In this document: piece after piece, positions 1 to 64,000 of the stretch
Position numbering within the stretch: the first letter of the stretch is position 1
Layout: every line of letters begins with the position of its first letter
NCBI GenBank assembly: GCA_964392085.1
Contig: CAYMOV010000001.1
Coordinates: forward strand, 3,566 to 67,565
DNA: 64,000 bases
Source of the DNA: an uncultured bacterium
GTDB lineage: Bacteria > Oederibacteriota > Muellerivitia > Muellerivitales > Muellerivitaceae
Direction of reading: 5' to 3'
The notes under the pieces: model-generated
What the model was told of the DNA's origin: nothing
What the model saw: only the letters and a program-made list of their open reading frames with translations
The model's database searches: none
Made by a program: the position numbers and the translations under genes

Positions 1-204
1 CAAGGGGACCGTATGGGGGAAATGGAGCCATTAGTCAGAAGGCGCGGACAACTATATCGGCGCTTTCAGACCTTGTCAATTAACCGACAACACCTCCAAA
101 GGTGCGGGTTGAACATTCAACTCTTTCGACCCAGTGACAAGGCATTCGTTCCAAACTGGATGAGGAAGCTTCACTGAATCTTTACGGTTCCAGTCCTAAA
201 AACG

Positions 205-235
205 TTGCAACCGAAAGGGATTCCTATGTTATATT
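205..235 (+). promoter_or_regulatory. Candidate sigma70-like promoter for the outer-membrane barrel gene at 317 (TTGCAA at 205-210, 18 nt, TTATAT at 229-234).
   Basis: Hexamers read directly from the sequence. GGAGG lies 9 nt upstream of the ATG at 317. Confidence 0.3.
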
Positions 236-316
236 CCCGCATGGATTTGGATGCCGCCTGCCATCCCGATCCAGCCCGCTTGACGGCGGACATTTCGGTC
301 GGGGAGGACCCTACCA

Positions 317-1300
317 ATGAAGTCGATGTTCAAAATGATCGCGCTATCCATCGCTGTTTCCTCGATGTTTGTCTCGCCCCGGTTCTCGCAGGCCGCGGCC
401 CAAGGAGATTACACAAGTGAGGTTCTAGCCATCGGCGTGGGTGCCCGTGCCTTGGGGATGGGCGGGGCCTTTGTGGGCGCCGCTTCCGATTGTACGGCCG
501 CCTATTGGAACCCGGCAGGCCTTTCCTTGATCGACAACGTGGAAATCGCCACGATCCACGCTACGAAATCCTCGATCCAGACTTACGACTTTTTCAACGT
601 GGCGTTCAATACGGGGAAGAGCGGAAGCTACGCCATCAGTTATATTCGCCTCGCGGTGGACGACATCCCGGTCACTGGACCTTCAGGCCCAACGGTTCTT
701 TCCACGACCTCCGATGTGGAACAAGTCGCGTTGCTTTCCGGCGGTTGGCGCGTCGCGAAAAAGCTGGCCCTCGGAGTCAGCCTGAAGTTCCTACGGACCG
801 ACGTTTTCACGGCGTCCGCCACGGGGTTCGGCGCTGACTTGGGCTTGATCTACAAGCCGGTCAAACAACTTGGGATCGGCTTGAGCTTCCGGGACTTCAC
901 CGGCGGATCCTATGTCCAATGGAAGAATACCCCGACCGACCCCCTCCAGAAGATCGCCCCCAGCTTCAAAATCGGGGCTTCCTACACGACTGAATTAGGG
1001 AAAAGGGTCCAAACCCCCGGGACGAAGATTCCTGTCAGCACCTTATCCGTGAATTTCGACGCGGATACCCTCTATATCAGCAAGGGGTTGAACACGTACC
1101 ACTTCGGCGCCGAATATTGGTACCGGCAGTTCGTGGCCGTTCGGGGTGGGTTCGAAACGAACGGGTTCAAGTTTGACAAGGACTCCTTCGCCCCGGCCGT
1201 CGGGATCGGGGTTTGGGTCTACCTCTTTGAGATCGATTACGCGTTCGTGAACTACGAAATCTCGCCCACCCACTACTTGTCGACCATCACCCGTTTCTAA
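317..1300 (+). CDS. FadL/PorV-superfamily outer-membrane beta-barrel protein (327 aa), paralog of 10532..11494.
   Basis: N-terminal signal peptide. Gly-rich N-terminus followed by an A-x-x-D-x-x-A-x-Y-W-N-P-A-G-L motif, which is the NPA hatch signature of the FadL/TodX/PorV superfamily. Alternating amphipathic beta-strand pattern. The protein ends in Phe, a typical OMP C-terminus. Too short for canonical FadL, so PorV/PorQ-like is more likely. Confidence 0.7.
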   Translation: MKSMFKMIALSIAVSSMFVSPRFSQAAAQGDYTSEVLAIGVGARALGMGGAFVGAASDCTAAYWNPAGLSLIDNVEIATIHATKSSIQTYDFFNVAFNTGKSGSYAISYIRLAVDDIPVTGPSGPTVLSTTSDVEQVALLSGGWRVAKKLALGVSLKFLRTDVFTASATGFGADLGLIYKPVKQLGIGLSFRDFTGGSYVQWKNTPTDPLQKIAPSFKIGASYTTELGKRVQTPGTKIPVSTLSVNFDADTLYISKGLNTYHFGAEYWYRQFVAVRGGFETNGFKFDKDSFAPAVGIGVWVYLFEIDYAFVNYEISPTHYLSTITRF

Positions 1301-1311
1301 GAACAGTTAGA

Positions 1312-1345
1312 AGGCCCCTGCCGAAAGGCAGGGGCCTTTTTTTGG
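1312..1345 (+). terminator. Rho-independent terminator after the barrel gene.
   Basis: 11-bp GC stem AGGCCCCTGCC / GGCAGGGGCCT with a GAAA loop, followed by T7. Confidence 0.75.
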
Positions 1346-1493
1346 GCCTTCATTCATCGGGACGGGTTCCCAACACCGAGCCGTTTATGATATTAGGGAG
1401 GCACCCCATCATTTAAGCCGGTTTTAGGCGTTTCGGGAAACGGTTGAAAAAGGGGAAGCTGGTTAAAAAAGCTCAAATTCATTAAAAAAAACG

Positions 1494-1521
1494 TTACCCG
1501 TAATTTGGCATCCTATATAAT
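1494..1521 (+). promoter_or_regulatory. Candidate promoter for the proline-rich protein gene (TTACCC, 16 nt, TATAAT).
   Basis: Perfect TATAAT at 1516-1521 inside an AT-rich tract upstream of 1619. Confidence 0.45.
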
Positions 1522-1618
1522 GCCTTAGTTTCAATTGGAAACCCCTACCCCCTTTCTCTTCCAGGGTTTCGAAGTCCGTTTAAGTGTTGATTCCACCCAT
1601 TCTCCTTCGAGGTACGGC

Positions 1619-4069
1619 ATGAAGCGGATTTCCCTCTTGGCCGCCTGCATCTTGACCCTTCCCGGTTTAGCCCGGGCTTATTACGCCGAATTCGTCAAGC
1701 CCTCCGCTCCGCCTCCCGTCGCCGAACAACGCCAAGATGAATTGCGGCCGATGTTCCATAAATCAACAATTTTGGGCGGACAGATCATCGCCCTGAAGGG
1801 CTCCAAAAATTCGTATTACGCGGAAAACCACATTGACGTCGGCGTCTTGGCCGGCGTCAAGTCGGGGGACATCTTCGCGGTCTATGACCCATCCGGCGAT
1901 CCGGTGGGGTTCATCCGGATCATCCAGCCGAATCGATATACCTCAACCTTTGATTTCGTGGAACTCACCATCCCCCCGTCGGAACACCTGATCGTCAAGA
2001 AAGTCCCCGCCTCGATCCAAGACAGCCTACCGGTGGGTTTGCGGGTGGAGCCCAAGCGCTTGGCCATGATCAAACATTCCGGGCCGAAACCTTCCTCGCC
2101 CGCCGTTCCGAGCGCTCCGGCGATTGGGTCTTCATCGAACGGTAATTTACCTCCCTTGCCCGGAAGCGAATCGAACGCCGCGTTGCCTCCTTTGCCGGGC
2201 TCAACGGATTCGGCCGCGTTACCTCCCTTGCCCGGTGCCGCCACCGACAACTCATTGCCTCCCTTGCCGGGTGCCGCCGGAAACGATAATTCATTGCCGC
2301 CTTTACCCGGCGCTTCGACCGACCAAACCCTTCCCCCTTTGCCGGGTTCCCCTGATTCGCAACCGGGTCTTCCTCCTTCGGGTGACTTGCCTCCGCTTCC
2401 CGGTTCGGAGCAATCCAAGGCCCCGATGCCGGAGTTGGCTTTGCCATCCTCCAAACCACCCCAGTCGATGGCGGATATCGGCGCCCTGCCTCCCCCGGAT
2501 TTTCCGTCGGGGGGTCCTGATCTTCCGCCTTTGCCGGGATCCGAAATTGGTTCGGGGACTCCTTCGGGCGGTGATATGGCGGCCTTGCCTCCGCTTCCGG
2601 GAGGCGGCCTTTCAGCCAGTCCGGCTTTGCCGGGTGAGCCTTCCGCCTCTCTTCCACCACTTTCCGGAGGCGATACGGGTGCATTGCCTCCGCCGATGAT
2701 GGAACAAGGGGCTTCCTTACCACCCTCGATGGACCTTCCCCCCGCGCCCGGTGAGCCGTTACCTCCCCCTTCAACGGGGGACTTAGCCATGCCGCCCTCG
2801 AAGGAACTCCCTCCCGCTCCTGGCGCGGAAACGAACGCTCCCGGTGCGATGGGCGACTTGGCGATGCCGTCTTCAATGGATATGCCCCCTGTGCCTGGCG
2901 AGGCGTTGCCTCCGCCTTCTTCGGGCGACTTGGCGATGCCGCCTGGGGTGGATTTGCCGCCCGCTCCCGGCTCTGCCATGCCTCCGGCTCCTTCGGGTGA
3001 TTTGGCGATGCCGCCTTCGATGGATTTGCCCTCCGCACCGGGCGAGGCGTTGCCTCCGGCTCCTTCGGGTGATTTGGCGATGCCGCCTTCGATGGATTTG
3101 CCCTCCGCACCGGGCGAGGCGTTGCCTCCGCCTTCTTCGGGCGACTTGGCGATGCCGCCTGGGATGGATTTGCCGCCCGCTCCCGGCTCTGCCATGCCTC
3201 CGGCTCCTTCGGGTGATTTGGCGATGCCGCCTTCGATGGATTTGCCCTCCGCACCGGGCGAGGCGTTGCCTCCGCCTTCTTCGGGCGACTTGGCGATGCC
3301 GCCTGGGATGGATTTACCGCCCGCTCCTGGTTCGACGACGGCTCCGGCCCCCACGGGCGACTTGGCCATGCCTCCCGGGATGGATTTGCCCCCAGCCCCG
3401 GGAGCTGAGTTGGCTCCTCCGCCTATGAACGACTTGGCGGCGCCTCCCGCCGCCTTAGGCGCCACAGCCCCTCCTCAGTTGGATTTACCGGATCTTCCAG
3501 GTTCCACTCCATCGGTGCCTTCGCCGATGTCGGGGGATTTGACCATGCCCCCTCCTGCGTCGGATATGCCGTCCGTCCCTACCGAGTTGGGAATGGCGGC
3601 CCCTCCCGCCGAGGGGATTCCTGGAATGGATTTACCTCCCGCTCCGGGTGATCAAGCCTCGCTGCCCCCGGCCCCAGCAGTGGGTTTGGGAACGATTCCT
3701 TCGATCCCCTCGGGACTGGATTTGGCTCCGCCGAGTTCGTCGGATCTCGCGGGTATGCCTCCCGCGCCGGCGGGCGACTTGACCGCGCCGCCTGCCTTGC
3801 CTGGTTCGGATATGCCGCCTTTGGCGGGGGACCTCATGGCCCCGCCGCCCGCATCACTGGGGGCGCCGCCTCCCGCTGATTTGGCGTCCCTGCCGGGATC
3901 CGGTTCGTCGGTTCCGCCCCTGCCGAGTGATTTGATTTCGGCTCCCGGGGGCTCTGCCCCGGTACTCGACAAACCCCTGGATTTGCCCTCCCTTCCGAGC
4001 GATGTCCCGCTTCGGGGGGATTCGCTCCAGGATTTGCCGACGCTTCGGAGCGGTCGCCCGAAGGCTTGA
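1619..4069 (+). CDS. Secreted proline-rich repetitive protein: about 150-aa N-terminal globular domain, then about 650 aa of LPPLPG / DLAMPPxMDLPxAPG repeats.
   Basis: The ORF track gives 1535..4069 from a TTG. The in-frame ATG at 1619 begins MKRISLLAACILTLPGLARA, a clean Sec signal peptide. The remainder is low-complexity and Pro/Leu/Gly/Asp/Ser-rich. Third-position GC bias is consistent with real coding. Confidence 0.7.
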   Translation: MKRISLLAACILTLPGLARAYYAEFVKPSAPPPVAEQRQDELRPMFHKSTILGGQIIALKGSKNSYYAENHIDVGVLAGVKSGDIFAVYDPSGDPVGFIRIIQPNRYTSTFDFVELTIPPSEHLIVKKVPASIQDSLPVGLRVEPKRLAMIKHSGPKPSSPAVPSAPAIGSSSNGNLPPLPGSESNAALPPLPGSTDSAALPPLPGAATDNSLPPLPGAAGNDNSLPPLPGASTDQTLPPLPGSPDSQPGLPPSGDLPPLPGSEQSKAPMPELALPSSKPPQSMADIGALPPPDFPSGGPDLPPLPGSEIGSGTPSGGDMAALPPLPGGGLSASPALPGEPSASLPPLSGGDTGALPPPMMEQGASLPPSMDLPPAPGEPLPPPSTGDLAMPPSKELPPAPGAETNAPGAMGDLAMPSSMDMPPVPGEALPPPSSGDLAMPPGVDLPPAPGSAMPPAPSGDLAMPPSMDLPSAPGEALPPAPSGDLAMPPSMDLPSAPGEALPPPSSGDLAMPPGMDLPPAPGSAMPPAPSGDLAMPPSMDLPSAPGEALPPPSSGDLAMPPGMDLPPAPGSTTAPAPTGDLAMPPGMDLPPAPGAELAPPPMNDLAAPPAALGATAPPQLDLPDLPGSTPSVPSPMSGDLTMPPPASDMPSVPTELGMAAPPAEGIPGMDLPPAPGDQASLPPAPAVGLGTIPSIPSGLDLAPPSSSDLAGMPPAPAGDLTAPPALPGSDMPPLAGDLMAPPPASLGAPPPADLASLPGSGSSVPPLPSDLISAPGGSAPVLDKPLDLPSLPSDVPLRGDSLQDLPTLRSGRPKA
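2903..3335 (+). repeat. Near-perfect tandem DNA repeats inside the proline-rich gene (144-bp unit 2903-3046, 72-bp half unit 3047-3118, 144-bp unit 3119-3262, partial unit from 3263).
   Basis: Identical nucleotide blocks seen directly. The 24-aa unit is SGDLAMPPSMDLPSAPGEALPPAP. Degenerate copies extend from about 2740 to 3440. Confidence 0.85.
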
Positions 4070-4097
4070 GCGCCCGTCCACAAAAACCTTTCGCATC

Positions 4098-4130
4098 GGG
4101 CCCCGGTCTTCCCGGGGCCCGTTCTGTTTG
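4098..4130 (+). terminator. Hairpin GGGCCCCGG-TCTTC-CCGGGGCCC followed by a GTTCTGTTTG tail.
   Basis: Perfect 9-bp inverted repeat read directly. The T-tract is weak. Confidence 0.5.
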
Positions 4131-4143
4131 AGGCCCCAGCGCG

Positions 4144-5298
4144 ATGCCCATCCTAATCCGTTCCTGCCTCACTTCCTTGATCGCGCCCTTTTTCCTGGCG
4201 ACGCTCTCGGTCCAGTTCTTCTTGAATCTCGCCTTTTACCTGCAGGAGTTTCTGGAGTACCTCTTGGTGAACCGGGTGGGTTGGTGGAACTCCTTCCGTC
4301 TTCTGTTGTTCATCCAACCCAGCTTCCTGGTCCTCACGCTCCCAGTGGCCTTCCTTTTCGCCCTGTTGCTGGTGATGGGACGGCTTTCCGCGGATCGGGA
4401 GTTGACGGCCCTGGAGTCCTGCGGGATATCCGGTTGGATGCTGTCGGGTCCGCTTTTGGCGGTGGGGCTGGTCTTCAGCGGGTTCATGGTCTATTTCATG
4501 GACCGGACCCTCCCCTGGGGAAACACCTCCTTCATCAAACTCCAATACGCCATCGTTTCCGAACAATCCGCCTTGGCCGTCAAGGAAAGGGTCTTCATCC
4601 GTGATTTCCCCGGGTACGAACTTTACGTGGGCCGCAAGGACGCCGGGGACAGGCTCCACAACGTCGAGGTGGCGTTGTTGGACTCGACCGGGAGCCCCGA
4701 ACGGCTGATCCTGGCCGAGGAAGGGGCCATCCGACGCGATCCTAAAACCTATAATGTCCTCTTGGAGTTGAGGACAGGCATCCTCCAGCAGGTGGGATGG
4801 GACAAGATTAAGGACCTTCCCAAGGAGAAGTTCCTCAACATGAACTTCGAAACCTGTTCCATCGACCTGGATCTCCGCCGGGCGCGTTCGGGGTTGGTGG
4901 ACACCAGCGGGGCCAATAATATCTCCGCCAAAAAACTTTATGAGCGGATCAAGCTTCGCGAATCCCGGGGGGAAAGACCCTTGGACGACGAGATCGGTCT
5001 CCAAAAGAAGTTCTCGATCCCCTTTTCGGCGTTGGCCTTCGCCCTCATTGGGGTCCCGATCGGCTACCGCAACCGGATGGGTTCCGTGGGCGGTGTGGTC
5101 CTCGCGATCCTCTTGATCCTGTGCTATTACCTGCTCCTGATGGGCGGTGAAATGCTGGCGCAGGACGGCCGGTTATCCCCGGCCTGGGCCATGTGGTCGC
5201 CGAATTTCCTGCTGGGTTCCATTGGGCTGGGCCTCTTATTTTGGGTCGTCCGAAGCCCGGTCCGTTCCTCGGCTGGGACTTTCGGGCGAAAAGGGTGA
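4144..5298 (+). CDS. LptF/LptG-family LPS export permease (YjgP/YjgQ), 384 aa.
   Basis: N-terminal TM helices, a large periplasmic loop, C-terminal TM helices, and a characteristic conserved N-terminus. Sits immediately upstream of lptD. Confidence 0.8.
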   Translation: MPILIRSCLTSLIAPFFLATLSVQFFLNLAFYLQEFLEYLLVNRVGWWNSFRLLLFIQPSFLVLTLPVAFLFALLLVMGRLSADRELTALESCGISGWMLSGPLLAVGLVFSGFMVYFMDRTLPWGNTSFIKLQYAIVSEQSALAVKERVFIRDFPGYELYVGRKDAGDRLHNVEVALLDSTGSPERLILAEEGAIRRDPKTYNVLLELRTGILQQVGWDKIKDLPKEKFLNMNFETCSIDLDLRRARSGLVDTSGANNISAKKLYERIKLRESRGERPLDDEIGLQKKFSIPFSALAFALIGVPIGYRNRMGSVGGVVLAILLILCYYLLLMGGEMLAQDGRLSPAWAMWSPNFLLGSIGLGLLFWVVRSPVRSSAGTFGRKG

Positions 5299-5356
5299 CG
5301 CCGTGACGACCCATCTCGCCCGCCGAAGGATTGGGAATCCCCGGTCTACCCTTGGA

Positions 5357-7450
5357 ATGCCTTTCGGGACATTCGCGACCCTCCTGCTCGTTTTCATTTT
5401 TGCCGCGCCGCGGGTTTCCGCTCAACCGGCCTTTGATTTAGGGTCGGGGGTGAAGTTGCAGGCCGACCGGGTCGAGTTTCTCCAGGACCAGGGCTTGATC
5501 CTCGCCCAGGGTAATGTGCACGTCCAACAGGAAGGAATCCATCTTTACGCCGACACCCTCCGGTTCGACCTGACATCGCAGCAATTGATCGCGGACGGCC
5601 ACGTCACTTGGCAACAGGACGGCCAGGAGGTTCAAGCCTCCAAAATCACCTACAACCTCGGGACCCACCGCGGGCACGCCAACGAGGTGAGGACCACCAC
5701 CCCCCCGTGGTATTTCACCGGTACGGACGTGGACCTGGAGCCGGGCTTGATCCGCTTGAGGAAGGCCCGTTTCACCACCTGCGATTACCCCACGGGATAC
5801 GAGCATTACCACCTCAGCGCGGGGACGATCCTCATCCGTACCGGCAAAAGCCTGTCAGCCCGAAACGTCGTCCTTTATATGGGTAAGGTCCCGGTCTTTT
5901 ACATCCCCTATTTCGCCAAGAACCTGAAGGATATCCGCGTCCCGTTCCAATTCGACACGGGCAGTTCCACCTATTTGGGGCGGTACGCGTTGATCACGGT
6001 CAACTATCTATTTAGCCCCACCAACTATGGTTCGGCTTACCTCGATTATTTCCAGAAAAAGGGCCTGGGTTTCGGGGTCCGACATGAGATCGAGTTGAAC
6101 AAGAATTCCGTCCTCTCACTTTACGGTTACTGGGTCCGTGAGAAAGACACCCATCAAACCCGTTGGGAGGGCCGGGTGAGGAACCTTTGGGCGGTTTCCT
6201 CGAAACTCCAGGGCCGGGTGGAGCTGGATGTCCCGGGGGACGGACTCTTCAGCCGGGACTACTCGATCGCGAGACGGGACCCCTCGCTGGTCTCCTCATT
6301 CCGCCAGTACGACACGTCCATGACCTGGAACCCCCGGGGGTTCACCTTGGGTGTTCTCCTGCGCCGTCAAGAGACGGCCTCCTATACGTCGTTAACCCAG
6401 ACTGTTTTCGATAAAAGCTACCTTGCCGCCCCCCAGGCCAACTTCAGCCTCTTCCCATTCACCATCCTGGGGTCGAAGGGTCCGAGGGCGGATTTGAGTT
6501 CGAATTTCACCCGACAATGGCTTTTGGCAAATGGGTACTACCAGCTGATCGGCTCCGCGGAGGGGGGAATCAGCCAAACCGTCAACCTGCGGAAGAGCCA
6601 GTCCCTTTATGGGCGGGTCGCACTCCAGGAGAATTACCTCAGTAAATCCGACCTGGGGGCCGATAACCATGGGGACCAACGCCATATGACCGGTCAGGCC
6701 ACTTGGACATCCAGGTGGCAAACGTTCTTGACGACCACCTTCGGGTTTAACTTCGCCCGGGCATTGTCCCACCTTCTTCCCACAGAGACCCCCCACCATG
6801 GGGTCACCCAAAAGCAATTGACCGCGTCACTGGAATATAACGCCATGCCGTTATTCCTTTCCCGGACCTCCACGACCTATGATTTCCTGGCGCAAACGGA
6901 CCACAACAACCAACGTTTTTCCCTCCTCCGGGAGGAGTTGACGGTGACGCCTTCCAAGACCTTCAACCTGGCCACGGTTGCGAACTTTTCCATCGTGGCG
7001 AAGGACCTGACGGACCTCAACCAGATCATGACCCTCCGGAGCCCCAAGGACATGTGGCGGATCAGCCTCTCGGCCAATTACGTCAACCCGGACGTCTCGT
7101 CCCAAGGGGTCACGGCCTCCGGATTGGACCGACAATTGAACATCACCACCGACATGTCCTTCGTCCTCTTCACCAATTACCGGTTGTCCGTGCTGGAATC
7201 CTATGATCTTGAGCGGGCGGTCTTCGTCAACCGGCAAGTGAGCCTTTATCGGGACCTCCACGATTGGGAGGCCCAGTTCAGCTATTCCCAGACGGAAGGG
7301 TCAGGCAGTCAAGTGTCATTCAGGTTGAACCTGAAGGCCTTCCCAGGAAGGCCCTTGACCGTCTCAAAGGAACAATTCGACCAATGGTCGGGGATGAGCA
7401 AGCAAAGCGCCGGTGAGTTGTCGCAAACAGCCGCCAGTGAGTTCCAATAG
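5357..7450 (+). CDS. lptD: LPS-assembly protein LptD (OstA) homolog, about 698 aa.
   Basis: Signal peptide MPFGTFATLLLVFIFAAPRVSA. OstA-like N-terminal domain (LQADRVEF...GNVHVQQEGIHLYADTLRFDL...), then a long beta-barrel region. The track ORF start at 5147 overlaps lptF/G and is an artefact of the open frame. Confidence 0.7.
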   Translation: MPFGTFATLLLVFIFAAPRVSAQPAFDLGSGVKLQADRVEFLQDQGLILAQGNVHVQQEGIHLYADTLRFDLTSQQLIADGHVTWQQDGQEVQASKITYNLGTHRGHANEVRTTTPPWYFTGTDVDLEPGLIRLRKARFTTCDYPTGYEHYHLSAGTILIRTGKSLSARNVVLYMGKVPVFYIPYFAKNLKDIRVPFQFDTGSSTYLGRYALITVNYLFSPTNYGSAYLDYFQKKGLGFGVRHEIELNKNSVLSLYGYWVREKDTHQTRWEGRVRNLWAVSSKLQGRVELDVPGDGLFSRDYSIARRDPSLVSSFRQYDTSMTWNPRGFTLGVLLRRQETASYTSLTQTVFDKSYLAAPQANFSLFPFTILGSKGPRADLSSNFTRQWLLANGYYQLIGSAEGGISQTVNLRKSQSLYGRVALQENYLSKSDLGADNHGDQRHMTGQATWTSRWQTFLTTTFGFNFARALSHLLPTETPHHGVTQKQLTASLEYNAMPLFLSRTSTTYDFLAQTDHNNQRFSLLREELTVTPSKTFNLATVANFSIVAKDLTDLNQIMTLRSPKDMWRISLSANYVNPDVSSQGVTASGLDRQLNITTDMSFVLFTNYRLSVLESYDLERAVFVNRQVSLYRDLHDWEAQFSYSQTEGSGSQVSFRLNLKAFPGRPLTVSKEQFDQWSGMSKQSAGELSQTAASEFQ

Positions 7451-7544
7451 GGCCGTTGGGACCCACCCGAAAGGTGACGGGTCTTGCGGTTTCCGCCCGC
7501 TTCTTCCTATAGTGAAGGTTTCACTCCCAGCCCAAGAGGCCAAA

Positions 7545-10475
7545 ATGCCGTTGGATAAGATCGTCGTGCGCGGCGCGCGCGAGCATAACCTGAAGAACGT
7601 AACGGTGGAGATCCCCCGGGACCGCTTGACCGTCCTCACGGGGGTCTCGGGGTCTGGGAAATCCTCCCTGGCTTTTGACACGCTCTATGCCGAGGGTCAA
7701 CGGCGCTATGTGGAGTCCCTATCGGCTTACGCCCGGCAGTTCCTTGGACTCATGGAGAAACCCGACGTGGATTCGATCGAAGGCCTTTCACCGGCCATCG
7801 CCATCCAGCAAAAGGGGGGGAGCCGGAACCCTCGGTCGACCGTGGGCACCACCACAGAGATTTATGATTACCTCCGGCTCCTGTTCGCCCGCGCCGGTAC
7901 GCCCCATTGTCCCCAATGCGGAGCCCCCATCACCCGGCAGACCCCCCAACAAATGTCCGACCGGATCTTGGGACTTCCGGCCGGGACGAAGATCCACCTT
8001 TTGGCCCCGTTGGTTTCCGGACGTAAAGGGGAATACAGGAAGTTGTTCGACCAGGCCCGGAAGGATGGGTTCGTCCGGGTCCGTGTGGACGGGAAAATCC
8101 AGGAGATCGGTGATGAGATCCCCTTGGACAAGAACCGGAAGCACGATATCGAGGTCGTGGTGGACCGACTCGTGGTGAAACCGGACCTCCAAAAGAGGCT
8201 CGCGGAATCCTTGGAGACCGCCCTCAAGCAGGGACAAGGGGTGATCAAAGTCCTGGTCCAGGGCCCCGGTTCCCGTGAGGATGAACTTCTTTTTTCCGAA
8301 CGCTCGGCTTGCGTGGCTTGTGGGGTTTCCTTGGAGGAACCCGCCCCCCGGAACTTCTCGTTCAACAACCCCCACGGGGCCTGTCCCGCCTGCACGGGAA
8401 TGGGTTTCAAGATGGAGGTGGATGAGTCCCTGATCATCGATCCCGAGAAGTCCATTCGGACCGGGGCCGTGGAACCCTACGCGAACCCCAAGGCCGCCTA
8501 CTACCAGGGGCTCTTGGCAGGCATTTTGGGCCATTACAAATGTTCCCTCGATACGCCGTTCAAGAAACTCCCGCCGAACGTCCAAGAGGCCATCCTGAAG
8601 GGGACCACCGAGGAGATCGAGTTCCGGATCCAGAAGGGTAGCTACCAACATAAGTTCTTCGGGGGTTTTGAGGGGGTGGTGGCGAACCTGGAACGCCGGT
8701 TTCATGAGACCGATTCCGAATCGATCCGGGAGGAGATCGAGCGGTACATGGTGATGAAACCCTGCCGGGCCTGCAAGGGCGCCCGGTTAAAGCCGGAATC
8801 CCTGGCGGTGACGCTTGGCGGCAAGAACATCCTGGAGGCCACCCAATTCTCGGTGAAGGATTGTTTGTCCTTTTTCAACTCGCTCCAACTGGATACCCGA
8901 GGTCTGGCGGTCGCCGGGCCCATCTTGAAGGAGGTCCGGGCGCGCCTCGAGTTTCTGATGGATGTCGGCTTGGACTACTTGACGTTGGACCGTTTGACGG
9001 CTTCGCTCTCGGGTGGGGAGGCCCAACGGATCCACTTGGCGACCCAGATCGGGTCCGCCCTCATGGGGGTCATGTACATACTCGACGAACCTTCCATTGG
9101 CCTTCACCAGAGGGACAACGAACGGCTTTTGGCCACGCTCCGGCATCTCCGTGACATCGGCAACACCGTGGTGGTGGTGGAACACGACGAAGACACCATC
9201 GAAGCGGCGGACCATGTGGTGGACATGGGCCCGGGGGCCGGGATCCTGGGTGGGGAGGTCGTCGCGTCCGGCCCTCTCTCCAGCATCCTGGATTGCCCAG
9301 GTTCAATCACCGGGCAGTACCTTACGGGAGTCAGGAAGATCCCCGCCAACCACACACCCCGGAAAGGGAAGGGGCAGGAACTGGTGCTCCAGGGGGCCGT
9401 GAAAAACAACCTTAAGAACTTGACGGTCCGTTGGCCACTGGGCCAGTTGATTTGCGTGACGGGGGTGTCGGGTTCGGGCAAAAGCACCTTGGTGATGGAG
9501 ACCCTTTATCCCGCGGTCATCCATTCCCTCTACCGTTTGAGGATCAAACCCGACGGGTTTGACCGGATCGAAGGGGTCCAGCACCTGGATAAGGTCATCG
9601 AGATCGACCAATCCGCCATCGGCCGGACCCCCCGGTCCAACGCCGCCACCTACACGGGCGTCTTTACGCTGGTCCGGGATCTTTTCGCCGCCTTGCCGGA
9701 GTCGCGGGCCCGGGGGTACAAGGACGGCCGGTTCAGCTTCAACGTCAAGGGGGGCCGCTGCGAGGCCTGCGAGGGGGACGGGGTCCTCAAGATCGAGATG
9801 CATTTCCTGCCGGACGTGTACGTGCCCTGTGAGTCCTGCAAGGGGAAACGCTATAACCGTGAGACTTTGGAGGTCAAATACCGGGACCGAAACATCGCGG
9901 AGGTTCTTGAGATGAGCGTGGACGAATCCCGGGACTTTTTCTCGGCGATTCCCAGGATTAAAAAGATCCTGGAGACCCTTTATGACGTGGGCCTGGGCTA
10001 CCTGAAACTGGGCCAAAGCGCCACGACCCTCTCGGGGGGGGAGGCCCAAAGAATCAAACTTTCCACGGAACTAGCCCGCCGGTCCACGGGTCGAACCCTA
10101 TACATCCTGGATGAGCCCACCACAGGCCTCCATTTTGCGGATGTCGACCATTTAATCACGATCTTGAACCGCTTGGTGGACGCGGGGAATACGGTCGTGG
10201 TCATCGAGCACAATTTGGATGTGATCAAGACCGCCGACCACGTCATCGACTTGGGCCCGGAGGGCGGCGCGGAGGGTGGAAGGATCTTGGCCGCGGGTTC
10301 GATGGTCGAACTGGCCGCCCGGCGGGATTCCCATACGGGACTGTTTTTGGCCGAAAAACTGCGAAAAGACCAGTCCCGGATGGGCCGAATCCCCGAAAAG
10401 AAGGAAGAAATCCGGCCAAAGCAGTCTAAAATACGTAAGGGGAAGATTTCCCCGGCGGTGAAGTTGGTTCGTTGA
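7545..10475 (+). CDS. uvrA: Excinuclease ABC subunit A.
   Basis: MPLDKIVVRGAREHNLKNV..., two ABC ATPase modules (GVSGSGKSSL, GVSGSGKSTL), zinc-finger Cys clusters, LSGGEAQR signatures. Start chosen at the ATG at 7545. Confidence 0.95.
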   Translation: MPLDKIVVRGAREHNLKNVTVEIPRDRLTVLTGVSGSGKSSLAFDTLYAEGQRRYVESLSAYARQFLGLMEKPDVDSIEGLSPAIAIQQKGGSRNPRSTVGTTTEIYDYLRLLFARAGTPHCPQCGAPITRQTPQQMSDRILGLPAGTKIHLLAPLVSGRKGEYRKLFDQARKDGFVRVRVDGKIQEIGDEIPLDKNRKHDIEVVVDRLVVKPDLQKRLAESLETALKQGQGVIKVLVQGPGSREDELLFSERSACVACGVSLEEPAPRNFSFNNPHGACPACTGMGFKMEVDESLIIDPEKSIRTGAVEPYANPKAAYYQGLLAGILGHYKCSLDTPFKKLPPNVQEAILKGTTEEIEFRIQKGSYQHKFFGGFEGVVANLERRFHETDSESIREEIERYMVMKPCRACKGARLKPESLAVTLGGKNILEATQFSVKDCLSFFNSLQLDTRGLAVAGPILKEVRARLEFLMDVGLDYLTLDRLTASLSGGEAQRIHLATQIGSALMGVMYILDEPSIGLHQRDNERLLATLRHLRDIGNTVVVVEHDEDTIEAADHVVDMGPGAGILGGEVVASGPLSSILDCPGSITGQYLTGVRKIPANHTPRKGKGQELVLQGAVKNNLKNLTVRWPLGQLICVTGVSGSGKSTLVMETLYPAVIHSLYRLRIKPDGFDRIEGVQHLDKVIEIDQSAIGRTPRSNAATYTGVFTLVRDLFAALPESRARGYKDGRFSFNVKGGRCEACEGDGVLKIEMHFLPDVYVPCESCKGKRYNRETLEVKYRDRNIAEVLEMSVDESRDFFSAIPRIKKILETLYDVGLGYLKLGQSATTLSGGEAQRIKLSTELARRSTGRTLYILDEPTTGLHFADVDHLITILNRLVDAGNTVVVIEHNLDVIKTADHVIDLGPEGGAEGGRILAAGSMVELAARRDSHTGLFLAEKLRKDQSRMGRIPEKKEEIRPKQSKIRKGKISPAVKLVR

Positions 10476-10500
10476 CAGGGTTTTTGTCGCGGCTATAATT
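10472..10500 (+). promoter_or_regulatory. Consensus sigma70 promoter TTGACA-17-TATAAT upstream of the second barrel gene.
   Basis: TTGACA at 10472-10477 overlaps the uvrA stop. TATAAT at 10495-10500. AGGAGG RBS before the GTG at 10532. Confidence 0.55.
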
Positions 10501-10531
10501 CAGTTGAATTTCTCAAGGCCAGGAGGCCGTC

Positions 10532-11494
10532 GTGAAAATCAAGCGTTGGTTGGGCAGAACCTCCCTCGTCCTTGGGATGTTATTGGTGGGTCGGGCCGTC
10601 CAGGCCGGTGACCCCGGCACGACCGGCGCCGTGGAATTGAAGATTCCAGTGGGTCCCCGCGCCATCGCCATGGGGGGGGCATTCGGAGCCGTGGCGGATG
10701 ACGCCAACGCGATCTATTGGAACCCGGCGGGCCTTCGCCAATTGGGCGGGGTTCACCTGACGGCCCAGTACACCAACTTCATCGATACCATTAAATACAA
10801 TTATATCGCGGCCGCCATGCCCATGAGCGGCGGCAAGTACGCCTTGGGGCTCGCGGTCAAGATGCTTTCCACGGGTTCCACCGCTGAAATCAACGCCTTG
10901 GGCAATGACACGGGAGCCTCCATCAGCGAAAACTATATGGACGTCAATCTGGCGGGCGCCTTCAAGATCAACTACAACATTGATTTCGGGGTCACCGTCA
11001 AATACATCTCCAAGAGCCTCAAGAGCAGCAATTCCCAGAGTTCCTCGACCTTCGCGGGGGATTTGGGACTCCTTTATCATACCCCGGTCAAGCATTTGGT
11101 GGCGGCCTTGGTTTTTCAAAACGTCGGGCCCAGCCTTAAGTTCAACGACGCGGCCGACCATCTTCCATTTAACGTCAAGGTCGGGACGGCTTATAAGCTC
11201 TTCAACAACAATTTTACCGTGGCTTTCGACATGAACTTCCCGAACGACAACAAGCCCGCGGCCAGTTTGGGCGGCGAATATTGGTACAAGGACCGTTTGG
11301 TGGGCCGGTTCGGCTACCAATACCAGGGGGCGTTGGACCAGAATGACTTGGGCGTGGGTGGCATGGCCGGGCTGTACATGGGCGCGGGCCTGAAGTTCAA
11401 GGCTATGGGGACCACCTTAGGATTGGATTACGCTTGGTCCACCTCGGGTTTCCTCGGGACCGTGAACCGTTTCGCCCTCAACGTTTATATCTAA
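10532..11494 (+). CDS. FadL/PorV-superfamily outer-membrane beta-barrel protein (320 aa, GTG start), paralog of 317..1300.
   Basis: Signal peptide. AIAMGGAFGAVADDANAIYWNPAGL hatch motif. C-terminal GGEYWYKDRLVGRFGY block matches paralog 1. Ends in an aromatic-X-hydrophobic pattern. Confidence 0.7.
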   Translation: MKIKRWLGRTSLVLGMLLVGRAVQAGDPGTTGAVELKIPVGPRAIAMGGAFGAVADDANAIYWNPAGLRQLGGVHLTAQYTNFIDTIKYNYIAAAMPMSGGKYALGLAVKMLSTGSTAEINALGNDTGASISENYMDVNLAGAFKINYNIDFGVTVKYISKSLKSSNSQSSSTFAGDLGLLYHTPVKHLVAALVFQNVGPSLKFNDAADHLPFNVKVGTAYKLFNNNFTVAFDMNFPNDNKPAASLGGEYWYKDRLVGRFGYQYQGALDQNDLGVGGMAGLYMGAGLKFKAMGTTLGLDYAWSTSGFLGTVNRFALNVYI

Positions 11495-11564
11495 TTTAAA
11501 CGGGATCTAACCGGAGGTACTTGGGCCAGGCCAAGGATTAGCCCGGTTGATGTCCAAATTGCTT

Positions 11565-11590
11565 GAAAGGGCCCTCTTGGGCCCTTTTCA
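11565..11590 (+). terminator. Rho-independent terminator (AAGGGCCC-TCTT-GGGCCCTT then TTCA).
   Basis: 8-bp GC stem with a short T tail, read directly. Confidence 0.55.
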
Positions 11591-11625
11591 TCGGGTGGAC
11601 GGCCTTTTGGGACGGCCTCCTCGCA

Positions 11626-11653
11626 TTGACACCCCCCCCCCTTCCGCTATAAT
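11626..11653 (+). promoter_or_regulatory. Near-consensus sigma70 promoter (TTGACA, 16-nt spacer containing a C10 homopolymer, TATAAT) for the Crp/Fnr gene.
   Basis: TTGACA 11626-11631, C run 11632-11641, TATAAT 11648-11653. GAGGA RBS before the ATG at 11690. Confidence 0.5.
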
Positions 11654-11689
11654 CCAAACACCAACTTCTACACAAACCATGAGGATTCC

Positions 11690-12346
11690 ATGAGCTCCGA
11701 ACAGGAAATTTTCGAAAAATACGGTCGGGTTTATAACGCTGGCGACATCATTTTCCGGGAGGGGGATGTCGGCGTCGAGATGTACATCCTCCAAAGCGGC
11801 AAGGTCAAGATCACCAAGGTCGTCAAGGGCGGCGAGGAGAAGACCCTTGTGATCCTTGGTCCCGGTGATTTCTTTGGTGAAATGGCGGTCATTGACAAGG
11901 AACCCCGTTCGGCCAACGCGGTCGCCATGGAGCCTTCACGCCTCATCTCTTTGGATGAGGAAGTCTTTGAGATGCACATGCAGACCAACCCTAAGATCGT
12001 CAAGAAAATCCTCAAGAACCTCACCTCCCGTCTCCGGGACGCGAATCAGCAGATCGCCAACCTCATGATCCGGGACGCGAACCGCCTGGTGGCGAATACC
12101 ATCCTCCTGGTGGTCCATAAGCACGGCGATGCCGGCGCGGACGGCATCGTCATGAACATCGAGTTCACTACCCGTGAACTCGCCAAGATGTGCGGGGTCG
12201 ACTTCGACAAAACCACCGAGATCGTCGACAAGATGGCCAAGGCCCGGGTCCTTAAGCACGTCGGGGATAGTCTGGTGGTCACCAGCCTGGAAAGCCTTGA
12301 AAAATGGATCAAGTACCTCGAAATGAAGGAACAATTCGGCGAATAA
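11690..12346 (+). CDS. Crp/Fnr-family transcriptional regulator (cNMP-binding domain plus C-terminal HTH), 218 aa.
   Basis: GDFFGEMAV cNMP-binding motif. C-terminal helix-turn-helix (TTRELAKMCGVDFDKTTEIVDKMAK). Confidence 0.85.
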   Translation: MSSEQEIFEKYGRVYNAGDIIFREGDVGVEMYILQSGKVKITKVVKGGEEKTLVILGPGDFFGEMAVIDKEPRSANAVAMEPSRLISLDEEVFEMHMQTNPKIVKKILKNLTSRLRDANQQIANLMIRDANRLVANTILLVVHKHGDAGADGIVMNIEFTTRELAKMCGVDFDKTTEIVDKMAKARVLKHVGDSLVVTSLESLEKWIKYLEMKEQFGE

Positions 12347-12356
12347 GATCGGATCT

Positions 12357-12388
12357 GACCGCCCCCCGACCGGGGGGCGGTTTTTTTA
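12357..12388 (+). terminator. Rho-independent terminator after the Crp/Fnr gene.
   Basis: CCGCCCCCCG / CGGGGGGCGG stem followed by T7. Confidence 0.8.
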
Positions 12389-12474
12389 TTGGACCCCTTG
12401 CGCTTGTGAACTCCGGAATCCTTCGGTTAGAATGCGCCCGTTTCCAACCAACCTCAAGTGAACTCGACCCGACC

Positions 12475-13449
12475 GTGCAACTGACCCGAATCACCGGACC
12501 CATCCAAGATGACCTCGATCGAGTCGAGCGGACGATCGCGTCCTCACTCCGGACGGATAACCTCTTCATCCGCCAAATGGTTGAATACCTCGCCCATGGA
12601 AGCGGCAAACGCCTGCGGCCCGCTATGGCGATCCTATCCGCCAAAGCCTTTGGTGAAGTCGGCGAACCGGTCATCGCCTTAGCCGCTTCCATTGAGATGC
12701 TCCATGTCGCGACCCTCATCCATGATGACATCATCGATAACTCCCAGGTCCGCCGGAAACAAAAGACCCTCAATTTCAAGTGGGGAAACGAAATCTCGGT
12801 CTTGATGGGGGACTACGTTTTCGCATCCTCGTTTTATTTAATGGCCCAGAACCTTCCCAAGGACGTATTGGAGACCCTCTCCGACACCACGAACATCATT
12901 TGCCGGGGGGAAATCTCTGAAACCTTCCATCGTTTCAACCCGGATTTGACCGAGGACCAGTATTTCGAGGTGGTGCGGGAAAAGACCGCGAGCCTGATCG
13001 CCGCTGCCTGCCAAACCGGAGCCATGTTGGCGGGGGCCGACGGAAAGATCGTGGACGCTTTGTACCGGTTCGGCCTCGGCATCGGGATGGCTTTCCAGGT
13101 GATCGACGACGCGCTTGATTACGAGGGCCAAAAGGACTTGGTCGGGAAGCCCGTTTTGACCGATTTTAAGGAGGGCAAGTTGACCCTTCCGGTGCTCCAC
13201 CTGATGAAGTCCTGCAAAACGGCGGAACAAAAGAAAATCCGCGCCTGGATCCTCAAGAAGGTGAAGTCCGCGGCGGACCTGAAGGGTCTCACGGGACTTT
13301 TGGCGAAATATGGCTCCGTGGAATATTCCAGGAGAAGGGCCGAAGGTTTCGCCACGGAAGCCACCCAAGCCTTAGCGGTGCTCAATGGGAATCCCCTGAA
13401 AAAAGACCTTCTTCAATTCGCCGAATTCTTCGTTCGTCGTGACTACTGA
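12475..13449 (+). CDS. Polyprenyl diphosphate synthase (IspB/HepT-like trans-isoprenyl diphosphate synthase).
   Basis: Two DDxxD motifs (LIHDDIIDNS, QVIDDALDY) and a GKRLRP motif. The track start at 12304 overlaps crp and its terminator. The GTG at 12475 gives a 324-aa product typical of the family, but the start is uncertain and the GTG at 12406 is also possible. Confidence 0.75.
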   Translation: MQLTRITGPIQDDLDRVERTIASSLRTDNLFIRQMVEYLAHGSGKRLRPAMAILSAKAFGEVGEPVIALAASIEMLHVATLIHDDIIDNSQVRRKQKTLNFKWGNEISVLMGDYVFASSFYLMAQNLPKDVLETLSDTTNIICRGEISETFHRFNPDLTEDQYFEVVREKTASLIAAACQTGAMLAGADGKIVDALYRFGLGIGMAFQVIDDALDYEGQKDLVGKPVLTDFKEGKLTLPVLHLMKSCKTAEQKKIRAWILKKVKSAADLKGLTGLLAKYGSVEYSRRRAEGFATEATQALAVLNGNPLKKDLLQFAEFFVRRDY

Positions 13450-13627
13450 CGGCGGTCAGGTTTTTCGCCGTCGCCTGTAACGCGTCTCGGCCTTTCAGGG
13501 AACCATCAAGCCGGGGCGTTTTTTAGCCCCGCGGTCTTGTATCCGTTTAGGCGTTCCACTATATTGTGCCGGCTTTCAAAGACACCCCACTAAAGGTAGT
13601 TCCCGCGTCCTTTTAAGGAGTCGCGTC

Positions 13628-14008
13628 ATGTTGGAACAATACGGTTACGTCCTGGTTTTTCTTCTGGCGGGCTTTGTGTTCATCCTGGGGGCCTTCCTGA
13701 CGGGCTGGGTTTTCAGCCCCAACGGTCTCCTGGGGTTGAAACACAAGTACCGGATGGAGATCCAGGAGGACACCTATGAGTGCGGTGTGGACAGCATCGG
13801 TTCCGCTTGGATCCGGTTCAACGTAAATTTCTACCTCTACGCCCTTCTCTTCGTCCTGTTCGACATTGAGACGGTTTTCCTCTACCCCTGGGCGGTTTCA
13901 TTCCGTGCCTTGGGATGGCCGGGTTTCATTGAAGTCATCGTTTTCGTCTTGGTCCTGATGGGAGGCCTGGCCTACGCCTGGCGGAAAGGTGCCTTGAAAT
14001 GGGAATGA
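13628..14008 (+). CDS. nuoA: NADH-quinone oxidoreductase subunit A.
   Basis: 126 aa, 3 TM helices, conserved NuoA/ND3 sequence. GGAG RBS. Confidence 0.9.
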
Positions 14009-14535
14009 CCGGGATTTCAACTGAGGAGCTCCGGGTCCTGGAGGAGCAATCCAAGGTTCCCGGTTTGTGGACCTTGGAAAAGGCCGTGGAATTCATCTTT
14101 AAGTGGGCCCGTAAAAATTCCCTTTGGCCCCTGCAATTCGGCACCGCTTGCTGCGCCCTGGAGATGATGGCCACCGCCGCCGGACGGTATGACATGGCCC
14201 GTTTTGGGGCGGAGGTTTTTCGGGCTTCCCCCCGCCAGGCTGATTTGTTGATCGCCGCCGGGACCATCACGGAAAAGATGGGTTACGCCCTCAAGCGGCT
14301 CTACGAGCAGATGCCGAAGCCTAGTTGGGTCATCGCCATGGGAAGTTGCACCATCGCGGGCGGGCCTTATTATTACGATTCCTACACGGTCGTGAAGGGG
14401 ATCGATTCCTTCATCCCGGTGGACGTTTACGTCCCTGGCTGCCCTCCCCGGCCCGAGTCGCTGATCCACGGCTTGATGGCCATCCAACGAAAAATCGAGG
14501 ACGAGCCGATTTTCCGCCGCCGTCGGTCCGAATAA
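13999..14535 (+). CDS. nuoB: NADH-quinone oxidoreductase subunit B.
   Basis: [25 protein letters not shown] and VPGCPPRPE Fe-S ligand motifs. Confidence 0.95.
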
Positions 14536-14561
14536 GCCGGGAAGATCGGAGAAACGAACCC

Positions 14562-15035
14562 ATGAACCCCGAAGAACTGAAGTCTTCCTTGGAACGCGAC
14601 TTCGCCGGCTCCCTGGCATCGGTGGCGGTGACGCCCCAAAAGGAAGTCCTGGCGGTCGTGAAGGCCGAATCCTACGTGGACTTCTGCCGGTCCCTCCGGG
14701 ACCGGAAGGATTATGGCTTCGGCCACCTTTCCTGCCTGACAGCGGTGGATTACCCGGCGGCGAACAAGATCACCGTGGTCTGCCACTTTTGGTCCTACGA
14801 GCATCGGCACCAACTGACGGTCAAGTTGGATGTGGACCGTGGCCAGCCGAAAGCCCCGAGCTTGGACGGTTTGTGGAAAAGCGCCGATTGGTTCGAGAGG
14901 GAAGTGTTCGACCTTTATGGGGTGGTCTTCGAGGGGCACCCCAACCTGCGTCGAATCATGATGCCGGACGACTACAAAAAGTTCCCACTCCGCAAGGACT
15001 TCACCGATGACGGATTTATTGTTAAGCCAAATTAA
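14562..15035 (+). CDS. nuoC: NADH-quinone oxidoreductase subunit C (157 aa).
   Basis: NuoC/30-kDa subunit motifs (ADWFEREVFDLYGVVFEGHPNLRRI). Start at the ATG at 14562; the track ORF begins upstream without support. Confidence 0.9.
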   Translation: MNPEELKSSLERDFAGSLASVAVTPQKEVLAVVKAESYVDFCRSLRDRKDYGFGHLSCLTAVDYPAANKITVVCHFWSYEHRHQLTVKLDVDRGQPKAPSLDGLWKSADWFEREVFDLYGVVFEGHPNLRRIMMPDDYKKFPLRKDFTDDGFIVKPN

Positions 15036-16152
15036 GCTGGGTGACGAGTCCCCGTCGGGTACCGACGAGTACGTGGTCAACCTGGGGCCGCAGCACCCGG
15101 CCACCCACGGGGTGCTGCGGTTGGTCGTCAAACTGGACGGCGAATCGGTGATGGAAACCATCCCCGTGCTGGGCTACCTGCACCGGTCCATCGAGAAGAT
15201 CTGCGAAAACAGGACCTTTCCCCAGGGCATCACCTACACGGACCGGGTGGATTACGCCTCCGCCATGACCGTCAATCTGGCCTGGAGCCTTGCCTCCGAG
15301 CGCCTCTTGGCCATCGAGGCCCCCGTCCGGGCCCAGTGGCTCCGCATGATTTTCACCGAACTCCAACGGATCGCCAGCCACCTCCTTTGGTTCGGCGCCT
15401 TTGGGGGCGATCTGGGGGCCTTTACGCCCTTTCTCTATGGTCTCCGGGAACGGGAACGGATCCTCGACCTCTTTGAGATGACCTGCGGCCAGCGACTGAC
15501 CTACAACTACATCCGGATCGGCGGCGTCATGATCGACGTCCTCCCAGAATTCGTCCCGAAATGCCGGGCCTTCCTGGATTATTTCGAGCCCAAGATTGAC
15601 GAGTACGAAAAGCTCATGACGTACAACCCGATCTTCCTGGAGCGTACGAAAGGGGTGGGGATCATTCCCGCCGAAACGGCCGTGAATTGGGGAATCTGCG
15701 GGCCTTCCCTCCGCGGGTCGGGAGTGACCTGCGACGTAAGGAAGCAGACTCCTTACCTTTTCTATGACCAGGTAAAGTGGGAAGAACCCTTGGAGTATGG
15801 GGCGGATTGTTGGAGCCGTTATAAAGTCAGGATGAACGAGCTTCGCCAGTGCGTTTCGATCATCCGGCAAAGCCTCGATCGCCTGGAACCCGGGCCCGTG
15901 GAAGCCAAGATGCCGCCGATCCTGAAGGCGCCCAAGGATTCTGAGGTTTATTTCAGGACCGAATCCTCCCGGGGTGAGATGGGCATCTACCTGGTAGGGG
16001 ATGGGACCGCCAAACCTTGGAAGAGCAAGTTCCGAACGGCCTCCTTCAGCAACCTGGCGATCCTCGACAAGATCACCCGGGGATGGAAAGTGGCGGACAT
16101 CATGGCGGTATTGGGAAGCCTCGACATGATCGTTCCGGAAGTGGATCGGTAA
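15007..16152 (+). CDS. nuoD: NADH-quinone oxidoreductase subunit D.
   Basis: NLGPQHPATHGVLRL start and conserved 49-kDa subunit sequence throughout. Overlaps the nuoC end by 29 nt. Confidence 0.95.
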   Translation: MTDLLLSQIKLGDESPSGTDEYVVNLGPQHPATHGVLRLVVKLDGESVMETIPVLGYLHRSIEKICENRTFPQGITYTDRVDYASAMTVNLAWSLASERLLAIEAPVRAQWLRMIFTELQRIASHLLWFGAFGGDLGAFTPFLYGLRERERILDLFEMTCGQRLTYNYIRIGGVMIDVLPEFVPKCRAFLDYFEPKIDEYEKLMTYNPIFLERTKGVGIIPAETAVNWGICGPSLRGSGVTCDVRKQTPYLFYDQVKWEEPLEYGADCWSRYKVRMNELRQCVSIIRQSLDRLEPGPVEAKMPPILKAPKDSEVYFRTESSRGEMGIYLVGDGTAKPWKSKFRTASFSNLAILDKITRGWKVADIMAVLGSLDMIVPEVDR

Positions 16153-16223
16153 GTCGCGGCCCTTTGGTTGGGGGGGCGTTTCAAGTGGGTTTGGATTTCA
16201 TCCGGTGGATCAGGAGCTAACAC

Positions 16224-17312
16224 GTGAGCGGCGCTGACATCCTCATGACGGTCAAGGCACTCCTTCAACCCGTTTTCCAGGCGTTGGGGCTTTCCCCGAC
16301 CCTGCAAACCGTGGTTTACGCGGCCCTCTCCGCGGCCGTGGTCTTCAACGTGGCGGCGGGATTGACCACTTTCCTGGTCTGGATGGAGCGGAAGGTCTCC
16401 GCCCACATGCAAAGCCGCATCGGACCCAAACGGGTCGGACCTTTCGGCCTGCTCCAAACCGTTGCGGACGCCATTAAGTTGACGATCAAGGAGGATGTCC
16501 GCCCAGCACATCGGGACAAGATCCCCTATTTTTTGGCCCCCATCATCGGTTTTGTGGCGGCTTTCATGGGTCTCGTGGTCATTCCCTTCGACAGGGGTTT
16601 CGTGGTCGAGGACCTCAACGTGGGTATCCTTTACGTGGTGGCCATCACCGGCTTCAGCGTGATCGGGATCTTGATGGCGGGTTGGAGTTCCAACAACAAG
16701 TTCTCGCTTTTGGGGGGGTTCCGTTCCGCGGCCCAGATCGTCAGCTATGAAGTCCCCCTGGTGCTGTCGGTCATCCCGGTCATCATGGTGACGGGGACCC
16801 TCAGCCTCCACCACGCGGTGGAATACCAGGCGGTCAACGGCTGGTGGTTCACGAGCCTCCGCTACGCGGTCCCCATGGCCGTCGCCTTCATGGTTTTCCT
16901 GACCTCCGCGACCGCTGAGGCCAACCGGGCCCCCTTTGATATTCCCGAGGCCGAATCGGAGTTGGTGGCCGGGTTTCACACGGAATATTCGGGCGTCAAG
17001 TGGGCCATGTTCTTCCTCGGGGAGTACATCGCCGTGGTGGTGTCGTCCTGCGTGGCGGTGTCACTCTTTTTGGGAGGTTGGCTTGCGCCCCCGGGGGTGG
17101 ACGCGCTGTTTGGGATGATGCACCTACCCTTCCTGCCGGGCTACCTCTGGTTCCTCCTGAAGTTGCTAGTGATCATCTACTTCATCATGGCGTTTCGCTG
17201 GACGTTTCCCCGATTGCGGGTCGACCAACTGATGGACTTCGGCTGGAAAGTCCTGATCCCCATCGCGGTTTTAAACATCCTATTGACCGGCCTTTTGGTG
17301 TTGGGCGCCTGA
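16224..17312 (+). CDS. nuoH: NADH-quinone oxidoreductase subunit H.
   Basis: MERKVSAHMQSRIGPKRVGPFGLLQ signature, 8 TM helices. GTG start 72 nt after nuoD, so nuoEFG cannot fit between them. Confidence 0.95.
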   Translation: MSGADILMTVKALLQPVFQALGLSPTLQTVVYAALSAAVVFNVAAGLTTFLVWMERKVSAHMQSRIGPKRVGPFGLLQTVADAIKLTIKEDVRPAHRDKIPYFLAPIIGFVAAFMGLVVIPFDRGFVVEDLNVGILYVVAITGFSVIGILMAGWSSNNKFSLLGGFRSAAQIVSYEVPLVLSVIPVIMVTGTLSLHHAVEYQAVNGWWFTSLRYAVPMAVAFMVFLTSATAEANRAPFDIPEAESELVAGFHTEYSGVKWAMFFLGEYIAVVVSSCVAVSLFLGGWLAPPGVDALFGMMHLPFLPGYLWFLLKLLVIIYFIMAFRWTFPRLRVDQLMDFGWKVLIPIAVLNILLTGLLVLGA

Positions 17313-17340
17313 AATCAGCCGGTTTGGAGAGGGGGAGAAC

Positions 17341-17892
17341 ATGCTGGGTGTTTTAGCCAAGTACGTGATGGACATCCTGAAGGGGTTCTGGAACCTGGTC
17401 CTTGGCCTTTCGGTCACGATCAAGTACTTTTTCCTGAAAACCAACACCTACCAATACCCGGATGAGCGCCTCCCCCTGCCGGAGCGCAGCCGAAGCATGA
17501 TCAAGTTGATTTACGACGGCGAGAAGGACCAGTTCAACTGCGTGGCCTGCATGATGTGCGCCAAGGCCTGTCCCAACAGCTGCATCAAACTCGAGGGTGT
17601 GCGGGGCGCCGACGGCAAGCGCCGCGTCACGACGTTCCAATTGGACTTCTCGACCTGCATCTTCTGCGGGTATTGCGTCGAAGCCTGCGGGTTCGACGCC
17701 CTGACGTTCGTGTCGGAGGAATACGAGAATTCGGTTTACCACCGCGGGAGCCTCTTGCAGGACGAACAGGCCATGAAATGGGTCCGGCCGTCGCACCTGT
17801 CCCCCCCGAAGGAAGAAAAACCGGTCGTGGCGGTTCCGTCGGCCCCTTTAGGAGCGTCTTCGGTACCGCCGGCCCAGGGAGCGTCCGCCTGA
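17341..17892 (+). CDS. nuoI: NADH-quinone oxidoreductase subunit I (2x[4Fe-4S]).
   Basis: Two CxxCxxCxxxCP ferredoxin motifs (CVACMMCAKACP, CIFCGYCVEAC). Confidence 0.95.
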   Translation: MLGVLAKYVMDILKGFWNLVLGLSVTIKYFFLKTNTYQYPDERLPLPERSRSMIKLIYDGEKDQFNCVACMMCAKACPNSCIKLEGVRGADGKRRVTTFQLDFSTCIFCGYCVEACGFDALTFVSEEYENSVYHRGSLLQDEQAMKWVRPSHLSPPKEEKPVVAVPSAPLGASSVPPAQGASA

Positions 17893-18407
17893 TGTCCAAC
17901 GCGATCTTTTACGTCCTGTCAGCGATCGTCGTTTTGTCCGCCCTGATGGCGGTCACCCAGCGCAACCTTTACCATTGCTCGCTTTACCTGGTGCTGTCCC
18001 TTTTCGGGACCGCCGGCGTGTTCCTTTACCTGGGGCAGGAGTTCCTGGCCGCCGTCCAGATCCTCATTTACGTGGGGGCCGTCACGGTCCTCCTGATCTT
18101 CGGGATCATGCTGACCCGACAGGTGATGGACGCACGGGTGAAGACGATGAACAAGCAGGTAGGGATGGCCTTCGTGGTATCCGCGGGGATGGTCCTGGCC
18201 ATGGTCAAGGCCTTCGGACACGGCGTCCCGAGGATGACTTCCTTGGGGAGGGGCCAAGGCGCCGGTTGGGGCGGTGATGTCGGTTCCCTGGGGTTGGCAC
18301 TCTTGAGGCCCGACCAGGGGTTCGTCTTCGCCTTTGAACTGCTTTCCTTCCTCCTCCTTTCGGCCTTGGTGGGCGCCATCGTGGTGGCCCGAAAGGAGAA
18401 CGACTGA
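17892..18407 (+). CDS. nuoJ: NADH-quinone oxidoreductase subunit J (171 aa).
   Basis: MSNAIFYVLSAIVVLSALMAV... ND6-like. The ATG overlaps the nuoI stop (ATGA). Confidence 0.9.
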   Translation: MSNAIFYVLSAIVVLSALMAVTQRNLYHCSLYLVLSLFGTAGVFLYLGQEFLAAVQILIYVGAVTVLLIFGIMLTRQVMDARVKTMNKQVGMAFVVSAGMVLAMVKAFGHGVPRMTSLGRGQGAGWGGDVGSLGLALLRPDQGFVFAFELLSFLLLSALVGAIVVARKEND

Positions 18408-18721
18408 TGGACTCGGGCATTCCGATGGAACACTTCCTGGTTTTGGCCGCCCTTCTGTTTGGGATCGGCCTTTTCGGCGTCCTCGCCCGCAAGAACGCGA
18501 TCGCGGTTCTGATGGGCATTGAGTTGATGCTGAACGCCGTCAACATCAATTTCCTGGCGTTCGCCCGGGAGTGGGGCGGCGGCATGGCGGGGACTGTTTT
18601 CGTGGTCTTTGTCATCGCCGTGGCTGCGGCCGAGGCGGCCGTCGCGCTGTCCATCATCATCGCCATCCACCGCCGGTTTAAGAGCGCCAACGTGGACGAA
18701 GTCGATCACCTGAAGAACTGA
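18407..18721 (+). CDS. nuoK: NADH-quinone oxidoreductase subunit K.
   Basis: 104 aa ND4L-like, 3 TM helices. 1-nt overlap with nuoJ. Confidence 0.9.
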   Translation: MDSGIPMEHFLVLAALLFGIGLFGVLARKNAIAVLMGIELMLNAVNINFLAFAREWGGGMAGTVFVVFVIAVAAAEAAVALSIIIAIHRRFKSANVDEVDHLKN

Positions 18722-18751
18722 CCGTGGACCCGTTACTCCTGGAGGATTCGA

Positions 18752-20668
<1,917 letters not shown>

Positions 20669-20675
20669 GGAACCC

Positions 20676-22286
20676 ATGACCTCCCAAGCCATAAGCCTTC
20701 CCGATGAAAGCCGCGCGACCCTGTTGGCGGGATCCCTGATCCCGGGGTTGCTCGGTTATTTCCTTTTGCCCCGCCCCGAGGCGGGACAACTGGCCGTACC
20801 CCTGTTGTCGTTTTTCGTGGTCCTGCCCATGCTGGTCTCGTTCCTCATGATCGTGGCGCCGGGAAAGAGCTACCGGTGGCTGGGCCTCGCGGTGAGCGCC
20901 TTGACCGTCGGGATGTCGATCCGCCTTTTCGGCTTCTACGGGCAGGCCCCCGCGGGTTTTCAATTCACCGAACAGGTGCCTTGGCTCTCCAACCTCGGGA
21001 TCAACTACATCGTGGCGGTGGACGGGATCAGCGTCCTGATGGTGATCTTGACCTCCGTGATCTATTTCACGGGAACCGTGACGTCCTGGAATATGGAGCC
21101 CCGCGGAAAGGAGTTTTTCGTCCTCTTCAACCTCCTGGTGGGCGGGGTTTTCGGGGTTTTCGTGAGCCTGGACCTCTTCTTCTTCTTCATGTTCTACGAA
21201 CTTGCCGTCCTTCCCATGTACCTCCTCATCGGCATCTGGGGCTCGGGCCCGAAGGAATACGCGGCCATGAAGCTGACGCTGTACCTCCTGGCGGGCTCGG
21301 CCTTCATGTTGGTGGCCTTCATCGCCATGTATTTCGGCTCCGCGGTCCATACCTTTGACCTGCGGGTCCTCATGGACCCGGTGAGGACGGCCTTCAGCTT
21401 TGGGTTCCAGAAATTCTGGTTTCCCTTCCTTTTCGTCGGGTTCGGCGTGATCGGGGCCCTTTGGCCACTCCATACCTGGTCCCCGGACGGCCACTCGTCG
21501 GCGCCGACCTCGGTCTCCATGCTCCATGCCGGGGTCTTGATGAAACTAGGCGGTTTCGGGATCATCCGGGTCGCCCTCCCCTGCATGCCCGACGGGGCGC
21601 GATATTGGCTGCCGCTGTTCGCACTCCTGACCATCGTGAACATCCTTTATGGCTCGATCGCCGCCCTGAAACAGACGGACCTCAAGTTCGTCACGGCCTA
21701 TTCCTCGGTGTCCCACTGCGGGTACGTTCTTTTCGGCATCTGCACGATGGATAAGATCGGCATCAACGGCGCCGTGATGCAGATGTTCTCCCACGGCATC
21801 ATGACGGCCCTGTTCTTCTGCATGATCGGTTTCATCTACGGCCGAACCCATACCCGGGACATCCCGAAGCTGGGGGGCCTGTTGGCGGTTTTCCCCCTGG
21901 TGGGATCCCTTTACATCGCGACGGGCATGGCTTCGGTGGGCTTGCCGGGGATGTCCGGGTTCGTGGCGGAATTCATGATTCTAGTCGGGGCCTACCAGTC
22001 GGGATATCAGCATAACTTCGGGTACTTCAAGATCCTGTTCCCCATGGCCATCCTGGCGGTGGGGGTGACGGCCATTTATGTCCTTCGGGTGCTACAAAAC
22101 GTGTTTTACGGCCCCGTGAAGGACCCCCACTACAAGGGTCTCCCACAAGCCCGGTTCATCGAGTATTTCCCGATGGCCCTGTTGATGGGGGTCATCCTGA
22201 TGGTGGGCTTGTACCCTAAACCCTTCGTGGACCTCGTCAATACCGCGGTGGGACCCTTGATCGACCACGTGGGAGGCTTTAAGTGA
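20676..22286 (+). CDS. nuoM: NADH-quinone oxidoreductase subunit M.
   Basis: 536 aa ND4-like antiporter subunit. Confidence 0.95.
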   Translation: MTSQAISLPDESRATLLAGSLIPGLLGYFLLPRPEAGQLAVPLLSFFVVLPMLVSFLMIVAPGKSYRWLGLAVSALTVGMSIRLFGFYGQAPAGFQFTEQVPWLSNLGINYIVAVDGISVLMVILTSVIYFTGTVTSWNMEPRGKEFFVLFNLLVGGVFGVFVSLDLFFFFMFYELAVLPMYLLIGIWGSGPKEYAAMKLTLYLLAGSAFMLVAFIAMYFGSAVHTFDLRVLMDPVRTAFSFGFQKFWFPFLFVGFGVIGALWPLHTWSPDGHSSAPTSVSMLHAGVLMKLGGFGIIRVALPCMPDGARYWLPLFALLTIVNILYGSIAALKQTDLKFVTAYSSVSHCGYVLFGICTMDKIGINGAVMQMFSHGIMTALFFCMIGFIYGRTHTRDIPKLGGLLAVFPLVGSLYIATGMASVGLPGMSGFVAEFMILVGAYQSGYQHNFGYFKILFPMAILAVGVTAIYVLRVLQNVFYGPVKDPHYKGLPQARFIEYFPMALLMGVILMVGLYPKPFVDLVNTAVGPLIDHVGGFK

Positions 22287-23731
22287 TCGCAACCGCCGCC
22301 TTTTCCGTCGAACTGATCCTCCTGGGGACCTCCCTCCTGGTCCTGGGCTGGGACCTTTTTCTGAAGGAAGGGTCCAAGAAGGATATCCTCTACATTCTCG
22401 CCTTCCTGGGGACGGGGGCCGCCACCCTCCTGGTGTACGACCGTTGTCCCTGGTCGACGGGCACGGCGTTCGCGGGTTTTCTCGTGACCGACTCCCTGGC
22501 CCTGTTTGGGAAGGGAATTATTCTCATCGCGACGCTCTATACTTTGGCCATGTTGGTCCGGTACTTGAAGAAAGCCGGCGAGCGATACGCGGCCGAGTTC
22601 ATCGGGATACTGCTCATCGCGTCGGCCGGCGCCACCGCCCTTGCATCGTCCCGTGAGATCATCACGCTTTACATTTCCCTGGAGACTCTGACCATCTCGA
22701 GCTATCTCTTGGCGAGTTTCGCCAAGAAGGACGCCGCCAGCAATGAGGCCGGGATGAAGTACCTGTTGTTGGGGGCCTTTTCGACCGCCCTGCTCCTCTT
22801 CGGCTTCAGCTACCTTTATGGCTTGACTGGGACCACCATGATCGAGGAAATGGCCAGCCGCCTCCGGTTGATGCCCCCGGGGCCCTTGGGGGTTTTCGCC
22901 GTGATCCTGGTGGTGGCCGGATTGGCTTTCAAGATCGCCCTGGTTCCTTTCCACATGTGGGCCCCTGATGTCTATGAGGGGGCGCCGACCCCCGTCACGG
23001 CTTACCTGTCGGTGGCCTCCAAGACGGCGGGATTCATGGCCTTCATCCAGCTATTCGTCTTGGGACTGACAGTGCCGGGGTTGGAGGAGGTTTGGATGGG
23101 CCTCTTCGGGGTGTTGGCCGTCCTCACCATGGCGGTCGGGAACCTCGCCGCGATCCCCCAGACCAACATCAAGCGCATGATGGCCTTCTCATCCGTGGGG
23201 CAGGCCGGTTACATCATCCTGGGGATCTTGGCGGCGGATAAGCTGGGGATCACCGCGGTGCTTTATTACCTCTTCCTTTACGCTTTCACCAACTTTGGGA
23301 TTTTCTACTCGATCCAGCTGGTTTCCCATAAGACCGGCAATGACCTCATCGAGGATTACGCCGGGTTGTCCCGCCGGCAACCCCTGATCGCCGCGACCTT
23401 CCTGGTCTGCCTGTTGTCCCTCGCGGGCGTCCCGCCCTTGGCTGGGTTCACGGGGAAGTGGTACCTCTTCTCCGCGGCGGTCCAGAGGGGTTATGTCATC
23501 CTGGTCTTCTTTGGCATCCTCTTCTCGGTCGTCTCGCTTTATTACTACCTGCAGGTGATCCGGAAGGCCTACATCACCGAGCCGAAGGACGCCTCCGAAA
23601 TCCCAGTCCACCCCATGGAAAAGGCGATCCTGCTCTTCTCCATCGTGATGACCGTGGTGCTGGGCGCCTTCCCGGGCGCCTTCATGCGTTTGGCGGAAGC
23701 CGCGGCCTCCACCTTCCCGGCCCTCAACTAA
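22283..23731 (+). CDS. nuoN: NADH-quinone oxidoreductase subunit N.
   Basis: 482 aa ND2-like. Overlaps the nuoM stop. Confidence 0.95.
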   Translation: MIATAAFSVELILLGTSLLVLGWDLFLKEGSKKDILYILAFLGTGAATLLVYDRCPWSTGTAFAGFLVTDSLALFGKGIILIATLYTLAMLVRYLKKAGERYAAEFIGILLIASAGATALASSREIITLYISLETLTISSYLLASFAKKDAASNEAGMKYLLLGAFSTALLLFGFSYLYGLTGTTMIEEMASRLRLMPPGPLGVFAVILVVAGLAFKIALVPFHMWAPDVYEGAPTPVTAYLSVASKTAGFMAFIQLFVLGLTVPGLEEVWMGLFGVLAVLTMAVGNLAAIPQTNIKRMMAFSSVGQAGYIILGILAADKLGITAVLYYLFLYAFTNFGIFYSIQLVSHKTGNDLIEDYAGLSRRQPLIAATFLVCLLSLAGVPPLAGFTGKWYLFSAAVQRGYVILVFFGILFSVVSLYYYLQVIRKAYITEPKDASEIPVHPMEKAILLFSIVMTVVLGAFPGAFMRLAEAAASTFPALN

Positions 23732-23739
23732 ACCGCCCG

Positions 23740-24195
23740 ATGGGGGGCCCCCTTTTCCCGGTTTTCCTCGACCTGCGTGGGAAGCGCTGCCTGGTGGTCG
23801 GGGGGGGGAAGGTTGGGCTCCGTCGCGCGGGGAAGCTCCTGGCCGCAGGGGCTTGGGTCCGCCTGGTCGCCCCGGTCCTCGGTTCCAGTCCCCCAAAAAC
23901 CTCCGCACGATTGACGGTTCACCGCAGGCCCTTTCGGCCCTCCGACCTGAAGGGAGTGCGGTTGGTATTCGCCTGCACGAATGATCCCCGGGTCAACGCG
24001 GCGGTCGTCCGACGGTCCCGTCGTTTGGGCCTCTGGGCCAACCGGGCCGACGCGAGGGATTCGGATTTCATCCTCCCGGCCGTGGCGACGAGACGGGGCG
24101 TGATGGCGGCCTTTTCAACCTTAGGGCGTTCGCCTTCGTTGGCGCGCCGTCTTCGGATAGAATGGTCCCGTCCCCAACGGCGGACCAAAGACTAA
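23740..24195 (+). CDS. Precorrin-2 dehydrogenase-like protein (siroheme synthase N-terminal NAD-binding domain, SirC/Met8-like), 151 aa.
   Basis: LRGKRCLVVGGGKVGLRRAGKLLAAGA Rossmann motif and VFAxTNDPxVN block typical of the CysG N-terminus/SirC. Shorter than full SirC, so it may lack the ferrochelatase part. Confidence 0.6.
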   Translation: MGGPLFPVFLDLRGKRCLVVGGGKVGLRRAGKLLAAGAWVRLVAPVLGSSPPKTSARLTVHRRPFRPSDLKGVRLVFACTNDPRVNAAVVRRSRRLGLWANRADARDSDFILPAVATRRGVMAAFSTLGRSPSLARRLRIEWSRPQRRTKD

Positions 24196-24213
24196 ATACC
24201 CAGGGAGCGCCCC

Positions 24214-25047
24214 ATGGCTTGGTCCGGCTGGATCCTTGTTTTAACCGCGGGTTTTTACCTGGGGGCGACCTGGTCCGCGATGGGTTATTTCCGTAATTGG
24301 AACCTGGCCCAGGACGTGGCGGCCGGACGGTTCTTGGCCATGGGCATCACGGCACATATCGTCTTCCTGGGGATCCGCTGGGTCCAGACCGGTTTCATTC
24401 CCCTCACGGCCTTTTCCGAGGTCCTCGCGGTTTTGGGCCTGTGCCTTTCCATCGGGTTGGCCTTGACTCGGATGCGGGTGCGCATCCCGGTGCTCTCCTC
24501 CCTGTTCCTTCCCCTGATCGTTCTTTTCACCCTGGCCTCCCTCGCGGCGGGTCCCACCCCCGGGCCGGAGATCCAGCCCCAATTTAAAACCACCCTCCTG
24601 GCCGTCCATATCCTTTGCAACCTGTTGGGTTATTCCTACTTCACCCTGGGGTTCTTCACGGGTTTGGCCTTCTACATCCAGGAAGGCCGGCTGAAGGAGC
24701 ACAAGATCCAGGCTTGGACCTTCCATCTTCCTTCGCTTGAGACCATGGACGGATTGACGGTCCGGTTCACGGCCTGGGGATTCGTCTTCTGGACCTTCGG
24801 CATCGCCCTGGGGATCCTCAACGCGGTCAAGACCGAATCCAAACTGCCGGCCTACGACCCGAAAATCATCAGCGCCTGGTGTGTCTGGGGGCTTTACGCC
24901 CTGTACTTCGCCCTTCGCTGGGGCCTCCGCATGCGCGGCAAGAAGGCTTTGGCTTTGGCCGTGGCGGGATACCTCCTGTCCTTGTTCACCTTCTTCGGGG
25001 TCAAACTCCTCATGACGACCCACCACACCTTCGGATTGGGTTCATGA
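24214..25047 (+). CDS. HemX-like cytochrome c assembly-family membrane protein (277 aa).
   Basis: 8 predicted TM helices. Size and position immediately upstream of hemA match Bacillus-type HemX (CcsA-like family). Confidence 0.6.
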   Translation: MAWSGWILVLTAGFYLGATWSAMGYFRNWNLAQDVAAGRFLAMGITAHIVFLGIRWVQTGFIPLTAFSEVLAVLGLCLSIGLALTRMRVRIPVLSSLFLPLIVLFTLASLAAGPTPGPEIQPQFKTTLLAVHILCNLLGYSYFTLGFFTGLAFYIQEGRLKEHKIQAWTFHLPSLETMDGLTVRFTAWGFVFWTFGIALGILNAVKTESKLPAYDPKIISAWCVWGLYALYFALRWGLRMRGKKALALAVAGYLLSLFTFFGVKLLMTTHHTFGLGS

Positions 25048-26327
25048 AGGACCGGTTCATTGTTTTCGGCCTGAACCATTCCACCACCCCGGTGGAGGTG
25101 CGCGAGAAATACGCGCTTCCGCCCGAAGAGGCGCGTTTGGTCGTCGAGTCGCTGAAACCGGACGCCGCCGAGGCCGTCTTCCTTTCCACCTGCAACCGGG
25201 TGGAGTTTTACCTTCGAACGGACCGGGCTGAGGAAGCCATCACCCGGGTGCGGACCGCCCTGAACGCCAAGCACAAACTCAAGGATTCCGACGCGGCCAA
25301 GTATTTTTACCGGCACGACGGGGTGGACGCATTCCGGCACCTGTTCCGTGTCGCCGGTTCCCTCGACTCGATGGTGGTGGGCGAGGCCCAGATCCTCGGG
25401 CAGGTGAAGGAAGCCTACCGGTCCGCGGTGGAAGCCGGGACCGCCGGGCCGTTCCTCAACGGAGTTTTCCAAAGGGCCTTCTCGGCCGCCAAACGGGTCC
25501 GCAGCCAGACCGACATCGCCCGGCTCCCGGTTTCCATCTCCTCGGTGGCCGTGGACCTGGCTCTCAAGATCTTCACCCGCTTGGATGAGCACCGGGCGCT
25601 GGTTTTGGGCGCCGGGGAAATGAGCGAGAACACCGCCAAGCACCTGGTGGCGGCTGGTGTGGGGAAGTTTTGGGTCGCCAACCGGACGGTCGAGAAGGCC
25701 CGCCTCCTGGCCCAGAACCTGGGAGGCCAAGCCATGAGCCTCGCGGAGGGCCTGGAGCGGCTCCATGAGGCTGATATCGTCATTTCTTCCGTGGGCGGGG
25801 ATCAACCCACCCTCACGTCCGAGGTGGTCCGATCCGCCATGGCCAAGCGGCGGGGAAAGCCCCTGTTCCTCATCGACATCGGAGTCCCGCGAAACATCGA
25901 GCCCGAGGCCGGTCGGGTGGACTCGGTTTACCTCTTCAACATCGACGACCTGTCCCAGGTGGCCCAGGCCAACCGGGACGCCCGGTCCAAGGCGCTTTCC
26001 CAGGCCGAGACCGTCCTGGACCAGGAGATGCGGGAACTCCTGGCCTGGCTGAATAACCTGGCCCTGGTGCCCACCATCACGGGGCTGCGGGAAAGGATCG
26101 AGTCCCTCCGATCCCATGAATGGGAGGAATTCCTGAAGAAAAACCCGGACCTGGCCCCCAAGGACCTGGAAAGGTTGGAACGCCTGACCCGATCCATGGC
26201 CGCCAAAATGCTCCACGAGCCTACGGTGCGGTTGAAAGGCCTGGAGGACGAGTCGGACCGTTTTCTTTACGCCAAGGTGCTCAGGGAGCTATTCGGCCTG
26301 AACCCCCCGCCGGGGTCCGCGTCATGA
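25044..26327 (+). CDS. hemA: Glutamyl-tRNA reductase.
   Basis: MKDRFIVFGLNHSTTPVEVREK..., STCNRVEFY active-site motif, NADPH-binding GAGEMSE. ATGA overlap with the upstream gene. Confidence 0.92.
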   Translation: MKDRFIVFGLNHSTTPVEVREKYALPPEEARLVVESLKPDAAEAVFLSTCNRVEFYLRTDRAEEAITRVRTALNAKHKLKDSDAAKYFYRHDGVDAFRHLFRVAGSLDSMVVGEAQILGQVKEAYRSAVEAGTAGPFLNGVFQRAFSAAKRVRSQTDIARLPVSISSVAVDLALKIFTRLDEHRALVLGAGEMSENTAKHLVAAGVGKFWVANRTVEKARLLAQNLGGQAMSLAEGLERLHEADIVISSVGGDQPTLTSEVVRSAMAKRRGKPLFLIDIGVPRNIEPEAGRVDSVYLFNIDDLSQVAQANRDARSKALSQAETVLDQEMRELLAWLNNLALVPTITGLRERIESLRSHEWEEFLKKNPDLAPKDLERLERLTRSMAAKMLHEPTVRLKGLEDESDRFLYAKVLRELFGLNPPPGSAS

Positions 26328-27268
26328 GCGGTCCGATCCGCATCGGCACCCGCGGCAGCGCCCTGGCCCTGGCCCAGGCTGAGGTGGTACGCGCCCAAGT
26401 GGCGGCGTTGGTCCCCGACCGGGGCGCGGTCCTCGAGATCTACAAGACCTCCGGCGACCGGTTCTCCATTGACGCTCCCGAGGCACCCCCCGGGCCCCAG
26501 GACGTCCAAGGCCTGTTCACGAAGGAACTCGACGAAGCCTTGTTGTCGGGGAAGATCGAGGCCTGCATCCACAGCCTCAAGGACGTCCCCACGACCTTGA
26601 CGCCGGGGATCGCCTTGGCGGCCGTCCTGGTCCGCGAGGATGTTCGCGACGCCGTGGTGGCTGCCAACGGCGGTTCCTTCCGGGACCTACCCAACGGCTC
26701 CCGCATCGGGACCAGTTCGCCACGCCGCACGGCGCTCCTCCGCAATTCCCGGCCCGACGTCACCGTGGCGCCTCTCCGGGGAAACCTCGATACCCGCCTC
26801 CGCAAGCTCCGGGAGGGCCATTACGACGCCATCCTGGTGGCCACGGCGGGCCTCAAACGATTGGGCCGGGGCTCCGAGGCGACCGGCTACCTCGATCCCC
26901 CGGAGTTCCTCCCCTCGCCGGCGCAAGGCGCCCTCGGGTTGACCGCCCGATCCCGCGATCCGGAGACCCTGAAAATCCTCTCGGCCCTCAACGACCCGGA
27001 CACCCGCGCCTGTGTAGAGGCCGAACGCTCCTTCCTCCGGGCTCTCCGGGGCGGTTGTTCGGTCCCGGTGGGGGCCTACGCGAAACGCGAGGGCGACCGA
27101 ATGACCCTCTGGGGCGTGGTGGCCTCCATGGACGGCAGTGAGGCGGTAAGGCGGTCCGTCGAGGGCGAACTGTCCCAAGCGGTCCGAATGGGCGAGGATT
27201 TGGCCGACTGGTGCCTTTCCCACGGAGCCGATGACATCCTGCGGACCGTCCGGAAGGACCGGTCGTGA
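26324..27268 (+). CDS. hemC: Porphobilinogen deaminase (hydroxymethylbilane synthase).
   Basis: IRIGTRGSALALAQA start, conserved HemC domains. ATGA overlap with hemA. Confidence 0.92.
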   Translation: MSGPIRIGTRGSALALAQAEVVRAQVAALVPDRGAVLEIYKTSGDRFSIDAPEAPPGPQDVQGLFTKELDEALLSGKIEACIHSLKDVPTTLTPGIALAAVLVREDVRDAVVAANGGSFRDLPNGSRIGTSSPRRTALLRNSRPDVTVAPLRGNLDTRLRKLREGHYDAILVATAGLKRLGRGSEATGYLDPPEFLPSPAQGALGLTARSRDPETLKILSALNDPDTRACVEAERSFLRALRGGCSVPVGAYAKREGDRMTLWGVVASMDGSEAVRRSVEGELSQAVRMGEDLADWCLSHGADDILRTVRKDRS

Positions 27269-28785
27269 AGCCGGGTCGTGTCTACCTGGTGGGCGCGGGT
27301 CCCGGGGATCCTGGTTTGTTGACCCGCCGAGGTGAACAGGTCCTGGCACGGGCCGACGTGGTGGTCTACGACGCCCTGGTCGGCAAACCCCTCCTCCGGT
27401 TGGCGCGGCCGGGCGCGCGGCTGGTTTCCCGGGCCCAATGGACCGGCCCGACGGGCCAAAGAAGGATCGAGCAGGCGCTGGTACGGGAGGCCCGGAAGGG
27501 CTTGACGGTCGTGCGGCTCAAGGGCGGGGACCCTTTCGTGTTTGGGCGCGGCGGGGAGGAGGCTGAGGCTTTGCTTAAGGCCAAGATCCCCTACGAAGTG
27601 GTGCCGGGCGTCACCTCAGCCATCGCGGTGCCGGCCTACGCCGGAATACCCGTAACCCATCGCGGCCACAACTCCTCCTTCACCGTAGTGACCGGCCATG
27701 AGGACCCGTTGAAACCCGGGTCCCGCATCGACTGGAGCCACCTCGCCAAGACCCAAGGAACCCTGGTGTTCCTGATGGGACTGAAAACCCTGGAGCTGGT
27801 CTGCGCCCGCCTGATCCGAGCAGGCATGGCCCCCGCCACCCCAGCGGCACTCATTGAAAAGGGAACGACCGCCCGGCAGCGCGTCTACTCAGGCACCCTC
27901 GCGACCCTTGCGGTGATCGTCCGGCGGGAAGGGGTCCAGCCCCCGGCCGTCTTGGTGGTGGGGGATGTGGTGGATCTGAGGAAGACACTCCGTTGGTGGG
28001 AAAAGAAGCCCCTCACGGGCCTCCGAATCCTGGTGACACGGGAACAGCCCGAGCATGATGTCACCCCCTTGCTGGAGGACGCCGGAGCCGAAGTGATCGG
28101 ACTGCCCGCGATCGAGCTTCAGTACAGCCGACTCGGGGGGGAAACCTTCCTGAAGGACCCGGCCTCCTACGATTGGGTGGTACTGTCCAGCGCCCGGGGC
28201 GCGACTTGGTTCAAATTGCGAATGACGGAATCCGGCCTGGACGCGCGCCGACTTGCGAACACCCGTTTCGCCTGTGTGGGGGAAGCCACCGCGGGGGTCC
28301 TGGGCGTTTTTGGGATCCGGGCCGACTTGGTCCCCAAGAACTTCAGTCAGGAGGGCTTGGTCCGCTCTTTCTCCCGGACCGACCTTCGAGGCAAAAAGGT
28401 GCTCTTGGCCCGCGCCCAGGAAGCCCGTGACGTCCTACCCCAAGCGCTGAAAAAAATGGGCGCGAAAGTGGAACTCTGGGATCTTTATTCCACCGGGATC
28501 CCAAAGGATTCCCGGCAGGCGGCCCGTCGCCTCTTTGCCCAAGAGGGCGGGGCCGACGCGGTCCTGTTCGGTTCCTCCTTGGCGGTGAAGAACTTCTACG
28601 GCTTCTTCAACCCCGCGCAACGTAAGAAATGGTTGTCGGACCTGGTCGTGGCCTCGATCGGACCCGTGACCTCCAAGGCAGTTCGGGCCCAAGGGGGCCG
28701 GGTGGCGGTGGAACCCAAGAAATACACCTTCCCGGCCCTGGTGGATTCCCTGGTGGCCTGGGCCCAAAAGCGGAAAAAATCGTAA
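27265..28785 (+). CDS. Bifunctional uroporphyrinogen-III C-methyltransferase / uroporphyrinogen-III synthase (CobA-HemD fusion), 506 aa.
   Basis: N-terminal SUMT (VYLVGAGPGDPGLLT, tetrapyrrole methylase fold) and C-terminal HemD-like domain. GTGA overlap with hemC. Confidence 0.85.
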   Translation: MKPGRVYLVGAGPGDPGLLTRRGEQVLARADVVVYDALVGKPLLRLARPGARLVSRAQWTGPTGQRRIEQALVREARKGLTVVRLKGGDPFVFGRGGEEAEALLKAKIPYEVVPGVTSAIAVPAYAGIPVTHRGHNSSFTVVTGHEDPLKPGSRIDWSHLAKTQGTLVFLMGLKTLELVCARLIRAGMAPATPAALIEKGTTARQRVYSGTLATLAVIVRREGVQPPAVLVVGDVVDLRKTLRWWEKKPLTGLRILVTREQPEHDVTPLLEDAGAEVIGLPAIELQYSRLGGETFLKDPASYDWVVLSSARGATWFKLRMTESGLDARRLANTRFACVGEATAGVLGVFGIRADLVPKNFSQEGLVRSFSRTDLRGKKVLLARAQEARDVLPQALKKMGAKVELWDLYSTGIPKDSRQAARRLFAQEGGADAVLFGSSLAVKNFYGFFNPAQRKKWLSDLVVASIGPVTSKAVRAQGGRVAVEPKKYTFPALVDSLVAWAQKRKKS

Positions 28786-28803
28786 TTAATAGGTCCCGAT
28801 TGA

Positions 28804-28840
28804 AACCCGTCGTTGGGATTGACGGGGTTGGTTTTATAAT
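28804..28840 (+). promoter_or_regulatory. Hairpin (AACCCGTCG...GACGGGGTT then GGTTTT) followed by a TATAAT, a possible partial terminator or internal promoter before hemB.
   Basis: Read directly in the 112-nt gap between cobA-hemD and hemB. Confidence 0.3.
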
Positions 28841-28897
28841 GTCCTCACGAAACTTGGACTTGAGTCCGGGTGAATGGCCGAACGAAAGAGGGATTCC

Positions 28898-29869
28898 ATG
28901 GCATTTCCTGTGACCCGACTGAGGCGACTTCGCCGAACCCCTCAATTGCGCGACTTGGTCCGAGAGACCCGACTCCACCCCTCGGATTTCATCCTGCCCC
29001 TCTTCATCGAGGAAGGACGGACCGCCCCCGTCGCCATTGGGTCCATGCCGGGGGTGCGACGCCATTCCATGGCCAGCCTCGTGCGGGAGGCCGAAATCGC
29101 AAAGCGGGCTGGTGTCCCCGGCGTCATCCTCTTCGGTATCCCCAAGCATAAGGATCCCCTGGCCAAGTCGGGTTATGCCAAAAACGGCGTGGTCCAACAG
29201 GCGGTGCGCCGCCTCAAGAAGGAAATCCCCGAATTGGTGGTCCTCACCGACGTCTGCGCCTGCGAATACACCAGCCACGGCCATTGCGGCATCCTGAAGG
29301 GCCAGGAGGTCCAGAACGACCCCACCCTCGCGCTCCTCGAGAAGATCGCCCTGTCCCACGCGGAAGCGGGGGTCGATCTGGTGGCCCCATCGGACATGAT
29401 GGACGGGCGGGTGGGGGCGATCCGCAGGGCGTTGGATACCCACGGTTTCCAGGACCTGCCGATCCTGGCTTATTCCGCGAAGTTCGCCTCGGCGTTTTAT
29501 GGCCCGTTCCGGGAGGCCGTCGACTCCACTCCGGCCTTTGGGGACCGCAAGAGCTACCAGATGGACGCGGCCAACCCGAGGGAAGCGATCAGGGAGATCG
29601 AGCAGGACCTCGCCGAAGGCGCGGACCTGGTGATGGTGAAGCCCGCCTTGACGGCACTCGACGTGATCACCCGGGCCAAGGAGCGGTTCAAGGTGCCGGT
29701 CTGGGCCTACCACGTCTCGGGCGAGTACGCCATGATCGAGGCCGCCCGCCAAAAGGGATGGCTCGACGGAGACCGGGCCCAGGCGGAAGCCCTGACCGCC
29801 ATCAAGCGGGCGGGCGCCGACCGGATCCTGACCTATTGGGCGGTCCAAGCGGCGAAGTGGTTCAAGTAA
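28898..29869 (+). CDS. hemB: Porphobilinogen synthase (delta-aminolevulinic acid dehydratase).
   Basis: MAFPVTRLRRLRR start, conserved active-site Lys regions. AGAGGGA RBS before the ATG at 28898. An alternative ATG at 28874 is possible. Confidence 0.9.
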   Translation: MAFPVTRLRRLRRTPQLRDLVRETRLHPSDFILPLFIEEGRTAPVAIGSMPGVRRHSMASLVREAEIAKRAGVPGVILFGIPKHKDPLAKSGYAKNGVVQQAVRRLKKEIPELVVLTDVCACEYTSHGHCGILKGQEVQNDPTLALLEKIALSHAEAGVDLVAPSDMMDGRVGAIRRALDTHGFQDLPILAYSAKFASAFYGPFREAVDSTPAFGDRKSYQMDAANPREAIREIEQDLAEGADLVMVKPALTALDVITRAKERFKVPVWAYHVSGEYAMIEAARQKGWLDGDRAQAEALTAIKRAGADRILTYWAVQAAKWFK

Positions 29870-29943
29870 AAACACGGATGGCGGTTGGCGTATAGCGGTT
29901 GGCCAAAACAACGAATCAACCTAAAGCATTAATCGGGGACAAA

Positions 29944-31251
29944 ATGGCACGCGGACCGAAACCCTTCTCGCTGAAGCAATCCGAACGGCTTTTCGCCGAG
30001 GCCAAGAAGCACCTGGTGGGTGGGGTCAATAGCCCGGTCCGGGCCTTCCGGGGCGTGGGCGGCAACCCCATCGTCTTCTCGAGGGGGAAGGGGCCCTACC
30101 TGATCGACGTGGACGGAAACCGGTACCTCGACCTCGTCGGGTCCTGGGGTCCGTTGATCCTGGGCCACGTCCAGACCGAGGTGGCGAACAAAGTCCGCCG
30201 GACCCTCCGCAAGGGATTCACCTTCGGGGCACCCAACCCGCTGGAGGTGGATTTGGCCGTGGAGGTGAAAAAGGCTTATCCCACCATGGAGAAGGTCCGA
30301 TTCGTATCCTCCGGGACCGAGGCGACCTTCAGCGCCATCCGCCTGGCCCGCGCCGCCACGAAACGCAAGCGGATCCTGAAGTTCGACGGCTGTTACCACG
30401 GCCACGGCGACAGCCTCTTGGTGGCCGCGGGCAGCGGTCCAGCCACCCTCGGACTGCCGGACTCCCCGGGGGTACCTGAGGAGATCGCCTCCCTGACCCT
30501 CAGCGTTCCTTACAATGATTTGGAAGCCGTCCGTTTGGCCTTCGCTCAATTCAAGGATATCGCGGCGGTCATCGTGGAACCCGTGGCGGGGAACATGGGG
30601 GTCGTCCCGCCGGTTCCGGGGTTCCTGGAAGGCCTCCGGGACATCACGAAGCAGAACGGCGCGCTCCTGATTTTCGACGAGGTCATGTGCGGATTCCGGG
30701 TGGCGATGGGCGGCGCCCAAGAGCTTTATCAGGTCCCGGCCGACCTCACCACGCTGGGCAAGGTGATCGGCGGCGGGTTCCCGGCCGCGGCCTATGGGGG
30801 CCGGTTGGACCTGATGTCGCTGGTTTCCCCCGAGGGACCGGTCTACCAGGCTGGCACCCTATCGGGCAACCCCGTGGCCATGGCGGCTGGTTTGGCGACC
30901 TTGAAGATCCTCCGCCGGACGAACGCCCATCAAGGACTCGAAGAAACAGGCGCTTTCCTGGAGGTGGGGATACGCAGGGCCCTGACCGCCACCCAAACCG
31001 ATGCAGTCCTCCAAAGGGTGGGGAGCATGGCGACGCTTTTCTTCCAAAAGGGGCCCGTCCGGAACTACAAGGACGCCAAGAAGAGCGACCGCGACCGCTT
31101 CTCCCGGTTCTTCTGGGCCATGGCCAAACGGGGCGTGTACCTCCCACCGTCCCAATTTGAGGCCTGGTTCCTGAACACGGCGCTGAAGAAGGAACACCTG
31201 AAGCGGATCCTGAAGGCCTTCACGGAAAGCCTGTTGGAGTCGAAGGCCTAA
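29944..31251 (+). CDS. hemL: Glutamate-1-semialdehyde 2,1-aminomutase.
   Basis: GGVNSPVRAF motif and PLP-aminotransferase class III sequence. The track start is a TTG at 29899; the ATG at 29944 is preferred. Confidence 0.9.
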   Translation: MARGPKPFSLKQSERLFAEAKKHLVGGVNSPVRAFRGVGGNPIVFSRGKGPYLIDVDGNRYLDLVGSWGPLILGHVQTEVANKVRRTLRKGFTFGAPNPLEVDLAVEVKKAYPTMEKVRFVSSGTEATFSAIRLARAATKRKRILKFDGCYHGHGDSLLVAAGSGPATLGLPDSPGVPEEIASLTLSVPYNDLEAVRLAFAQFKDIAAVIVEPVAGNMGVVPPVPGFLEGLRDITKQNGALLIFDEVMCGFRVAMGGAQELYQVPADLTTLGKVIGGGFPAAAYGGRLDLMSLVSPEGPVYQAGTLSGNPVAMAAGLATLKILRRTNAHQGLEETGAFLEVGIRRALTATQTDAVLQRVGSMATLFFQKGPVRNYKDAKKSDRDRFSRFFWAMAKRGVYLPPSQFEAWFLNTALKKEHLKRILKAFTESLLESKA

Positions 31252-31318
31252 GGGTCTGTTATAATCTTAACAGCGTCGTAACCCCACCCTTGGGGCGATT
31301 CGATTTCCAGGATGGTGC

Positions 31319-31987
31319 ATGGGACGACCCCTCTTACCTACGATTTCCGGGACTCTCCTAGCGGGGTTTTTCCTGTTGTCCGTTCCCGGGTGGGGCGCGG
31401 ATTTCATGGAAATCAACGTATTGCCTACCCCAAAATCGACGATCCCCAACGCCTCTACCGTCTCCAAGACCCCGACCCATCCAGCGACTGAAAAGGCGAC
31501 GGTCGCCCCAACCCAGACCGCGGTTCCCGACCCCACCGCCGATCAGGCGACCGAGGAGCCCACGGTTTCATCAGTTCCCAATCTGACGGTGACGCCCACC
31601 CCGACCGGGACCCCCATCGCGTCGGATTTCGCCACACCTGTTACGTCCCCTTCACCGACCCCTGTCTTGGTCCCCACCCCCGATGTCGTGAAGGGACAGC
31701 TGAAGATGAAGGACCTCTACGCGGCCGGGATGAAGGCTTACCGATCCAAGGATTACGAGAAGTCGATCCGTTTCCTGAAGCAATCCTTGGATTACCACGA
31801 CCCCTACACACCCAAATACTATTACGCCGAATCGAACGCCATGCTTGGCGTGATCTACCAATTCTATTTTATGGTGCCGGGCCATACCGCCTTGGCGCGT
31901 GATTATTACCAGGCCGCGTTGAAGATCGACCCGACCACCCAATCGGCGAAGTTGCATTTGAAGGAAGTCCAAGACGGGAGGGATTGA
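31319..31987 (+). CDS. Secreted protein: signal peptide, about 100-aa Thr/Pro-rich linker, about 95-aa C-terminal TPR-like domain (222 aa).
   Basis: Signal peptide MGRPLLPTISGTLLAGFFLLSVPGWGA. Linker rich in T, P, S, A. The C-terminal block (DPYTPKYYYAESNAMLGVIYQ...YYQAALKIDP) is paralogous to the C-terminus of the next gene. Confidence 0.6.
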   Translation: MGRPLLPTISGTLLAGFFLLSVPGWGADFMEINVLPTPKSTIPNASTVSKTPTHPATEKATVAPTQTAVPDPTADQATEEPTVSSVPNLTVTPTPTGTPIASDFATPVTSPSPTPVLVPTPDVVKGQLKMKDLYAAGMKAYRSKDYEKSIRFLKQSLDYHDPYTPKYYYAESNAMLGVIYQFYFMVPGHTALARDYYQAALKIDPTTQSAKLHLKEVQDGRD

Positions 31988-33108
31988 TGAAGAAATCCAT
32001 GCGAGTGTTGCTGGGATGCCTGCTGGTCTTGGGGGCGGTTTCATTCCCTAAGACGGTCTCCGCCCTCCCCAAAAAGCCCATTGCCTTCACCCTCCAAGGC
32101 ATCTACATATCCCCCATGAAGCCTGAGGCGGTGGCCGATGTCCTCAGCGACGGATGGGCGATCTTCGCCATGCCGGAATTTCAGGCGAACCCCTTTCTGG
32201 GTCTCGGAGTTGGTTATGAATATGACCACTTTTACCGGCCGGGCCGGGGCAGTATGAGGGCGGCCGATATGTTCCTGGCGGGTCGCCTCCATATGCCTGG
32301 CCGCTCGGGCGACAACATCCCCTATTTCCTGGCAACTCTCGGCGTGAACGACCTTCCCAAGACGGGCGACCATTGGCGTGGGACCACCCGAGCCTCCATC
32401 GGGTTGGGCACCCGCCTGGGGGTCGTGCCTGGATTTTCCTTCGACTTGGGCGTCCACCAGCATTGGATGCTCCCCAGGCCCTACAATATGCAATACGTTG
32501 AAGTCAGGTGGGGGATTGCGATGGAATTCGGCGAGCCCGAACCCCAGCCGACTAAGAAACCTACCCAAGCCCCGAGTCCTTCCGCCACTACAACCGTAAC
32601 TGTGGGCAGTCCCACGGCGACAACGACCGTTACCGCGACTCCGACGGCCACCACAACCCAGGGCATGCCGCCCGAGGTGCCAACCGCCACGGTGACCCCC
32701 ACCGCGACCTCGAACGAGTTCTCCAAGAACCCTTTGCCGACCGAGGAGACCTTCAAGACCATGCGGGAGTGCTATGAAGTCGGGATCACCGCCTACCGCC
32801 TAAAAGAATTCGCGAAGGCCGCCAAATACTTCAAGAAGTCCCTGACCATCAACGACCCCAGCACCCCTTACTGGTACTACGCCGAGGCGAACGCCATGAT
32901 GGGGGTCGTATACCAACGCTTCGGACGACTGCCTGACCATCTCCAGAAGGCTGAGTATTACTACCGGGCGGCCCTGAAGATCGACCCTGCCACCGAAACG
33001 GCCAAGAAGGGCCTTGTCTCCCTGGGCATCTCAACGGCGCCGGTCCACCATCGGGCGCCGGTCCATCATCGCGTGGCTCCCAAACCCGCCGCGACGCCGA
33101 GCGAATAG
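31984..33108 (+). CDS. Secreted/outer-membrane protein: signal peptide, about 180-aa OmpA/OmpW-like small beta-barrel-type domain, Thr/Pro-rich linker, C-terminal TPR-like domain (374 aa).
   Basis: Signal peptide MMKKSMRVLLGCLLVLGAVSFPKTVSA. The N-terminal domain shows an alternating hydrophobic-strand pattern. Linker TTTVTVGSPTATTTVTATPTATTT. C-terminal DPSTPYWYYAEANAMMGVVYQ...YYYRAALKIDP block shared with the upstream gene. ATGA overlap with the upstream gene. Confidence 0.6.
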   Translation: MMKKSMRVLLGCLLVLGAVSFPKTVSALPKKPIAFTLQGIYISPMKPEAVADVLSDGWAIFAMPEFQANPFLGLGVGYEYDHFYRPGRGSMRAADMFLAGRLHMPGRSGDNIPYFLATLGVNDLPKTGDHWRGTTRASIGLGTRLGVVPGFSFDLGVHQHWMLPRPYNMQYVEVRWGIAMEFGEPEPQPTKKPTQAPSPSATTTVTVGSPTATTTVTATPTATTTQGMPPEVPTATVTPTATSNEFSKNPLPTEETFKTMRECYEVGITAYRLKEFAKAAKYFKKSLTINDPSTPYWYYAEANAMMGVVYQRFGRLPDHLQKAEYYYRAALKIDPATETAKKGLVSLGISTAPVHHRAPVHHRVAPKPAATPSE

Positions 33109-33110
33109 GC

Positions 33111-33335
33111 GTGCCCCAGGACGGCTTTGAGATTGTCTTCGAGGGGTCGTCCTTCGAAGCTTCGGTGGTGAGGGGGAAGCTGGAGTCCGAAGGACTCCAC
33201 CCCCAGCTCTGGGACGACAACATCTCAAACCTCCTTCCCATGACCGCTGTTTCGCCTGGCCATTTCGGCGTGGTGAAGGTGGCGGTGCCATATTCCGAAG
33301 CGGATTCAGCCATTGATAAATTAAGCCGATTATAA
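33111..33335 (+). CDS. DUF2007-like small protein (74 aa; putative signal-transducing protein family, PII-like fold).
   Basis: IVFEGSSFEASVVRGKLESEGL...VKVAVPYSEADSAIDKL pattern typical of DUF2007. Starts 2 nt after the previous stop. Confidence 0.5.
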   Translation: MPQDGFEIVFEGSSFEASVVRGKLESEGLHPQLWDDNISNLLPMTAVSPGHFGVVKVAVPYSEADSAIDKLSRL

Positions 33336-33354
33336 AGAGAGCGCGGGGTTTTCC

Positions 33355-33717
33355 TTGGATGCATCCAGTCCAAACGAATTGGATTTCCAGAGTTATATAA
33401 CCGTTTATAAGGGCGTCGAATTCGAGGCTGATTTAATACTGGGCCGAATAAACGCCGAGGGGCTACGTTGCGTTAAGTTTGAGGAACCCGGACTAATTAA
33501 TCCGGGCAGAAGAACACTCAATACATTTTGTGTTTCCGTTCATCCAGACGATTGTCGTCAAGCGGAAGAGTTATTGGGTGATTCACTTGTACAACCGTTA
33601 ACTCATCTATCCGACGGGATGGATGGTGAAAGTCGCAATTCCCCGATGTTCATTGTCGTTTATCTGGCGGGATTGTGCTTGGCGTTTTTATTATATTTTC
33701 TGGTGTTCAGCCGTTAG
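33355..33717 (+). CDS. DUF2007-like small protein with a C-terminal TM helix (120 aa), in a lower-GC segment.
   Basis: ITVYKGVEFEADLILGRINAEGL pattern paralogous to 33111..33335. C-terminal hydrophobic helix MFIVVYLAGLCLAFLLYFLVF. Visibly AT-richer than the flanks. Confidence 0.5.
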   Translation: MDASSPNELDFQSYITVYKGVEFEADLILGRINAEGLRCVKFEEPGLINPGRRTLNTFCVSVHPDDCRQAEELLGDSLVQPLTHLSDGMDGESRNSPMFIVVYLAGLCLAFLLYFLVFSR

Positions 33718-33718
33718 G

Positions 33719-34504
33719 TCAATTAACTGTTTGCCGGATCCGTTCAATCTTTGTGGCCTTGCCGGTCAAGGGTTCCACCGACACCACCACCCCCTGGAAC
33801 CAGTAGGGAAGGTCCTCGGCCCCTTCGAAACGCGCCGGGGCGCTGGTGAGGAACCGTTTGATGGCGATCTCCTTCTTGACCCCGATGACCGAGGCGATGC
33901 AGCCCGTCATGCCGATGTCGGTCAAGTAGGCCGTGCCGCCCGGTAGGATCTCCTCGTCGGCGGTCATGACGTGGGTATGGGTGCCGGTCACGGAAGAAAC
34001 GCGCCCGTCCAGGTACCAGCCCATGGCCCGCTTCTCGCTGGTGGCCTCCGCGTGCATATCCACCAGGATGACCTTGGCCCGCCCCCCGATCTCCGCCAGG
34101 GCCCTTTCCCCTGCCTTAAAAGGGCAATCCAGGGGGAAGTTCATCCCCACCCGTCCCATAAGGTTCATGACGGCCACCGGGGTTCCCTTGCAGTCGAAAA
34201 CCCCCACGCCGGAACCTGGGTTCTCGGAAGGGTAGTTGTGGGGCCTGAGCAGGCGGGAGTCCTTGCCGATGATCTCGTGGACTTCCTTCTTGGCCCAAAT
34301 GTGGTTTCCTGTGGTGACGACGTCCACCCCCTGGTCGATCAGGAAGCGGAACTGGTCGGGTTGGATCCCCACGACTCCTGCCATGTTCTCGCCGTTGGCC
34401 ACGATGAAATCGATGGAATAGTCCGTCCTGATCTTCTTGAGGACTTGATGGACGGCGTGGCGTCCGGGCTTGCCGCAGATGTCGCCGATCAGGAGGATGT
34501 TCAT
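33719..34504 (-). CDS. ymdB: YmdB-family metallophosphoesterase (2',3'-cyclic-nucleotide phosphodiesterase-like).
   Basis: MNILLIGDICGKPGR..., GNHIWAKKE and other calcineurin-like metal-ligand motifs. Confidence 0.8.
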   Translation of the reverse strand: MNILLIGDICGKPGRHAVHQVLKKIRTDYSIDFIVANGENMAGVVGIQPDQFRFLIDQGVDVVTTGNHIWAKKEVHEIIGKDSRLLRPHNYPSENPGSGVGVFDCKGTPVAVMNLMGRVGMNFPLDCPFKAGERALAEIGGRAKVILVDMHAEATSEKRAMGWYLDGRVSSVTGTHTHVMTADEEILPGGTAYLTDIGMTGCIASVIGVKKEIAIKRFLTSAPARFEGAEDLPYWFQGVVVSVEPLTGKATKIERIRQTVN

Positions 34505-34833
34505 GGGGTTCCCCGGGTTGGAGTAAAAGCGGGCCTATTTAAGACGGGATTGAACGTCTTTACAAGGCTTCAACGTGATTTTCGAACACCTGGTTCACGA
34601 TGAAAAAGTGTGGATTTGGTTAAGTGAACCATTACTCCGGTCGCCAAAAACCATGCAACCCCATAGCGTATTTGAGATTAAACCTAACTTGGTGATCTTG
34701 AGTTTGGGGGTTTAACTTTTGTTTCAGTACCGAAGTTCTTTATGAACTTGGTGACCTTGGTGGTGAAAAAGTCTAGGGCTTTATTATGTGCCCGTCATTC
34801 TTCGTGTTCTTTGTAGTGAGGGGGCTTCTCCTT

Positions 34834-35418
34834 TTAAGCGCACATCCACAAACCCTCGTCGGTGAGGATCCAATGGACCTTTTGGTCCTTGGTCACCTGG
34901 GGCACCTCGTCCACCACCTGGAAGGCGTAGCCGATGCCGATCCGCTGGACCCCCGGACGGAACAGGGGGATGGATTGGTCGTAGAACCCCTTGCCGAACC
35001 CCACCCGGCCCCCCATGGGGTCGAAGGCCGTCCCCGGGACCAACACCAGGTCGATTTCCTTCTCGGACACGATGGGGGCCGTCGCGGGAGGTTCGGGGAT
35101 CCCGAAAGCTCCAGGCGTCAATGCGGCGAGAGTTGGGACCTCACAGAAAACCATGGACTGGGGGTCCCTTTGGGTACGTGGAAGGACCAAGGACCTTCCG
35201 GATTCCAGCAGGGACCGGAGGAGCGGTTCGGTCGGGATCTCACCCCGGGCCCCGATGAAGCCCGCGACGGTCTTCACGGCGGCCAAATTCGGGAACTTCT
35301 GGAGGGAAGGCCAGAGTCCCTTGGCGGCTTCCTCGGCTTTGGAGGGGCTGACGGCCAACCGGCGGTTGATCATTTCACCGCGGAGTTGGACTTTCCGTTG
35401 TTCAGGGGTTGGAGTCAT
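34834..35418 (-). CDS. 5-formyltetrahydrofolate cyclo-ligase.
   Basis: LVPGTAFDPMGGRVGFGKGFYD motif typical of the MTHFS/YgfA family. Confidence 0.8.
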   Translation of the reverse strand: MTPTPEQRKVQLRGEMINRRLAVSPSKAEEAAKGLWPSLQKFPNLAAVKTVAGFIGARGEIPTEPLLRSLLESGRSLVLPRTQRDPQSMVFCEVPTLAALTPGAFGIPEPPATAPIVSEKEIDLVLVPGTAFDPMGGRVGFGKGFYDQSIPLFRPGVQRIGIGYAFQVVDEVPQVTKDQKVHWILTDEGLWMCA

Positions 35419-36763
35419 GGCGAAGGTCCTTGGCAGTGGTGGGTTCCAGTTGCTTCAGATGTTCGAGCCATGACTTAATCTTCGCTTCATATCCCAAGGT
35501 GGTCGGGACGTAATAAGTCCCGGCCCCCAACATGTAGTCTTGTTTCACGTAGTGATCCGGATGGTCGTGGGCGTATTCGTATCCCTGGCCGTGCCCGAGG
35601 GTCTTGGCCCCGGCGTAATGGCCGTCCTGGAGGTGAGGGGGAACCTCGACGGTTTTGCCTTTTTTGACGTCCTCGGTGGCCTTCTCCAACCCTATGTAGG
35701 AGGCGTTGCTCTTGGGGGCGCAGGCCAGGTACACCGTGGCTTGGGCCAGGGGGATCCGGCCCTCGGGAAGGCCCAAGAACTCAAAGGCCTGTTGGGCGGC
35801 CACGGCGATCGGCAGGGCCTGGGGATCGGCGTTGCCCACGTCCTCGCTGGCCAATATCACCAAGCGGCGGGCGATGAAGCGGGGGTCCTCGCCGGCGTAG
35901 AGCATCTTCGCCAGCCAAAAAAGGGCGGCGTCAGGATCGGAACCCCGGACGCTCTTGATGAAAGCCGAGATGGTGTCGTAATGCTGGTCGCCGGTGCCGT
36001 CATAGGCGATGGACCGGCGTTGGATGGATTCTTCCGCGACGGACAGGTCGAACAGGATGGTCCCATCCTCGCCGGGGGGCGTCGTGAGGGCCCCGACCTC
36101 CAGGGCGTTCAACAGCGTGCGGCCGTCGCCTGAACAGGACTTCACGAGGTGGCGCTTGGCCTCGGGCGTGAGGGTGATCCTCATTTGGCCCAAGCCCCGC
36201 TCCCCATCCGCCAGTGCACGGTCCAACAACAGCTCCAGGTGCTTGTCCTCCAGGGGCCGCAATTCACAGACCCTGGATCGCGAGAGGAGGGCGCTGTTGA
36301 GCGAGAAGAACGGGTTCTGGGTGGTGGCCCCGACCAGGAGGATGATGCCCTGTTCCATTGAGGGCAAGAGGGCGTCCTGTTGGCTCTTGTTGAAGTGGTG
36401 GATCTCGTCGAGGAAAAGGACGGTGGGTTTCCCGTAGAGGCGGCGGTTCTCGGCGGCCTCCTCCAGGACCCGGCGGACCTCGGCGACCCCCGAGGTGACG
36501 GCGTTGAGGGGCGTGAAGCGCCCCTGGGTCAATCGAGCCACGAGCCGGGCGAAGGCTGTCTTGCCGACTCCGGGGGGGCCGTAAAGGACGAGGGAGACGA
36601 AACGACGGGACTCCAGGAGCCGTCTGAGGAGTTTTCCGGGACCGGTCAGGTGCTCTTGGCCCACGTACTCGTCCAAGGTCCGGGGGGACATCCGGATGGC
36701 GAGGGGCCGGTTAGGGCTGTCTTGGGTCGCGTTCTCGAAAAGGTCCATAAAAAAATTGGCCAC
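35402..36763 (-). CDS. rarA: Replication-associated recombination protein A (RarA/MgsA AAA+ ATPase).
   Basis: GPPGVGKT Walker A, LFLDEIHHFNKSQQDALL Walker B/sensor, conserved C-terminal MgsA domain. Confidence 0.9.
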   Translation of the reverse strand: MANFFMDLFENATQDSPNRPLAIRMSPRTLDEYVGQEHLTGPGKLLRRLLESRRFVSLVLYGPPGVGKTAFARLVARLTQGRFTPLNAVTSGVAEVRRVLEEAAENRRLYGKPTVLFLDEIHHFNKSQQDALLPSMEQGIILLVGATTQNPFFSLNSALLSRSRVCELRPLEDKHLELLLDRALADGERGLGQMRITLTPEAKRHLVKSCSGDGRTLLNALEVGALTTPPGEDGTILFDLSVAEESIQRRSIAYDGTGDQHYDTISAFIKSVRGSDPDAALFWLAKMLYAGEDPRFIARRLVILASEDVGNADPQALPIAVAAQQAFEFLGLPEGRIPLAQATVYLACAPKSNASYIGLEKATEDVKKGKTVEVPPHLQDGHYAGAKTLGHGQGYEYAHDHPDHYVKQDYMLGAGTYYVPTTLGYEAKIKSWLEHLKQLEPTTAKDLRHDSNP

Positions 36764-37006
36764 CGCCTGTGCCGGTTGGAAAGGTACTTTTTTGAGGCCT
36801 GACTATGTCAGGTGGGCGACCGCATGGCCGGTTCATCGACTCCCGCAGGAGCCACTCCCCGGAAATTAAAGCCGCCCGTTTAAAGTTATGGCTCAAAATT
36901 TCCCGCCCCAAGGTCGAGCACCGCAGAGGGCCGATGGATATTCTGGGGCGGTGCCCGAAAGGTGTCAAGTCGCTCCCTAACCGACAAAACCGTCGGGAGT
37001 CATGCG

Positions 37007-37038
37007 CTTGACAAATCATCCCGATTCGGGTTGTCAAG
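37007..37038. promoter_or_regulatory. Perfect 8-bp inverted repeat CTTGACAA-N16-TTGTCAAG in the rarA/glgP divergent intergenic region.
   Basis: Read directly. A related TTGTCAA...GACAA element occurs at 74-90. Confidence 0.3.
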
Positions 37039-37105
37039 GGTCCGGGCCTCGGTGAAAATATCAGGATTCCAAGGGCCGTTGTACGGCCGGGGGATGGGGC
37101 AGATG

Positions 37106-37363
37106 CCCATGATGGTACGTACCTTTCGTTTGCCCGGTTGGGCGACCTTTCTCCTGGTCCTGGCCGCGTTGGCCCTGATCCCAGTGGCCCTGGTCCTGGC
37201 GGTTGGGGTGGGGGCCTTGGCGTTGGTGGGTGGCGTCGTCGGGGCCCTGGTAGGGCCCAAGCGACGCGAAATCCCGCCTCCCCACCGAATGGACCCAGGT
37301 CAAATACCCGAACATTCCGGACAGGTACTCGAAGCCGAATACGAGGTCAAAGATGAACTTTAA
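37106..37363 (+). CDS. Possible small membrane protein (about 85 aa) upstream of and overlapping the glgP start.
   Basis: Hydrophobic Ala/Leu/Val-rich stretch of about 40 aa. GGGGATGGGG upstream of the ATG. No recognisable family. Could be a non-coding leader. Confidence 0.25.
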   Translation, partial: PMMVRTFRLPGWATFLLVLAALALIPVALVLAVGVGALALVGGVVGALVGPKRREIPPPHRMDPGQIPEHSGQVLEAEYEVKDEL

Positions 37364-39830
37364 GCTGATCGACGCCCTCCGGGGCAAGGCCGATTCCACC
37401 GTGGGTCCCCTGCGGATCCGGGACGCCTTCGTCAGCAACCTGAAGTACCGGCTGGTCAAGGAAGCCCAGACCGCCACCGAATACGACCGTTACCTCAGCC
37501 TCGCCTACGCCCTTTGGGAACGCCTGGTGGAGAATTGGCTGGCCACGCAAAAGACCTACCACGAGAAGCGGGCCAAGCGGGTCTATTACCTTTCGCTCGA
37601 ATTCCTCATGGGCCGAACCCTGGGGAACACCCTGATCAACCTGAGGGAATGGAACCACGCCACCCAGGCCCTGGACGAACTGGGCTTGAACCTTGAGGAG
37701 ATCCGGGAGATCGAACCGGACGCGGGGTTGGGCAACGGCGGTTTGGGCCGCCTGGCGGCCTGCTTCATGGATTCCCTGGCCACCCTCGAGATCCCCGCCT
37801 ACGGCTACGGCATCCGTTACGACTACGGCATCTTCCGGCAGAAGATCGTTCAGGGGAACCAGGTGGAGGAGCCCGACGAGTGGCTGGGCCGCACCAACCC
37901 CTGGGAAGTGGCCCGTCCGGAGTACACCTTCCGGGTGAAGTTCGGGGGCCGTTGCGCCAAACGGAAACACGCCGACGGCCGGGAGATCTGGGAATGGATC
38001 AGCGACGACGACGTCCTGGCGATGGCCTATGACACCCCGATCCCAGGGTACGGCCTCCGGACGGTCAACAACCTCCGGCTTTGGAGCGCGAAGGCCACCG
38101 AAGAGTTCGAGCTGGACTATTTCAACAAGGGCAACTATTTCGCGGCCACCTCCAAGAAGACCCAGACCGAAAGCATCTCCAAGGTCCTGTACCCCAACGA
38201 CAACAGCCCCGAGGGACGGGAGCTCCGGCTTAAGCAGCAATACTTTTTCGTGTCCGCCTCACTGCAGGACATCATGCGCCGGTTCAAGCGCGAGCGAAGC
38301 AACCTGAGGGAACTGCCGGACGCCGTGGCCATGCAGTTGAACGACACCCACCCCTCGATCGCCGTGGCTGAACTTATGCGCATCCTGGTGGACGAGGAAG
38401 GTTTGGCTTGGGACGTGGCCTGGGACCTGACCCAACGCACCTTGGCCTACACCAACCATACCCTCCTTCCCGAGGCCCTCGAGAAGTGGCCCCGGGGCCT
38501 CTTTGAGAAGCTCCTTCCGAGGCACCTGATCCTCATCCAGGACATCAACGCCAAGTTCCTGAAGGATGTGGCGGCCAAGTACCCCGGGGACACCGATCGG
38601 ATGCGCCGCATGTCCCTGTTCGAGGAAGGGCACGACCCCCATATCCGGATGGCGCACTTGGCCATTTTGGGGAGCCATTCCACCAACGGCGTTTCGGCGC
38701 TCCATAGCGACCTGTTGAAGAACTCCGTTTTGCCTGATTTCTACGCCATGTTCCCGGACCGTTTCAACAACAAGACCAACGGAATCACCCAGCGGCGCTG
38801 GCTCCTGAAGGCCAATTCGGGACTGGCCGCCCTCATCTCCTCCAAGATCGGGGAGGGTTGGATCACCGACCTTTCCCAGTTGTCGAAGCTGGTCAAGTAC
38901 TCGGAGGACCCCGACTTCCTGTCCCAATGGCGGGCGATCAAGCGGGAAAACAAGGTCCGGTTGGCCAAGGTCATCGGCGACGAGTTGCGCCAGGTCGTGG
39001 ACCCGGACTCCCTCTTCGACGTACAGGTCAAGCGTATCCACGAGTACAAGCGCCAACTCCTCTGCGCGCTCCATGTCCTGGCCCTCTACAACCGCATCAA
39101 GGCCGACCCGACGGTCCAGGTCACCCCCCGGACGGTGATGTTCGGCGGCAAGGCCGCCCCGGGTTATTTCAAGGCCAAGCTCATCATCAAGTTCATCGGC
39201 GCCCTGTCGGAGTTGATCAACAGCGACCCGGACATGAAGGGCAAGCTGACGGTCCTGTTCCTCCCCAATTATCGGGTGTCCCTCGCCGAGAAGATCATGC
39301 CGGCCAGCGACCTGTCCGAGCAGATCTCCACCGCGGGCAAGGAGGCCTCGGGGACGGGCAACATGAAGTTCGCCCTGAACGGCGCCCTCACCATCGGAAC
39401 CCTGGACGGGGCCAACATCGAGATCCTTGACGAGGTGGGGAAGGACAACATCTTCATCTTCGGCCTCAAGACCGAGGAGGTCGGGGCGCTCCGAAACAAG
39501 GGCTACAACCCGAGGGATTACATCGAGCGTTCCCCTGAGCTCAAGGGCGTGATGAGCCTGATCTCCAGCGGCTTCCTGTCCGCCGACAACCCGGGTCTCT
39601 TCGCCCCCTTGGTGGACGACCTGTACAACCACGATGAATACATGTTGATGGCTGATTTTGACGCCTACGTGGATTGCCAGGACAAGGTGTCCGCGGCTTA
39701 CCGCGACCAGGACCAATGGGCCAAGATGTCGGTGCTGAACGTGGCCCACATGGGATTTTTCTCCAGCGACCGGACCATCGCGGAATACTGCAAGGAAATC
39801 TGGGACGTCCACCCGATCCACATCGATTGA
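37353..39830 (+). CDS. glgP: Glycogen/alpha-glucan phosphorylase.
   Basis: 825 aa. Conserved EASGTGNMKFALNGALTIGTLDGANIE pyridoxal-phosphate region. Confidence 0.92.
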   Translation: MNFKLIDALRGKADSTVGPLRIRDAFVSNLKYRLVKEAQTATEYDRYLSLAYALWERLVENWLATQKTYHEKRAKRVYYLSLEFLMGRTLGNTLINLREWNHATQALDELGLNLEEIREIEPDAGLGNGGLGRLAACFMDSLATLEIPAYGYGIRYDYGIFRQKIVQGNQVEEPDEWLGRTNPWEVARPEYTFRVKFGGRCAKRKHADGREIWEWISDDDVLAMAYDTPIPGYGLRTVNNLRLWSAKATEEFELDYFNKGNYFAATSKKTQTESISKVLYPNDNSPEGRELRLKQQYFFVSASLQDIMRRFKRERSNLRELPDAVAMQLNDTHPSIAVAELMRILVDEEGLAWDVAWDLTQRTLAYTNHTLLPEALEKWPRGLFEKLLPRHLILIQDINAKFLKDVAAKYPGDTDRMRRMSLFEEGHDPHIRMAHLAILGSHSTNGVSALHSDLLKNSVLPDFYAMFPDRFNNKTNGITQRRWLLKANSGLAALISSKIGEGWITDLSQLSKLVKYSEDPDFLSQWRAIKRENKVRLAKVIGDELRQVVDPDSLFDVQVKRIHEYKRQLLCALHVLALYNRIKADPTVQVTPRTVMFGGKAAPGYFKAKLIIKFIGALSELINSDPDMKGKLTVLFLPNYRVSLAEKIMPASDLSEQISTAGKEASGTGNMKFALNGALTIGTLDGANIEILDEVGKDNIFIFGLKTEEVGALRNKGYNPRDYIERSPELKGVMSLISSGFLSADNPGLFAPLVDDLYNHDEYMLMADFDAYVDCQDKVSAAYRDQDQWAKMSVLNVAHMGFFSSDRTIAEYCKEIWDVHPIHID

Positions 39831-39982
39831 AACGGAAAAGCCCCGAATCAAAGCTGATTTGACCACGGAGGGCACGGGGTTCACGGAGTATTAATTTTAG
39901 CCAAGTCATCCTATCAACATGTGATTGGCTCCGTGACCTCCGCTTTCCCCGTGGTTCAAACGTTGTATTTCCGGAGTAGGAA

Positions 39983-40297
39983 ATGGATCCCAGCAAACTG
40001 CCCTTGATCCTCGAACTCCTCCAGGACGATCCCGATGACCCCGTCCTCTTATTGAATGCCGGTAAGATCCTCCTCCAAACCCAACAGGCCGAGGAGGCCT
40101 TGATCCACCTCCGGAGGCTCGCCGAGAAGCACCCCACGAACATGGCGGTCTACCGCGAATTGGGCGCCGCCTTCCTCGCGAGGGGGGAGACCCGATCGGC
40201 GAGGCAGGCTTTTGAGATGGGACGTCAGGTCTCGCTGGCCGCCCGGGACCCCTCGGCCGCCTCGGAATATGAATCCCTGATCGGCCAATGCGTCTGA
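39983..40297 (+). CDS. Small TPR-like protein (104 aa).
   Basis: Helical repeats (ALIHLRRLAEKHP, AVYRELGAAFLARGE, ARQAFEMGRQ). GGAG RBS. Overlaps the start of the downstream GT-C gene by 10 nt. Confidence 0.45.
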   Translation: MDPSKLPLILELLQDDPDDPVLLLNAGKILLQTQQAEEALIHLRRLAEKHPTNMAVYRELGAAFLARGETRSARQAFEMGRQVSLAARDPSAASEYESLIGQCV

Positions 40298-42399
40298 CCC
40301 CGGGCAGGTCCATGGGCCTCGCGTTCGCAGGTGTCCTTTTGGGCCAAGCGGTCCTTATGGGCTCATCGACCGTTTGGACCCTGTTCCCCGGCATATTTTT
40401 ATTTGCCGTCTCGGCTTATCTCCTTCACGGCCAAAGCACGGCCCCGGTACCGGCCCCACCCCGCTCGGTGGAGTTCATCGCATTCATCCTCCTGCTCATC
40501 GTTTCCCTGGCCGTCCACCTCAGCGCCCTCCAGCAACAACTCCCGCCTGGGCTCTTCCGAGACTTCGGGTTGACCGGCCTTTTAGCCCTGCGGGTCCTCC
40601 GGGAAGGATGGAACCCTTATGGGGTTTTCAATCCGACCTTGGTGGACTATCCCATCCTTTTCAGCCTCTTGGCCGGTTGGTTCAAATTCTTCCGCGCCGA
40701 TGTTTTTAATCTCCTGCTTTTCTTCCTACTTGCCGATTGGATTGGCTTGGCCGCCTTCTTCTACGTCTTCCGTCGCCTGGCGGGCCCCACCCAAGGATTG
40801 GCTGCGATGCTTCTCTTCGCCTTCATGCGGTGGCACCTCATTTTGGGTTCCACGGGGCACCCCCACCCCGTGGCCCTTTCCCTGGTCGGAATTGGTTTGG
40901 CTTTTGTCTTGGCGGCTGAGGGGAAGCGTTGGCCCCTCGCCCTGTTGGGAGGGATATCCCTCGGTATGGCTCCCTGGATCTACCAAGGCGCGAAGGCCGT
41001 TCCGATCGGGCTCGCCTTGTGGTTGGGTTGGGAAACTTACCGGGACAGGGGATTCCTGAAGCGGAACCAAAAGAGGTTCTTGGCGGCCGGGATCGGGTTT
41101 CTCCTGGTGGCCGGGCCCATGACTATCCGGTGGGTCGGGGAAGGGATCGTCGTGAACCGGGAAGGCCAAGTGGCCCTGGATTGGACACATCAGACTGCGG
41201 GCTCGCTGTTGGCCCACGCCGGATCCTATCTTTTGATGTTCAACCGCCTGGGCGACGCCAATCCCATGGAAAGCATACCGGGAAAGCCCCTGATGGACGC
41301 CATCGGGGGAGCCGCCTTCGCCCTGGGGCTGGGCCTATGGCTTTTTGCGCCGAAAAGACGGATCGCCGCCTGCGGCTTAATCGGCCTATCGGTGGGGTGC
41401 CTTCCCGGATTGCTGTCGAAGGACGCGGCCCATGCTGGTCGGACCTTTGAGATGGCCCCCTGGGTCGCCTTGGCGGCATCCGAGGGTTGGATGGCCTTTT
41501 GGCGGTGGGCGCGGGAGCGCAAGGTTCGCCTGCGCCAACTGGCGCAGGGAGGGCTAGTCCTATTATTGCTTGTCAGTGCCTGGATGAATTGGCGCCAATG
41601 GCGATATGAATGGGCGGGTCAGCCAGGCCTATGGGACCTATTTGACGGCGCCGAGACGAAGTTGGGCAACGACGTCGCCCAATGTCCAGTCGGCATGGAG
41701 TTTCGGGTGTCCAACCAATTCCTCCATCACTTCACCTTCAAGTATCTCGCCTATGACCTCCTCAAGGACTGCAAGCCCCTCGATCCATCGGATTTCCTTA
41801 ACCCGCCTGCTCCTGGTGCCCAAAGGGTCCGGTTCGTTTTGGATCCTGCCCAATCGGCCTATCGGGGCGTTTTATTGACGGAATTTCCGAAGGCGCTGGT
41901 CGAAAGCGTCAACAACCCCAAAGGCGAACCGATCGCGTATCAGATCGACGTGCCAAGCGGCGACTTCAAGCCTTTGAAAAAGGACTACTTCGGCCTTCGG
42001 GCCAGGTTCTTCCTCCGGACGCCCCAAGGGGACAGGTTGTTCTTGGACCGGGTGGACCGGGTGGTCAATTACACCAACGGGAACGACTTCCCGAGGCCGC
42101 CGGGGGAAGAAGGCGTTGTGGTGGTCCAATGGACCGGTTGGATCGACGCCCCAAAGACGGGGGACTACAGCCTGGGGGTGGACGCGACCGGGCCCTTCAA
42201 GTTGAAGGTGGACGGCAAAACCCAGGCAACTCCCGAAGGATTGGGGTTGATCCCTCTGCACATAATGAAAGGCAAGTATCTGTTTGAACTGGATTACTTG
42301 CCGAAAAGGGAGTGGACTGAAAAACTTAATCTGACCTTTGGAATTGTTGAACAAACTGGCATTGACGATTTAACGCTGATTGGGTTCGCCACAAAATAG
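40288..42399 (+). CDS. GT-C-fold polytopic membrane glycosyltransferase-like protein with a C-terminal PA14 domain (703 aa).
   Basis: About 12 N-terminal TM helices with an Arg/Asp first loop, resembling ArnT/PMT-type GT-C enzymes. The C-terminal roughly 150 aa carries a PA14-like block (VVVVQWTGWIDAPKTGDYSLGVDATGPFKLKVDG). The last roughly 50 codons are AT-rich. Confidence 0.55.
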   Translation: MRLTPGRSMGLAFAGVLLGQAVLMGSSTVWTLFPGIFLFAVSAYLLHGQSTAPVPAPPRSVEFIAFILLLIVSLAVHLSALQQQLPPGLFRDFGLTGLLALRVLREGWNPYGVFNPTLVDYPILFSLLAGWFKFFRADVFNLLLFFLLADWIGLAAFFYVFRRLAGPTQGLAAMLLFAFMRWHLILGSTGHPHPVALSLVGIGLAFVLAAEGKRWPLALLGGISLGMAPWIYQGAKAVPIGLALWLGWETYRDRGFLKRNQKRFLAAGIGFLLVAGPMTIRWVGEGIVVNREGQVALDWTHQTAGSLLAHAGSYLLMFNRLGDANPMESIPGKPLMDAIGGAAFALGLGLWLFAPKRRIAACGLIGLSVGCLPGLLSKDAAHAGRTFEMAPWVALAASEGWMAFWRWARERKVRLRQLAQGGLVLLLLVSAWMNWRQWRYEWAGQPGLWDLFDGAETKLGNDVAQCPVGMEFRVSNQFLHHFTFKYLAYDLLKDCKPLDPSDFLNPPAPGAQRVRFVLDPAQSAYRGVLLTEFPKALVESVNNPKGEPIAYQIDVPSGDFKPLKKDYFGLRARFFLRTPQGDRLFLDRVDRVVNYTNGNDFPRPPGEEGVVVVQWTGWIDAPKTGDYSLGVDATGPFKLKVDGKTQATPEGLGLIPLHIMKGKYLFELDYLPKREWTEKLNLTFGIVEQTGIDDLTLIGFATK

Positions 42400-42421
42400 G
42401 TTCAAGGAATATATTCAACAA

Positions 42422-42784
42422 ATGAAACCACCAATCATCCTTGATGAAAATGGGAATTTAATGTTTTTTAAATCCTCAGATTCGGTTGAAGCCTACATCG
42501 AATTAATTGACGTAAAGAATAACGAGTATCAAGTCTACGATTCGGAGGGCAAAACATTGGACTTATTTGTTGAGCTCTATAAAAGGAAATGGTTGGGAAT
42601 TACGCTCATGTCGTTTGAAATCGTTAAAATCAGGATGTCGACTTTAAATAACAACAGTCAAGAACAACTAAAACCAAAGATGCTGAAGCTTTTAAAAGAC
42701 GGCAGCCGGGATGCCGAAAAACTTGATGCTCTATCTTTTAAGGAATTGGTTGATCGGTGCTTTGAAAATTACCCAGAAAAGTGA
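42422..42784 (+). CDS. Orphan hypothetical protein (about 120 aa) in a strongly AT-rich island.
   Basis: Open frame with the ATG at 42422 (track ORF from 42380). Composition roughly 35-40% GC by eye against more than 60% for the flanks. No recognisable family. Confidence 0.5.
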   Translation: MKPPIILDENGNLMFFKSSDSVEAYIELIDVKNNEYQVYDSEGKTLDLFVELYKRKWLGITLMSFEIVKIRMSTLNNNSQEQLKPKMLKLLKDGSRDAEKLDALSFKELVDRCFENYPEK

Positions 42785-42851
42785 CAGGTTCGTAAAAACT
42801 ATTTAACGCGAAATAACATCAGGATTTATTCGTGGTCGCCATGGCGAATAC

Positions 42852-44024
42852 TCAACGCACTTCCAAGACCTGATCGATCTTGTGGAGCAGCGACTCCAGT
42901 TGGTCCGGCGGGGGGAGGAACGACAGCTGGGGGACGTCCACCTTGGCGGCGGTCACCTGGTCGCGCTTGAGCTCCTCCTGGAGCGACCTGATGGAGGCGC
43001 GGGACCGGTCCATCTCGGCCTGGAGGTTCTCGACGGCGCGGCGGGCCGATTCCATTTCCTGCTGGTTCCGCTCATAGGAATTCTTCATCGTGGCGGTCTT
43101 GCCGTCGTCCACCCGGCCTTGAAGTTCCTGGACCCGGGCCTTCAGGCTGTTGACTTCAGACTGGGATGCCTCCACCTGCAGTTGGACGTCCTTCTGCTTC
43201 AGCTGGTTCTGCTCGGCGGCCTGGATACGCTCCTCAGCCCTTCGTTTAGCGGTCTCGGCCGCCTTCTGGGCTTCCTCAATCTCCATCTTGGACAGTTCCA
43301 GGTCGTCGCTGAGGCTCATGGCCTTCTTGGCGGCGGCCTCCAGGGCGGATTGGCCCTCGCGGCGGACGCCCTCCACTTCCTGTTCCTTCACGCGGATCTT
43401 TTCGGCGGCGTCCCGGCGGGCGCCCTCGACCTCGGCCTTGGCGGACTCGGCGGCCTTACGGGACTCCTCCAAGTGCTTCTGGGAGGAGTTGAGCTGGTCG
43501 CGGAGGGATTGCAGTTCACGCGAGGAGGATTGGGTCAAGGTCTCGCGTTCCTTTTTCAGATCTTCCCGCAGGGCCTGGAGTTCCTTCTCGGAGGATTGCT
43601 TCAACCCCTCCCGTTCCTTCTGGATCTCTTGGCGGACGGAAGCGAGTTCCTGGCGGGCGGTCTCGAGTGCCTTCTTGGTGTCGGCTGTATCCTGGTCGTG
43701 CTTCTGGAGGGTTTCCTTCAGCTCGAGGGAATGCTTGAGGGAGCCCTCGGAGGACTTGCGCATCTCCAGGAGGTTGCGCTCGGCCACCTCCAGGAGCTTC
43801 TGGGCCTCCTCCCGCGCCTTCTCGGCGCGGTGGTACTCGTCGGCGATGTTCATGGCGGCCAGGATGGCCACCTTGGCCGCGGGGGCCGAGGACTTCTTGC
43901 CGATCTCGTTCATCTTGCCGTCGACGTACTTGGACAGGTCCGTGATGTAGTGGGGGTCGGCGTCGCCCTTGAGGGTGTATTCGTTCCCGTAAATGTTCAC
44001 GGTCACCGACTTCTTGTCGCTCAT
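42852..44024 (-). CDS. zapA: ZapA-domain cell-division protein with a long C-terminal coiled-coil (390 aa).
   Basis: N-terminal VTVNIYGNEYTLKGDADPHYITDLSKYVDGKMNEI...AILAAMNIADE matches the ZapA fold signature. About 290 aa of heptad-rich E/K/Q/R/A coiled coil follow. Confidence 0.7.
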   Translation of the reverse strand: MSDKKSVTVNIYGNEYTLKGDADPHYITDLSKYVDGKMNEIGKKSSAPAAKVAILAAMNIADEYHRAEKAREEAQKLLEVAERNLLEMRKSSEGSLKHSLELKETLQKHDQDTADTKKALETARQELASVRQEIQKEREGLKQSSEKELQALREDLKKERETLTQSSSRELQSLRDQLNSSQKHLEESRKAAESAKAEVEGARRDAAEKIRVKEQEVEGVRREGQSALEAAAKKAMSLSDDLELSKMEIEEAQKAAETAKRRAEERIQAAEQNQLKQKDVQLQVEASQSEVNSLKARVQELQGRVDDGKTATMKNSYERNQQEMESARRAVENLQAEMDRSRASIRSLQEELKRDQVTAAKVDVPQLSFLPPPDQLESLLHKIDQVLEVR

Positions 44025-44046
44025 CGGGGCCTCTCCAGGGGATAGG

Positions 44047-44295
44047 TCACTTCGGGGTGGATTCCAGGTCGTCGACCAGCGGCTTCATCTTCTTCAGGTT
44101 GTCCCGAAGCTGCCGCAGGTCCTCCAGGGCTTCCATGTACTTCAGGCGCCAAACGTCGTCGTCGGGGGAATCCTGGGGGAGCGAAGGCTTTTGCCCGGTT
44201 TGGAGCTTCAACTTCTGGTTTTCCCGCATCAACTGCCCGTTGGAGGACCGGAGCTTCACCACGATGTCCAACAGGCGTTGGATGCGGTCTTCCAG
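44047..44295 (-). CDS. Small coiled-coil protein, ZapB-like (start uncertain; the track ORF extends to 44382 and overlaps pheT).
   Basis: LEDRIQRLLDIVVKLRSSNGQLMRENQKLKLQ...ALEDLRQLRDNLKKM heptads. Sits between pheT and zapA. No ATG after the pheT stop; TTG/GTG candidates only. Confidence 0.35.
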   Translation of the reverse strand: MEDRIQRLLDIVVKLRSSNGQLMRENQKLKLQTGQKPSLPQDSPDDDVWRLKYMEALEDLRQLRDNLKKMKPLVDDLESTPK

Positions 44296-44329
44296 GCCTT
44301 CCCAGGCGGCCTGGGGGGAGTTCGACGGG

Positions 44330-46738
44330 TTATCGGAGGGCAACGGCGTACCTCTTCTGGAGGGTATCCACGATCCGCTCAACCTGCTCAGCCACTTCAG
44401 CGTCGGTCAATGTCCGATCGGGCGACTGGAACGATAGGCGGTAGGCCAAGCTGCGGCGCCCCTCCGGCAGGTTCTTCCCGCGATACAGGTCGAAGAGGAC
44501 CGTTTCCACCAGGCTCGGGCCCCCGGTCTCCCGGATCAGCGACTCGATCTCGGCGTTGGAGCGCTCATCCGGCACCACCAGCGCCAGGTCCCGACGCGCC
44601 TCCGGGAACTTGGGAAGCGGCGTCACCGTGACGCCCTTCCGGGCGGCGGCCCAACAGGCCTCGAGGTTGACCTCGACCGCGAAGCATTCCTGGGCGATAT
44701 CATAGGCTTTCTTGACCTTGGGGTCGAGTTCGCCGCCCCAAGCCAAAAGGGTGTTCCCGGGGCCCAGGACCCGGAAAGAAACGCCCGTACGGTAAGGGAA
44801 TCCTTCCTGGCCGTATTCCCAGGCCAGGGCGGCACCGGGGGCAAGTTCCGCCAAGGCGTCGGCCGCCAGGCCCTTCAAATCGAAAAAGTCCACGTTGCGG
44901 GATGGGTTCTCCCAACCCGTCCCAGCCGCCGCGCCCGCCAGGACGGCCCCGACCTGGAGCCGTTCCGTCAAGGTTCCCCCCGGCTGGGGAAGGAAGGCTT
45001 TGTTGACCTCGAAAAAGGCGGCGCCGTCCTGCTGGAAAGATAGGTTGAGTTTGACGTTCGCCAAAAGCGAGGGAACCAGGGTCGGCCGCATCACCGCTTG
45101 GTCCTCGGCGATGGGGTTGACCAAGACGTGGGCGGACCGGAATGGATGGCCAGGGGGAAGCTTCAGGCGATCGGCGAAATCCGGCGGGAGGAACGAGGTG
45201 TTGACGGCTTCCGTCAGGCCGTGGCGCTGGAACGCGCGCCGGGCGGATCGCAGGGGCCGTTGGACCTCAGGGAGCTTCGAAGGGGACACCCGGATCGGGG
45301 GTGCGGTCAGGGGAAGGCGGTCGTACCCGTTCATCCGGGCCACTTCCTCGATCAGGTCGATTTCGGCGTTGAGGTCCACGCGCCAGGTCGGCAGGGTCAC
45401 CTGGGCCGTATCGCCCTCGGGCAGGATCCGGCAGCCCAAGGCCGCCAGGAAGCCGTATTGCGCCTCGGCGGAAAGCTGGATCCCCAAAACCTTGTTGCAA
45501 CGGGCCGGCCGGAACACCACCGTCTTGGGTTCCAAGGGGCCTGACTCGGATAGCACGATTCCCTTGAGGATTTCCCCTCCCGCCACCTGTTGAATCAGGG
45601 CGGCGGCCCTGTCCAAGGCTCGAAGCACTCCGGCGTGATCGATGCCACGCTCGAAACGGTAGGAGGAATCCGTCGAGATCCCCAGGCGACGGGCGGTGCG
45701 GCGGACCAAGCCCGGTTGGAACAGGGCGGCTTCCAGGAGGATGTTCTTGGTCCCGGCCGAAACCATGGATTGGGAACCGCCCATGACGCCCGCGAGGGCC
45801 ACCGGTTTCCTCGAGTCGGCGATCACCAGGACGTCGGGGTTTAATTCCTTCTCGGTGCCGTCCAACAGGGGGATCCTTTCCCCGGACTTGGCCCGTCGGA
45901 CAACGATCTGGTGGCCCTCCAGGAGGTCGAAATCGAAGGTGTGGAGCGGCTGACCCAGTTCGAAGAGGATGAAATTCGTGACGTCCACCACGTTGTTGAT
46001 GGATTTTTGGCCGAGCCTCTCCAACTTTTCCTTCAGCCACCGGGGGGAAGGCCCGACTTGGATCCCCTCCAGGAGACGGCAGCTATAGAACGGGCAACCC
46101 GTCGGGTCCTCGACCCTCAGGCCGACTTTTAAGGAAGCCTCGGCACCGTTCTCAACCAGTTTCGGTTCGGCGGGGAACTTCGGTTCCAATTTCAGGAGGG
46201 CGCCCAGTTCACGGGCCAAACCGTAATGGCTGAGCAGGTCGGCCCGGTTGGGCGTCAGTTCCACCTCGAACAGGGTGTCGGGCAGGCCGAGATAGTCCTT
46301 CAGGTCGGCGCCAACGGGAGCGTCCTCGGGGAGCAGGTAGATGCCATCGGCGTCGGCCGCGAGACCCAATTCCTTGGCGGAACACATCATGCCGAAGGAT
46401 TCCACCCCGCGGATCTTGGCCATCTCGAGTCTGTCCAAGCCCGGAAGGGAAGCTCCCACGAGGGCCAGGGGAACCTTCTGCCCCGGCGCGATGTTTTTCG
46501 CGCCGCAGACCACTTGGAGGGTTTCGGAACCGGTGGAAACTTTCGTCAAGGAAAGGCGGTCGGCTTGGGGGTGTTTCGCCACTTCCATCAGTTGGGCCAC
46601 GATGACCTTCGAGAGGCCGGCTCCGGCTTCCTGGACGTTTCCCACTTCAATGCCGGCCGCCACGAGTTTCGGCAGGACTTCCTTGAAGGGCCCCTTCAGG
46701 GGAAGGTAATCGAGTATCCAGCGGGACGAGGCTTGCAT
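44330..46738 (-). CDS. pheT: Phenylalanine--tRNA ligase beta subunit.
   Basis: 802 aa with a tRNA-binding N-terminal domain, B3/4 and B5 domains, and a C-terminal anticodon-binding domain aligned to PheT. Confidence 0.92.
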   Translation of the reverse strand: MQASSRWILDYLPLKGPFKEVLPKLVAAGIEVGNVQEAGAGLSKVIVAQLMEVAKHPQADRLSLTKVSTGSETLQVVCGAKNIAPGQKVPLALVGASLPGLDRLEMAKIRGVESFGMMCSAKELGLAADADGIYLLPEDAPVGADLKDYLGLPDTLFEVELTPNRADLLSHYGLARELGALLKLEPKFPAEPKLVENGAEASLKVGLRVEDPTGCPFYSCRLLEGIQVGPSPRWLKEKLERLGQKSINNVVDVTNFILFELGQPLHTFDFDLLEGHQIVVRRAKSGERIPLLDGTEKELNPDVLVIADSRKPVALAGVMGGSQSMVSAGTKNILLEAALFQPGLVRRTARRLGISTDSSYRFERGIDHAGVLRALDRAAALIQQVAGGEILKGIVLSESGPLEPKTVVFRPARCNKVLGIQLSAEAQYGFLAALGCRILPEGDTAQVTLPTWRVDLNAEIDLIEEVARMNGYDRLPLTAPPIRVSPSKLPEVQRPLRSARRAFQRHGLTEAVNTSFLPPDFADRLKLPPGHPFRSAHVLVNPIAEDQAVMRPTLVPSLLANVKLNLSFQQDGAAFFEVNKAFLPQPGGTLTERLQVGAVLAGAAAGTGWENPSRNVDFFDLKGLAADALAELAPGAALAWEYGQEGFPYRTGVSFRVLGPGNTLLAWGGELDPKVKKAYDIAQECFAVEVNLEACWAAARKGVTVTPLPKFPEARRDLALVVPDERSNAEIESLIRETGGPSLVETVLFDLYRGKNLPEGRRSLAYRLSFQSPDRTLTDAEVAEQVERIVDTLQKRYAVALR

Positions 46739-47074
46739 GGGAACCTTGGGGGGCTTCGGCGGGTCTTTTCAGGTGAAAACGCCTAAAAAGTCCGAAACAC
46801 CATGAATTTTCGTGAGTTTAAGGGAGCCCTACGGGGCTGTCAACGTTTCCGGCGTTGGAACAACCTTGGAAACGCCCTTTTTAAGGTGATTTTTGGGGAA
46901 GGCCGTCGTATAAATGCGCCTCTTGGTTTGCTGAAACCCAGCCAATCATTGGTTTTGTCTGGATGTCCGGTGAAAAGCCCTTGACCAGTGGGCTTTCATC
47001 CTAATGAACCCCTATTCCGATCTGCCCGGGATCACCGGCTGGGTCGGTTTTCCATCCTTCGACGAAAGGTGGTG

Positions 47075-48176
47075 ATGGTTTTGGCGTTGTTTGAGTTGGA
47101 CGTCAAGGCCTTGGACCGCAAATTCACCGAAGTGAGGGATTACCTTTGACCCCGCTCACTACGGACGGGAAATAGAGGAACTCGAGGCGAACACCACCCA
47201 AACCGGTTTCTGGGATAGGCCCCAGGAAGCCCGGGAAGTGACCTCCCGGTTGGCCCGGCTGAAGGATGATTACGCCCTCTACCAGAAATTCGAGAAGGAC
47301 TACCAGGACCTACTGGCCTTTCATGAAGTCCTCAAGGACGGCCATGACGCCGCCCTGCTCGCCGAGTGCGAGGAGAACTTCCACCGATTCGAGGCGGAAT
47401 TCCACGAGTTCGAGCTGAAGCGAAACTTCACGGGGAAGTACGACTTCAATAACGCCTACCTGTCGCTCCACCCGGGCGCCGGCGGGACCGAGAGCCAGGA
47501 CTGGGCCGAGATGCTTCTTCGCATGTACCAGCGCTGGTGTGAGAACCACGGGTTCGAGGTCGAGACCCTCGATTACCAAGTGGCCGACGAGGCCGGGATC
47601 AAATCCGCCTCCCTCCTGGTCAAGGGACCCTACGCCTACGGGTACCTCAAGGTGGAGAAAGGGGTTCACCGTCTGGTTCGCATCTCCCCCTATGACGCAG
47701 CCAAACGACGCCATACCTCGTTTTCCTCGGTGGACGTCATGCCGGAAGTCGAGGACGTCGAGGTCGAGATCCGGGCGGACGACGTCAAGCTCGATACCTA
47801 CCGCTCCGGTGGGAAAGGCGGCCAGAACGTCAACAAGGTCGAGACGGCCGTCCGCCTGACCCACATGCCCACCGGCATCATCGTGGCCTGCCAGATCGAA
47901 CGGTCCCAGCAGAAGAACCGGGACCAAGCCATGAAGATGCTGAAGGCCAAGCTTTACCTCCATTTCCAGGCCCTGCACGACGCCGAATTGGCCCAAGTGG
48001 CCGGGAGCAAGAAGAAGATTGAGTGGGGAAGCCAAATACGGTCCTACGTCTTCCAGCCCTACCAAATGGTGAAGGACCACCGGACCGAAAAGGAAGTGGG
48101 GGACGTCCACCAGGTGATGAACGGGGAGATCGACCCCTTCATCGAGGCGGCCCTCAAGGCAAAATTGGTGGATTGA
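47075..48176 (+). CDS. prfB: Peptide chain release factor 2 with programmed +1 frameshift (join 47075..47146, 47148..48176).
   Basis: Frame 0 from the ATG at 47075 encodes [24 protein letters not shown] and stops at CTT TGA C (47144-47150), the canonical RF2 shift site, preceded by an AGGGAT SD-like element. The +1 frame continues as [13 protein letters not shown]... through SPF and GGQ motifs to 48176. The ORF track shows only 47238..48176. Confidence 0.88.
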
Positions 48177-48242
48177 GGGTTGTGCCGGCTCCGCCAAGTG
48201 GGGACTAATTTTGATAAAATCCACGGGTTTGTGAAACAAAGG

Positions 48243-50447
48243 ATGGACCGAGAAATGGAAGAAAAAGCCCTCAAACCCATCAGGGTTGTATTGGGATACG
48301 TCCAATATATTCTTCTGGCCGCCGGGGCCTGGTACGGCCTCCACGGCCAATGGTCCACGATGATCATCACCTTGGGCCTCAGCGCCCTGTGCCATCAGGT
48401 CCTGACCGCGCCCCCCGGACACCCTGACCGGCCAACGGAGCCCCTTCCGGCCTCCAGCCCGGTCCAGTGGGGATGGATCGCCGTGGCGCTCGTCGCCGTT
48501 TACTACGCGGCACCCCTCCTGCAGCAACCCGATTACAACTGGTTGATGGGGCTCCCCCTGTGGCTCTTGTCCGGCTGGGCCCTGTATCGAGCCTTTCCGG
48601 AGGGCCTTCCGGTCATGGATTCCCAGGACATCCCGGTCCGGCCCGTCCGGGGCCAGATGTCCGGGATCATCCTCGGTGTCCTCGTCCTCCTGACCTTCGC
48701 GGCCGTCAAAGTGGTTTTTTTCTTCAAGGGCACGAATGTCCCATTTCCCCTGGAGGCGGTGAAACCCGGGGTCTCGCTCATCTTTGGAACCGCGCTCGCG
48801 ATAATGCTTTTGAGGTGGAAACGCCCGGAGGGCAAGCCGGCCCAGGCCCTTCCCCGTGAAGCCCTTTGGGTCGCCCTTCTGATCTTGGTCGCGGCGCTCC
48901 TTCGCTACCCTTTCATCCACCACCTCTTCGCGGGATTCCAGGGCGACGAAGCCAACGACGCCTTTGACGGCGTCAATGCCATGACGATGTCGAACGGCGT
49001 GGATTCCCCCTTTAAGACATCCTGGGGCGGTTCCCCCTCCATGCCGTATTTTTTCGCCGCGGAGTTCCTCAAGGTCTTCGGGATCAACCTCATCGGTTAC
49101 CGCCTGTACACCCTGACGGCTTGTTTCATCTCGGTTTGGGTTTTCTTCAAGTGGGTCCGGTTCTATTTCAGCGCCAGGGCCTCCCTGGTGGCCTCCTTCC
49201 TGCTGGCCATCTCCTGGTGGCACCTATACAACTCCTTCGCGGTCTTCAACAACAACATCACCTTCCTGATGGAAGTGACGTCGTTCTATTTCCTGGAAAA
49301 GGCCCTCCGAAGCGGGCGCAAGGTCGATTTCTGGTGGACCGGGGTCTTTTTCGCGACCTCCGTTCAAACCTACATCTCCGGCCGTTTGGTCTCGGTCATG
49401 GGGTTCACGGCGGTCCTGGCCTGCGTCCTCATCGCCGGGCGCTGGACCTTCGTGAAGACCTATTGGAAGAACCTCCTTCTGGCCGCCCTGTCTTACCTGG
49501 TCTTCATTTCGCCCTTCCTCTGGTACATCCTCCATTTCCCCCGGGAATTCCTTGGTCGGGCCAAGTACCTGAACATTTTCACCGAAGTCCAACGTACCGG
49601 TGATCATTGGTTGCCCTTCAAGACCGGGGCCTTCACATTGCTGTCCCCGTTTTGGACGACTCCCAGCCCCGACCGGCGGTTCATGATCCCGGGGGATTCC
49701 ATGGTGGACGGCTTTTCGGCCTTCCTCTTCCTGACGGGTTTGGTCCTGGCGTTTTTCACCCTTCGCCGTCGGGTCAGTTGGCTGGGTTTTTGCGGGTTAT
49801 TCTTCGGCATGTTGACCAACGCCCTCGCGATCCAGGGTATGAATCCGGATACCGCCTACATCAACGCCATGCGCCTGTTCCTGGCGCTGCCCTTCATCCT
49901 TTTCCTCGCGGCTCGGGGAGCCGAATGGTACTTAGGGATGTTGGATTCCTACGGAAAAGCCGGCAAACTTTTGGTCCGCGTCTTCCTCATCGTGGGTTTT
50001 TCCATAGCGGGATATTACAACATCCACCTTTATTACTTTAGGCTCGAGGATCGGCCCTCGGATTGGTGCGCCGTGGGATACCACGAAGTGGAGTTGGGGA
50101 AGATCTACCAGAGGGACCTTCCTACCGCACATTTGATGATCGATTGCGACGCTTATAACGGTGTCGTCGATTTCTTCACGGGGCTTCGTCAGAAAAATTT
50201 CGACGTCATCACCGGAAACAAGGTGGACTTCCCGATCCTGTACCCGGTGACCCGCGACGTGGAGATCTTCATGCAGCCGAACAAGCTCAAGAACGTCCAG
50301 GACGACTGCCTCAAATGGTACCCCAAGGCGGTCTGGACGGATTACAAGAATCCCTGGGGGGAATTGTACGCCCGCAGTGTCCGGATCAGTCGAGAGGACA
50401 TCCAGGCCCTTCAAAACGGAAAGACAGTCGGGGATCCCCTCCCCTGA
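48243..50447 (+). CDS. GT-C-fold membrane glycosyltransferase (ArnT/PMT GT39/GT83-like), about 735 aa.
   Basis: Multiple TM helices. First-loop GDEANDAFDG acidic motif typical of PMT/ArnT-type GT-C enzymes. Large C-terminal soluble domain. Start ambiguous (TTG 48180, ATG 48243 or ATG 48255). Confidence 0.6.
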   Translation: MDREMEEKALKPIRVVLGYVQYILLAAGAWYGLHGQWSTMIITLGLSALCHQVLTAPPGHPDRPTEPLPASSPVQWGWIAVALVAVYYAAPLLQQPDYNWLMGLPLWLLSGWALYRAFPEGLPVMDSQDIPVRPVRGQMSGIILGVLVLLTFAAVKVVFFFKGTNVPFPLEAVKPGVSLIFGTALAIMLLRWKRPEGKPAQALPREALWVALLILVAALLRYPFIHHLFAGFQGDEANDAFDGVNAMTMSNGVDSPFKTSWGGSPSMPYFFAAEFLKVFGINLIGYRLYTLTACFISVWVFFKWVRFYFSARASLVASFLLAISWWHLYNSFAVFNNNITFLMEVTSFYFLEKALRSGRKVDFWWTGVFFATSVQTYISGRLVSVMGFTAVLACVLIAGRWTFVKTYWKNLLLAALSYLVFISPFLWYILHFPREFLGRAKYLNIFTEVQRTGDHWLPFKTGAFTLLSPFWTTPSPDRRFMIPGDSMVDGFSAFLFLTGLVLAFFTLRRRVSWLGFCGLFFGMLTNALAIQGMNPDTAYINAMRLFLALPFILFLAARGAEWYLGMLDSYGKAGKLLVRVFLIVGFSIAGYYNIHLYYFRLEDRPSDWCAVGYHEVELGKIYQRDLPTAHLMIDCDAYNGVVDFFTGLRQKNFDVITGNKVDFPILYPVTRDVEIFMQPNKLKNVQDDCLKWYPKAVWTDYKNPWGELYARSVRISREDIQALQNGKTVGDPLP

Positions 50448-50479
50448 CCCAATCGGACGCTGGGGCGTCCCGGAGAAAC

Positions 50480-51985
50480 ATGAACGAACCTAACGATTTC
50501 CTGCAAGTCCGCCTGGAGAAGCTCAAGGCGATCCGTGAGAAGGGGATCAACCCCTATCCCTCCCGATTCGACGTGACCCACCGTTCCGCCGACCTCCTGC
50601 AGGCCCATTCGGGCCTGGAGGCCGGGCAGTCCCGCGAGCCCGAGAAGGTCTCCGTGGCGGGGCGGGTCATGACCCTCCGCGCCCACGGCAAGAGCACCTT
50701 CGCGCACCTCCAGGATTCCCTCGGGAAGATCCAGGTCTACCTCAAGCTGGACGCGGTCGGGGCCGAAGCCTACGCGACCTTCGGCTTGGTGGAGATGGGC
50801 GACTGGATCGGGGTGACCGGTTATCCCTTCAAGACCCGGACCGGCGAGGTCACGATCCACGTGGAGACCTATACGATCCTCTCCAAGGCGCTCCATCCCC
50901 TGCCGGAGAAATGGCACGGCTTGACGGACGTCGAGGCCCGATACCGGCACCGCTACGTGGACCTGATCGTGAACCCGGATGTCCGCAGGACCTTTGAGAC
51001 CCGGTCCAAGGTGGTCTCGGCCATCCGCCGTTTGATGGACAGCCTGTCGTTCCTGGAAGTCGAAACCCCCATGATGCACCCGATCCCGGGCGGGGCGGCC
51101 GCCAAACCCTTCACGACGCACCACAACGCCTTGGACATGGACCTTTTCCTTCGGGTGGCACCCGAGCTTTACCTGAAACGCCTGCTCGTGGGCGGTCTCG
51201 AACGGGTTTACGAGATCAACCGCAACTTCCGGAACGAGGGCGTCAGCACCAAACACAACCCGGAGTTCACCATGTTGGAGGCCTACCAGGCCTTCGGAGA
51301 TTGCGGCACGGTGATGGATTTGACCGAGAAAATCATAGCGGCCGCCGCCGAGGGCGCCGGCAAGGACCTGCGCATGACCATCGGCGGGTTGGAGGTTGAT
51401 TTCACGCCGCCCTTCAAACGGATCCCGCTCCTCCAGGCCCTGAAGGAGATCGGCGGCGTCGACTACGACGCCATCTCGATCGAGGAACTCCGGAACCGCG
51501 TGAAGGAATCGCCCGCCAACGTGAAACACCTCGAGTCCCTGGCCAAGGCCGAATTGGCCTACCTGCTGTTCGGCGAACTGGTGGAATCCAAGCTGACGGA
51601 CCCGGTCTTCATCACGGACTTCCCGGTGGAGGTTTCGCCGCTCTCCAAATCCAAACCCTCCAACCCCGCGCTGACCGAAAGGTTCGAACTGTTCGTCCTG
51701 GGGCGGGAGATCGCCAATGGTTTCTCGGAGTTGAACGATCCGGTCGACCAGCGCCGCCGTTTCGAGAAGCAGGTCGAATTGCGCAAGGCCGGTGACGAGG
51801 AGGGCATGTTCCTCGACGAGGACTATATCCTGGCCTTGTCCTACGGCATGCCGCCCGCGGGCGGCGTGGGCATCGGCATCGACCGCCTGCTGATGCTCTT
51901 GACGGACAGCCCCTCGATCCGTGACGTCATCCTGTTCCCGCTGATGCGTCCCCGCGCCGACGAGGAACGGATGGTTTTCGAATGA
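50480..51985 (+). CDS. lysS: Lysine--tRNA ligase (class II).
   Basis: N-terminal OB-fold. Class II motifs (EVETPMMHPIPGGAAAKPF, NFRNEG, GGVGIGIDRLLMLL). Confidence 0.93.
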   Translation: MNEPNDFLQVRLEKLKAIREKGINPYPSRFDVTHRSADLLQAHSGLEAGQSREPEKVSVAGRVMTLRAHGKSTFAHLQDSLGKIQVYLKLDAVGAEAYATFGLVEMGDWIGVTGYPFKTRTGEVTIHVETYTILSKALHPLPEKWHGLTDVEARYRHRYVDLIVNPDVRRTFETRSKVVSAIRRLMDSLSFLEVETPMMHPIPGGAAAKPFTTHHNALDMDLFLRVAPELYLKRLLVGGLERVYEINRNFRNEGVSTKHNPEFTMLEAYQAFGDCGTVMDLTEKIIAAAAEGAGKDLRMTIGGLEVDFTPPFKRIPLLQALKEIGGVDYDAISIEELRNRVKESPANVKHLESLAKAELAYLLFGELVESKLTDPVFITDFPVEVSPLSKSKPSNPALTERFELFVLGREIANGFSELNDPVDQRRRFEKQVELRKAGDEEGMFLDEDYILALSYGMPPAGGVGIGIDRLLMLLTDSPSIRDVILFPLMRPRADEERMVFE

Positions 51986-52007
51986 CCCGGTCCCGGGGGA
52001 TCCGACC

Positions 52008-53261
52008 TTGAACATGCCTTTTGAGCTGTCCCTGGCCCTCCGCTACATGCGGTCCAAGCGCAAAAGGTCCGCCGTCTCCATCCTGACCTGGCTGTCCGTG
52101 GGCGGAGTGGCCATCGGGGTCATGGCCCTGATGGTGGTCCTCTCGGTCATGAACGGGTTCGACAACGACCTCAAGACCAAGATCGTGGGGCTCAACGCCC
52201 ATATCCTCATCATGCCCCACCTCCAACAGCCCTTCGACGACTACGCCAAGGTGGTGGAGAGGGTGAAAACCCTGCCCCATGTCATCGCCGTGGGACCTTA
52301 TGTGGACGGACAGGCTTTGGCCAAGTCCACGGAACGGTCCCTCGGCATCGCGGTTTGGGGCGTCGACCCGGACTCCCCCCAAGCCATCGCCGACCTGGAC
52401 AAGTACTTGTTTGAGGCCAAAGCCGTAGACCTCAAGCCCGAGATGGCGGGTAAGAACGGACGCCCTGAGAGGATCTTTCTGGGCCGGGAATTGGCCCGGC
52501 GGATGGGGGTCGGACTGGGTGACGACCTGATTCTTTTCCTCCCGATCCTCCAACAAACGCCCCTGGGGATGATGCCGACCTCCAAGAAGTTCCAGATCGT
52601 GGGGATCTTCTCCACGGGGATGTACGACTACGACGCCTCCTTCGCCTACGTGGCCCTGGACCAGGCCAAGGCCATGTACAACCTGGGGGAAGGGGCCACT
52701 GGGGTTGCGGTCAAGGTCGACGATGTGGATCGCGCTCCGGAGGTGGCCCGACGGATCCGGGAGGAACTCAAGGGCCGCTACCAGGTCCAGGACTGGCTCC
52801 AGATGAACCGGAACCTCTTTGTGGCCCTTGAGACCGAGAAGATGGTCATGGCGGTGATCCTCTCGCTCATCGTCCTGGTGGCGGCCCTCAACATCGTGAA
52901 TCCCCTGACCATGGTGGTGATCGAGAAAACGAAGGAAATCGGGATCCTGAAGGCCATGGGGGCCGCGGACCGCAGCATTGCCTCCATTTTCATCATGCAG
53001 GGACTCTTCATCGGGGTATTGGGCACGATTCTCGGGGCGGCCCTGGGATTCGGCATCTGCGAAATCATCAAGCAAGTCCCCATCCCCATGCCGGGGGGGG
53101 GGAGCGTCTATTACATCGACCGGTTGCCGGTGATGGTGGATCCCGTGCTGTCCTACGTGCTGATTCCCCTGGGTTCCATCCTGCTTTGCTTCGTGGCCAC
53201 CCTTTTCCCGGCGCGTCAGGCCGCGAAATTGGAACCGGTCGAGGCGATCCGGTACGAATAG
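52008..53261 (+). CDS. Lipoprotein-releasing system permease (LolC/LolE, FtsX-like).
   Basis: MacB/FtsX topology with 4 TM helices, a large periplasmic domain, and the N-terminal LSLALRYMRSKRK motif. Confidence 0.8.
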   Translation: MNMPFELSLALRYMRSKRKRSAVSILTWLSVGGVAIGVMALMVVLSVMNGFDNDLKTKIVGLNAHILIMPHLQQPFDDYAKVVERVKTLPHVIAVGPYVDGQALAKSTERSLGIAVWGVDPDSPQAIADLDKYLFEAKAVDLKPEMAGKNGRPERIFLGRELARRMGVGLGDDLILFLPILQQTPLGMMPTSKKFQIVGIFSTGMYDYDASFAYVALDQAKAMYNLGEGATGVAVKVDDVDRAPEVARRIREELKGRYQVQDWLQMNRNLFVALETEKMVMAVILSLIVLVAALNIVNPLTMVVIEKTKEIGILKAMGAADRSIASIFIMQGLFIGVLGTILGAALGFGICEIIKQVPIPMPGGGSVYYIDRLPVMVDPVLSYVLIPLGSILLCFVATLFPARQAAKLEPVEAIRYE

Positions 53262-53267
53262 ATACGT

Positions 53268-53344
53268 AATGAGGAAAGCTGGATTCGGAATGAGGAATTG
53301 GAAGTCCAGCCTTACATTCCGCGTTTCGCATTCCTAGTTCCTCA
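53268..53344 (+). other. Nested inverted-repeat element between lolC/E and lolD.
   Basis: AATGAGGAA (53268-76, repeated at 53291-99) pairs with TTCCTCATT (53336-44). Inner CGGAATG (53285-91) pairs with CATTCCG (53316-22). A small GCGTTTCGC hairpin lies inside. Confidence 0.3.
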
Positions 53345-54040
53345 TTGCCGGAGGTTTTCGTGGAGCTTTTCAAGCTACAGAACGTCTCGAAGAGCTTCGA
53401 GATGGACGGCCAGCAGGTCCAGGCCCTCAAGGGGGTTTCCCTGGGCTTGGACGCCGGGGACATGACCGTCATCCTGGGCCCTTCGGGCTCTGGAAAAAGC
53501 ACGCTCCTCACCCTCTTGGGGGGGCTCAGCCGGCCCTCGGACGGTCAGGTGTCCTACCGGGGGCAATCCCTCTACAAGATGCCAGGCGCCGAGTTGGCCG
53601 CCATCCGAAACAAGTCCTTCGGCTTTGTCTTCCAATTCCACCATCTGATGCCGGAATTGACCGCCCTGGAAAACGTCCAATTGCCTTCCCGGATCCTCCG
53701 TTTGCCCCCGGAGGAGTGTCGGGAGCGCGCCAGGTCCCTTTTGGAACTGGTCGGGTTGAAGGACCGCATGGACCACAAGCCCGGCGAGATGTCCGGCGGG
53801 GAACAACAGCGCGTGGCGGTGGCCCGGGCCCTGGTGAACCAACCGGAAGTCGTCCTGGCCGACGAACCCACCGGCAACCTGGACTTGAAGACCGCCGAGG
53901 GAATCCATGACCTCCTTTGGGATGCCTGCCAGAAGGACGGCCGCACCTTGATCGTGGTCACCCATTTCGAGCCCTTGGCCAAGCGCGCGGACCAGGTCAT
54001 CACCCTCAACGGCGGGCTGCTGACAAAAAAACGGGGATAA
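53345..54040 (+). CDS. lolD: Lipoprotein-releasing system ATP-binding protein.
   Basis: GPSGSGKST Walker A, LSGGEQQRVAVARAL signature, LADEPTGNLD Walker B. The start could be the TTG at 53345 or the GTG at 53366. Confidence 0.85.
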   Translation: MPEVFVELFKLQNVSKSFEMDGQQVQALKGVSLGLDAGDMTVILGPSGSGKSTLLTLLGGLSRPSDGQVSYRGQSLYKMPGAELAAIRNKSFGFVFQFHHLMPELTALENVQLPSRILRLPPEECRERARSLLELVGLKDRMDHKPGEMSGGEQQRVAVARALVNQPEVVLADEPTGNLDLKTAEGIHDLLWDACQKDGRTLIVVTHFEPLAKRADQVITLNGGLLTKKRG

Positions 54041-54073
54041 ACCCGGTACCCGTATCAATCCGCGGAGCGGAAC

Positions 54074-54664
54074 ATGTTGTGTCAAAAGTGCAACCAACGT
54101 CCCGCCACGGTGTTCATCACCCAAACCGTGAACCAAAAGACGTCCCAGGTCCACCTCTGCGAGCTTTGCGCGGGGGAACAGGCCACGCTGGGGGGCGGCC
54201 AACCCTTTACCTTGACGCTCGATCCCTCGGCGCTGTTGAAGGACTTTTTCACGAATTCCTTCCCGGGCTTCGAGCCGGGTCCCGGCGCCCCCGACACCGA
54301 TCCGCTCTCGTCCAGGAAGCCGGCGGCGGAATCCGAGGCGGAGTGCCAGGTCTGTGCCTACCCCTTTTCCCAATTCAAGCGGACGGGCCGTCTCGGATGC
54401 CCCGCTTGCTACGGCTCCTTCGCCGCCCTCTTGGCGCCGGTCCTGGCGAGTGTCCATGGGGGGGGCCACCACGTGGCGGAGCCGACGTCGGTGGACCTCT
54501 CCCGCCCGGAGAATTCCCCAGTCGATCCACACTCCACGAATCCCAATGAAGATCCACGTTTGTCCGAACTGCGCCGACGCCTCCAGGAGGCGGTGGCGGA
54601 GGAGCGGTTCGAGGAGGCCGTGGAACTGCGGGACGAAATCAAAAACATCAAAAACGGGTCCTGA
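54074..54664 (+). CDS. mcsA: McsA-like protein-arginine kinase activator (zinc fingers plus UVR domain).
   Basis: N-terminal CxxC...CxxC pairs (CQKCN...CELCA; CQVCA...CPACY). C-terminal UVR motif (LRRRLQEAVAEERFEEAVELRDEIKNIK). Immediately upstream of mcsB-clpC. Confidence 0.7.
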   Translation: MLCQKCNQRPATVFITQTVNQKTSQVHLCELCAGEQATLGGGQPFTLTLDPSALLKDFFTNSFPGFEPGPGAPDTDPLSSRKPAAESEAECQVCAYPFSQFKRTGRLGCPACYGSFAALLAPVLASVHGGGHHVAEPTSVDLSRPENSPVDPHSTNPNEDPRLSELRRRLQEAVAEERFEEAVELRDEIKNIKNGS

Positions 54665-54747
54665 ATCTCAGGCATTAAGCCTTATGTTTGGAATCGGAGA
54701 AATCAAAACTTAGAACTTGTGTGGAGGTTGTTGGAGTGTTTGAAGAG

Positions 54748-55791
54748 ATGCTTTCGTCACGGGACGACTGGTTCCTGAAGCCGGGTCCCCAATGGGAAGT
54801 GGCGGTCTCCAGCCGGGTCCGCTTCGCCCGTAATCTTGATGGCCGCCGTTTCCCGAACCACTCCGGGGCCCAGGAACAACGGGAAGCCGTCGAAGCCCTC
54901 GAAATGGCCTTTGCCTCCCTCCCGGGGGAAAACCTCCAGGTGGTCCCCCTGAAGGAAGTCGGGCCCCTGGACCGCCAATTCCTCGTGGAACGGCGGTTGA
55001 TCTCGGTCGAATTGGCCGCGGGGTTGGGCGAGAGGGGAGCCGTCTTCAACCCCTCCGAAGGGGTGGGCGCCCTCCTGAACGAGGAGGACCACCTTCGGCT
55101 CCAGGTCTTCAAGTCCGGCTTGAACCTCCAGGAGGCTCTCCGCCGGATCCGGTCCTTGGAGGAACCCCTCGCGGGGATCCTTTCCTTCGCGAAGGATCCG
55201 GTCTTGGGTTACCTCACGGCTTGCCCGACCAACCTTGGTTGGGGCCTGAGGGCCAGCGTCATGCTGCACCTCCCGGCTTTGGTCTACACGAACCAGATCC
55301 TGAAGGTCCTGGAGGGGGTCAACCAGGTCGGGCTGGTCGTCCGGGGTCTCCAGGGTGAATCCACAAGGGTCCAAAGCGCCTTCTTCCAAGTCTCAAACCA
55401 ATCGTCCCTCGGGAAACGGCCCGCCGAGATCGTGGAGCACGTGGAACGGGTCGCCCGCCAACTCATCGAGGTGGAATGGCAGGCCCGGAAGACCGTTTTT
55501 TCCCAGGAAGGGATGGCGGCCCAGGACCGGATCTGCCGGACCCTGGGCGTCCTGAAATCCGCGAAGTTGATGGTGTTGGAGGAGGCCTTGGACTCCCTTT
55601 CGGCCCTGCGGGTGGGCGTGGAAGGACGGATCATCCGGGACCTTTCCTTGGCGGACCTCAACCGTTTCCTCCTCGCGGTTCAACCCGCCCACTTGGCGAA
55701 GGCCGCCGGCCAAGAACTGGGGCCTGAGGATCAATTGGTCCATCGGGCGACCTATTTACGCCAAGCTTTACGGCAAACGGAGCCCGCCTAA
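54748..55791 (+). CDS. mcsB: Protein-arginine kinase (ATP:guanido phosphotransferase).
   Basis: SSRVRFARN, NEEDHLRLQ and CPTNLGWGLRASVMLHLPAL motifs of the phosphagen-kinase-like McsB. Start at the ATG at 54748; an alternative is the GTG at 54736. Confidence 0.82.
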   Translation: MLSSRDDWFLKPGPQWEVAVSSRVRFARNLDGRRFPNHSGAQEQREAVEALEMAFASLPGENLQVVPLKEVGPLDRQFLVERRLISVELAAGLGERGAVFNPSEGVGALLNEEDHLRLQVFKSGLNLQEALRRIRSLEEPLAGILSFAKDPVLGYLTACPTNLGWGLRASVMLHLPALVYTNQILKVLEGVNQVGLVVRGLQGESTRVQSAFFQVSNQSSLGKRPAEIVEHVERVARQLIEVEWQARKTVFSQEGMAAQDRICRTLGVLKSAKLMVLEEALDSLSALRVGVEGRIIRDLSLADLNRFLLAVQPAHLAKAAGQELGPEDQLVHRATYLRQALRQTEPA

Positions 55792-55979
55792 AGACCTCTC
55801 AACGGACCCGTCTCCACCCGCCCAAGACGGTTATTCTTTCGGGGACTCTTGCCTCCCGGAGGGACCTTTCTTATAGATAACCCCAGAGTAATAAAGGTAA
55901 AATCGCCTTCTCACGGCTTTTCACCCGTTTGGGTGGACAGCCGGAAGCGGGTCCCGGCCCCCAGGCCAAGGAGCATTTC

Positions 55980-58427
55980 ATGTTCGAGCGATTCACGGAG
56001 CGGGCCAAAAAGGTCATCAACCCCCTGGCCAAAGAGGAATCCCGCCGCCTCAACCATAACTTCATCGGTACCGAACACCTGCTTCTGGGTCTCATCCGCG
56101 AAGGCGGGGGCGTCGCCGTCGCGGTGCTCGAATCCCTCGGCGTGGACCTGGAAAGCGTCCGCATTGAGGTGGAGAACCAGACCACCCCCTCCTCCGATAC
56201 CTTGACGATCGGTGACCCCCAATTCACGCCATCGGCCAAGAAGGTCCTGGAGTTGGCGGCCGAGGAGTCCCAAAAACTCGGGCACAATTACATCGGCACC
56301 GAACACCTCCTCCTGGGCCTGATCCAGGAAGGGGAGGGTGTCGCGGCCCGGTCCCTCGAGAACCTTGGCATCACCTATGAGAAGTCCCGGGACATGGTCA
56401 TCAACCTCCTCGGGGGCACCTTCCCGAAATTCTCGAAGCAATCGAAGAAGACCAAGACCCCCGCCCTCGACGCCTTCGGCCGGGACCTTACGCAATTGGC
56501 CCGGGACGGAAAGCTGGACCCGGTCATCGGCCGCGACGACGAGATCGAGCGCGTCATCCAGATCCTCTCCCGCCGGACCAAGAATAACCCGGTCCTGATC
56601 GGGGAACCGGGGGTGGGCAAGACCGCCATCGCCGAGGGCCTCGCCCAACGCATCCGGGAAGGCAACGTCCCTGAGATCCTATTGGACAAGCGGATCGTCA
56701 CCCTGGACCTGGCCGCCCTGGTGGCCGGCACGAAATACCGGGGGGAGTTCGAGGAGCGCCTGAAGGCGGTCATCAATGAGATCCGGACGTCCGGAAAAGT
56801 GGTGATGTTCATCGATGAACTTCACACCCTGGTGGGGGCCGGCGCCGCGGAAGGCGCCATCGACGCCTCGAACATGTTGAAGCCCGCCTTGGCGCGCGGT
56901 GAACTCCAATGCATCGGCGCCACGACCCTCAATGAGTACCGCAAATACATCGAGAAGGACGGCGCGCTTGAGCGCCGCTTCCAGATGGTGGTGGTGGACG
57001 AGCCCACGGTCGAGGAGACGGTCCAGATCATGAAGGGCCTCCGGGACCGCTACGAGGCCCACCACCGGGTCCGGTTCACCGACGACGCCCTTGAGGCGGC
57101 CGCCACCTTGTCGCACCGCTACATCACCGGGCGGTTCCTGCCGGACAAGGCCATCGACCTCGTCGACGAGGCCGGAAGCCGGACCCGCCTGCGACTCACC
57201 ACCATGCCGACCGAGCTCCGGACCCTTGAGAAGGAAATCGAAAGGGTCAAGCAGGAAAAGGAGGAGGCCATCAAGACCCAGGAATTCGAGCGGGCCGCCG
57301 ACCTCCGGGACCGGATCAAGAAGATGCGCCAGAAGCTGATGGAAGAGAAGGAAAAGTGGGAGACCCAGAAATCAAAGGCCGAGGCCGTGGTCACCTGGGA
57401 AGACATCGCTTACGTGGCCTCCAAATGGACCGGCATCCCCATGATCCGTTTGAACGAGAAGGAATCCGAGAAGCTATTGCGCATGGAGGAGGGCCTCCAC
57501 AAGCGCGTGGTGGGCCAGGACGAAGCCATCGGGTCCATTTCCAAGGCCATCCGACGCAGCCGTGCCGGTGTCGGTAACCCCAAGAAGCCCATCGGTAGTT
57601 TCATGTTCATGGGCCCCACCGGGGTGGGGAAGACCGAGTTGGCCCGCGCCTTGGCGGAGTTCCTCTTCGACAACGAGGACGCGCTGCTCCGCTTCGATAT
57701 GAGCGAGTACATGGAGAAATTCAACGTTTCGCGGCTGGCGGGCGCTCCGCCGGGTTACGTGGGCCACGACGAGGGGGGCCAGTTGACCGAGAAGGTCCGG
57801 CGCCGCCCCTACAGCGTGGTGCTTTTCGACGAGATCGAGAAGGCCCATCCCGAGGTGTACAACCTCCTGCTCCAGATCCTGGAGGACGGGCGCTTGACCG
57901 ACAGCATGGGCCGGGTCGTGGACTTCCGGAATACGGTCATCATCATGACCTCCAACCTGGGGGCCCGGGAGATCGGCAACTCCAAGAGCATGGGATTCCA
58001 GCCCGACAACGAGTCGGTCTCCTTCGACAGCATGAAGACCAAGATCCACCAGGAACTCAAGAAGAGCTTCAATCCCGAGTTCCTCAACCGGGTCGACGAC
58101 ATCCTCATCTTCCATCCTTTGGAGAGGAAGCACATCGAGGAGATCGTGGATATCCAGCTCAAGGACGTCCAAAAACGGCTGCAGGCTAAGGACATCATCG
58201 TGACGTTGGACGATTCGGCCAGGACCTTCCTCATTGAGAAGGGGTTTGACCGGGTTTACGGGGCGCGGCAGTTGAGGCGCACCATCCAGAAGTACGTCGA
58301 GGACGCCCTAGCCGAGGAGCTCTTGAGGGGAAAACTGAAGGACCACCAGCAGGTGAAGGTCCACGCCGCGGGTGACAAGCTGGAGTTCGAGCCGGCCACC
58401 AACACGGAAAGCGCCACACCCGCTTAA
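55980..58427 (+). CDS. clpC: ATP-dependent Clp protease ATP-binding subunit ClpC.
   Basis: Two Clp_N repeats, two AAA+ modules ([16 protein letters not shown]), a short UVR-containing middle domain, 815 aa. Confidence 0.92.
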
Positions 58428-58456
58428 TATCCGCTGAATTGAACGTTCGGCCAACC

Positions 58457-58495
58457 CCCCGGGAAGCCCAGTAGGCTTCCCGGGGTTTTTTCTTG
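58457..58495 (+). terminator. Rho-independent terminator after clpC.
   Basis: CCCCGGGAAGCC-CAGTA-GGCTTCCCGGGG followed by T8. Confidence 0.85.
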
Positions 58496-58560
58496 TCGGG
58501 CCGCCCCGGGATGGAACCGGGAACGGGGGAGGACCGTCCTATCCTTTGGAGCCATTTCGC

Positions 58561-61500
58561 ATGTTGAAGCCCGTTCATTCCTGGACCCGACGCATCGTCT
58601 TCCTCCTCGCGGGGGTGGGCATGGTCGGTTTGGGGGGGTACTTGTGGCTTCAATTTTCATTCCTCAACGGCGGCATCAAAAGGGACGCCGAGAAGGCCTT
58701 GGCATCCGCCCTGAAGGGGACCGTCTCGATCGGTTCGGTTTACGCCGATTGGAGGACCCAGGTGGTTTTCGACCGGGTCGAGTTTTCGGTCCCCGGAAAT
58801 CCCTGGGAGGCGCGGGTGAAGGTTCCCCGGGTTTCCCTGGCCCTGAGCTACAGCGACCTCATCCTCCGGAAACGCCCCCTGGTGGAATGTCTCCGCCGAA
58901 TCACCTTCGACTCGCCTCAGGTGACCCTCGTCAAATCCTCCGGCCCAACGGCCGTTTCCACGCCCGGCTCCACGGCGACTCCGGTCCCTGAAAACCTGCC
59001 CCTGCCCATCCTCCCGGCGGGACAGGTTTTTTTAAATGGCGGGGAATTTTTCATCCAACGGAACGGGCCCGCCTTGCCGGTCCTTACGGGTTTGGATCTT
59101 CAGGTGACCCGCCAATCGTCCGGTTGGGACTTGAAGGGGTCCTTTCATCCCCCCGCCAAGGGCGCCGGAGGTTGGGCGAAACTCACGGGAAGGATCCTTC
59201 CGGAAAGCGGCGAGGTCCACGGTCGGCTGGAAACGAAGGATTGGCCCCTCACCACCCTCTCGCCCCTGCTCCAGGAATGGGCGGGTTTGATCCCCCAATC
59301 GGGATGGATCGACGGGGATATCCCGTTCCGGATCCGGGGAGGGGCTGCCCCCACCTACCAAGCACGTCTTCTTTTAAGGGATGGGGCCTTGCGGCCGGAG
59401 CGTTCCCAGGGCCCGGCCTTGACGGGTATCCAGGCTGTAGCCGGCGTCCGACCCGACGAGGTGCGCCTGCTCCGACCGGCGGAGTTCAAGACCGGGACGA
59501 CCCAATGGACGTTGGCGGGCGTCATCCCCCTCAACGGGCAACCTGTTTCGCTGGACGCCTTCACGGACCATCTTCACTTGTCGGATTTGGTCCACGAGAT
59601 CCTTCAGCAGCCCAAATTGGAGGCCGAGGGGGCTGGTCGGGCCCATTTCTCAGTCGCCGGGGCCTTGTCCCAACCGGATCTCCGGGGGGAGGTCCATATG
59701 GGGGCGGGACAGGTCGGCCCCTGGAAAATCGAATCCCTGGATATGAAGGCCCTGTATAAGGACGGTATCCTTCAATTGGAGAAGGCCGAGGGGAAACTTT
59801 ATGACGGTACCCTCAGCGCATCCGCCCATTGGAACCCCTCCGCCGGACCGGACGGCCCCCTGGCCGCGAAAGTGTCACTGAAGAAAATCAGGACCCAACC
59901 CCTGGCCGAGCTTTTGGGCCTCAAGGATTGGGAGGGCCGGAACGATTTGGACGTGGAACTTTCCGGGTCCTGGGCCAAACCCATCTTCCAAGCCCACAAC
60001 ATCTTGACCATCCACCGGGAAATCCAAGGTAAGAGCCGCGATTACCTCTTCAAGAATTCCGTCAAACTCTCCGATAACCGTTTGTCGGTCTCGACGTCCA
60101 TCAACGGGGATACTAAGTTCGAGTCCGAATGGGCCGACGTGGGCGATGCCTGGGAGCTTCGGACGCTTCATTTAAGCTACGGCAACCAATCGAACCGCCT
60201 CAAGGGCCAGGGCCGCTGGCCCAAGAACCCGGGGAACCCCCTCGCGGTCAATTTCGAGGGGACCGACCTCGACCTGGCCCGGATCCCGTTCCTCCAAGAC
60301 CAATTCCCGGACGTGGCCGGAAAGATCCACCTGCAGGGGCAGGTCACGGGCACCCGGAAATCCCCCGTGGTCCATCTCCTGATGTCCTCGCCGGCGCTTC
60401 GGCTCGGCAAGAGGGCCCCCGATCCCATGAAGTTCGAGATGACCTGGACCCCCCAAACCCTCCATCTGAACCGACTGGAATGGGGAAGCCTCCTGAAGGC
60501 AGATGGGACGCTTGGATTGGGGGAGAAAGGGGCGATCGACGCGAGGGTGGAGGCGAAAAAGGTGCCTTTGTCCCTGCTCGCGGGGCTCCTGGCCCCCGCC
60601 TCGGAAAGCTCCACCAAATGGGACGGTTCACTGACGGGCTCCTTGAAGTTGGAGGGGACCACGGATTCCCCTCTCCTGGAGGGACATGCCCGTTTAGAGG
60701 ACTTCCGGGCGGGGCCCTTCGCGGCTGATTCCGTCGAGGCGAAGCTCAAGATCGAGAGTGACCGGATCCGGATCGTGTCCTTAACCGCCCTCCAGTCCAA
60801 CCCCCTGGGAAGGCTGGACGCCGTCGGATACCTCCAGGTGGGAGCCTCCCCCTCCCGAAGTGAACTAAAGGTCGACTTGAAGAATTTCCGTTTGGCGGGA
60901 GGTCCGCCCCTGGAAGGCCGGTTGTCCTGGTCCGCCCAGACGGAGGACAATTGGTCAAAATCCTGGAACGGTAAACTCACGGCCCCTGAACTGAAATGGA
61001 ACGCCTCCTCACCGGTCAAGCCTGGGTGGGCCTTTCCAGCCCTGGAAACCGCCTTGGTCTGGAAGGACGGCCTGCTGACCGCCGATCTCAAGGTGGGCTC
61101 GGAGATCAAGGGGATGGTATGGCTGGATCGATCCACGGAAACGACCATCCTGGAAACCCAACTACACATCGGCCCGATGGACCTTTCGGCCAAGGGTTGG
61201 TGGAACGATTTCCTCCCGGAGGGCTGGAAGCCGGAGGGCCTCCTCCAGGGTTTGGTGGAGATCCCCCGGGGTCCGATCGACCAGCCGAAAATCCAGGGAA
61301 ACCTCACGTTACGGAAGGGCCAAATCCACGGCTACCATTACGACCAAGTCGATTTCACGTTCACCGGGGACCGGGAAAAATTGAGCCCCAAAATCGCGTT
61401 GGTCCAAGGGTCGGCCCATTACGAATTGGCGGGTTCAATCGCCTCCCCCCAGGGCTTTTGGAAACCCGAGGCCCAAGTCGCCTTGGAGGGACCCTTCCAA

Positions 61501-64000
61501 GATGAAACCTTCGGAAACCTCCTCACGCTCTTGGGGGTGGACACCCACGGAAAACGGGTGGAAGGGTCGGTTTCCGGGAGCTTCCAGGTCGCCGGCACAT
61601 TGGGGAACCCCCGATTCTCCCTGACCGGCCAAGGCGAAAACATCCGGATCGACCAGTTCCTGGTGCCGGAGGCCGATTTGAACCTCTCGGCGGAGAATGG
61701 GGCCCTGATTTTGGGACGGAGCCGTCTTTCCACCGAGGGTGGGGAAGCCGTCTTTCAACAGGGAAGGATCGCGCCGGACCCGGACCACCCGGGCGCCTGG
61801 AGCGTCAGCTTTGACGGGGAGGCCCACAACCTCCCCCTCTCGGCCTTCAAACTCAACGGCCGGCTATCGGCGAACGGCACCCTGGTTCCCGATCCCAAGC
61901 CCGGCGAGTCCACTTTCAGCGGCAAGGTATCCTTTTTGGACGACCGACCGGACTCCCCGGGCGAAGTGTCCACGCACCTCGACTACCGCGCCGGGGTCTT
62001 CCGGTTCCAACCGTCGGGAGGGACCGGGAAATTGGTGGGGGTAGTCGACCTGTCCCAAAAAGGAAGGCTGGTCTTCAAGGACCTCCGATTCACGCACCTG
62101 ACCAGTTCCGTCTCGGTGGACGGGGTCTTGGACGAAAAGGGCCCATGCCAACTGACCAGCGATGCCCAGGGCATCCGCCTCGACAGCCTGGGAAAATGGC
62201 TGAATCCCCATTTCCCGCTCTCCGGGACGGGGAATTACCACCTGCTCGTCGACGGCACCTTGGACGACCCCATCCTCAACGCGTCCTTCAACCTCACGGC
62301 CGGGAAACTCTACCGCCTGCCCTTCAACCTGTTGGACGGGACCCTCTCAATCCGGAAGAACATCCTGCACCTGGGGACGCCCGAGAACCCGATCGAATTG
62401 CGCCGCGCCGGGTCGTTCGCCTTCACCCTTTACGGGGACATTCCCGTCGCCTTGACCGCCGAAAGCCGGAAAAGGATCCAAAACGAGGAAATGGACGTCA
62501 CGGCGGCCATGCCCCAGGGGGACTTGGGCCTGCTTTTGTTGGCGGGATTCGCCAAATCCGCCGAGGGCCCGCTCGATTTCTCCGCCCACGTCACGGGGAC
62601 CCTGGATCGGCCGGTGGTGAACGCCGACCTGGACTTCAAGGGCGGCCATCTCGCGCCCAAGATCATCGCCGAGTCCCTGGACGACCTTCGGGGGCGGATC
62701 AAGGTACGGAACAACCTGGTGGTGATCGAGGACCTGAACTGCCGGATCGGTCAGGGGCGCGTGTTCATCTGGACGCCCGTCGCGGAGGACTCCAAGATGG
62801 TCCTGGACGGTTTCACCCCCAGGTACTACGACCTCCGGGTCCGGACCGTCACCGAAAGGGGTGTTCTCCTCAACATCCCGGCCATCATGCGGCCGGGGGA
62901 ATGGGGCGAGGTCCAGTTTTATGGAAGCCGGAGGGAGGATCCCCTGTTGATCGTGGGTCCGGCCAACGATTCCCACGTCATCGGGACGGCCCTTTTGGAC
63001 AGCGGCCATTACACCTTCCCACCGGTGGTGGCCAAGAGCGAGTCCGGCGAGGAGATCACCTATAAGGAACTGGCCAACGTCAATTTCGAGTTGAACCTCG
63101 TCTCGGGGCGCGATTGCTGGTACTCCAACGATTTCAACACGAACTACCTGGAACTGAAGGTGAACCCCGGCGACAAGATCTTCATCGGCGGGAAGGACTC
63201 CAACCGGAGAGGTGACCGGGCGGGCATCCAAAGTCGGGGATCGGCCGGAAGCCGGGAAGGCTGGCTCCGTTACCTGAACCGGGAATTCAAGATCCAACAG
63301 GCCAGCATGCACATCCCCAAGGGCGAGATGCCGATCCTCCAGGGGAGGGCCACGGACAAGCTGAAGGATGTCGACATCATCACGCCGGGCGGCTCCCGGA
63401 AATCCGACGTGGATCTCTGGGTGGATTTCAATGGGCCCATCGGAGGCGTCGACTTCAAGCTTGATTCGAATCCGCGATTCGCCTCCGGAAACGACGAGGC
63501 GGCCAACCAGCAACTCCTCCTCTCTTACATCTTGTTCGGGCGGGACATGACCGGGTACACCCGTGAGGACCTCAAATCCACCTACGAGCAGCAGGTGGGC
63601 CAGCAGGCGGAGAACGCCGTTTTGGAGGCCCTGGACCGGGTTTCCTCCGTGGAATTGAGCCGCCGGGTCCGGCGCCTCACCCGGGGACTGGGCGGCATCG
63701 AGATCAACGTCCGCTCCAACCTCATCCAGGAAGCCGCCGGGAGGAATTCCGGGAACAGTTCGGGCGGCTCGGGACTTCCGGGGGGCGGTTCCCCGGTCGA
63801 CCCTTCCGGCAACAGCGCCGCCACCACGAGCCGGTCCCTCGCCAGCGTGGAGCTGAAGAAATATCTCGACCAGCGGATGGCCGTGGTCTCGAACTTCGGA
63901 CTCCGAAAGGACGACCTGACCGACCGGGCCTCGTTCCAGAAGCAGTTGGGCCTGGATTATGACCTGTCCAAGGAACTGAGCCTCAACACCCGGGTCGGGG
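58561..64000 (+). CDS. tamB: TamB/AsmA-family translocation-and-assembly module protein, 5' partial (over 1810 aa and runs off the window end).
   Basis: ATG at 58561. N-terminal TM anchor (RRIVFLLAGVGMVGLGGYLWL). Long beta-rich repetitive body. C-terminal-region DUF490/TamB-like block (QQLLLSYILFGRDM). Not in the ORF track because no stop falls within the window. The frame was verified at several points. Confidence 0.75.
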   Translation, partial: MLKPVHSWTRRIVFLLAGVGMVGLGGYLWLQFSFLNGGIKRDAEKALASALKGTVSIGSVYADWRTQVVFDRVEFSVPGNPWEARVKVPRVSLALSYSDLILRKRPLVECLRRITFDSPQVTLVKSSGPTAVSTPGSTATPVPENLPLPILPAGQVFLNGGEFFIQRNGPALPVLTGLDLQVTRQSSGWDLKGSFHPPAKGAGGWAKLTGRILPESGEVHGRLETKDWPLTTLSPLLQEWAGLIPQSGWIDGDIPFRIRGGAAPTYQARLLLRDGALRPERSQGPALTGIQAVAGVRPDEVRLLRPAEFKTGTTQWTLAGVIPLNGQPVSLDAFTDHLHLSDLVHEILQQPKLEAEGAGRAHFSVAGALSQPDLRGEVHMGAGQVGPWKIESLDMKALYKDGILQLEKAEGKLYDGTLSASAHWNPSAGPDGPLAAKVSLKKIRTQPLAELLGLKDWEGRNDLDVELSGSWAKPIFQAHNILTIHREIQGKSRDYLFKNSVKLSDNRLSVSTSINGDTKFESEWADVGDAWELRTLHLSYGNQSNRLKGQGRWPKNPGNPLAVNFEGTDLDLARIPFLQDQFPDVAGKIHLQGQVTGTRKSPVVHLLMSSPALRLGKRAPDPMKFEMTWTPQTLHLNRLEWGSLLKADGTLGLGEKGAIDARVEAKKVPLSLLAGLLAPASESSTKWDGSLTGSLKLEGTTDSPLLEGHARLEDFRAGPFAADSVEAKLKIESDRIRIVSLTALQSNPLGRLDAVGYLQVGASPSRSELKVDLKNFRLAGGPPLEGRLSWSAQTEDNWSKSWNGKLTAPELKWNASSPVKPGWAFPALETALVWKDGLLTADLKVGSEIKGMVWLDRSTETTILETQLHIGPMDLSAKGWWNDFLPEGWKPEGLLQGLVEIPRGPIDQPKIQGNLTLRKGQIHGYHYDQVDFTFTGDREKLSPKIALVQGSAHYELAGSIASPQGFWKPEAQVALEGPFQDETFGNLLTLLGVDTHGKRVEGSVSGSFQVAGTLGNPRFSLTGQGENIRIDQFLVPEADLNLSAENGALILGRSRLSTEGGEAVFQQGRIAPDPDHPGAWSVSFDGEAHNLPLSAFKLNGRLSANGTLVPDPKPGESTFSGKVSFLDDRPDSPGEVSTHLDYRAGVFRFQPSGGTGKLVGVVDLSQKGRLVFKDLRFTHLTSSVSVDGVLDEKGPCQLTSDAQGIRLDSLGKWLNPHFPLSGTGNYHLLVDGTLDDPILNASFNLTAGKLYRLPFNLLDGTLSIRKNILHLGTPENPIELRRAGSFAFTLYGDIPVALTAESRKRIQNEEMDVTAAMPQGDLGLLLLAGFAKSAEGPLDFSAHVTGTLDRPVVNADLDFKGGHLAPKIIAESLDDLRGRIKVRNNLVVIEDLNCRIGQGRVFIWTPVAEDSKMVLDGFTPRYYDLRVRTVTERGVLLNIPAIMRPGEWGEVQFYGSRREDPLLIVGPANDSHVIGTALLDSGHYTFPPVVAKSESGEEITYKELANVNFELNLVSGRDCWYSNDFNTNYLELKVNPGDKIFIGGKDSNRRGDRAGIQSRGSAGSREGWLRYLNREFKIQQASMHIPKGEMPILQGRATDKLKDVDIITPGGSRKSDVDLWVDFNGPIGGVDFKLDSNPRFASGNDEAANQQLLLSYILFGRDMTGYTREDLKSTYEQQVGQQAENAVLEALDRVSSVELSRRVRRLTRGLGGIEINVRSNLIQEAAGRNSGNSSGGSGLPGGGSPVDPSGNSAATTSRSLASVELKKYLDQRMAVVSNFGLRKDDLTDRASFQKQLGLDYDLSKELSLNTRVG

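Follow-up and report, generated by a model that had tools for sequence, protein, structure and literature searches.

An unannotated proline-rich protein family with a length-variable repeat array, encoded beside outer-membrane biogenesis genes in the uncultured phylum FCPU426

The stretch of DNA analysed here (64,000 nucleotides, hereafter the window) carries, between genes for an outer-membrane barrel and a lipopolysaccharide export permease, a long open reading frame (1535..4069, forward strand) with a proline-rich, repetitive translation. This raises the questions whether the frame encodes a genuine exported protein, where in the cell such a protein would act, and whether its length is stable. 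The likely start codon is the ATG listed in Table 1, as the same start was picked by independent gene callers in sibling contigs and, at locus L002 (loci in other assemblies carry L numbers), the same stop codon too. The sequence GAGGT(A/T) and its spacing to the start are kept in nearly all orthologous loci. The 816-aa product (24% proline overall) is composed of a signal peptide, an N-terminal domain, a 646-aa acidic tail and, at its very end, a peptide of ~30 aa. Conservation of the N-terminal domain and the C-terminal peptide in this frame across ~20 species bears out the proposal, made in a preliminary description of the sequence, that the gene is real and its product an exported repeat protein. 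The open reading frames in other frames and on the minus strand, regarded there as artefacts, indeed lack any conserved counterpart; in L005 a gene caller wrongly took such frames, whereas sibling contigs call the plus-frame gene. Proline richness as a genome-wide trait could be ruled out, since this is the only genuine proline-rich open reading frame in the 64-kb window and the others are off-frame Arg/Pro noise.

Table 1. Features of the proline-rich gene and its surroundings (window coordinates).
Feature	Position	Strand	Basis
PorV/PorQ-family (FadL-like) outer-membrane barrel gene, upstream neighbour	317..1300	+	NCBIfam NF033709
Intrinsic-terminator-like hairpin (stem 1312-1337) and T-run, 3′ of the PorV-like gene	1312..1344	+	fold energy
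TATAAT hexamer, candidate -10 element	1516..1521	+	sole TATAAT in the intergenic region
Shine-Dalgarno sequence GAGG, ending 6 nt 5′ of the ATG	1609..1612	+	read from sequence
CDS of the 816-aa proline-rich protein, predicted to be exported, including stop	1619..4069	+	ORF list; L002 calls; frame conservation
Predicted Sec-type signal peptide, aa 1-20, MKRISLLAACILTLPGLARA then YY	1619..1678	+	n-region, core, A-x-A
Conserved N-terminal domain, aa 21-174	1679..2140	+	phmmer family, alignment, AF2 model
Predicted folded core of the N-terminal domain, ~aa 33-135, ~100 aa	1715-2023	+	AF2 model
First array, nine LPPLPG motifs, aa 177-328	2147..2602	+	motif positions
Non-repetitive island, aa 268-300, ELALPSSKPPQSMADIGALPPPDFPSGGPD	2420..2518	+	pairwise alignment with L007
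Young array of tandem units of 72 bp (24 aa each), size-variable part	2851..3417	+	TRF, unit identity matrix
110-bp exact direct repeat, copy 1	2949..3058	+	exact repeat; deletion breakpoint falls here
110-bp exact direct repeat, copy 2	3165..3274	+	exact repeat
Conserved C-terminal module, aa 785-816, KPLDLPSLPSDVPLRGDSLQDLPTLRSGRPKA	3971..4066	+	alignment of C-termini
GC-rich terminator-like hairpin, 10 G-C pairs, then TTCTGTTT	4097..4121	+	consensus scan, fold energy
LptF/LptG-family LPS export permease gene, downstream neighbour	4144..5298	+	Pfam PF03739, E 5e-74

The protein is probably exported by the Sec system and cleaved after ARA, which would leave a mature protein of ~78 kDa. Cleavage is predicted from the layout of the N terminus, in which a basic n-region and a hydrophobic core (9-mer Kyte-Doolittle averages reach 2.9) are followed by an A-x-A that precedes a conserved Tyr; this layout is common to all 16 aligned family members. 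We rejected a lipoprotein, as only 6 hydrophobic residues precede the LAAC at aa 7-10 and the lipobox-like Cys, the single Cys of the protein, is absent from all other family members. A sortase (LPXTG) substrate was rejected as well, the C terminus LQDLPTLRSGRPKA having neither Gly at position 5 nor a hydrophobic segment.

The preliminary description had given the N-terminal domain as a globular region of ~150 aa. The domain itself is conserved, but its predicted folded core is smaller (Table 1) and consists of one helix and a six-stranded beta-barrel. With the family alignment AF2 reached a pLDDT of 78.9 (80-96 as means of ten-residue blocks over aa 31-140), against 47.8 on the single sequence. 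The domain is basic (pI 8.8). A phmmer search with it among 1.84 billion representative proteins retrieved 17 clusters (E 1e-11 to 1e-59; membership cut-off E<=1e-10), and an alignment of 16 sequences contained 16 invariant columns. Family members share the order signal peptide, barrel domain (GGQ[VI]IAL ... NYID.G ... GD[VI]FA ... PVGF ... F.F.EL) and proline-rich tail; the window protein, the query that retrieved the family, aligned throughout. The members were found in FCPU426 genomes, and judged from these searches the family occurs only in this one phylum. It is an unannotated family of a familiar kind of protein: neither the N-terminal domain nor the whole protein had a sequence match in Pfam (a check the preliminary description had proposed), NCBIfam or the PDB, and even at E<=1 no NCBIfam family was returned for the full-length product.

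Foldseek comparison of the domain model with the PDB gave weak matches of a generic barrel type (TM ~0.35, one match at E < 1e-3), to FlgT of the Vibrio flagellar H-ring (8z5n, E 4.6e-4; 3w1e), to MreC (2j5u, 6zm0; E 9e-3 to 2e-2) and to the N-terminal barrel (crown) of the F1/V1-ATPase. These best matches are all beta-barrels that are periplasmic or form rings. FlgT and MreC are both periplasmic and act through protein-protein contacts. The likeness to them extends over 65-115 aligned columns with 14-22% identity, and neither has a proline-rich tail. An identity with FlgT was rejected (no Pfam match, only single-barrel likeness at TM 0.34-0.35, no flagellar genes within the 64-kb window), as was one with MreC, there being no PF04085 match.

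Further searches added little to the family. A word-indexed homologue search with the N-terminal domain found no match in a large protein collection, because that collection lacks five of the six assembled versions that were looked up; an exact look-up of the 816-aa product and single-sequence scans of genome and metagenome contigs gave no match. The 16-sequence alignment was too divergent for search patterns, which were built from a 5-sequence subset. The yield of the second metagenome scan was limited to five more distant relatives, with no further alleles of this population. In the literature search "LPPLPG" was not mentioned in any paper, and the papers found on FCPU426 were diversity surveys.

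The tail contains 27% proline, 11.8% Ser and 2.8% Thr, and its 8 Lys and Arg residues face 64 Asp and Glu residues (calculated pI 4.05, net charge -56). It had been described as ~650 aa of repeats; a proline-rich tail of nearly this length is present, but only ~45% of it consists of recognisable repeats, the rest being degenerate proline-rich sequence and the conserved C-terminal module. The first array holds its nine exact LPPLPG motifs at spacings of ~12-45 aa. At the DNA level it has diverged (repeat families D6 and D8, 36-bp period, 64-75% identity), and it is collinear with the sister-lineage protein. The island within it, whose conservation has been observed between these two lineages only, may reflect mere relatedness. 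Eight DLAMPP units follow at aa 388-586. The pattern [LMIV]P[PAS][LMIVA]P occurs 29 times in the window protein, compared with 1.6 +/- 1.2 times in shuffled sequences, and motifs of the LPPLP type are enriched 8-30 times in every family member, including those without DNA-level repeats, which argues that the motif is maintained and not just inherited from recent duplication. By this sequence comparison LPPLP is a conserved short motif, more than an effect of composition, a feature overlooked in the preliminary description. If the tail were fully in the polyproline-II conformation, its contour would reach ~200 nm. Such a length far exceeds the width of a periplasm and is easier to reconcile with a brush on the surface, or with a disordered chain that coils, than with a taut strut.

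The C-terminal module, which had likewise been overlooked, is conserved in at least 15 members over ~30 aa, with the consensus L-x-L-P-A-V-P-S-x-V-x-x-G-[YF]-[LIV]-Q-D-[ILV]-P-T-[LF], with or without SSxKKPAA. In L013, L020, L022 and L023 the motif lies out of frame or downstream, and we therefore assign frameshifts to these four. It is absent from the L005-L008 lineage, from L024/L025 and from the paralogue L027; as two lineages do without it, the module is not indispensable.

The upstream barrel scored 98.3 bits with the subfamily model NF033709 (PorV_fam; cutoff 90), in agreement with the earlier placement of the proline-rich gene directly downstream of a barrel of this family. It had weak Pfam matches to Toluene_X and UPF0164. 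A true PorV of the type IX secretion system (T9SS) was rejected, since only this broad model was passed; scores stayed far below the equivalog cutoffs of NF033710 (PorV, 33.2/250), NF033711 (PorQ, 40.8/220) and NF052325 (PorV2, 132.5/325). The hairpin behind the barrel gene folds at -31.7 kcal/mol (z = -4.9; none of 200 shuffles folds as well), and an equivalent hairpin with a T-run is found at this place in most orthologous loci. On account of this strong terminator-like element, here and in most loci, the proline-rich gene is probably its own transcription unit. The promoter of its own that had been proposed around TATAAT fared less well: the hexamer is there, but a consensus scan found no acceptable -35/-10 pair, and, apart from a TATAAT at different distances in L007 and L017, other species do not keep it. 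A second hairpin, just before the LptF/G gene, folds at -29.9 kcal/mol (z = -4.6). No Rfam family and no tRNA was detected in the window.

In all FCPU426 loci with a PorV-adjacent copy, the PorV-like and LptF/G genes adjoin the proline-rich gene, in the invariant order GT-C glycosyltransferase, PorV-like, proline-rich gene, LptF/G, LptD-like and UvrA. The paralogue L027 lies among genes for a ROK protein, an aldo-keto reductase, a desaturase and a subtilase, which is uninformative. PorV-like homologues from outside the clade, which are more distant, lack a proline-rich neighbour. As the syntenic block of 12 kb includes the unrelated UvrA and the gene is set off by terminator-like elements from the PorV-like gene, here and in most loci, and in this window also from LptF/G, synteny is weak functional evidence. 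Both this conserved order and the restriction to a single phylum had gone unremarked in the preliminary description. The family, for which this is the first description, thus has a fixed place beside outer-membrane biogenesis genes throughout FCPU426, an uncultured phylum often encountered in peat and soil, and is therefore a candidate marker of the FCPU426 envelope and may be one of its structural parts.

We consider the best explanation, with a probability of about 0.5, to be a lineage-specific FCPU426 cell-envelope protein, retained in the envelope, where it would serve as a tether or brush that docks through a module at either end. After export the mature protein would comprise the small basic beta-barrel, a strongly acidic proline-rich chain of ~600 aa, incapable of compact folding and bearing the 29 hydrophobic motifs, here of the form (L/M)P(P/A)(L/M/A)P, and the C-terminal peptide. 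Both conserved ends would dock on envelope partners, possibly on each other's motifs, and the extended chain would act as a spacer and a multivalent display of LPPLP. The protein would stay with the periplasm or the outer membrane and not be released. As neither an outer-membrane translocation signal nor a T9SS C-terminal domain was detected in Pfam and NCBIfam scans of the protein, a periplasmic or outer-membrane-associated location appears at least as likely as the surface.

The preliminary description had favoured a cell-surface or extracellular fibrous protein. On this view the protein would cross the outer membrane to form a surface fibril, adhesin or coat, and the PorV-like barrel may export or anchor it by recognising the C-terminal peptide. 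We regard this as possible, yet clearly the less likely reading. The adjacency to a PorV/PorQ-family gene in every locus with a PorV-adjacent copy speaks for it, as do the conserved, signal-like C-terminal module, a contour length greater than any periplasm, and a size variation confined to this gene, of a kind characteristic of exposed proteins under diversifying pressure; the apparently monocistronic unit with a strong Shine-Dalgarno sequence and flanking terminators is what would be expected for abundant structural proteins. The PorV of T9SS binds C-terminal domains of cargo, and like T9SS cargo the window protein combines an N-terminal Sec signal with a conserved C-terminal element and an adjoining PorV/PorQ-family gene. 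T9SS cargo was nevertheless rejected: the protein matched neither of the T9SS C-terminal domain types A and B (TIGR04183/TIGR04131) nor any other NCBIfam or Pfam secretion domain, and its C-terminal element of ~30 aa, missing in two lineages, compares with a sorting domain of ~70-100 aa. The low PorV, PorQ and PorV2 scores of the barrel, the terminator between the two genes and the distant PorV-like homologues that lack such a neighbour also argue against this reading. To our knowledge, the phylum FCPU426 is not known to possess a T9SS.

An unlikely explanation, compatible with either location, is that the tail is mainly a substrate for glycosylation, so that a glycoprotein of the mucin or extensin type would result from the action of the GT-C enzyme. 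The gene for this enzyme lies two genes upstream, is divergently transcribed and is present in every locus that extends far enough; its product is PMT/Agl23-like (Pfam PMT and PMT_2; TIGR03663, 222 bits at a cutoff of 126). Ser and Thr in a proline-rich context, as in the tail, are the usual setting of bacterial O-glycosylation, and in the Ala/Pro-rich Apa antigen of mycobacteria O-mannosylation is coupled to Sec export. With Apa and plant extensins the protein has in common a secreted chain in which Pro, Ser and Ala abound, and a PMT-like GT-C gene lies nearby. There is no homology, however, and their motifs are SPPPP or DPxP instead of LPPLPG. Lipids or lipid A are also among the substrates of such GT-C enzymes, an activity that would suit the Lpt neighbours equally well, and adjacency weighs little when the whole block, UvrA included, is syntenic.

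It is rather doubtful that the protein is a periplasm-spanning coupler of the TonB/TolA/LpoB type, with one end fixed and the other reaching through the cell wall. As in TonB and TolA, an extended proline-rich segment separates two conserved terminal modules in an envelope-biogenesis gene context, and the N-terminal domain resembles the periplasmic FlgT and MreC barrels. The spacer is, however, ~5-10 times longer than in TonB and TolA, acidic, and several times longer than a coupler would need, and between species it varies from ~300 to 700 aa. No TonB_C, TolA or LpoB domain was found with Pfam and NCBIfam, and a cleavable-type A-x-A signal peptide takes the place of an N-terminal membrane anchor, the Cys of LAAC not being conserved. 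TonB itself was rejected on these grounds.

The younger half of the chain corresponds to the 72-bp array. Its units read DLAMPP(S/G)MDLP(S/P)APG..., with two sub-types alternating. TRF reported a period of 72 (7.9 copies, 79% matches) and one of 216 (2.6 copies, 88% matches, score 850); all periods are multiples of 3. In register, the units at 3071 and 3215 are 100% identical, those at 2927 and 3143 99%, and those at 2999 and 3071 96%, and the longest exact direct repeats measure 121 bp (3051/3195), 110 bp (2949/3165) and 80 bp (2979/3051). Of the near-identical units previously placed at 2903, 3047, 3119 and 3263, the pair 2903/3119 holds (98.6-99.3%) and 3263 is 93-94% identical to these two over 72 bp, whereas 3047 reaches only ~81%, because the other unit sub-type begins there.

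The suggestion that repeat number varies among close relatives was confirmed by alleles of 816 and 744 aa, all length alleles coming from short-read metagenome assemblies (k141/NODE contig names), in which repeats can be mis-joined. Compared with the window, the sibling assembly L001 has an in-frame deletion of 216 bp, exactly three units. The best single deletion, cut anywhere in 2949-3059, leaves only 2 mismatches and places the breakpoint inside the 110-bp repeat; in the flanks, 0-1 positions differ over 1.6 and 3.2 kb. In the sister lineage, alleles of 411, 540, 565 and 640 aa in four independent assemblies differ by the copy number of 75-bp and 78-bp units. Such in-frame alleles, differing by whole units, would arise by unequal recombination or replication slippage at the exact repeats of 80-121 bp.

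It is improbable that these differences are short-read assembly artefacts and that each population has one true length. The L003 contig breaks inside the array, the L004 contig ends just 5′ of the gene, and 7 of the 8 differences between the window and L002 fall in the array, where mis-phasing of units would show. The longest exact repeats are shorter than k = 141, however, and in the L001 junction a unit-specific base is joined to sites at a distance of 110-125 nt, so that it can be phased at this k. The long allele does not contain this junction as a sub-path; it is a new linkage that recurs in L003, an independent assembly; L002 independently reproduces the full 816-aa architecture, and the sister lineage contributes four whole-unit lengths.

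With its high in-frame nucleotide identity between units, whole-unit alleles and conserved flanks, the gene qualifies as a coding VNTR. Known examples are the GGxxP/PQP repeats of Bordetella pertactin, the group B streptococcal alpha C/Rib proteins, Mycoplasma Vlp and the middle repeat region of Helicobacter CagY. The window gene shares with such envelope proteins the in-frame near-identical units, the whole-unit alleles and the identical flanks, but there is no sequence homology, the array is one of hydrophobic-proline motifs in an acidic disordered chain instead of a folded repeat domain, and the organism is an environmental, uncultured bacterium that has no host immune system to evade. Size-variable proline-rich envelope proteins are already familiar, and no long-standing question is opened. 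Highly improbable, finally, is a phylum-defining, multivalent meshwork or brush of self-assembling acidic polyproline chains, placed on or beneath the outer membrane, in which the basic SH3-like/FlgT-like barrel of one molecule would attach to LPPLP (PxxP-type) motifs in the next; such a layer could be a spacer, a shield against phages or predators or, as salivary proline-rich proteins are, a sink for polyphenols and tannins, here in peat, and gain or loss of repeats at the strain level would tune its thickness.

The 72-bp array is a usable locus for strain typing. It is also a trouble spot for assembly and gene calling, with broken contigs, four frameshifted genome assemblies and one JGI contig called on the wrong strand.

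The ATG at position 1619 is the likely translation start of the 816-aa proline-rich protein, because the sequence GAGG sits 6 nt 5′ of it, independent gene callers picked the same start in sibling contigs, and GAGGT(A/T) is kept at equal spacing in nearly all orthologous loci. The signal peptide, which would be cleaved before a family-conserved tyrosine, is followed by a basic N-terminal region and a long tail (see the table). The tail contains 64 acidic (D+E) versus 8 basic (K+R) residues, giving a computed pI of 4.05 and a net charge of -56, and carries the exact motif LPPLPG nine times (aa 177-328) and a DLAMPP unit eight times (aa 388-586). The protein is of the exported type; its ends are conserved and its motif array is maintained.

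Features of the proline-rich protein locus, of the surrounding window and of related loci (window positions unless a locus is named)
Feature	Position	Strand	Remarks
GT-C glycosyltransferase	L002:3071-5464	-	797 aa; just 5′ of the window start; divergent from the PorV-like gene
PorV-like barrel gene	317-1300	+	
ORF containing the gene	1535-4069	+	from the ORF listing
Gene for the 816-aa protein	1619-4069	+	
Signal peptide		+	MKRISLLAACILTLPGLARA, then YY; basic n-region, hydrophobic core, A-x-A before the conserved Tyr
N-terminal region		+	~150 aa; basic, pI 8.8
Tail		+	646 aa; 27% Pro, 13% Ala, 13% Leu, 12% Ser, 11% Gly
C-terminal peptide		+	~30 aa; family-conserved
Tandem array	2851-3417	+	period 72, 7.9 copies (TRF)
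ORFs across the gene	1882-3465; 2070-3254	-	Arg/Pro/Gly-rich translations; artefacts
LptF/G gene	4144-5298	+	
LptD-like gene	5147-7450	+	longest ORF, from GTG 5147; overlaps LptF/G by 150 nt
Second FadL/PorV-like barrel gene	10532-11494	+	right after UvrA
Complex I (nuo) gene cluster	~15.0-23.7 kb		
Cytochrome c assembly gene and haem biosynthesis cluster	24.2-31.3 kb		GluTR, HemC, HemD/methylase, HemB, HemL; then two TPR proteins
PA14-domain protein	40288-42399	+	703 aa
ZapA-domain ORF	42852-44024	-	390 aa
Second PMT_2 protein	48180-50447	+	
Miscalled ORFs, sister lineage	L005:9433-11048	-	60, 96 and 321 aa
Second family copy	L027:7965-8759		264 aa

The preliminary description had dismissed the ORFs in other frames and on the opposite strand as artefacts, and this holds: all conserved elements, namely the signal peptide, the N-terminal domain and the C-terminal peptide, are encoded in the 1619 frame. 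The alternative plus-strand frames likewise translate to Arg/Pro/Gly-rich sequence. Such off-frame Pro/Arg-rich noise occurs throughout the GC-rich window, in which this gene is the sole genuine Pro-rich ORF. A concrete example of a repeat-induced artefact was found in the sister lineage (L005-L008), where the gene caller took three minus-strand ORFs in L005 in place of a 565-aa plus-strand gene, whereas the siblings L006-L008 were called in the plus frame.

The near-identical tandem repeats described earlier were recovered with small corrections. Besides the 72-bp period, a higher-order period of 216 (88% matches, score 850) was detected, and two unit sub-types alternate in register, with identities of 96 to 100% within the groups 2999/3071/3215 and 2927/3143. 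Among exact direct repeats in the array, the longest measure 121, 110 and 80 bp. Of the four originally proposed unit starts, 2903 and 3119 are 98.6 to 99.3% identical and 3263 matches both at 93 to 94% over 72 bp; the unit at 3047 reaches only ~81% and belongs to the other sub-type.

Variation of repeat number between strains, which had been predicted, was found in two lineages. The locus is present in three independent metagenome assemblies of the window's own population (L001, L002, L003). L002 has the 816-aa architecture and differs from the window at 8 nucleotides, 7 of them within the array. L001 encodes 744 aa owing to one clean 216-bp (three-unit) deletion, accompanied by 2 mismatches; the breakpoint may lie anywhere in 2949-3059, inside the 110-bp exact repeat, and the flanks show 0 to 1 differing positions over 1.6 and 3.2 kb. 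L003 stops within the array yet carries the novel junction of L001. The PorV-like protein of the sister lineage is 70% identical to that of the window; in this lineage, four assemblies from different projects contain alleles of 411, 540, 565 and 640 aa, with differing numbers of a 75-bp and of a 78-bp unit. Assembly error as the source of these length differences appears improbable. The novel junction joins a unit-specific base (a Val codon, unit 2927) with sub-type-specific sites 110 to 125 nt downstream; since the long allele lacks this combination, which spans less than k = 141 and less than an assumed typical read of 150 nt, a simple collapse is unlikely to have created the junction. Length variation through unequal recombination or slippage is well supported by these sequence comparisons, and lineage-specific unit lengths (72 versus 75 and 78 bp) combined with near-identical units within a lineage are the pattern of concerted evolution.

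The window tail contains 29 matches to the motif [LMIV]P[PAS][LMIVA]P, compared to 1.6 ± 1.2 in composition-preserving shuffles, and the motif was enriched 8- to 30-fold in each of the 14 other members analyzed, including members without TRF-detected DNA tandem repeats (L009-L012, L016, L018 and L021 among them). Gly is the usual residue after the motif, and Gly, Ser or Asp the usual one before it; the intervening sequence diverges freely. Aligned with the sister lineage, the window protein is collinear over its first 300 residues, with LPPLPG positions held and spacers changed. The enrichment even without DNA repeats and the retention of positions amid diverging spacers argue that selection maintains LPPLP, as a short linear motif or as a structural polyproline-II element, and that composition alone does not account for it.

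The family itself is undescribed: neither the 816-aa protein nor its N-terminal domain alone matched any Pfam or NCBIfam model, and no paper among 8 million contains the motif LPPLPG. When 1.84 billion representative proteins were searched exhaustively with phmmer, only 17 clusters came up, all with E ≤ 1e-10; except for a few short fragments, these proteins have a signal peptide, the conserved domain and an LPPLPG-like proline-rich tail. The products of window 1619-4066, L001, L002, L006 and L007 are missing from a protein collection of 15 billion sequences, although their contigs and gene calls are on record, possibly owing to a low-complexity filter; this explains an empty first homology search. 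When one genome per GTDB species was scanned by pattern, 20 family loci emerged, most labelled "candidate division FCPU426" and a few uncultured bacterium, Proteobacteria or Firestonebacteria. The latter labels probably reflect loose labelling, and the family is restricted to one phylum, FCPU426. The records name palsa and bog sites, the MFD sample series, groundwater and Centralia among the sources.

Most members share the C-terminal module, with the consensus ...L(N/G)(L/I)P(A/S)VP(S/T)xVxxG(Y/F)(L/I/V)QD(I/L/V)PT(L/F), with or without SSxKKPAA; the window version reads ...LDLPSLPSDVPLRGDSLQDLPTLRSGRPKA. The module is missing from the sister lineage, from L024 and L025 and from the short paralogue L027, a copy in an unrelated locus of genome MFD05512.bin.2.30 that adjoins a 1213-aa subtilase-Kelch protein. 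In L013, L020 and L023 (MFD genome assemblies) and in L022 (a bog MAG) the module was found downstream, in another frame or past an ambiguous base, which indicates that these genes are frameshifted and truly encode ~700 to 860 aa. The breaks fall inside the proline-rich region. They probably reflect misassembled C/G runs and not pseudogenes, and automatic annotation would truncate these orthologues.

An AF2 model of the N-terminal domain built with a 16-sequence alignment had a mean pLDDT of 78.9, with ten-residue blocks over aa 31-140 averaging 80 to 96; in it, one helix (aa 34-47) precedes six strands. Single-sequence AF2 gave a useless model, and a profile search of PDB sequences found nothing (best E 0.11). 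With Foldseek, the only PDB match below 1e-3 was 8z5n, the Vibrio LPHT flagellar ring, followed by FlgT (3w1e), several MreC structures and many N-terminal "crown" barrels of F1/V1 ATPases, at TM-scores of ~0.3 to 0.37 and identities of 10 to 22%. The model suggests a small beta-barrel, a type often serving protein-protein contacts and periplasmic ring formation, and nothing more specific; membership of the domain in the FlgT or MreC families was not supported.

As described before, the gene follows a FadL/PorV-like barrel gene, and this adjacency is kept in every FCPU426 locus with a PorV-adjacent copy. The full order is GT-C glycosyltransferase (minus strand), PorV/PorQ-family barrel, the proline-rich protein, LptF/G, LptD-like protein and UvrA, as far as the sequence of each locus extends; the GT-C position is kept in every FCPU426 locus reaching that far. 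Outside the clade, the genes flanking more distant PorV-like homologues differ. For the PorV-like protein of the window, the broad NF033709 model is the only one passed; its scores stay under the T9SS equivalog cutoffs. The LptD-like protein has a weak match to LptD (52 bits, cutoff 944), besides touching the LptA, LptC and CT351 models; in the sibling contigs its start was called at the equivalent of 5357 (697 aa). The second barrel gene (Pfam Toluene_X, 28.4 bits, just below cutoff) directly follows UvrA, so two FadL/PorV-like barrels bracket the Lpt/UvrA block.

A strong hairpin with a T-run lies 3′ of the PorV-like gene (-31.7 kcal/mol, z -4.9 in the window), as it does across most orthologous loci; 3′ of the proline-rich gene, the window has a second, GC-rich hairpin (-29.9 kcal/mol, z -4.6). 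Because hairpins follow both genes, the latter looks monocistronic. Of the TATAAT promoter proposed for it, only the lone hexamer (1516-1521) was found; it lacks a -35 partner and is not kept in other species. As the syntenic block holds the unrelated UvrA and is broken up by terminators, the neighbourhood is suggestive of an envelope role without proving it.

A size-variable young array in a fixed envelope-gene neighbourhood characterizes this gene, and size-variable, proline-rich, repeat-bearing envelope proteins are a familiar kind. We propose, with a probability of about 0.5, that the protein is a tether or brush in the cell envelope. It would remain cell-associated, its two conserved ends docking onto envelope partners, and its tail (27% Pro, net charge -56) would be extended and disordered, spanning ~200 nm if fully polyproline-II. 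Such a tether or brush could reside either in the periplasm or at the surface. What speaks for the surface is a chain far longer than the periplasm is wide, along with the PorV-like neighbour and the C-terminal module; scans with Pfam and NCBIfam models found no outer-membrane translocation signal, and we consider the surface model rather unlikely. Glycosylation by the nearby GT-C enzyme would be an addition compatible with a tether or brush, but also seems rather unlikely. This enzyme has an N-terminal zinc ribbon and matches Pfam PMT/PMT_2 and TIGR03663 (Agl23-like, 222 bits); either it or the second PMT_2 protein of the window could glycosylate the Pro/Ser-rich protein or modify lipid A. 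It is very improbable that the FCPU426 envelope is partly defined by a self-assembling mesh of barrel and LPPLP motifs or by a coat that binds polyphenols. Tested against TonB, FlgT, MreC, T9SS cargo, lipoproteins and sortase substrates, the protein belongs to none of them.

Elsewhere, positions ~15000-33100 hold ordinary housekeeping content, and neither tRNA genes nor Rfam matches were found across the 64 kb. The ZapA domain of the 390-aa ORF occupies only its first 91 residues, ahead of a long extension, with a 387-aa ORF overlapping on the other strand. Besides the PA14-domain protein in the window, others of 816 to 960 aa are encoded upstream of the locus in sibling contigs (L001/L002:1-2250); all of them may be carbohydrate-binding envelope or secreted proteins.

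Follow-up and report, generated by a model that had tools for sequence, protein, structure and literature searches.

The conserved unit of the locus described here is a pair of adjacent genes, g1 and g2, and not the cassette of four genes that the original prediction had recognized in this part of the window (the whole 64-kb stretch of DNA that was analysed). Both genes code for exported proteins ending in related TPR domains, which in g2 follows a predicted outer-membrane β-barrel. The architecture of the pair is well supported. As to its function, we infer that g1 and g2 make up a lineage-specific envelope protein pair laid out on the OmpA plan and would serve as an adaptor or scaffold anchored in the outer membrane, a reading to which we give slightly more credence than doubt. 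We regard the locus as a modest variation on a familiar envelope design rather than as a new four-gene system; with its well-defined architecture, proposed role and narrow lineage, it should help annotation and is unlikely to surprise envelope specialists.

The four open reading frames were found where the original prediction had placed them, except for the start of g2 (Table 1), and they are flanked by hemL on the 5′ side and by a convergent ymdB on the 3′ side, as claimed. A TATAAT hexamer put forward as a dedicated promoter does occur (31260-31265), although no −35 element to match it emerged from the promoter scan. A Shine-Dalgarno sequence (AGGA) lies 6 nt upstream of the start codon of g1. 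The most likely start codon of g2 is the ATG at 31987 (373 aa), as it is preceded 5 nt upstream by GGGAGG, overlaps the stop codon of g1 in the sequence TGATG and agrees with the 373 aa given by the source gene calls; initiation at the TTG at 31984 would yield 374 aa. The overlap with g1 is therefore not the ATGA at 31984 through which the translation of g2 had been thought to be coupled. Only 2 nt separate the stop codon of g2 from the start codon of g3. The window also encodes LptF/G and FadL-like outer-membrane proteins, indicating that the host is a diderm bacterium.

Table 1. Features of the g1-g4 locus, in positions of the window.
Feature	Coordinates	Strand	Description and basis
g1	31319..31987	+	222-aa exported TPR protein; ORF call
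g1 TPR domain (residues 126-218)	31694..31972	+	two TPR motifs and a capping helix
g2	31987..33108	+	predicted outer-membrane barrel-TPR protein; ORF call and start-site evidence
g2 eight-stranded β-barrel (residues 33-182)	32080..32529	+	predicted; AF2, Foldseek
g2 linker (approximately residues 183-255, ~70 aa)	32530..32748	+	predicted disordered; T/P/S-rich
g2 TPR domain (residues 256-346)	32749..33021	+	paralogue of the g1 domain
g3	33111..33335	+	74-aa probable DUF2007-family protein; ORF call
g4	33355..33717	+	doubtful 120-codon orphan ORF, TTG start

In all 25 metagenome loci with sequence beyond g1, the very next gene codes for a barrel-TPR protein, the two genes overlapping by at most 4 nt or lying at most 54 nt apart, and the pair is also found in L001-L004, L011, L013, L014 and L016. 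Both copies of the TPR domain are kept in every locus examined. By comparison, g3 is confined to one clade and g4 was found nowhere else. The g1-g2 pair is restricted to one bacterial lineage. Since all loci come from this single lineage and share a strongly conserved synteny, with a hem operon on one side and ymdB, a 5-FTHF ligase gene and mgsA on the other, the adjacency of g1 and g2 is weak evidence for functional coupling. In agreement with the original prediction, the tethered-TPR pair does not correspond to a described system.

The proposed layout of g1, a signal peptide followed by a ~100-aa linker and a C-terminal TPR domain, was borne out by the AF2 model and by Pfam TPR_2. The signal peptide covers approximately residues 1-26/27, with cleavage between GWG and A, and n, h and c regions can be recognized in most aligned full-length g1 homologues (our search returned 40 homologues in all). 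The mature protein begins with ADFMEINV, a conserved motif of alternating acidic and hydrophobic residues that was not docked onto the protein's own TPR domain in the AF2 model. The linker (approximately residues 28-125) is acidic, T/P-rich and predicted to be disordered, pLDDT remaining below 50 throughout residues 19-125. Its composition varies among homologues, being T/P-rich in the window and Glu-rich in L003, L014 and L016, and the suggestion that the linkers are glycosylated is thus unsupported. The C-terminal domain, which carries the family signature DPYTPxYYYAExNAMLGVIYQF, is modelled as five helices (residues 130-218, pLDDT 80-96) that superimpose in Foldseek on the designed protein CTPR2 (1na3, TMt 0.84, rmsd 2.8) and on the peptide-binding domain of collagen P4H (TMt 0.72), with YbgF (2xev) and the Hop TPRs also matched.

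Comparison of the C-terminal domains of g1 and g2 revealed 46% identity over 97 aa (BLASTP, E 8e-27), and both domains pass the gathering cut-off of 27 for TPR_2 (PF07719) with 27.9 and 30.2 bits, respectively, confirming the prediction of a common TPR-like domain. TPR_2 was matched by 16 of the 16 family domains tested, and in a PDB search the family profile picked up consensus TPR proteins. Such fold matches are generic in nature, the best scores in both Foldseek and PDB profile searches going to designed consensus TPRs. In g2, the TPR helices are modelled at residues 260-346 with a pLDDT of about 90 and are followed by a short Pro/His/Arg tail extending to residue 374. A neighbor-joining tree placed the g1 and g2 domains in separate clades, with all g1 domains in a single clade, suggesting that the duplication is old; g1 and g2 domains from the same locus are 38% identical, which equals the value for all pairs. 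g1 is predicted to combine the same TPR module as g2 with an acidic spacer and a cleavable signal peptide, and to lack a membrane anchor.

The N-terminal part of g2 is predicted to form a barrel and not a soluble domain, consistent with the small barrel proposed for it. Its Sec signal peptide comprises residues 1-27 (MKKSMRVLLGCLLVLGAVSFPKTVSA, cleaved before L, that is, between VSA and L; 374-aa numbering). AF2, working from a shallow alignment of 8 sequences, modelled eight strands within residues 33-182 with pLDDT mostly 73-93 across the block and with short loops. The fold is OmpA/OprF-like: in a Foldseek search of the PDB the best matches were OmpA (8.6e-7) and the barrel of OprF (4rlc, TMt 0.78), and NspA, OmpW, OmpX, Ail and PagL were also matched. 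The last strand, RWGIAMEF, fits the BAM β-signal pattern (polar-x-G-x-x-hydrophobic-x-aromatic), and its Gly177 is invariant across the family. No match to the Pfam barrel families (PF13505, PF01389 and relatives) was obtained for g2 at E ≤ 1; distant relatives retrieved with the barrel profile reach 18-23 bits against PF13505 (OMP_b-brl), below its cut-off of 28.7. The barrel is thus predicted to belong to the small eight-stranded outer-membrane class by fold and not by sequence family. A word-indexed search of 5.8 billion proteins returned just 7 homologues of g2; the barrel profile gave 84 matches. The linker of g2 (pLDDT 32-38) is predicted to be disordered like that of g1, and both are T/P-rich, as originally described; in g2 homologues it mostly spans 47-120 aa, with 6-25% P and 12-42% T/S. 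We also considered whether either protein could be a bacterial lipoprotein and rejected this candidate. The first 40 residues of g1, and with them its signal peptide, are free of Cys, and the LLGC of g2 (residues 8-11, 373-aa numbering) follows only three hydrophobic residues, its Cys lying too near the start (10-11 residues in) and being absent from P0003-P0007; neither protein has a usable lipobox.

In an eight-stranded barrel both termini face the periplasm, and there is no pore for a passenger. From this general rule for even-stranded BAM substrates, both TPR domains would be periplasmic, and surface display is unlikely; of the surface or periplasmic location first suggested, we retain the periplasmic one. 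The barrel of g2 would then anchor its TPR domain at the outer membrane, facing the periplasm, and the disordered spacers of g1 and g2 may be long enough to cross that compartment. The TPR groove could bind an extended peptide of a partner protein, a candidate ligand being the N-terminal peptide of mature g1 with its conserved acidic/hydrophobic pattern. The two proteins might act jointly, either by sharing a periplasmic or inner-membrane partner or by the capture of g1 by g2.

The two remaining open reading frames appear to lie outside this conserved machine. Both had been likened to DUF2007, an assignment that is probable for g3 through its family and weak for g4. g3 itself scores 17.8 bits against PF09413 (E 0.0037), below the gathering score of 25.7, whereas five of five members of its family match PF09413 at E ≤ 0.1 (best 3e-8); g3 also matches NF040569 (E 7e-5), and its profile retrieved nothing significant among PDB sequences (best E 1). 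g3 resembles DUF2007 and NF040569 proteins in being a small α/β protein with no signal peptide, which makes it presumably cytoplasmic, and differs from DUF2007 in its own sub-threshold score. It is present in the window, L001-L005 and L014/L015, so a DUF2007 gene adjoins the pair elsewhere too, and at least 10 other loci keep g1-g2 but lack it. Loci bearing g3 form one clade of the g2 tree, and in the window and L001-L005 g3 overlaps or abuts the stop codon of g2. In L012, a hairpin and a T-run lie directly 3′ of g2. To judge from this distribution, g3 is probably a 3′ addition to the operon in one clade. g4 is an orphan ORF and may be no gene at all: a search of 5.8 billion proteins turned up no homologue, the gene calls of four near-identical public contigs (L018-L021) do not include it, and its GC3 is 0.43 (GC 0.446) versus 0.68-0.84 in its neighbours. 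Its open frame spans 126 codons, and one of at least 120 codons arose in 2.4% of dinucleotide shuffles. g4 has no Pfam match, scores E 0.22 against NF040569 and reaches DUF2007 solely via the g3 profile (hhalign probability 63%, E 7e-5; a 22-aa BLAST match to g3 itself). Its C-terminal segment (residues ~99-117) is strongly hydrophobic, with a Kyte-Doolittle maximum of 2.7 at residue 99. The weak DUF2007 score of g3, together with the orphan status, absence from source calls and odd GC3 of g4, indicates that the four-gene cassette was overstated.

It is unlikely that all four genes constitute one module relaying signals from the envelope to the cytoplasm, or tethering the two, with PII-like DUF2007 partners and g4 as a membrane link. 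The tight junction of g3 with g2, the retention of g3 through one whole clade despite upstream rearrangement, and the g3-like N-terminal part and hydrophobic C-terminus of g4 would all fit such a module. However, the loci that keep the pair without g3, the hairpin and T-run of L012, and the uncalled, compositionally atypical g4 do not, and none of the domains spans the inner membrane so as to connect the two compartments. DUF2007 has no established function and thus gives no mechanism; in a literature search it was absent from the titles and abstracts of the papers mentioning it. As co-transcription in one clade is all that links the DUF2007 proteins to the periplasmic pair, signal relay is speculation. 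A pair of surface TPR adhesins on mucin-like, O-glycosylated T/P stalks in the manner of inverse autotransporters strikes us as very unlikely. The linkers in the window are T/P-rich, a PMT_2-family glycosyltransferase gene lies 15 kb downstream of the pair (48180-50447), and a barrel followed by a C-terminal domain is the order found in intimin and invasin. Yet OmpA, OprF and TonB ordinarily have Pro-rich hinges in the periplasm, and the linkers of g1 homologues are Glu-rich in several lineages. Moreover, the short-looped barrel of g2 has 8 strands instead of 12, with no lumen for a passenger linker, its C-terminal domain is a TPR, and neither g1 nor g2 matched autotransporter or LysM-Ig families; type Ve autotransporters (intimin/invasin) were rejected on these grounds.

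The genomic context could suggest a periplasmic chaperone for heme or cytochromes akin to the TPR proteins CcmI/CycH, which chaperone apocytochrome, or HemY, which is encoded in the hemCDXY operon of E. coli. In most loci g1 lies 17-67 nt after hemL, in the tail of a hemAXCDBL-like operon headed by a Cytochrom_C_asm gene, and a distant barrel-TPR protein (P0023) shows a faint match to TPR_CcmH_CycH (E 0.006). In the clade formed by L001-L004 and L024, by contrast, the pair follows a polyprenyl synthase gene and the hem block is elsewhere, so that the pair stays with the ymdB side and not with hem; g1 and g2 match no HemY or CcmH family, and an outer-membrane anchor is unexpected for cytochrome c maturation. 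We consider this explanation improbable. Hardly credible to us is a role as an accessory of outer-membrane biogenesis or export, either pilotin- or BamD-like (PilW/PilF, Tgl) or as part of a BcsC/PgaA/PelB/AlgK-AlgE exporter. Periplasmic TPRs joined to an outer-membrane β-barrel are a hallmark of polysaccharide exporters, and g2 weakly matches the NCBIfam models of PilW (3e-6, 27 bits) and Tgl (0.0019), but these scores fall well short of the curated thresholds (27 bits versus 154 and 17.6 versus 225) and reflect generic TPR helices only. In BcsC, PgaA and PelB, a 16- to 18-stranded C-terminal porin follows a long TPR array, whereas g2 has the reverse order, with an N-terminal barrel of 8 strands and two TPRs. 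Neither g1 nor g2 has a usable lipobox. The neighbours of the pair in the loci examined include no gene for a pilus, a secretin or a polysaccharide synthase, and no synthase was seen in the window; on domain order, strand and repeat numbers and the lack of a synthase we rejected a synthase-dependent exporter. A more elaborate arrangement, to which we attach only a small probability, is an undescribed envelope-spanning "extension cord" in which the TPR domain of g2 would capture the N-terminus of g1 while that of g1 binds a partner in the wall or inner membrane. The acidic N-terminal peptides of g1 proteins (EEEIHWD, DIDIDT and DFMEINV) would then act as EEVD-like TPR ligands, the spacer of ~100 residues would let the g1 TPR reach its partner, and the clade-specific DUF2007 gene might encode a cytoplasmic regulator of tether expression. 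If true, such a device would be a protein-protein attachment of the outer membrane replacing or supplementing Lpp, Pal, OmpA or OmpM.

The OmpA-plan adaptor that we favour shares with OmpA and OprF a signal peptide, an eight-stranded barrel with a β-signal, and a Pro-rich hinge leading to a globular domain at the C-terminus, on the periplasmic side. In g2 a two-repeat TPR takes the place of the peptidoglycan-binding domain of OmpA, the hinge is longer (~70 aa versus ~18 aa in OmpA), and the protein comes with a soluble paralogue, g1. Membership of the OmpA family proper was rejected because a Pfam search found no PF00691 (OmpA_C) in g2, its C-terminal domain is a TPR and its sequence does not belong to the family. 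LpoA, LpoB, CpoB (YbgF) and NlpI are adaptors that contact peptidoglycan synthases, hydrolases or Tol-Pal. As predicted for the pair, they are anchored in the outer membrane or periplasmic and have long disordered linkers and/or small TPRs, but their anchors are lipids where that of g2 is a barrel, and sequence kinship is limited to the generic TPR fold. The envelopes of most diderm phyla known solely through metagenomes are uncharacterised. How the outer membrane is linked to the underlying layers is an active question; four tether systems, Lpp, Pal, OmpA and OmpM, have been recognised so far (10.1101/2021.05.31.446380). In this locus, an OmpA-type barrel anchor would be put to a new use, suspending a peptide-binding TPR module on the periplasmic side, and identification of its partner would give a function to the g1/g2 family and to the class of barrel-TPR fusions. 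The FadL-like outer-membrane proteins TP0548, TP0859 and TP0865 of Treponema pallidum likewise end in a presumptively periplasmic TPR helical bundle (PMC8407342). They share the barrel-then-TPR layout of g2 but have 14 strands and a short linker, where g2 has 8 strands and a long disordered one; their TPR extensions are themselves modelled, and the likeness to g2 drawn here is one of architecture. The same architecture is found in L047 and L049, in which a g1/g2-type TPR module is joined to a FadL/PorV/UPF0164-like barrel, mirroring the T. pallidum extensions (PMC8407342) in related contigs. In P0018, a g2-type barrel is joined to LysM, a known periplasmic wall-binding domain.

Structure prediction and sequence analysis established the domain architecture and paralogy of g1 and g2, and showed that the pair is conserved and that g3 is confined to one clade. 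The two genes form a real, cleanly defined and undescribed pair, which adds a new version, from one narrow uncultured lineage, to the modular outer-membrane proteins of OmpA type. The original prediction had placed them in a four-gene envelope cassette, and all four open reading frames lie where it had positioned them, between hemL and a convergent ymdB (Table). Rather than at 31984 in an ATGA overlap, translation of g2 most likely begins at ATG 31987, judging from the GGGAGG located 5 nt upstream, the TGATG stop/start overlap with g1 and the gene models of near-identical public contigs, in which g2 codes for 373 aa and starts at this ATG, one codon after a TTG. With g2 extended to that TTG, an exact-sequence database look-up returned no match. 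The TATAAT read as the cassette's own promoter is present, with no matching −35 in a consensus scan; neither a credible sigma-70 promoter ahead of g1 nor a terminator beyond g4 was found in the promoter and terminator scan. The window contains no rRNA, tRNA or Rfam match. The sole PADLOC match (13.6 bits, nicking endonuclease model) covers the low-complexity g1 linker and is not credible as a defence system.

Positions of the genes, motifs and predicted domains discussed (nucleotides of the window unless residues are stated)
Feature	Position	Basis
Polyprenyl synthase gene	12304-13449	
hemL	29899-31251	TIGR00713, E 3e-177
TATAAT motif	31260	
g1, exported TPR protein	31319-31987	
g1 motif after cleavage site	31400-31420	alignments A6, A8
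g1 ordered domain	residues 130-218	AF2, pLDDT 80-96
g2, barrel, linker and TPR	31987-33108	
g2 signal-peptide helix	N-terminal	AF2
g2 eight beta strands	within residues 33-182	AF2, block pLDDT mostly 73-93
g2 disordered stretch	residues 190-252	AF2, pLDDT about 33
g2 five helices	residues 260-346	AF2, pLDDT about 90
g3, DUF2007-family small protein	33111-33335	
g4, doubtful ORF	33355-33717	
ymdB, convergent	33719-34504	PF13277, E 2e-103
PA14-domain gene	40288-42399	
ORF in low-GC island	42422-42784 (+)	
PMT_2-family glycosyltransferase gene	48180-50447 (+)	

Using custom HMMs, we annotated 31 metagenome loci recovered with the g1 profile, plus loci L001-L004, L011, L013, L014 and L016. A gene coding for a barrel-TPR protein follows g1 in 25 of the 25 metagenome loci whose contig extends beyond g1, and the two genes overlap by up to 4 nt or lie up to 54 nt apart. 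Co-occurrence of the four genes elsewhere is thus partial: g1 and g2 are always together, g3 joins them in one clade, and g4 was found at no other locus, which argues against a four-gene cassette. Downstream of the pair, we always found convergent ymdB followed by genes for 5-FTHF cyclo-ligase and mgsA. Upstream, the usual neighbours are hemB-hemL, closing a hemAXCDBL-like operon. Since a polyprenyl synthase gene replaces the hem genes in the clade of L001-L004 and L024, the pair stays linked to the ymdB side rather than to hem. In L001-L004 the pair is directly preceded by genes coding for UvrA, a FadL-like outer-membrane protein, a cNMP-binding protein and polyprenyl synthase. These four genes are found ~18 kb farther upstream in the window, where nuo and hemAXCDBL blocks separate them from g1, a difference that places a rearrangement breakpoint immediately ahead of g1. 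Among the public contigs near-identical to the window, hemA, coding for glutamyl-tRNA reductase (L018 14515-15798, L019 10555-11838), is broken into three ORFs on one and uninterrupted on the rest, probably through assembly or frameshift noise.

Because all loci come from one strongly syntenic lineage, adjacency alone is weak evidence; stronger evidence is that two diverged paralogues have been kept side by side for so long. Over their C-terminal ~95 residues, g1 and g2 are clearly paralogous (46% identity, E 8e-27), and both exceed the Pfam TPR_2 gathering score, in agreement with the common TPR-like domain first proposed. In a neighbour-joining tree of these domains, all g1 domains form one clade separate from the g2 domains, and g1 and g2 domains of the same locus share no more identity (38%) than all pairs do; the duplication is old and both copies have been retained. 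The family is rare: 40 homologues of g1 and 7 of g2 were found among 5.8 billion protein clusters, the barrel profile gave 84 matches among 1.84 billion representatives, and barrel and TPR are combined as in g2 in 33 of the 153 retrieved proteins. A scan of genome contigs with alignment A5 returned four unrelated TPR matches and one representative genome (CAZGWJ01), an underestimate given that the scan pattern, [VT][EPK][YF]WYYAE, is matched by the close subclade alone.

The AF2 model of g2, built from an alignment of 8 homologues, confirmed the barrel-type N-terminal domain anticipated from the sequence. The modelled barrel has short loops and turns, and Foldseek matched it in the PDB to E. 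coli OmpA, the OprF N-terminal barrel (TMt 0.78), NspA, OmpW, OmpX, Ail and PagL. The strand that closes it, RWGIAMEF, conforms to the BAM beta-signal, with a Gly that is invariant across the family. Like OmpA, g2 runs from barrel to hinge to globular C-terminal domain; unlike OmpA, it carries a TPR module in place of the peptidoglycan-binding domain. In a barrel of eight strands both termini lie in the periplasm and no lumen is available to a passenger, so the g2 TPR domain, as modelled, most likely sits in the periplasm.

Most aligned full-length g1 homologues have signal-peptide n, h and c regions and a small-residue cleavage site. In the AF2 model, built with database homologues, g1 is ordered in a single domain that consists of two TPR repeats and a cap helix. 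The folds that matched it best were designed CTPR2 (TMt 0.84) and the peptide-substrate-binding domain of collagen prolyl 4-hydroxylase (0.72), with further matches to the TPRs of YbgF/CpoB, Hop and RPAP3; the modelled resemblance to the hydroxylase, no better than that to designed consensus TPRs, is a lead only. The family-specific part of this domain is an aromatic-rich extension, DPYTPxYYYAExNAMLGVIYQF. Directly after the cleavage site stands a conserved alternating acidic/hydrophobic motif (variants EEEIHWD, DIDIDT, EIEIDTD, DVEFDMND and DFMEINV) that resembles acidic peptides bound by TPR domains and could be a tethered ligand. Docking of the motif on the TPR of g1 itself was not seen in the monomer AF2 model, in which its pLDDT is <50.

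We infer that both TPR domains would lie in the periplasm, that the spacers, mostly 47-120 residues, would be long enough to cross it, and that the TPR groove would bind peptide; g1 and g2 together would then act as an outer-membrane-anchored adaptor. A surface glycoprotein adhesin is a very improbable alternative. The linkers had been thought glycosylated; since the g1 spacer varies among homologues in sequence and composition (T/P-rich in the window, Glu-rich in L003, L014 and L016) and is net negative in most of them, a conserved glycosylation stalk appears unlikely. The sole hint toward linker glycosylation is a nearby gene for a PMT_2-family glycosyltransferase (protein O-mannosyltransferase or ArnT-like), also present at L002 15602-17125.

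The signal relay of four genes put forward earlier has little to recommend it, g3 being clade-specific and devoid of a signal peptide and g4 doubtful. With the usual hem neighbours replaced in one clade, a heme or cytochrome chaperone is highly unlikely. We give a very low probability to a pilotin or exopolysaccharide exporter; a check for lipoboxes found no usable one in either protein, the g1 signal peptide having no Cys and the g2 Cys being non-conserved and preceded by only three hydrophobic residues. Regarding the adaptor reading, many barrel-TPR proteins (P0007, P0009, P0010, P0012, P0017, P0019, P0021, P0042 and P0153) end in basic Lys/Pro-rich tails (KPKPKP...). Together with the net-negative g1 spacers, these tails recall the EP/KP rods of TonB and hint at an electrostatic g1-g2 contact.

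The same modules recur in other combinations. Proteins of 513-529 aa at L047 571-2112 and L049 2270-3856 carry a TPR module of the g1/g2 type after a FadL/PorV/UPF0164-like barrel, an arrangement that parallels the functionally uncharacterised TPR extensions modelled at the C-termini of T. pallidum FadL proteins (PMC8407342). The ORF upstream in L047 (70-570) has an end resembling, by eye, a T9SS-type C-terminal sorting domain. Among proteins found with the barrel profile, P0018 joins the same small barrel through a linker to a Pfam LysM domain, a predicted OmpA-like tether from outer membrane to wall; P0027, with a barrel of this family, carries another C-terminal domain after a linker, LysM-like by eye only and without a Pfam match. 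Both the FadL-like barrels bearing TPR modules and P0018 support the view that the small barrel anchors periplasmic modules in the outer membrane. The LptF/G and FadL-like outer-membrane proteins encoded in the window mark the host as a diderm with an LPS-transport gene.

Two DUF2007-like genes had been proposed downstream of the pair. By itself g3 scores below the DUF2007 threshold (E 0.0037), and 5 of 5 family members match the model, four orthologues better than g3 (best 3e-8). The g3 profile had no significant match among PDB sequences, and the name DUF2007 is absent from the titles and abstracts of the six papers that a literature search found to mention it. Orthologues are present in L001-L005 and, as an ORF left uncalled, in L014 (E 8e-8); together with the window, these loci make up one g2 clade. 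In at least 10 other loci ymdB follows g2 with no g3 between, and L012 has a hairpin and T-run after g2. The g3 product is presumably cytoplasmic, and its gene is an operon addition specific to one clade.

The resemblance of g4 to g3 is weak: BLAST found a shared stretch of 22 residues only, and hhalign against the g3 family aligned 62 columns at a probability of 63%. No homologue of g4 was found, and it is left uncalled on four near-identical public contigs. Its GC3 is 0.43 compared to 0.68-0.84 in its neighbours, and it depends on a TTG start whose Shine-Dalgarno sequence is poor. Of the six frames in this stretch it is the only one open, its length is reached by only 2.4% of shuffles, and it ends in a strongly hydrophobic segment. 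The odds that g4 is a real gene are roughly even; if real, it would be recent, and it lies outside any conserved system. A second ORF of ~120 codons occupies a sharp low-GC island (34-41% vs ~62% for the window) between the PA14-domain gene and a convergent ZapA-like gene, a placement like that of g4. AT-rich orphan ORFs may accumulate at convergent gene junctions of this genome.

Follow-up and report, generated by a model that had tools for sequence, protein, structure and literature searches.

GT-C glycosyltransferases act on bacterial envelopes, where they decorate lipid A, O-antigens, arabinan, teichoic acids and glycoproteins; antigenicity, susceptibility to phages and resistance to drugs depend on them. 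The actinobacterial Pmt enzymes, for example, O-mannosylate Thr/Pro-rich linkers. Three-component periplasmic glycosylation systems were reportedly treated by Mann and Whitfield in 2016. These systems, comprising GtrA/GtrB/GtrC-type O-antigen seroconversion and its relatives, are described by Kelly et al. 2024 (PMC11127046).

The 64-kb stretch of DNA analysed here (the window) encodes two proteins of this kind, which we call gene 1 (GTC1) and gene 2 (GTC2; Table 1). We propose, with a probability only slightly better than even (roughly 0.55), that both are periplasm-facing GT-C_A glycosyltransferases of one widespread uncharacterised family, that they depend on a polyprenyl-phosphate-sugar and modify an envelope acceptor, and that gene 1 is a hotspot of strain-level diversification. 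To our knowledge, no member of this large GT-C and PA14 family, found in several phyla, has been characterised. Literature searches on PA14 together with GT-C, PMT_2 or ArnT turned up no work on this architecture, only an incidental gene-table entry for a 'PMT2/PA14 hypothetical protein'.

Table 1. Features of the locus, with their positions in the window.
Feature	Coordinates	Strand	Remarks
Two secreted proteins with Thr/Pro-rich linkers	31319-31987 and 31984-33108	+	signal-peptide-like N-termini, C-terminal TPR domains
Small TPR protein	39983-40297	+	104 aa, ~2.5 repeats; Pfam TPR_19/17/14
Gene 1 (GTC1)	40288-42399	+	703 aa; GT-C membrane module, middle alpha/beta domain, PA14
Gene 1 membrane module, aa 1-442	40288..41613	+	13 TM helices (AF2, Foldseek)
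Gene 1 putative catalytic Asp92	codon 40561-40563	+	first periplasmic loop
Gene 1 middle periplasmic alpha/beta domain, aa 446-561	41623..41970	+	AF2, domain HMM, hhalign
Gene 1 PA14 domain, aa 566-703, plus stop codon	41983..42399	+	Pfam, profile vs PDB, Foldseek
Low-GC island	42250..42850	.	34-45% GC vs ~60% genome; composition profile
107-aa ORF in low-GC island	42461-42784	+	no family or PDB match
Gene 2 (GTC2)	48255-50447	+	730 aa; no PA14; Pfam PMT_2, AF2, Foldseek
Gene 2 Asp231-Glu232 loop motif (within GDEANDAFDG)	48945-48950	+	conserved in homologues

Sequence searches of the PDB with the whole protein of either gene returned PA14 domains and no GT-C relative, so that a comparison of folds was required. 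The AF2 model of gene 1 (pLDDT 90.0, pTM 0.88) consists of 13 TM helices (residues 5-442), an alpha/beta domain (446-561) and a beta-sandwich (566-703), with a membrane module made up of the GT-C core and two additional N-terminal helices. The model of gene 2 (pLDDT 76.7) begins with six extra helices of low confidence (aa 1-185), followed by the GT-C core (aa ~198-599) and an alpha/beta region (aa ~600-720). In Foldseek, both proteins match ArnT, STT3, PglB, AglB, AftD, EmbB, ALG12 and Pmt4 with a probability of 1.00, at TM-scores, normalised to the target, of 0.49-0.61. The best matches of gene 1 are ArnT 5f15 (E 1e-7), OST/PglB/AglB, AftD, EmbB and Pmt4, and the best match of gene 2 is ArnT 5ezm at 4e-7. 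From these predicted structures we regard the GT-C fold, and membership of the GT-C_A structural class, as established for both proteins, confirming the original prediction that both are polytopic proteins of this fold. Pfam PMT_2 (PF13231; gathering score 26.1) is passed by gene 2 (E 3.6e-10, 40.7 bits), narrowly missed by gene 1 (E 2.1e-4, 22.0 bits) and matched at E<=1e-3 by 41 of 42 aligned family members.

The two genes are related beyond their fold. Alignment of gene 2 with the gene-1 family by hhalign (99.8%, E 5e-29) establishes it, at the level of profile comparison, as a distant paralogue of gene 1. The middle alpha/beta domain is specific to this family and common to both, its domain HMM matching gene 1 at E 9.6e-36 and gene 2 more weakly, at 8.4e-5. 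The start of gene 2 is more likely at 48255 than at 48243: AAGGA lies 12 nt upstream, and the resulting product is 100% identical to the database protein P0006.

Both proteins carry acidic residues in the first loop. In the column of gene 1 Asp92, 40 of 42 family sequences have Asp and two have Glu; E62, D337 and N434 are invariant. In gene 1 and its family the loop-1 motif (F-R-D-F-G) contains one Asp rather than the Asp-Glu dipeptide of GT39, which is present in gene 2 (GDEAND); there D231-E232 is invariant in all six homologues and aligns with the Asp92 column. The short cytoplasmic loops of gene 1 contain 10 Lys and Arg residues, against two in the short periplasmic loops, and this positive-inside charge distribution is concordant with helix parity, so that the periplasmic orientation of loop 1 and Asp92, and likewise of the C-terminal domains, can be considered established for the modelled topology. 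Parity and charge also agree in placing the acidic motif of gene 2 in the first periplasmic loop, where it had been predicted.

The family is a large one, with 1167 50%-identity clusters at E<=1e-3 and 68 at E<=1e-30 in an exhaustive HMMER scan, which dispels the impression of rarity given by word-indexed homologue searches (five matches each). Members occur in FCPU426, Chloroflexota, Spirochaetia and proteobacterial MAGs. PA14 is matched by 34 of the 42 aligned members, and a census of 181 collected homologues comprises 85 with the order TM-MID-PA14 and 46 with TM-MID-PA14-PA14. The family's usual build can thus be taken as established from domain matches: a membrane module, then a small periplasmic alpha/beta domain, and finally PA14, present once or twice. 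The attachment of PA14 to a GT-C enzyme, which had been thought unusual, is the common state here (131 of 181 homologues).

Several lines of evidence converge on the C-terminus of gene 1. It passes the gathering score of Pfam PA14 (PF07691; E 6.1e-7, 29.8 bits against 24), its Foldseek matches are the PA14 domains of RsgI3, Epa1, MpAFP and Cea1, and the family profile finds the RsgI3 PA14 (E 5e-32) and anthrax PA (3e-14) in the PDB. As modelled, this domain is a genuine PA14 fold, as had been predicted. A non-glycosyltransferase assignment, or a C-terminal domain that did not fold as PA14, had been named as outcomes that would count against the prediction; no such assignment was obtained, and the domain folds as PA14. 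The nearest PA14 domains in sequence, those of the polysaccharide sensors RsgI3 and RsgI4 and of anthrax protective antigen, have the same beta-sandwich.

The further suggestion that PA14 confers glycan recognition fares less well. The calcium/sugar motif DcisD of strand 5, as defined in work on RsgI PA14 domains (PMC6852018), is absent from gene 1, which has VDA..TG at the site; the aligned positions are T-G in gene 1 and T/S-D-x in the family consensus, with the second position variable. Gene 1 consequently falls outside the calcium-dependent lectin-type PA14 domains (Epa, Flo, MpAFP and RsgI PA14-A), which combine the DcisD Asp-Asp with the Asn/Gln of CBL2. RsgI PA14-A binds pectin or xylan via DcisD-coordinated calcium, unlike the motif-less domain of gene 1. 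RsgI3 PA14-B, which also lacks DcisD, alone binds neither calcium nor pectin (PMC6852018). Given the missing motif and this precedent, a lectin role for the gene 1 PA14 is unproven.

Immediately upstream of gene 1 lies the small TPR ORF, which exceeds the gathering scores of TPR_19 (35.6 against 25 bits), TPR_17 (32.4 against 24.4) and TPR_14 (29.6 against 23.5). It has an RBS-like GGAG upstream, and its dN/dS against the orthologue in the related locus L004 is 0.09; it is evidently a real gene under purifying selection. Its stop overlaps the gene-1 ATG (40288) by 10 nt, while an alternative gene-1 start at 40312 would give a gap of 14 nt. The TPR ORF is conserved in the closest relatives and is translationally coupled to gene 1, as the original prediction held. 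Orthologues in the same position were found in L004, L039 and L041 only. The protein has no signal peptide and is therefore presumably cytoplasmic. An origin as a domain split off from longer family members was rejected, as no family member has a matching TPR. At its other end gene 1 runs into the low-GC island, which holds its last ~45 codons and a 107-aa ORF for which Pfam, PHROGs and the PDB gave no match.

In the window, genes 1 and 2 are orphans within housekeeping operons. Their neighbours are glgP, a zapA-like gene, pheT, prfB, lysS and lolCE, with gene 2 sitting between prfB and lysS, two genes that adjoin without it in the relative L005. The window also carries the diderm markers LptD, LolCE and TamB. 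No GT2 gene (ArnC-like ones included), GtrA gene or flippase gene was found within the 64 kb, and a donor synthase and flippase must therefore be encoded elsewhere. Scans of the window with Rfam and for tRNAs returned nothing, and a promoter and terminator scan stayed at chance level, which says nothing on operon structure.

The surroundings of relatives are more informative. Related loci were retrieved with a 5-sequence alignment, as the 42-sequence alignment had no stretch conserved enough for this purpose. Eight of 30 loci have an ArnC-like GT2 (best E 1.9e-38) no more than 8 kb away; four loci carry a flippase-like gene of the MprF type (LPG_synthase_TM, PF03706), four a GT9 (LPS) heptosyltransferase and five YfhO-like GT-C genes. 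All of these glyco-gene neighbours belong to distant family members (22-30% identity) and not to orthologues. Family paralogues form arrays of up to five copies. The set of GT-C, GT2 and flippase, which is incomplete in the window, occurs in the distant members L022, L023 and L035, and the genes are contiguous in the first two. Such neighbourhoods match the three-component scheme of periplasmic glycosylation (PMC11127046).

Gene 1 is strikingly variable between close relatives, each variant allele being represented by one metagenomic contig. Compared with L039, dS is 0.004 in glgP, and the TPR ORF shows no synonymous and one non-synonymous difference (99% amino acid identity), yet gene 1 contains tracts of ~14% divergence at 40738-41488 and 41900-42264, with omega of 0.15-0.22. 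Nucleotide identity in blastn breaks at 42264, and in place of the low-GC island L039 has other AT-rich DNA; L004 lacks the island. Against L004, the flanks are 90-93% and the C-terminal part of gene 1 81% identical in nucleotides, versus just 32.6% amino acid identity in the TM module. The resulting ratio of TM to C-terminal distance is 5.55, compared with 0.34-0.97 for 19 other family members. In L005 and L013, the positional orthologues of gene 1 are 32-36% identical, against 64-67% for pheT. Judged from these alignments, gene 1 is a recombination hotspot between near-identical strains, which is a new finding. The junctions of the mosaic lie at about 40310, 41690 and 42264. Recombination would exchange tracts of gene 1, its complete membrane module and the low-GC 3' cassette, while leaving in place the TPR partner and the greater part of the periplasmic domains. 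An enzyme that determines a variable epitope of the surface glycan would be expected to behave in this way.

We speculate that gene 1 is a modular 'serotype' locus for a surface glycan of this uncultured bacterium from a candidate phylum, diversified by cassette exchange. The catalytic membrane module, governing donor and linkage specificity, and the low-GC 3' cassette, comprising the last PA14 strands and the small accessory ORF, would be swapped separately, while the periplasmic domains that bind the acceptor would be kept, as would the conserved TPR partner in the cytoplasm. We hold this idea tentatively, with about one chance in four of being right. If true, it would represent a previously undescribed, domain-level mechanism of diversification for GT-C enzymes, presumably driven by phage or predator pressure.

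As to function, we infer the donor, acceptor and activity of family members from the established properties of GT-C enzymes and from the gene neighbourhoods of relatives. A cytoplasmic GT2 would make a polyprenyl-phosphate-sugar, which would be flipped across the membrane; the GT-C enzyme would then move the single sugar to an envelope acceptor. The loop-1 Asp may serve as a catalytic or metal-binding residue, and the periplasmic middle and PA14 domains may hold or position the acceptor. For that acceptor, a protein is less probable than a glycan or glycolipid of the LPS, O-antigen or exopolysaccharide type.

A protein acceptor had been the original prediction, in which both enzymes were PMT-like O-glycosyltransferases acting on the Thr/Pro linkers of secreted proteins as these emerge in the periplasm. 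Two secreted proteins with long linkers of this kind are indeed encoded in the window (31319-33108), with Thr+Pro densities of 20-24 per 40 aa and TPR_2 matches at their C-termini, and the linker mannosylation known from Actinobacteria, the PMT_2 match, the Asp-Glu motif of gene 2 and the presence of Pmt4 and Pmt1/2 among the Foldseek matches are all in keeping with this idea. However, assignment to the PMT/GT39 type was not upheld: only the broad PMT_2 model matches, neither gene matches PF02366 PMT, MIR or PMT_4TMC at E<=0.01, PDB sequence searches with gene 1, gene 2 or the family profile gave no PMT match, and the loop of gene 1 contains one Asp only. Pmt structures also rank far below ArnT and OST in Foldseek (E 5e-4 to 8e-3 versus 1e-7). 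Nor do the proposed substrates fit. Their genes lie 7 kb from the GT-C gene, behind unrelated genes on both strands, are tied to it neither by an operon nor by synteny, and have no homologues in 38 related loci. Relatives adjoin LPS- or polysaccharide-type genes (GT9, YfhO-like, GT2 and flippase) rather than genes for secreted proteins, and C-terminal domains resembling carbohydrate modules are the pattern of the glycan-building GT-C enzymes Emb and AftD. We consider protein O-glycosylation unlikely. Somewhat less likely still is the alternative raised with the original prediction, an ArnT-type enzyme acting on lipid A or LPS core, here by transfer of a charged sugar (Ara4N, GalN or GalA) that would confer resistance to cationic peptides. 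ArnT is the best structural match of both proteins, the window is that of a diderm, and four relatives have GT9 heptosyltransferase neighbours. Against this, hhalign of the family profile with E. coli ArnT gives a probability of 3.9%, ArnT as a phmmer query has no match in the window or related loci, the NCBIfam ArnT models have no match at E<=0.01, and no arnA/B/C/D/E/F-like neighbour occurs in the whole window; ArnT itself is without PA14, and the extreme allelic variability is atypical of lipid A modification enzymes.

That variability could instead reflect relaxed constraint, if the window copy of gene 1 were a decaying or non-catalytic paralogue, such as a scaffold or sensor. The window allele does depart from its family where residues are otherwise nearly invariant (R77H, Y126S, R334P and D338A, as well as several PA14 positions), scores below the PMT_2 gathering score and has no donor-pathway genes nearby. 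Yet three alleles have an intact ORF, the C-terminal part and the divergent tracts show an omega of 0.15-0.24, D92, E62, R162, R181, Y232, E249, D337, R385 and N434 are all kept, and confidence in the AF2 model is very high. The swapped allele P0019 retains the polar family residues at positions 77, 334 and 338. Divergence that is patchy, with sharp boundaries, fits recombination and not uniform decay, and we regard decay as improbable, the least credible of these alternatives.

Even a basic assignment of donor and acceptor would annotate more than 1000 protein clusters. Recombination of modules at a housekeeping locus that is otherwise clonal suggests strain-specific envelope glycosylation in uncultured soil and peat bacteria, and the alleles of gene 1 represent natural chimeras for mapping the module that sets specificity. 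These findings do not overturn current understanding.

The PMT and bacterial Pmt enzymes (GT39) and the TMTC O-mannosyltransferases share a Pfam clan (PMT_2) with this family, and gene 2 has a similar Asp-Glu motif in loop 1. They differ in their PF02366, MIR and PMT_4TMC domains, missing from genes 1 and 2, for which no substrate link was found. TMTC proteins are also associated with TPRs, but theirs are lumenal and fused, whereas the TPR protein here is separate and presumably cytoplasmic. The mycobacterial arabinofuranosyltransferases EmbA/B/C and AftD, both among the Foldseek matches, follow their GT-C module with CBM-like periplasmic beta-sandwiches that hold the glycan acceptor, a layout that sets a precedent for the fusion of a lectin-like domain to a GT-C enzyme. 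Their domains are of CBM type rather than PA14, the proteins are much larger and belong to the actinobacterial arabinan pathway, and the sequence relationship is limited to the fold. ArnT (GT83; PDB 5ezm/5f15), the lipid A 4-amino-4-deoxy-L-arabinose transferase, comes closest in structure: it too has an Asp in its first periplasmic loop, and its 13 TM helices are followed by a periplasmic domain at the C-terminus. ArnT uses a polyprenyl-phosphate-sugar donor, as we infer for our family. It is encoded in an arn operon and has neither PA14 nor the extra N-terminal helices that genes 1 and 2 each possess.

Three-component systems offer a further parallel. They reside on prophages or in O-antigen clusters, whereas genes 1 and 2 lie in housekeeping operons with no GT2 or flippase in the window; classical GtrC is without the PA14 and middle domains of gene 1, and in relatives the flippase-like gene nearby is of the MprF type (PF03706), not GtrA. 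In both, nevertheless, the GT-C enzyme would work on the periplasmic face of the membrane, and in L022, L023 and L035 the family has a GT2 and a flippase-like gene adjacent to it. In three-component systems the GT-C part is the variable, specificity-determining one, and strain-level allelic diversity is a feature that they have in common with gene 1.

Sequence comparison identifies gene 1, which encodes a membrane module, a middle domain (MID) and a PA14 domain, as a recombination hotspot, a new finding in which each variant allele is known from one metagenomic contig. In one of these (L039), glgP is nearly identical to that of the window over 825 codons (dS 0.004), and the TPR ORF that follows it differs by one non-synonymous and no synonymous change. 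Within gene 1, sharply bounded divergent tracts (~14% at 40738-41488 and ~12% at 41900-42264) alternate with conserved stretches: the first 450 nt hold three differences, and 41488-41788 holds one. Omega (dN/dS) for gene 1 in this comparison is 0.15-0.22. Identity stops at 42264, the same place where a low-GC island starts. At this junction, L039 carries other AT-rich DNA, its own PA14 terminus (45% amino acid identity) and a different small membrane ORF, while a second contig (L004) lacks the island. The ORF within the window's island has no match in Pfam, PHROGs or PDB. Overall, this pattern resembles a cassette-type replacement of the 3′ end of gene 1.

The L004 allele differs on a larger scale. 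Its nucleotide identity to the window is 90-93% in the flanks, 84% in the TPR ORF and 81% in the C-terminal 235 codons of gene 1, and its membrane module (aa 8-468) has no nucleotide similarity and 32.6% amino acid identity. Indeed, these two membrane modules are no closer to each other than to family members of unrelated lineages. The ratio of TM to C-terminal distance is 5.55 for this pair versus 0.34-0.97 for 19 other family members compared, and bootstrap support for a clade of the three gene 1 alleles is 85% on the C-terminal part versus 29% on the membrane module. Further, dS between window 39983-42399 and L004 1120-3550 reaches 0.68 in the TPR ORF and 0.56 in the C-terminal part of gene 1, about twice the values of the flanking glgP (0.32) and zapA (0.33). 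Consequently, the entire TPR-gene 1 block, beyond the membrane module alone, has a history separate from that of its flanks. Deeper in evolution, the gene 1-zapA-pheT order is kept in two further related loci (L005 and L013), where identity to the window is 64-67% for pheT, 77% for lysS and 88% for prfB, versus 32-36% for the positional gene 1 orthologues. Module-level allelic exchange at gene 1 is the single unexpected result; the GT-C plus PA14 architecture is common though unstudied.

The window comes from the chromosome of an uncultured diderm bacterium, has ~60% GC and carries mostly housekeeping genes (outer-membrane proteins, LptD-like, uvrA, polyprenyl synthase, complex I subunits, haem biosynthesis). 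Downstream, two Thr/Pro-rich secreted TPR proteins are followed by ymdB, rarA, glgP, the TPR ORF and gene 1, then by a zapA-like gene and pheT on the opposite strand, and finally by prfB, gene 2, lysS, lolCE/D, mcsB, clpC and tamB. Across the 64 kb there is no cluster of polysaccharide or glycosylation genes, nor any ArnC/GtrB-like GT2. Among genomes with gene 1 relatives, the closest representatives are MAGs labelled candidate division FCPU426 or 'uncultured bacterium'. Several neighbours have features of their own. The proline-rich repeat ORF has no Pfam match and lies in a region of 66% local GC with strongly negative AT skew. In the ZapA homologue, ~300 aa after the ZapA domain weakly match SMC/Rad50-type coiled-coil models, and the region is split into two ORFs in L005. 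For prfB, the match to TIGR00020 begins at position 47 of the model, which fits a frameshifted N-terminus. The C-terminal TPR domains of the two Thr/Pro-linker proteins are paralogous, and the second protein has an additional ~180-aa N-terminal domain resembling a small outer-membrane beta-barrel.

Features of the window, with the corresponding interval in L005 for the gene 2 insertion
Feature	Position	Strand	Remarks
~846-aa ORF	1529-4069	+	N-terminus signal-peptide-like; >500 aa of proline-rich tandem repeats (LPPLPGS..., GDLAMPPSMDLPSAPGEALPP...)
Thr/Pro-linker proteins	31319-31987, 31984-33108	+	reading frames share 4 nt overlap
TPR ORF	39983-40297	+	104 aa
Gene 1	40288-42399	+	703 aa
Low-GC island	~42250-42850		34-45% GC vs ~60% genome; at gene 1 3′ end; holds last ~45 codons of gene 1
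107-aa ORF in low-GC island	42461-42784	+	
ZapA homologue	42852-44024	-	390 aa, unusually long; ZapA domain N-terminal
RF2 programmed +1 frameshift heptamer	47144-47150	+	CTTTGAC, canonical; just upstream of prfB ORF 47238-48176
Gene 2	48255-50447	+	730 aa; start probably 48255, not 48243
Gene 2 insertion	48177-50480; L005 8257-10864		prfB and lysS adjacent in L005, only a 75-aa ORF between

Both proteins had been predicted to be GT-C enzymes, and this holds. The gene 1 product passes the Pfam threshold for PA14 and narrowly misses that for PMT_2; across the 42-member family alignment, PMT_2 occurs in 41 and PA14 in 34. An AlphaFold2 model built on this alignment is confident (pLDDT 90.0, pTM 0.88) and comprises 13 transmembrane helices (residues 5-442), an alpha/beta domain (446-561) and a beta-sandwich (566-703). 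Foldseek against PDB ranks ArnT first (5f15, E 1e-7), followed by oligosaccharyltransferase catalytic subunits (yeast, human, archaeal), PglB, ALG12, AftD, EmbB and Pmt4. The C-terminal part retrieves the PA14 domains of RsgI3, Epa1, MpAFP and Cea1, and the family profile matches RsgI3 PA14 (5e-32) and anthrax protective antigen (~3e-14). The proposed PA14 fold is thus confirmed by Pfam, structure prediction, Foldseek and the family profile alike. Gene 2 matches PMT_2 above threshold and is modelled as GT-C, again with ArnT as best structural match. Both proteins have the GT-C_A fold, fall in the PMT_2 clan without an assigned family, and are members of a large group of GT-C proteins with no characterised representative. 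At E<=1e-3, an exhaustive HMMER scan recovered 1167 50%-identity clusters of the gene 1 family, and among 181 collected sequences, a sample biased towards the query's architecture, 85 were TM-MID-PA14 and 46 TM-MID-PA14-PA14. The fusion, originally thought unusual, is the norm here. Nevertheless, our literature search found no study of it; a gene-table entry, 'PMT2/PA14 hypothetical protein', is the sole trace.

Helix parity places the loop that follows helix three (the first of the core), the long 286-337 loop and the entire C-terminal region of the gene 1 product in the periplasm, and its short loops hold 10 Lys+Arg on the predicted cytoplasmic side versus 2 on the periplasmic. Parity and loop charges together put Asp92 in the first periplasmic loop; this column is Asp in 40 and Glu in two of the 42 sequences. 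Further polar positions with little or no variation are E62, R162, R181-W182, Y232, E249, D337, R385 and N434. By analogy with solved GT-C enzymes, the acidic residue of loop 1 would serve in catalysis or metal binding, and the conserved Arg, Lys and Tyr residues are putative lipid-phosphate binders.

Residues 182-718 of gene 2 align with the gene 1 family profile (hhalign 99.8%, E 5e-29) across the membrane core and middle periplasmic domain, PA14 excluded, and its G-D-E falls on the Asp92 column; the two genes are therefore distant paralogues. Gene 2 has six extra N-terminal helices (low modelling confidence) and no PA14. No copy found falls below 90% identity, and PA14 is present in most of the nearest outside relatives (22-24% identity), which suggests its secondary loss in gene 2. 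Since prfB and lysS are adjacent in L005, gene 2 represents a lineage-specific insertion of a large membrane-protein gene into a conserved housekeeping (translation-factor/tRNA-synthetase) pair.

Most probably, both products are periplasm-facing glycosyltransferases that would use polyprenyl-phosphate-sugar donors. Neighbour genes were clustered across 30 related loci. Among genuine neighbours, a GT2 (Pfam Glycos_transf_2, ArnC-like up to E 1.9e-38; 8 loci) recurs most often, and an MprF-type LPG_synthase_TM flippase-like gene occurs in four. L022 and L023 have the GT-C, GT2 and flippase-like genes directly next to one another on the same strand. Four loci encode GT9 heptosyltransferases (LPS core), and five encode YfhO-like GT-C proteins. 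Arrays of 3-5 gene 1-family paralogues are frequent (L014, L020, L021, L025, L028 (2-14528), L030, L037). MAGs with side-by-side GT-C(+PA14) arrays are proteobacterial, FCPU426 or Chloroflexota, often with GT2, GT9 heptosyltransferase and YfhO-like genes alongside. These neighbourhoods are organised like three-component systems that glycosylate envelope glycans in the periplasm (PMC11127046), and they make a glycan or glycolipid likelier as acceptor than a protein, although carry-over to the window genes is weak because the relatives are distant (22-30% identity). We put the probability of the overall model, with an envelope glycan or glycolipid as acceptor, at about 0.55.

The alternatives fare less well. 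Protein O-glycosylation of the Thr/Pro linkers, as originally proposed, is unlikely: no related locus contains a homologue of these proteins, their genes lie 7 kb from gene 1 behind ymdB, rarA and glgP, and neither enzyme qualifies as PMT/GT39-type, with PF02366, MIR and PMT_4TMC absent and gene 1 without the Asp-Glu pair. Lipid A modification of the ArnT kind is more doubtful still, as neither protein belongs to GT83: an hhalign comparison with E. coli ArnT reaches 3.9%, no NCBIfam model matches, and there is no arn context. At R77H, R334P, D338A and several PA14 positions, the window allele of gene 1 does not follow the family consensus, a caveat in favour of its being non-catalytic, which we regard as the least probable reading.

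A glycan-recognition role for PA14 draws no support from motif content, since the DcisD calcium/sugar motif that marks lectin-type PA14 domains is missing: the site reads VDA..TG in gene 1, and only its first Asp is retained across the family. RsgI3 PA14-B, also without DcisD, bound neither calcium nor pectin as a module alone (PMC6852018). Sugar recognition is nonetheless plausible by analogy with Emb and AftD, which carry carbohydrate-module-like periplasmic domains. The TPR ORF is real, with three TPR models above threshold and purifying selection (dN/dS 0.09 vs L004), and its predicted coupling to gene 1 stands, as its 3′ end overlaps or abuts the gene 1 start. It lies directly upstream in the window, L041 (same allele), L039 (97% nucleotide identity) and L004 (84%), and is missing from more distant positional orthologues and all other loci, with an unrelated 64-aa ORF there in L005. 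Because it lacks a signal peptide, the TPR protein is presumably cytoplasmic, whereas the TPRs of TMTC enzymes are lumenal.
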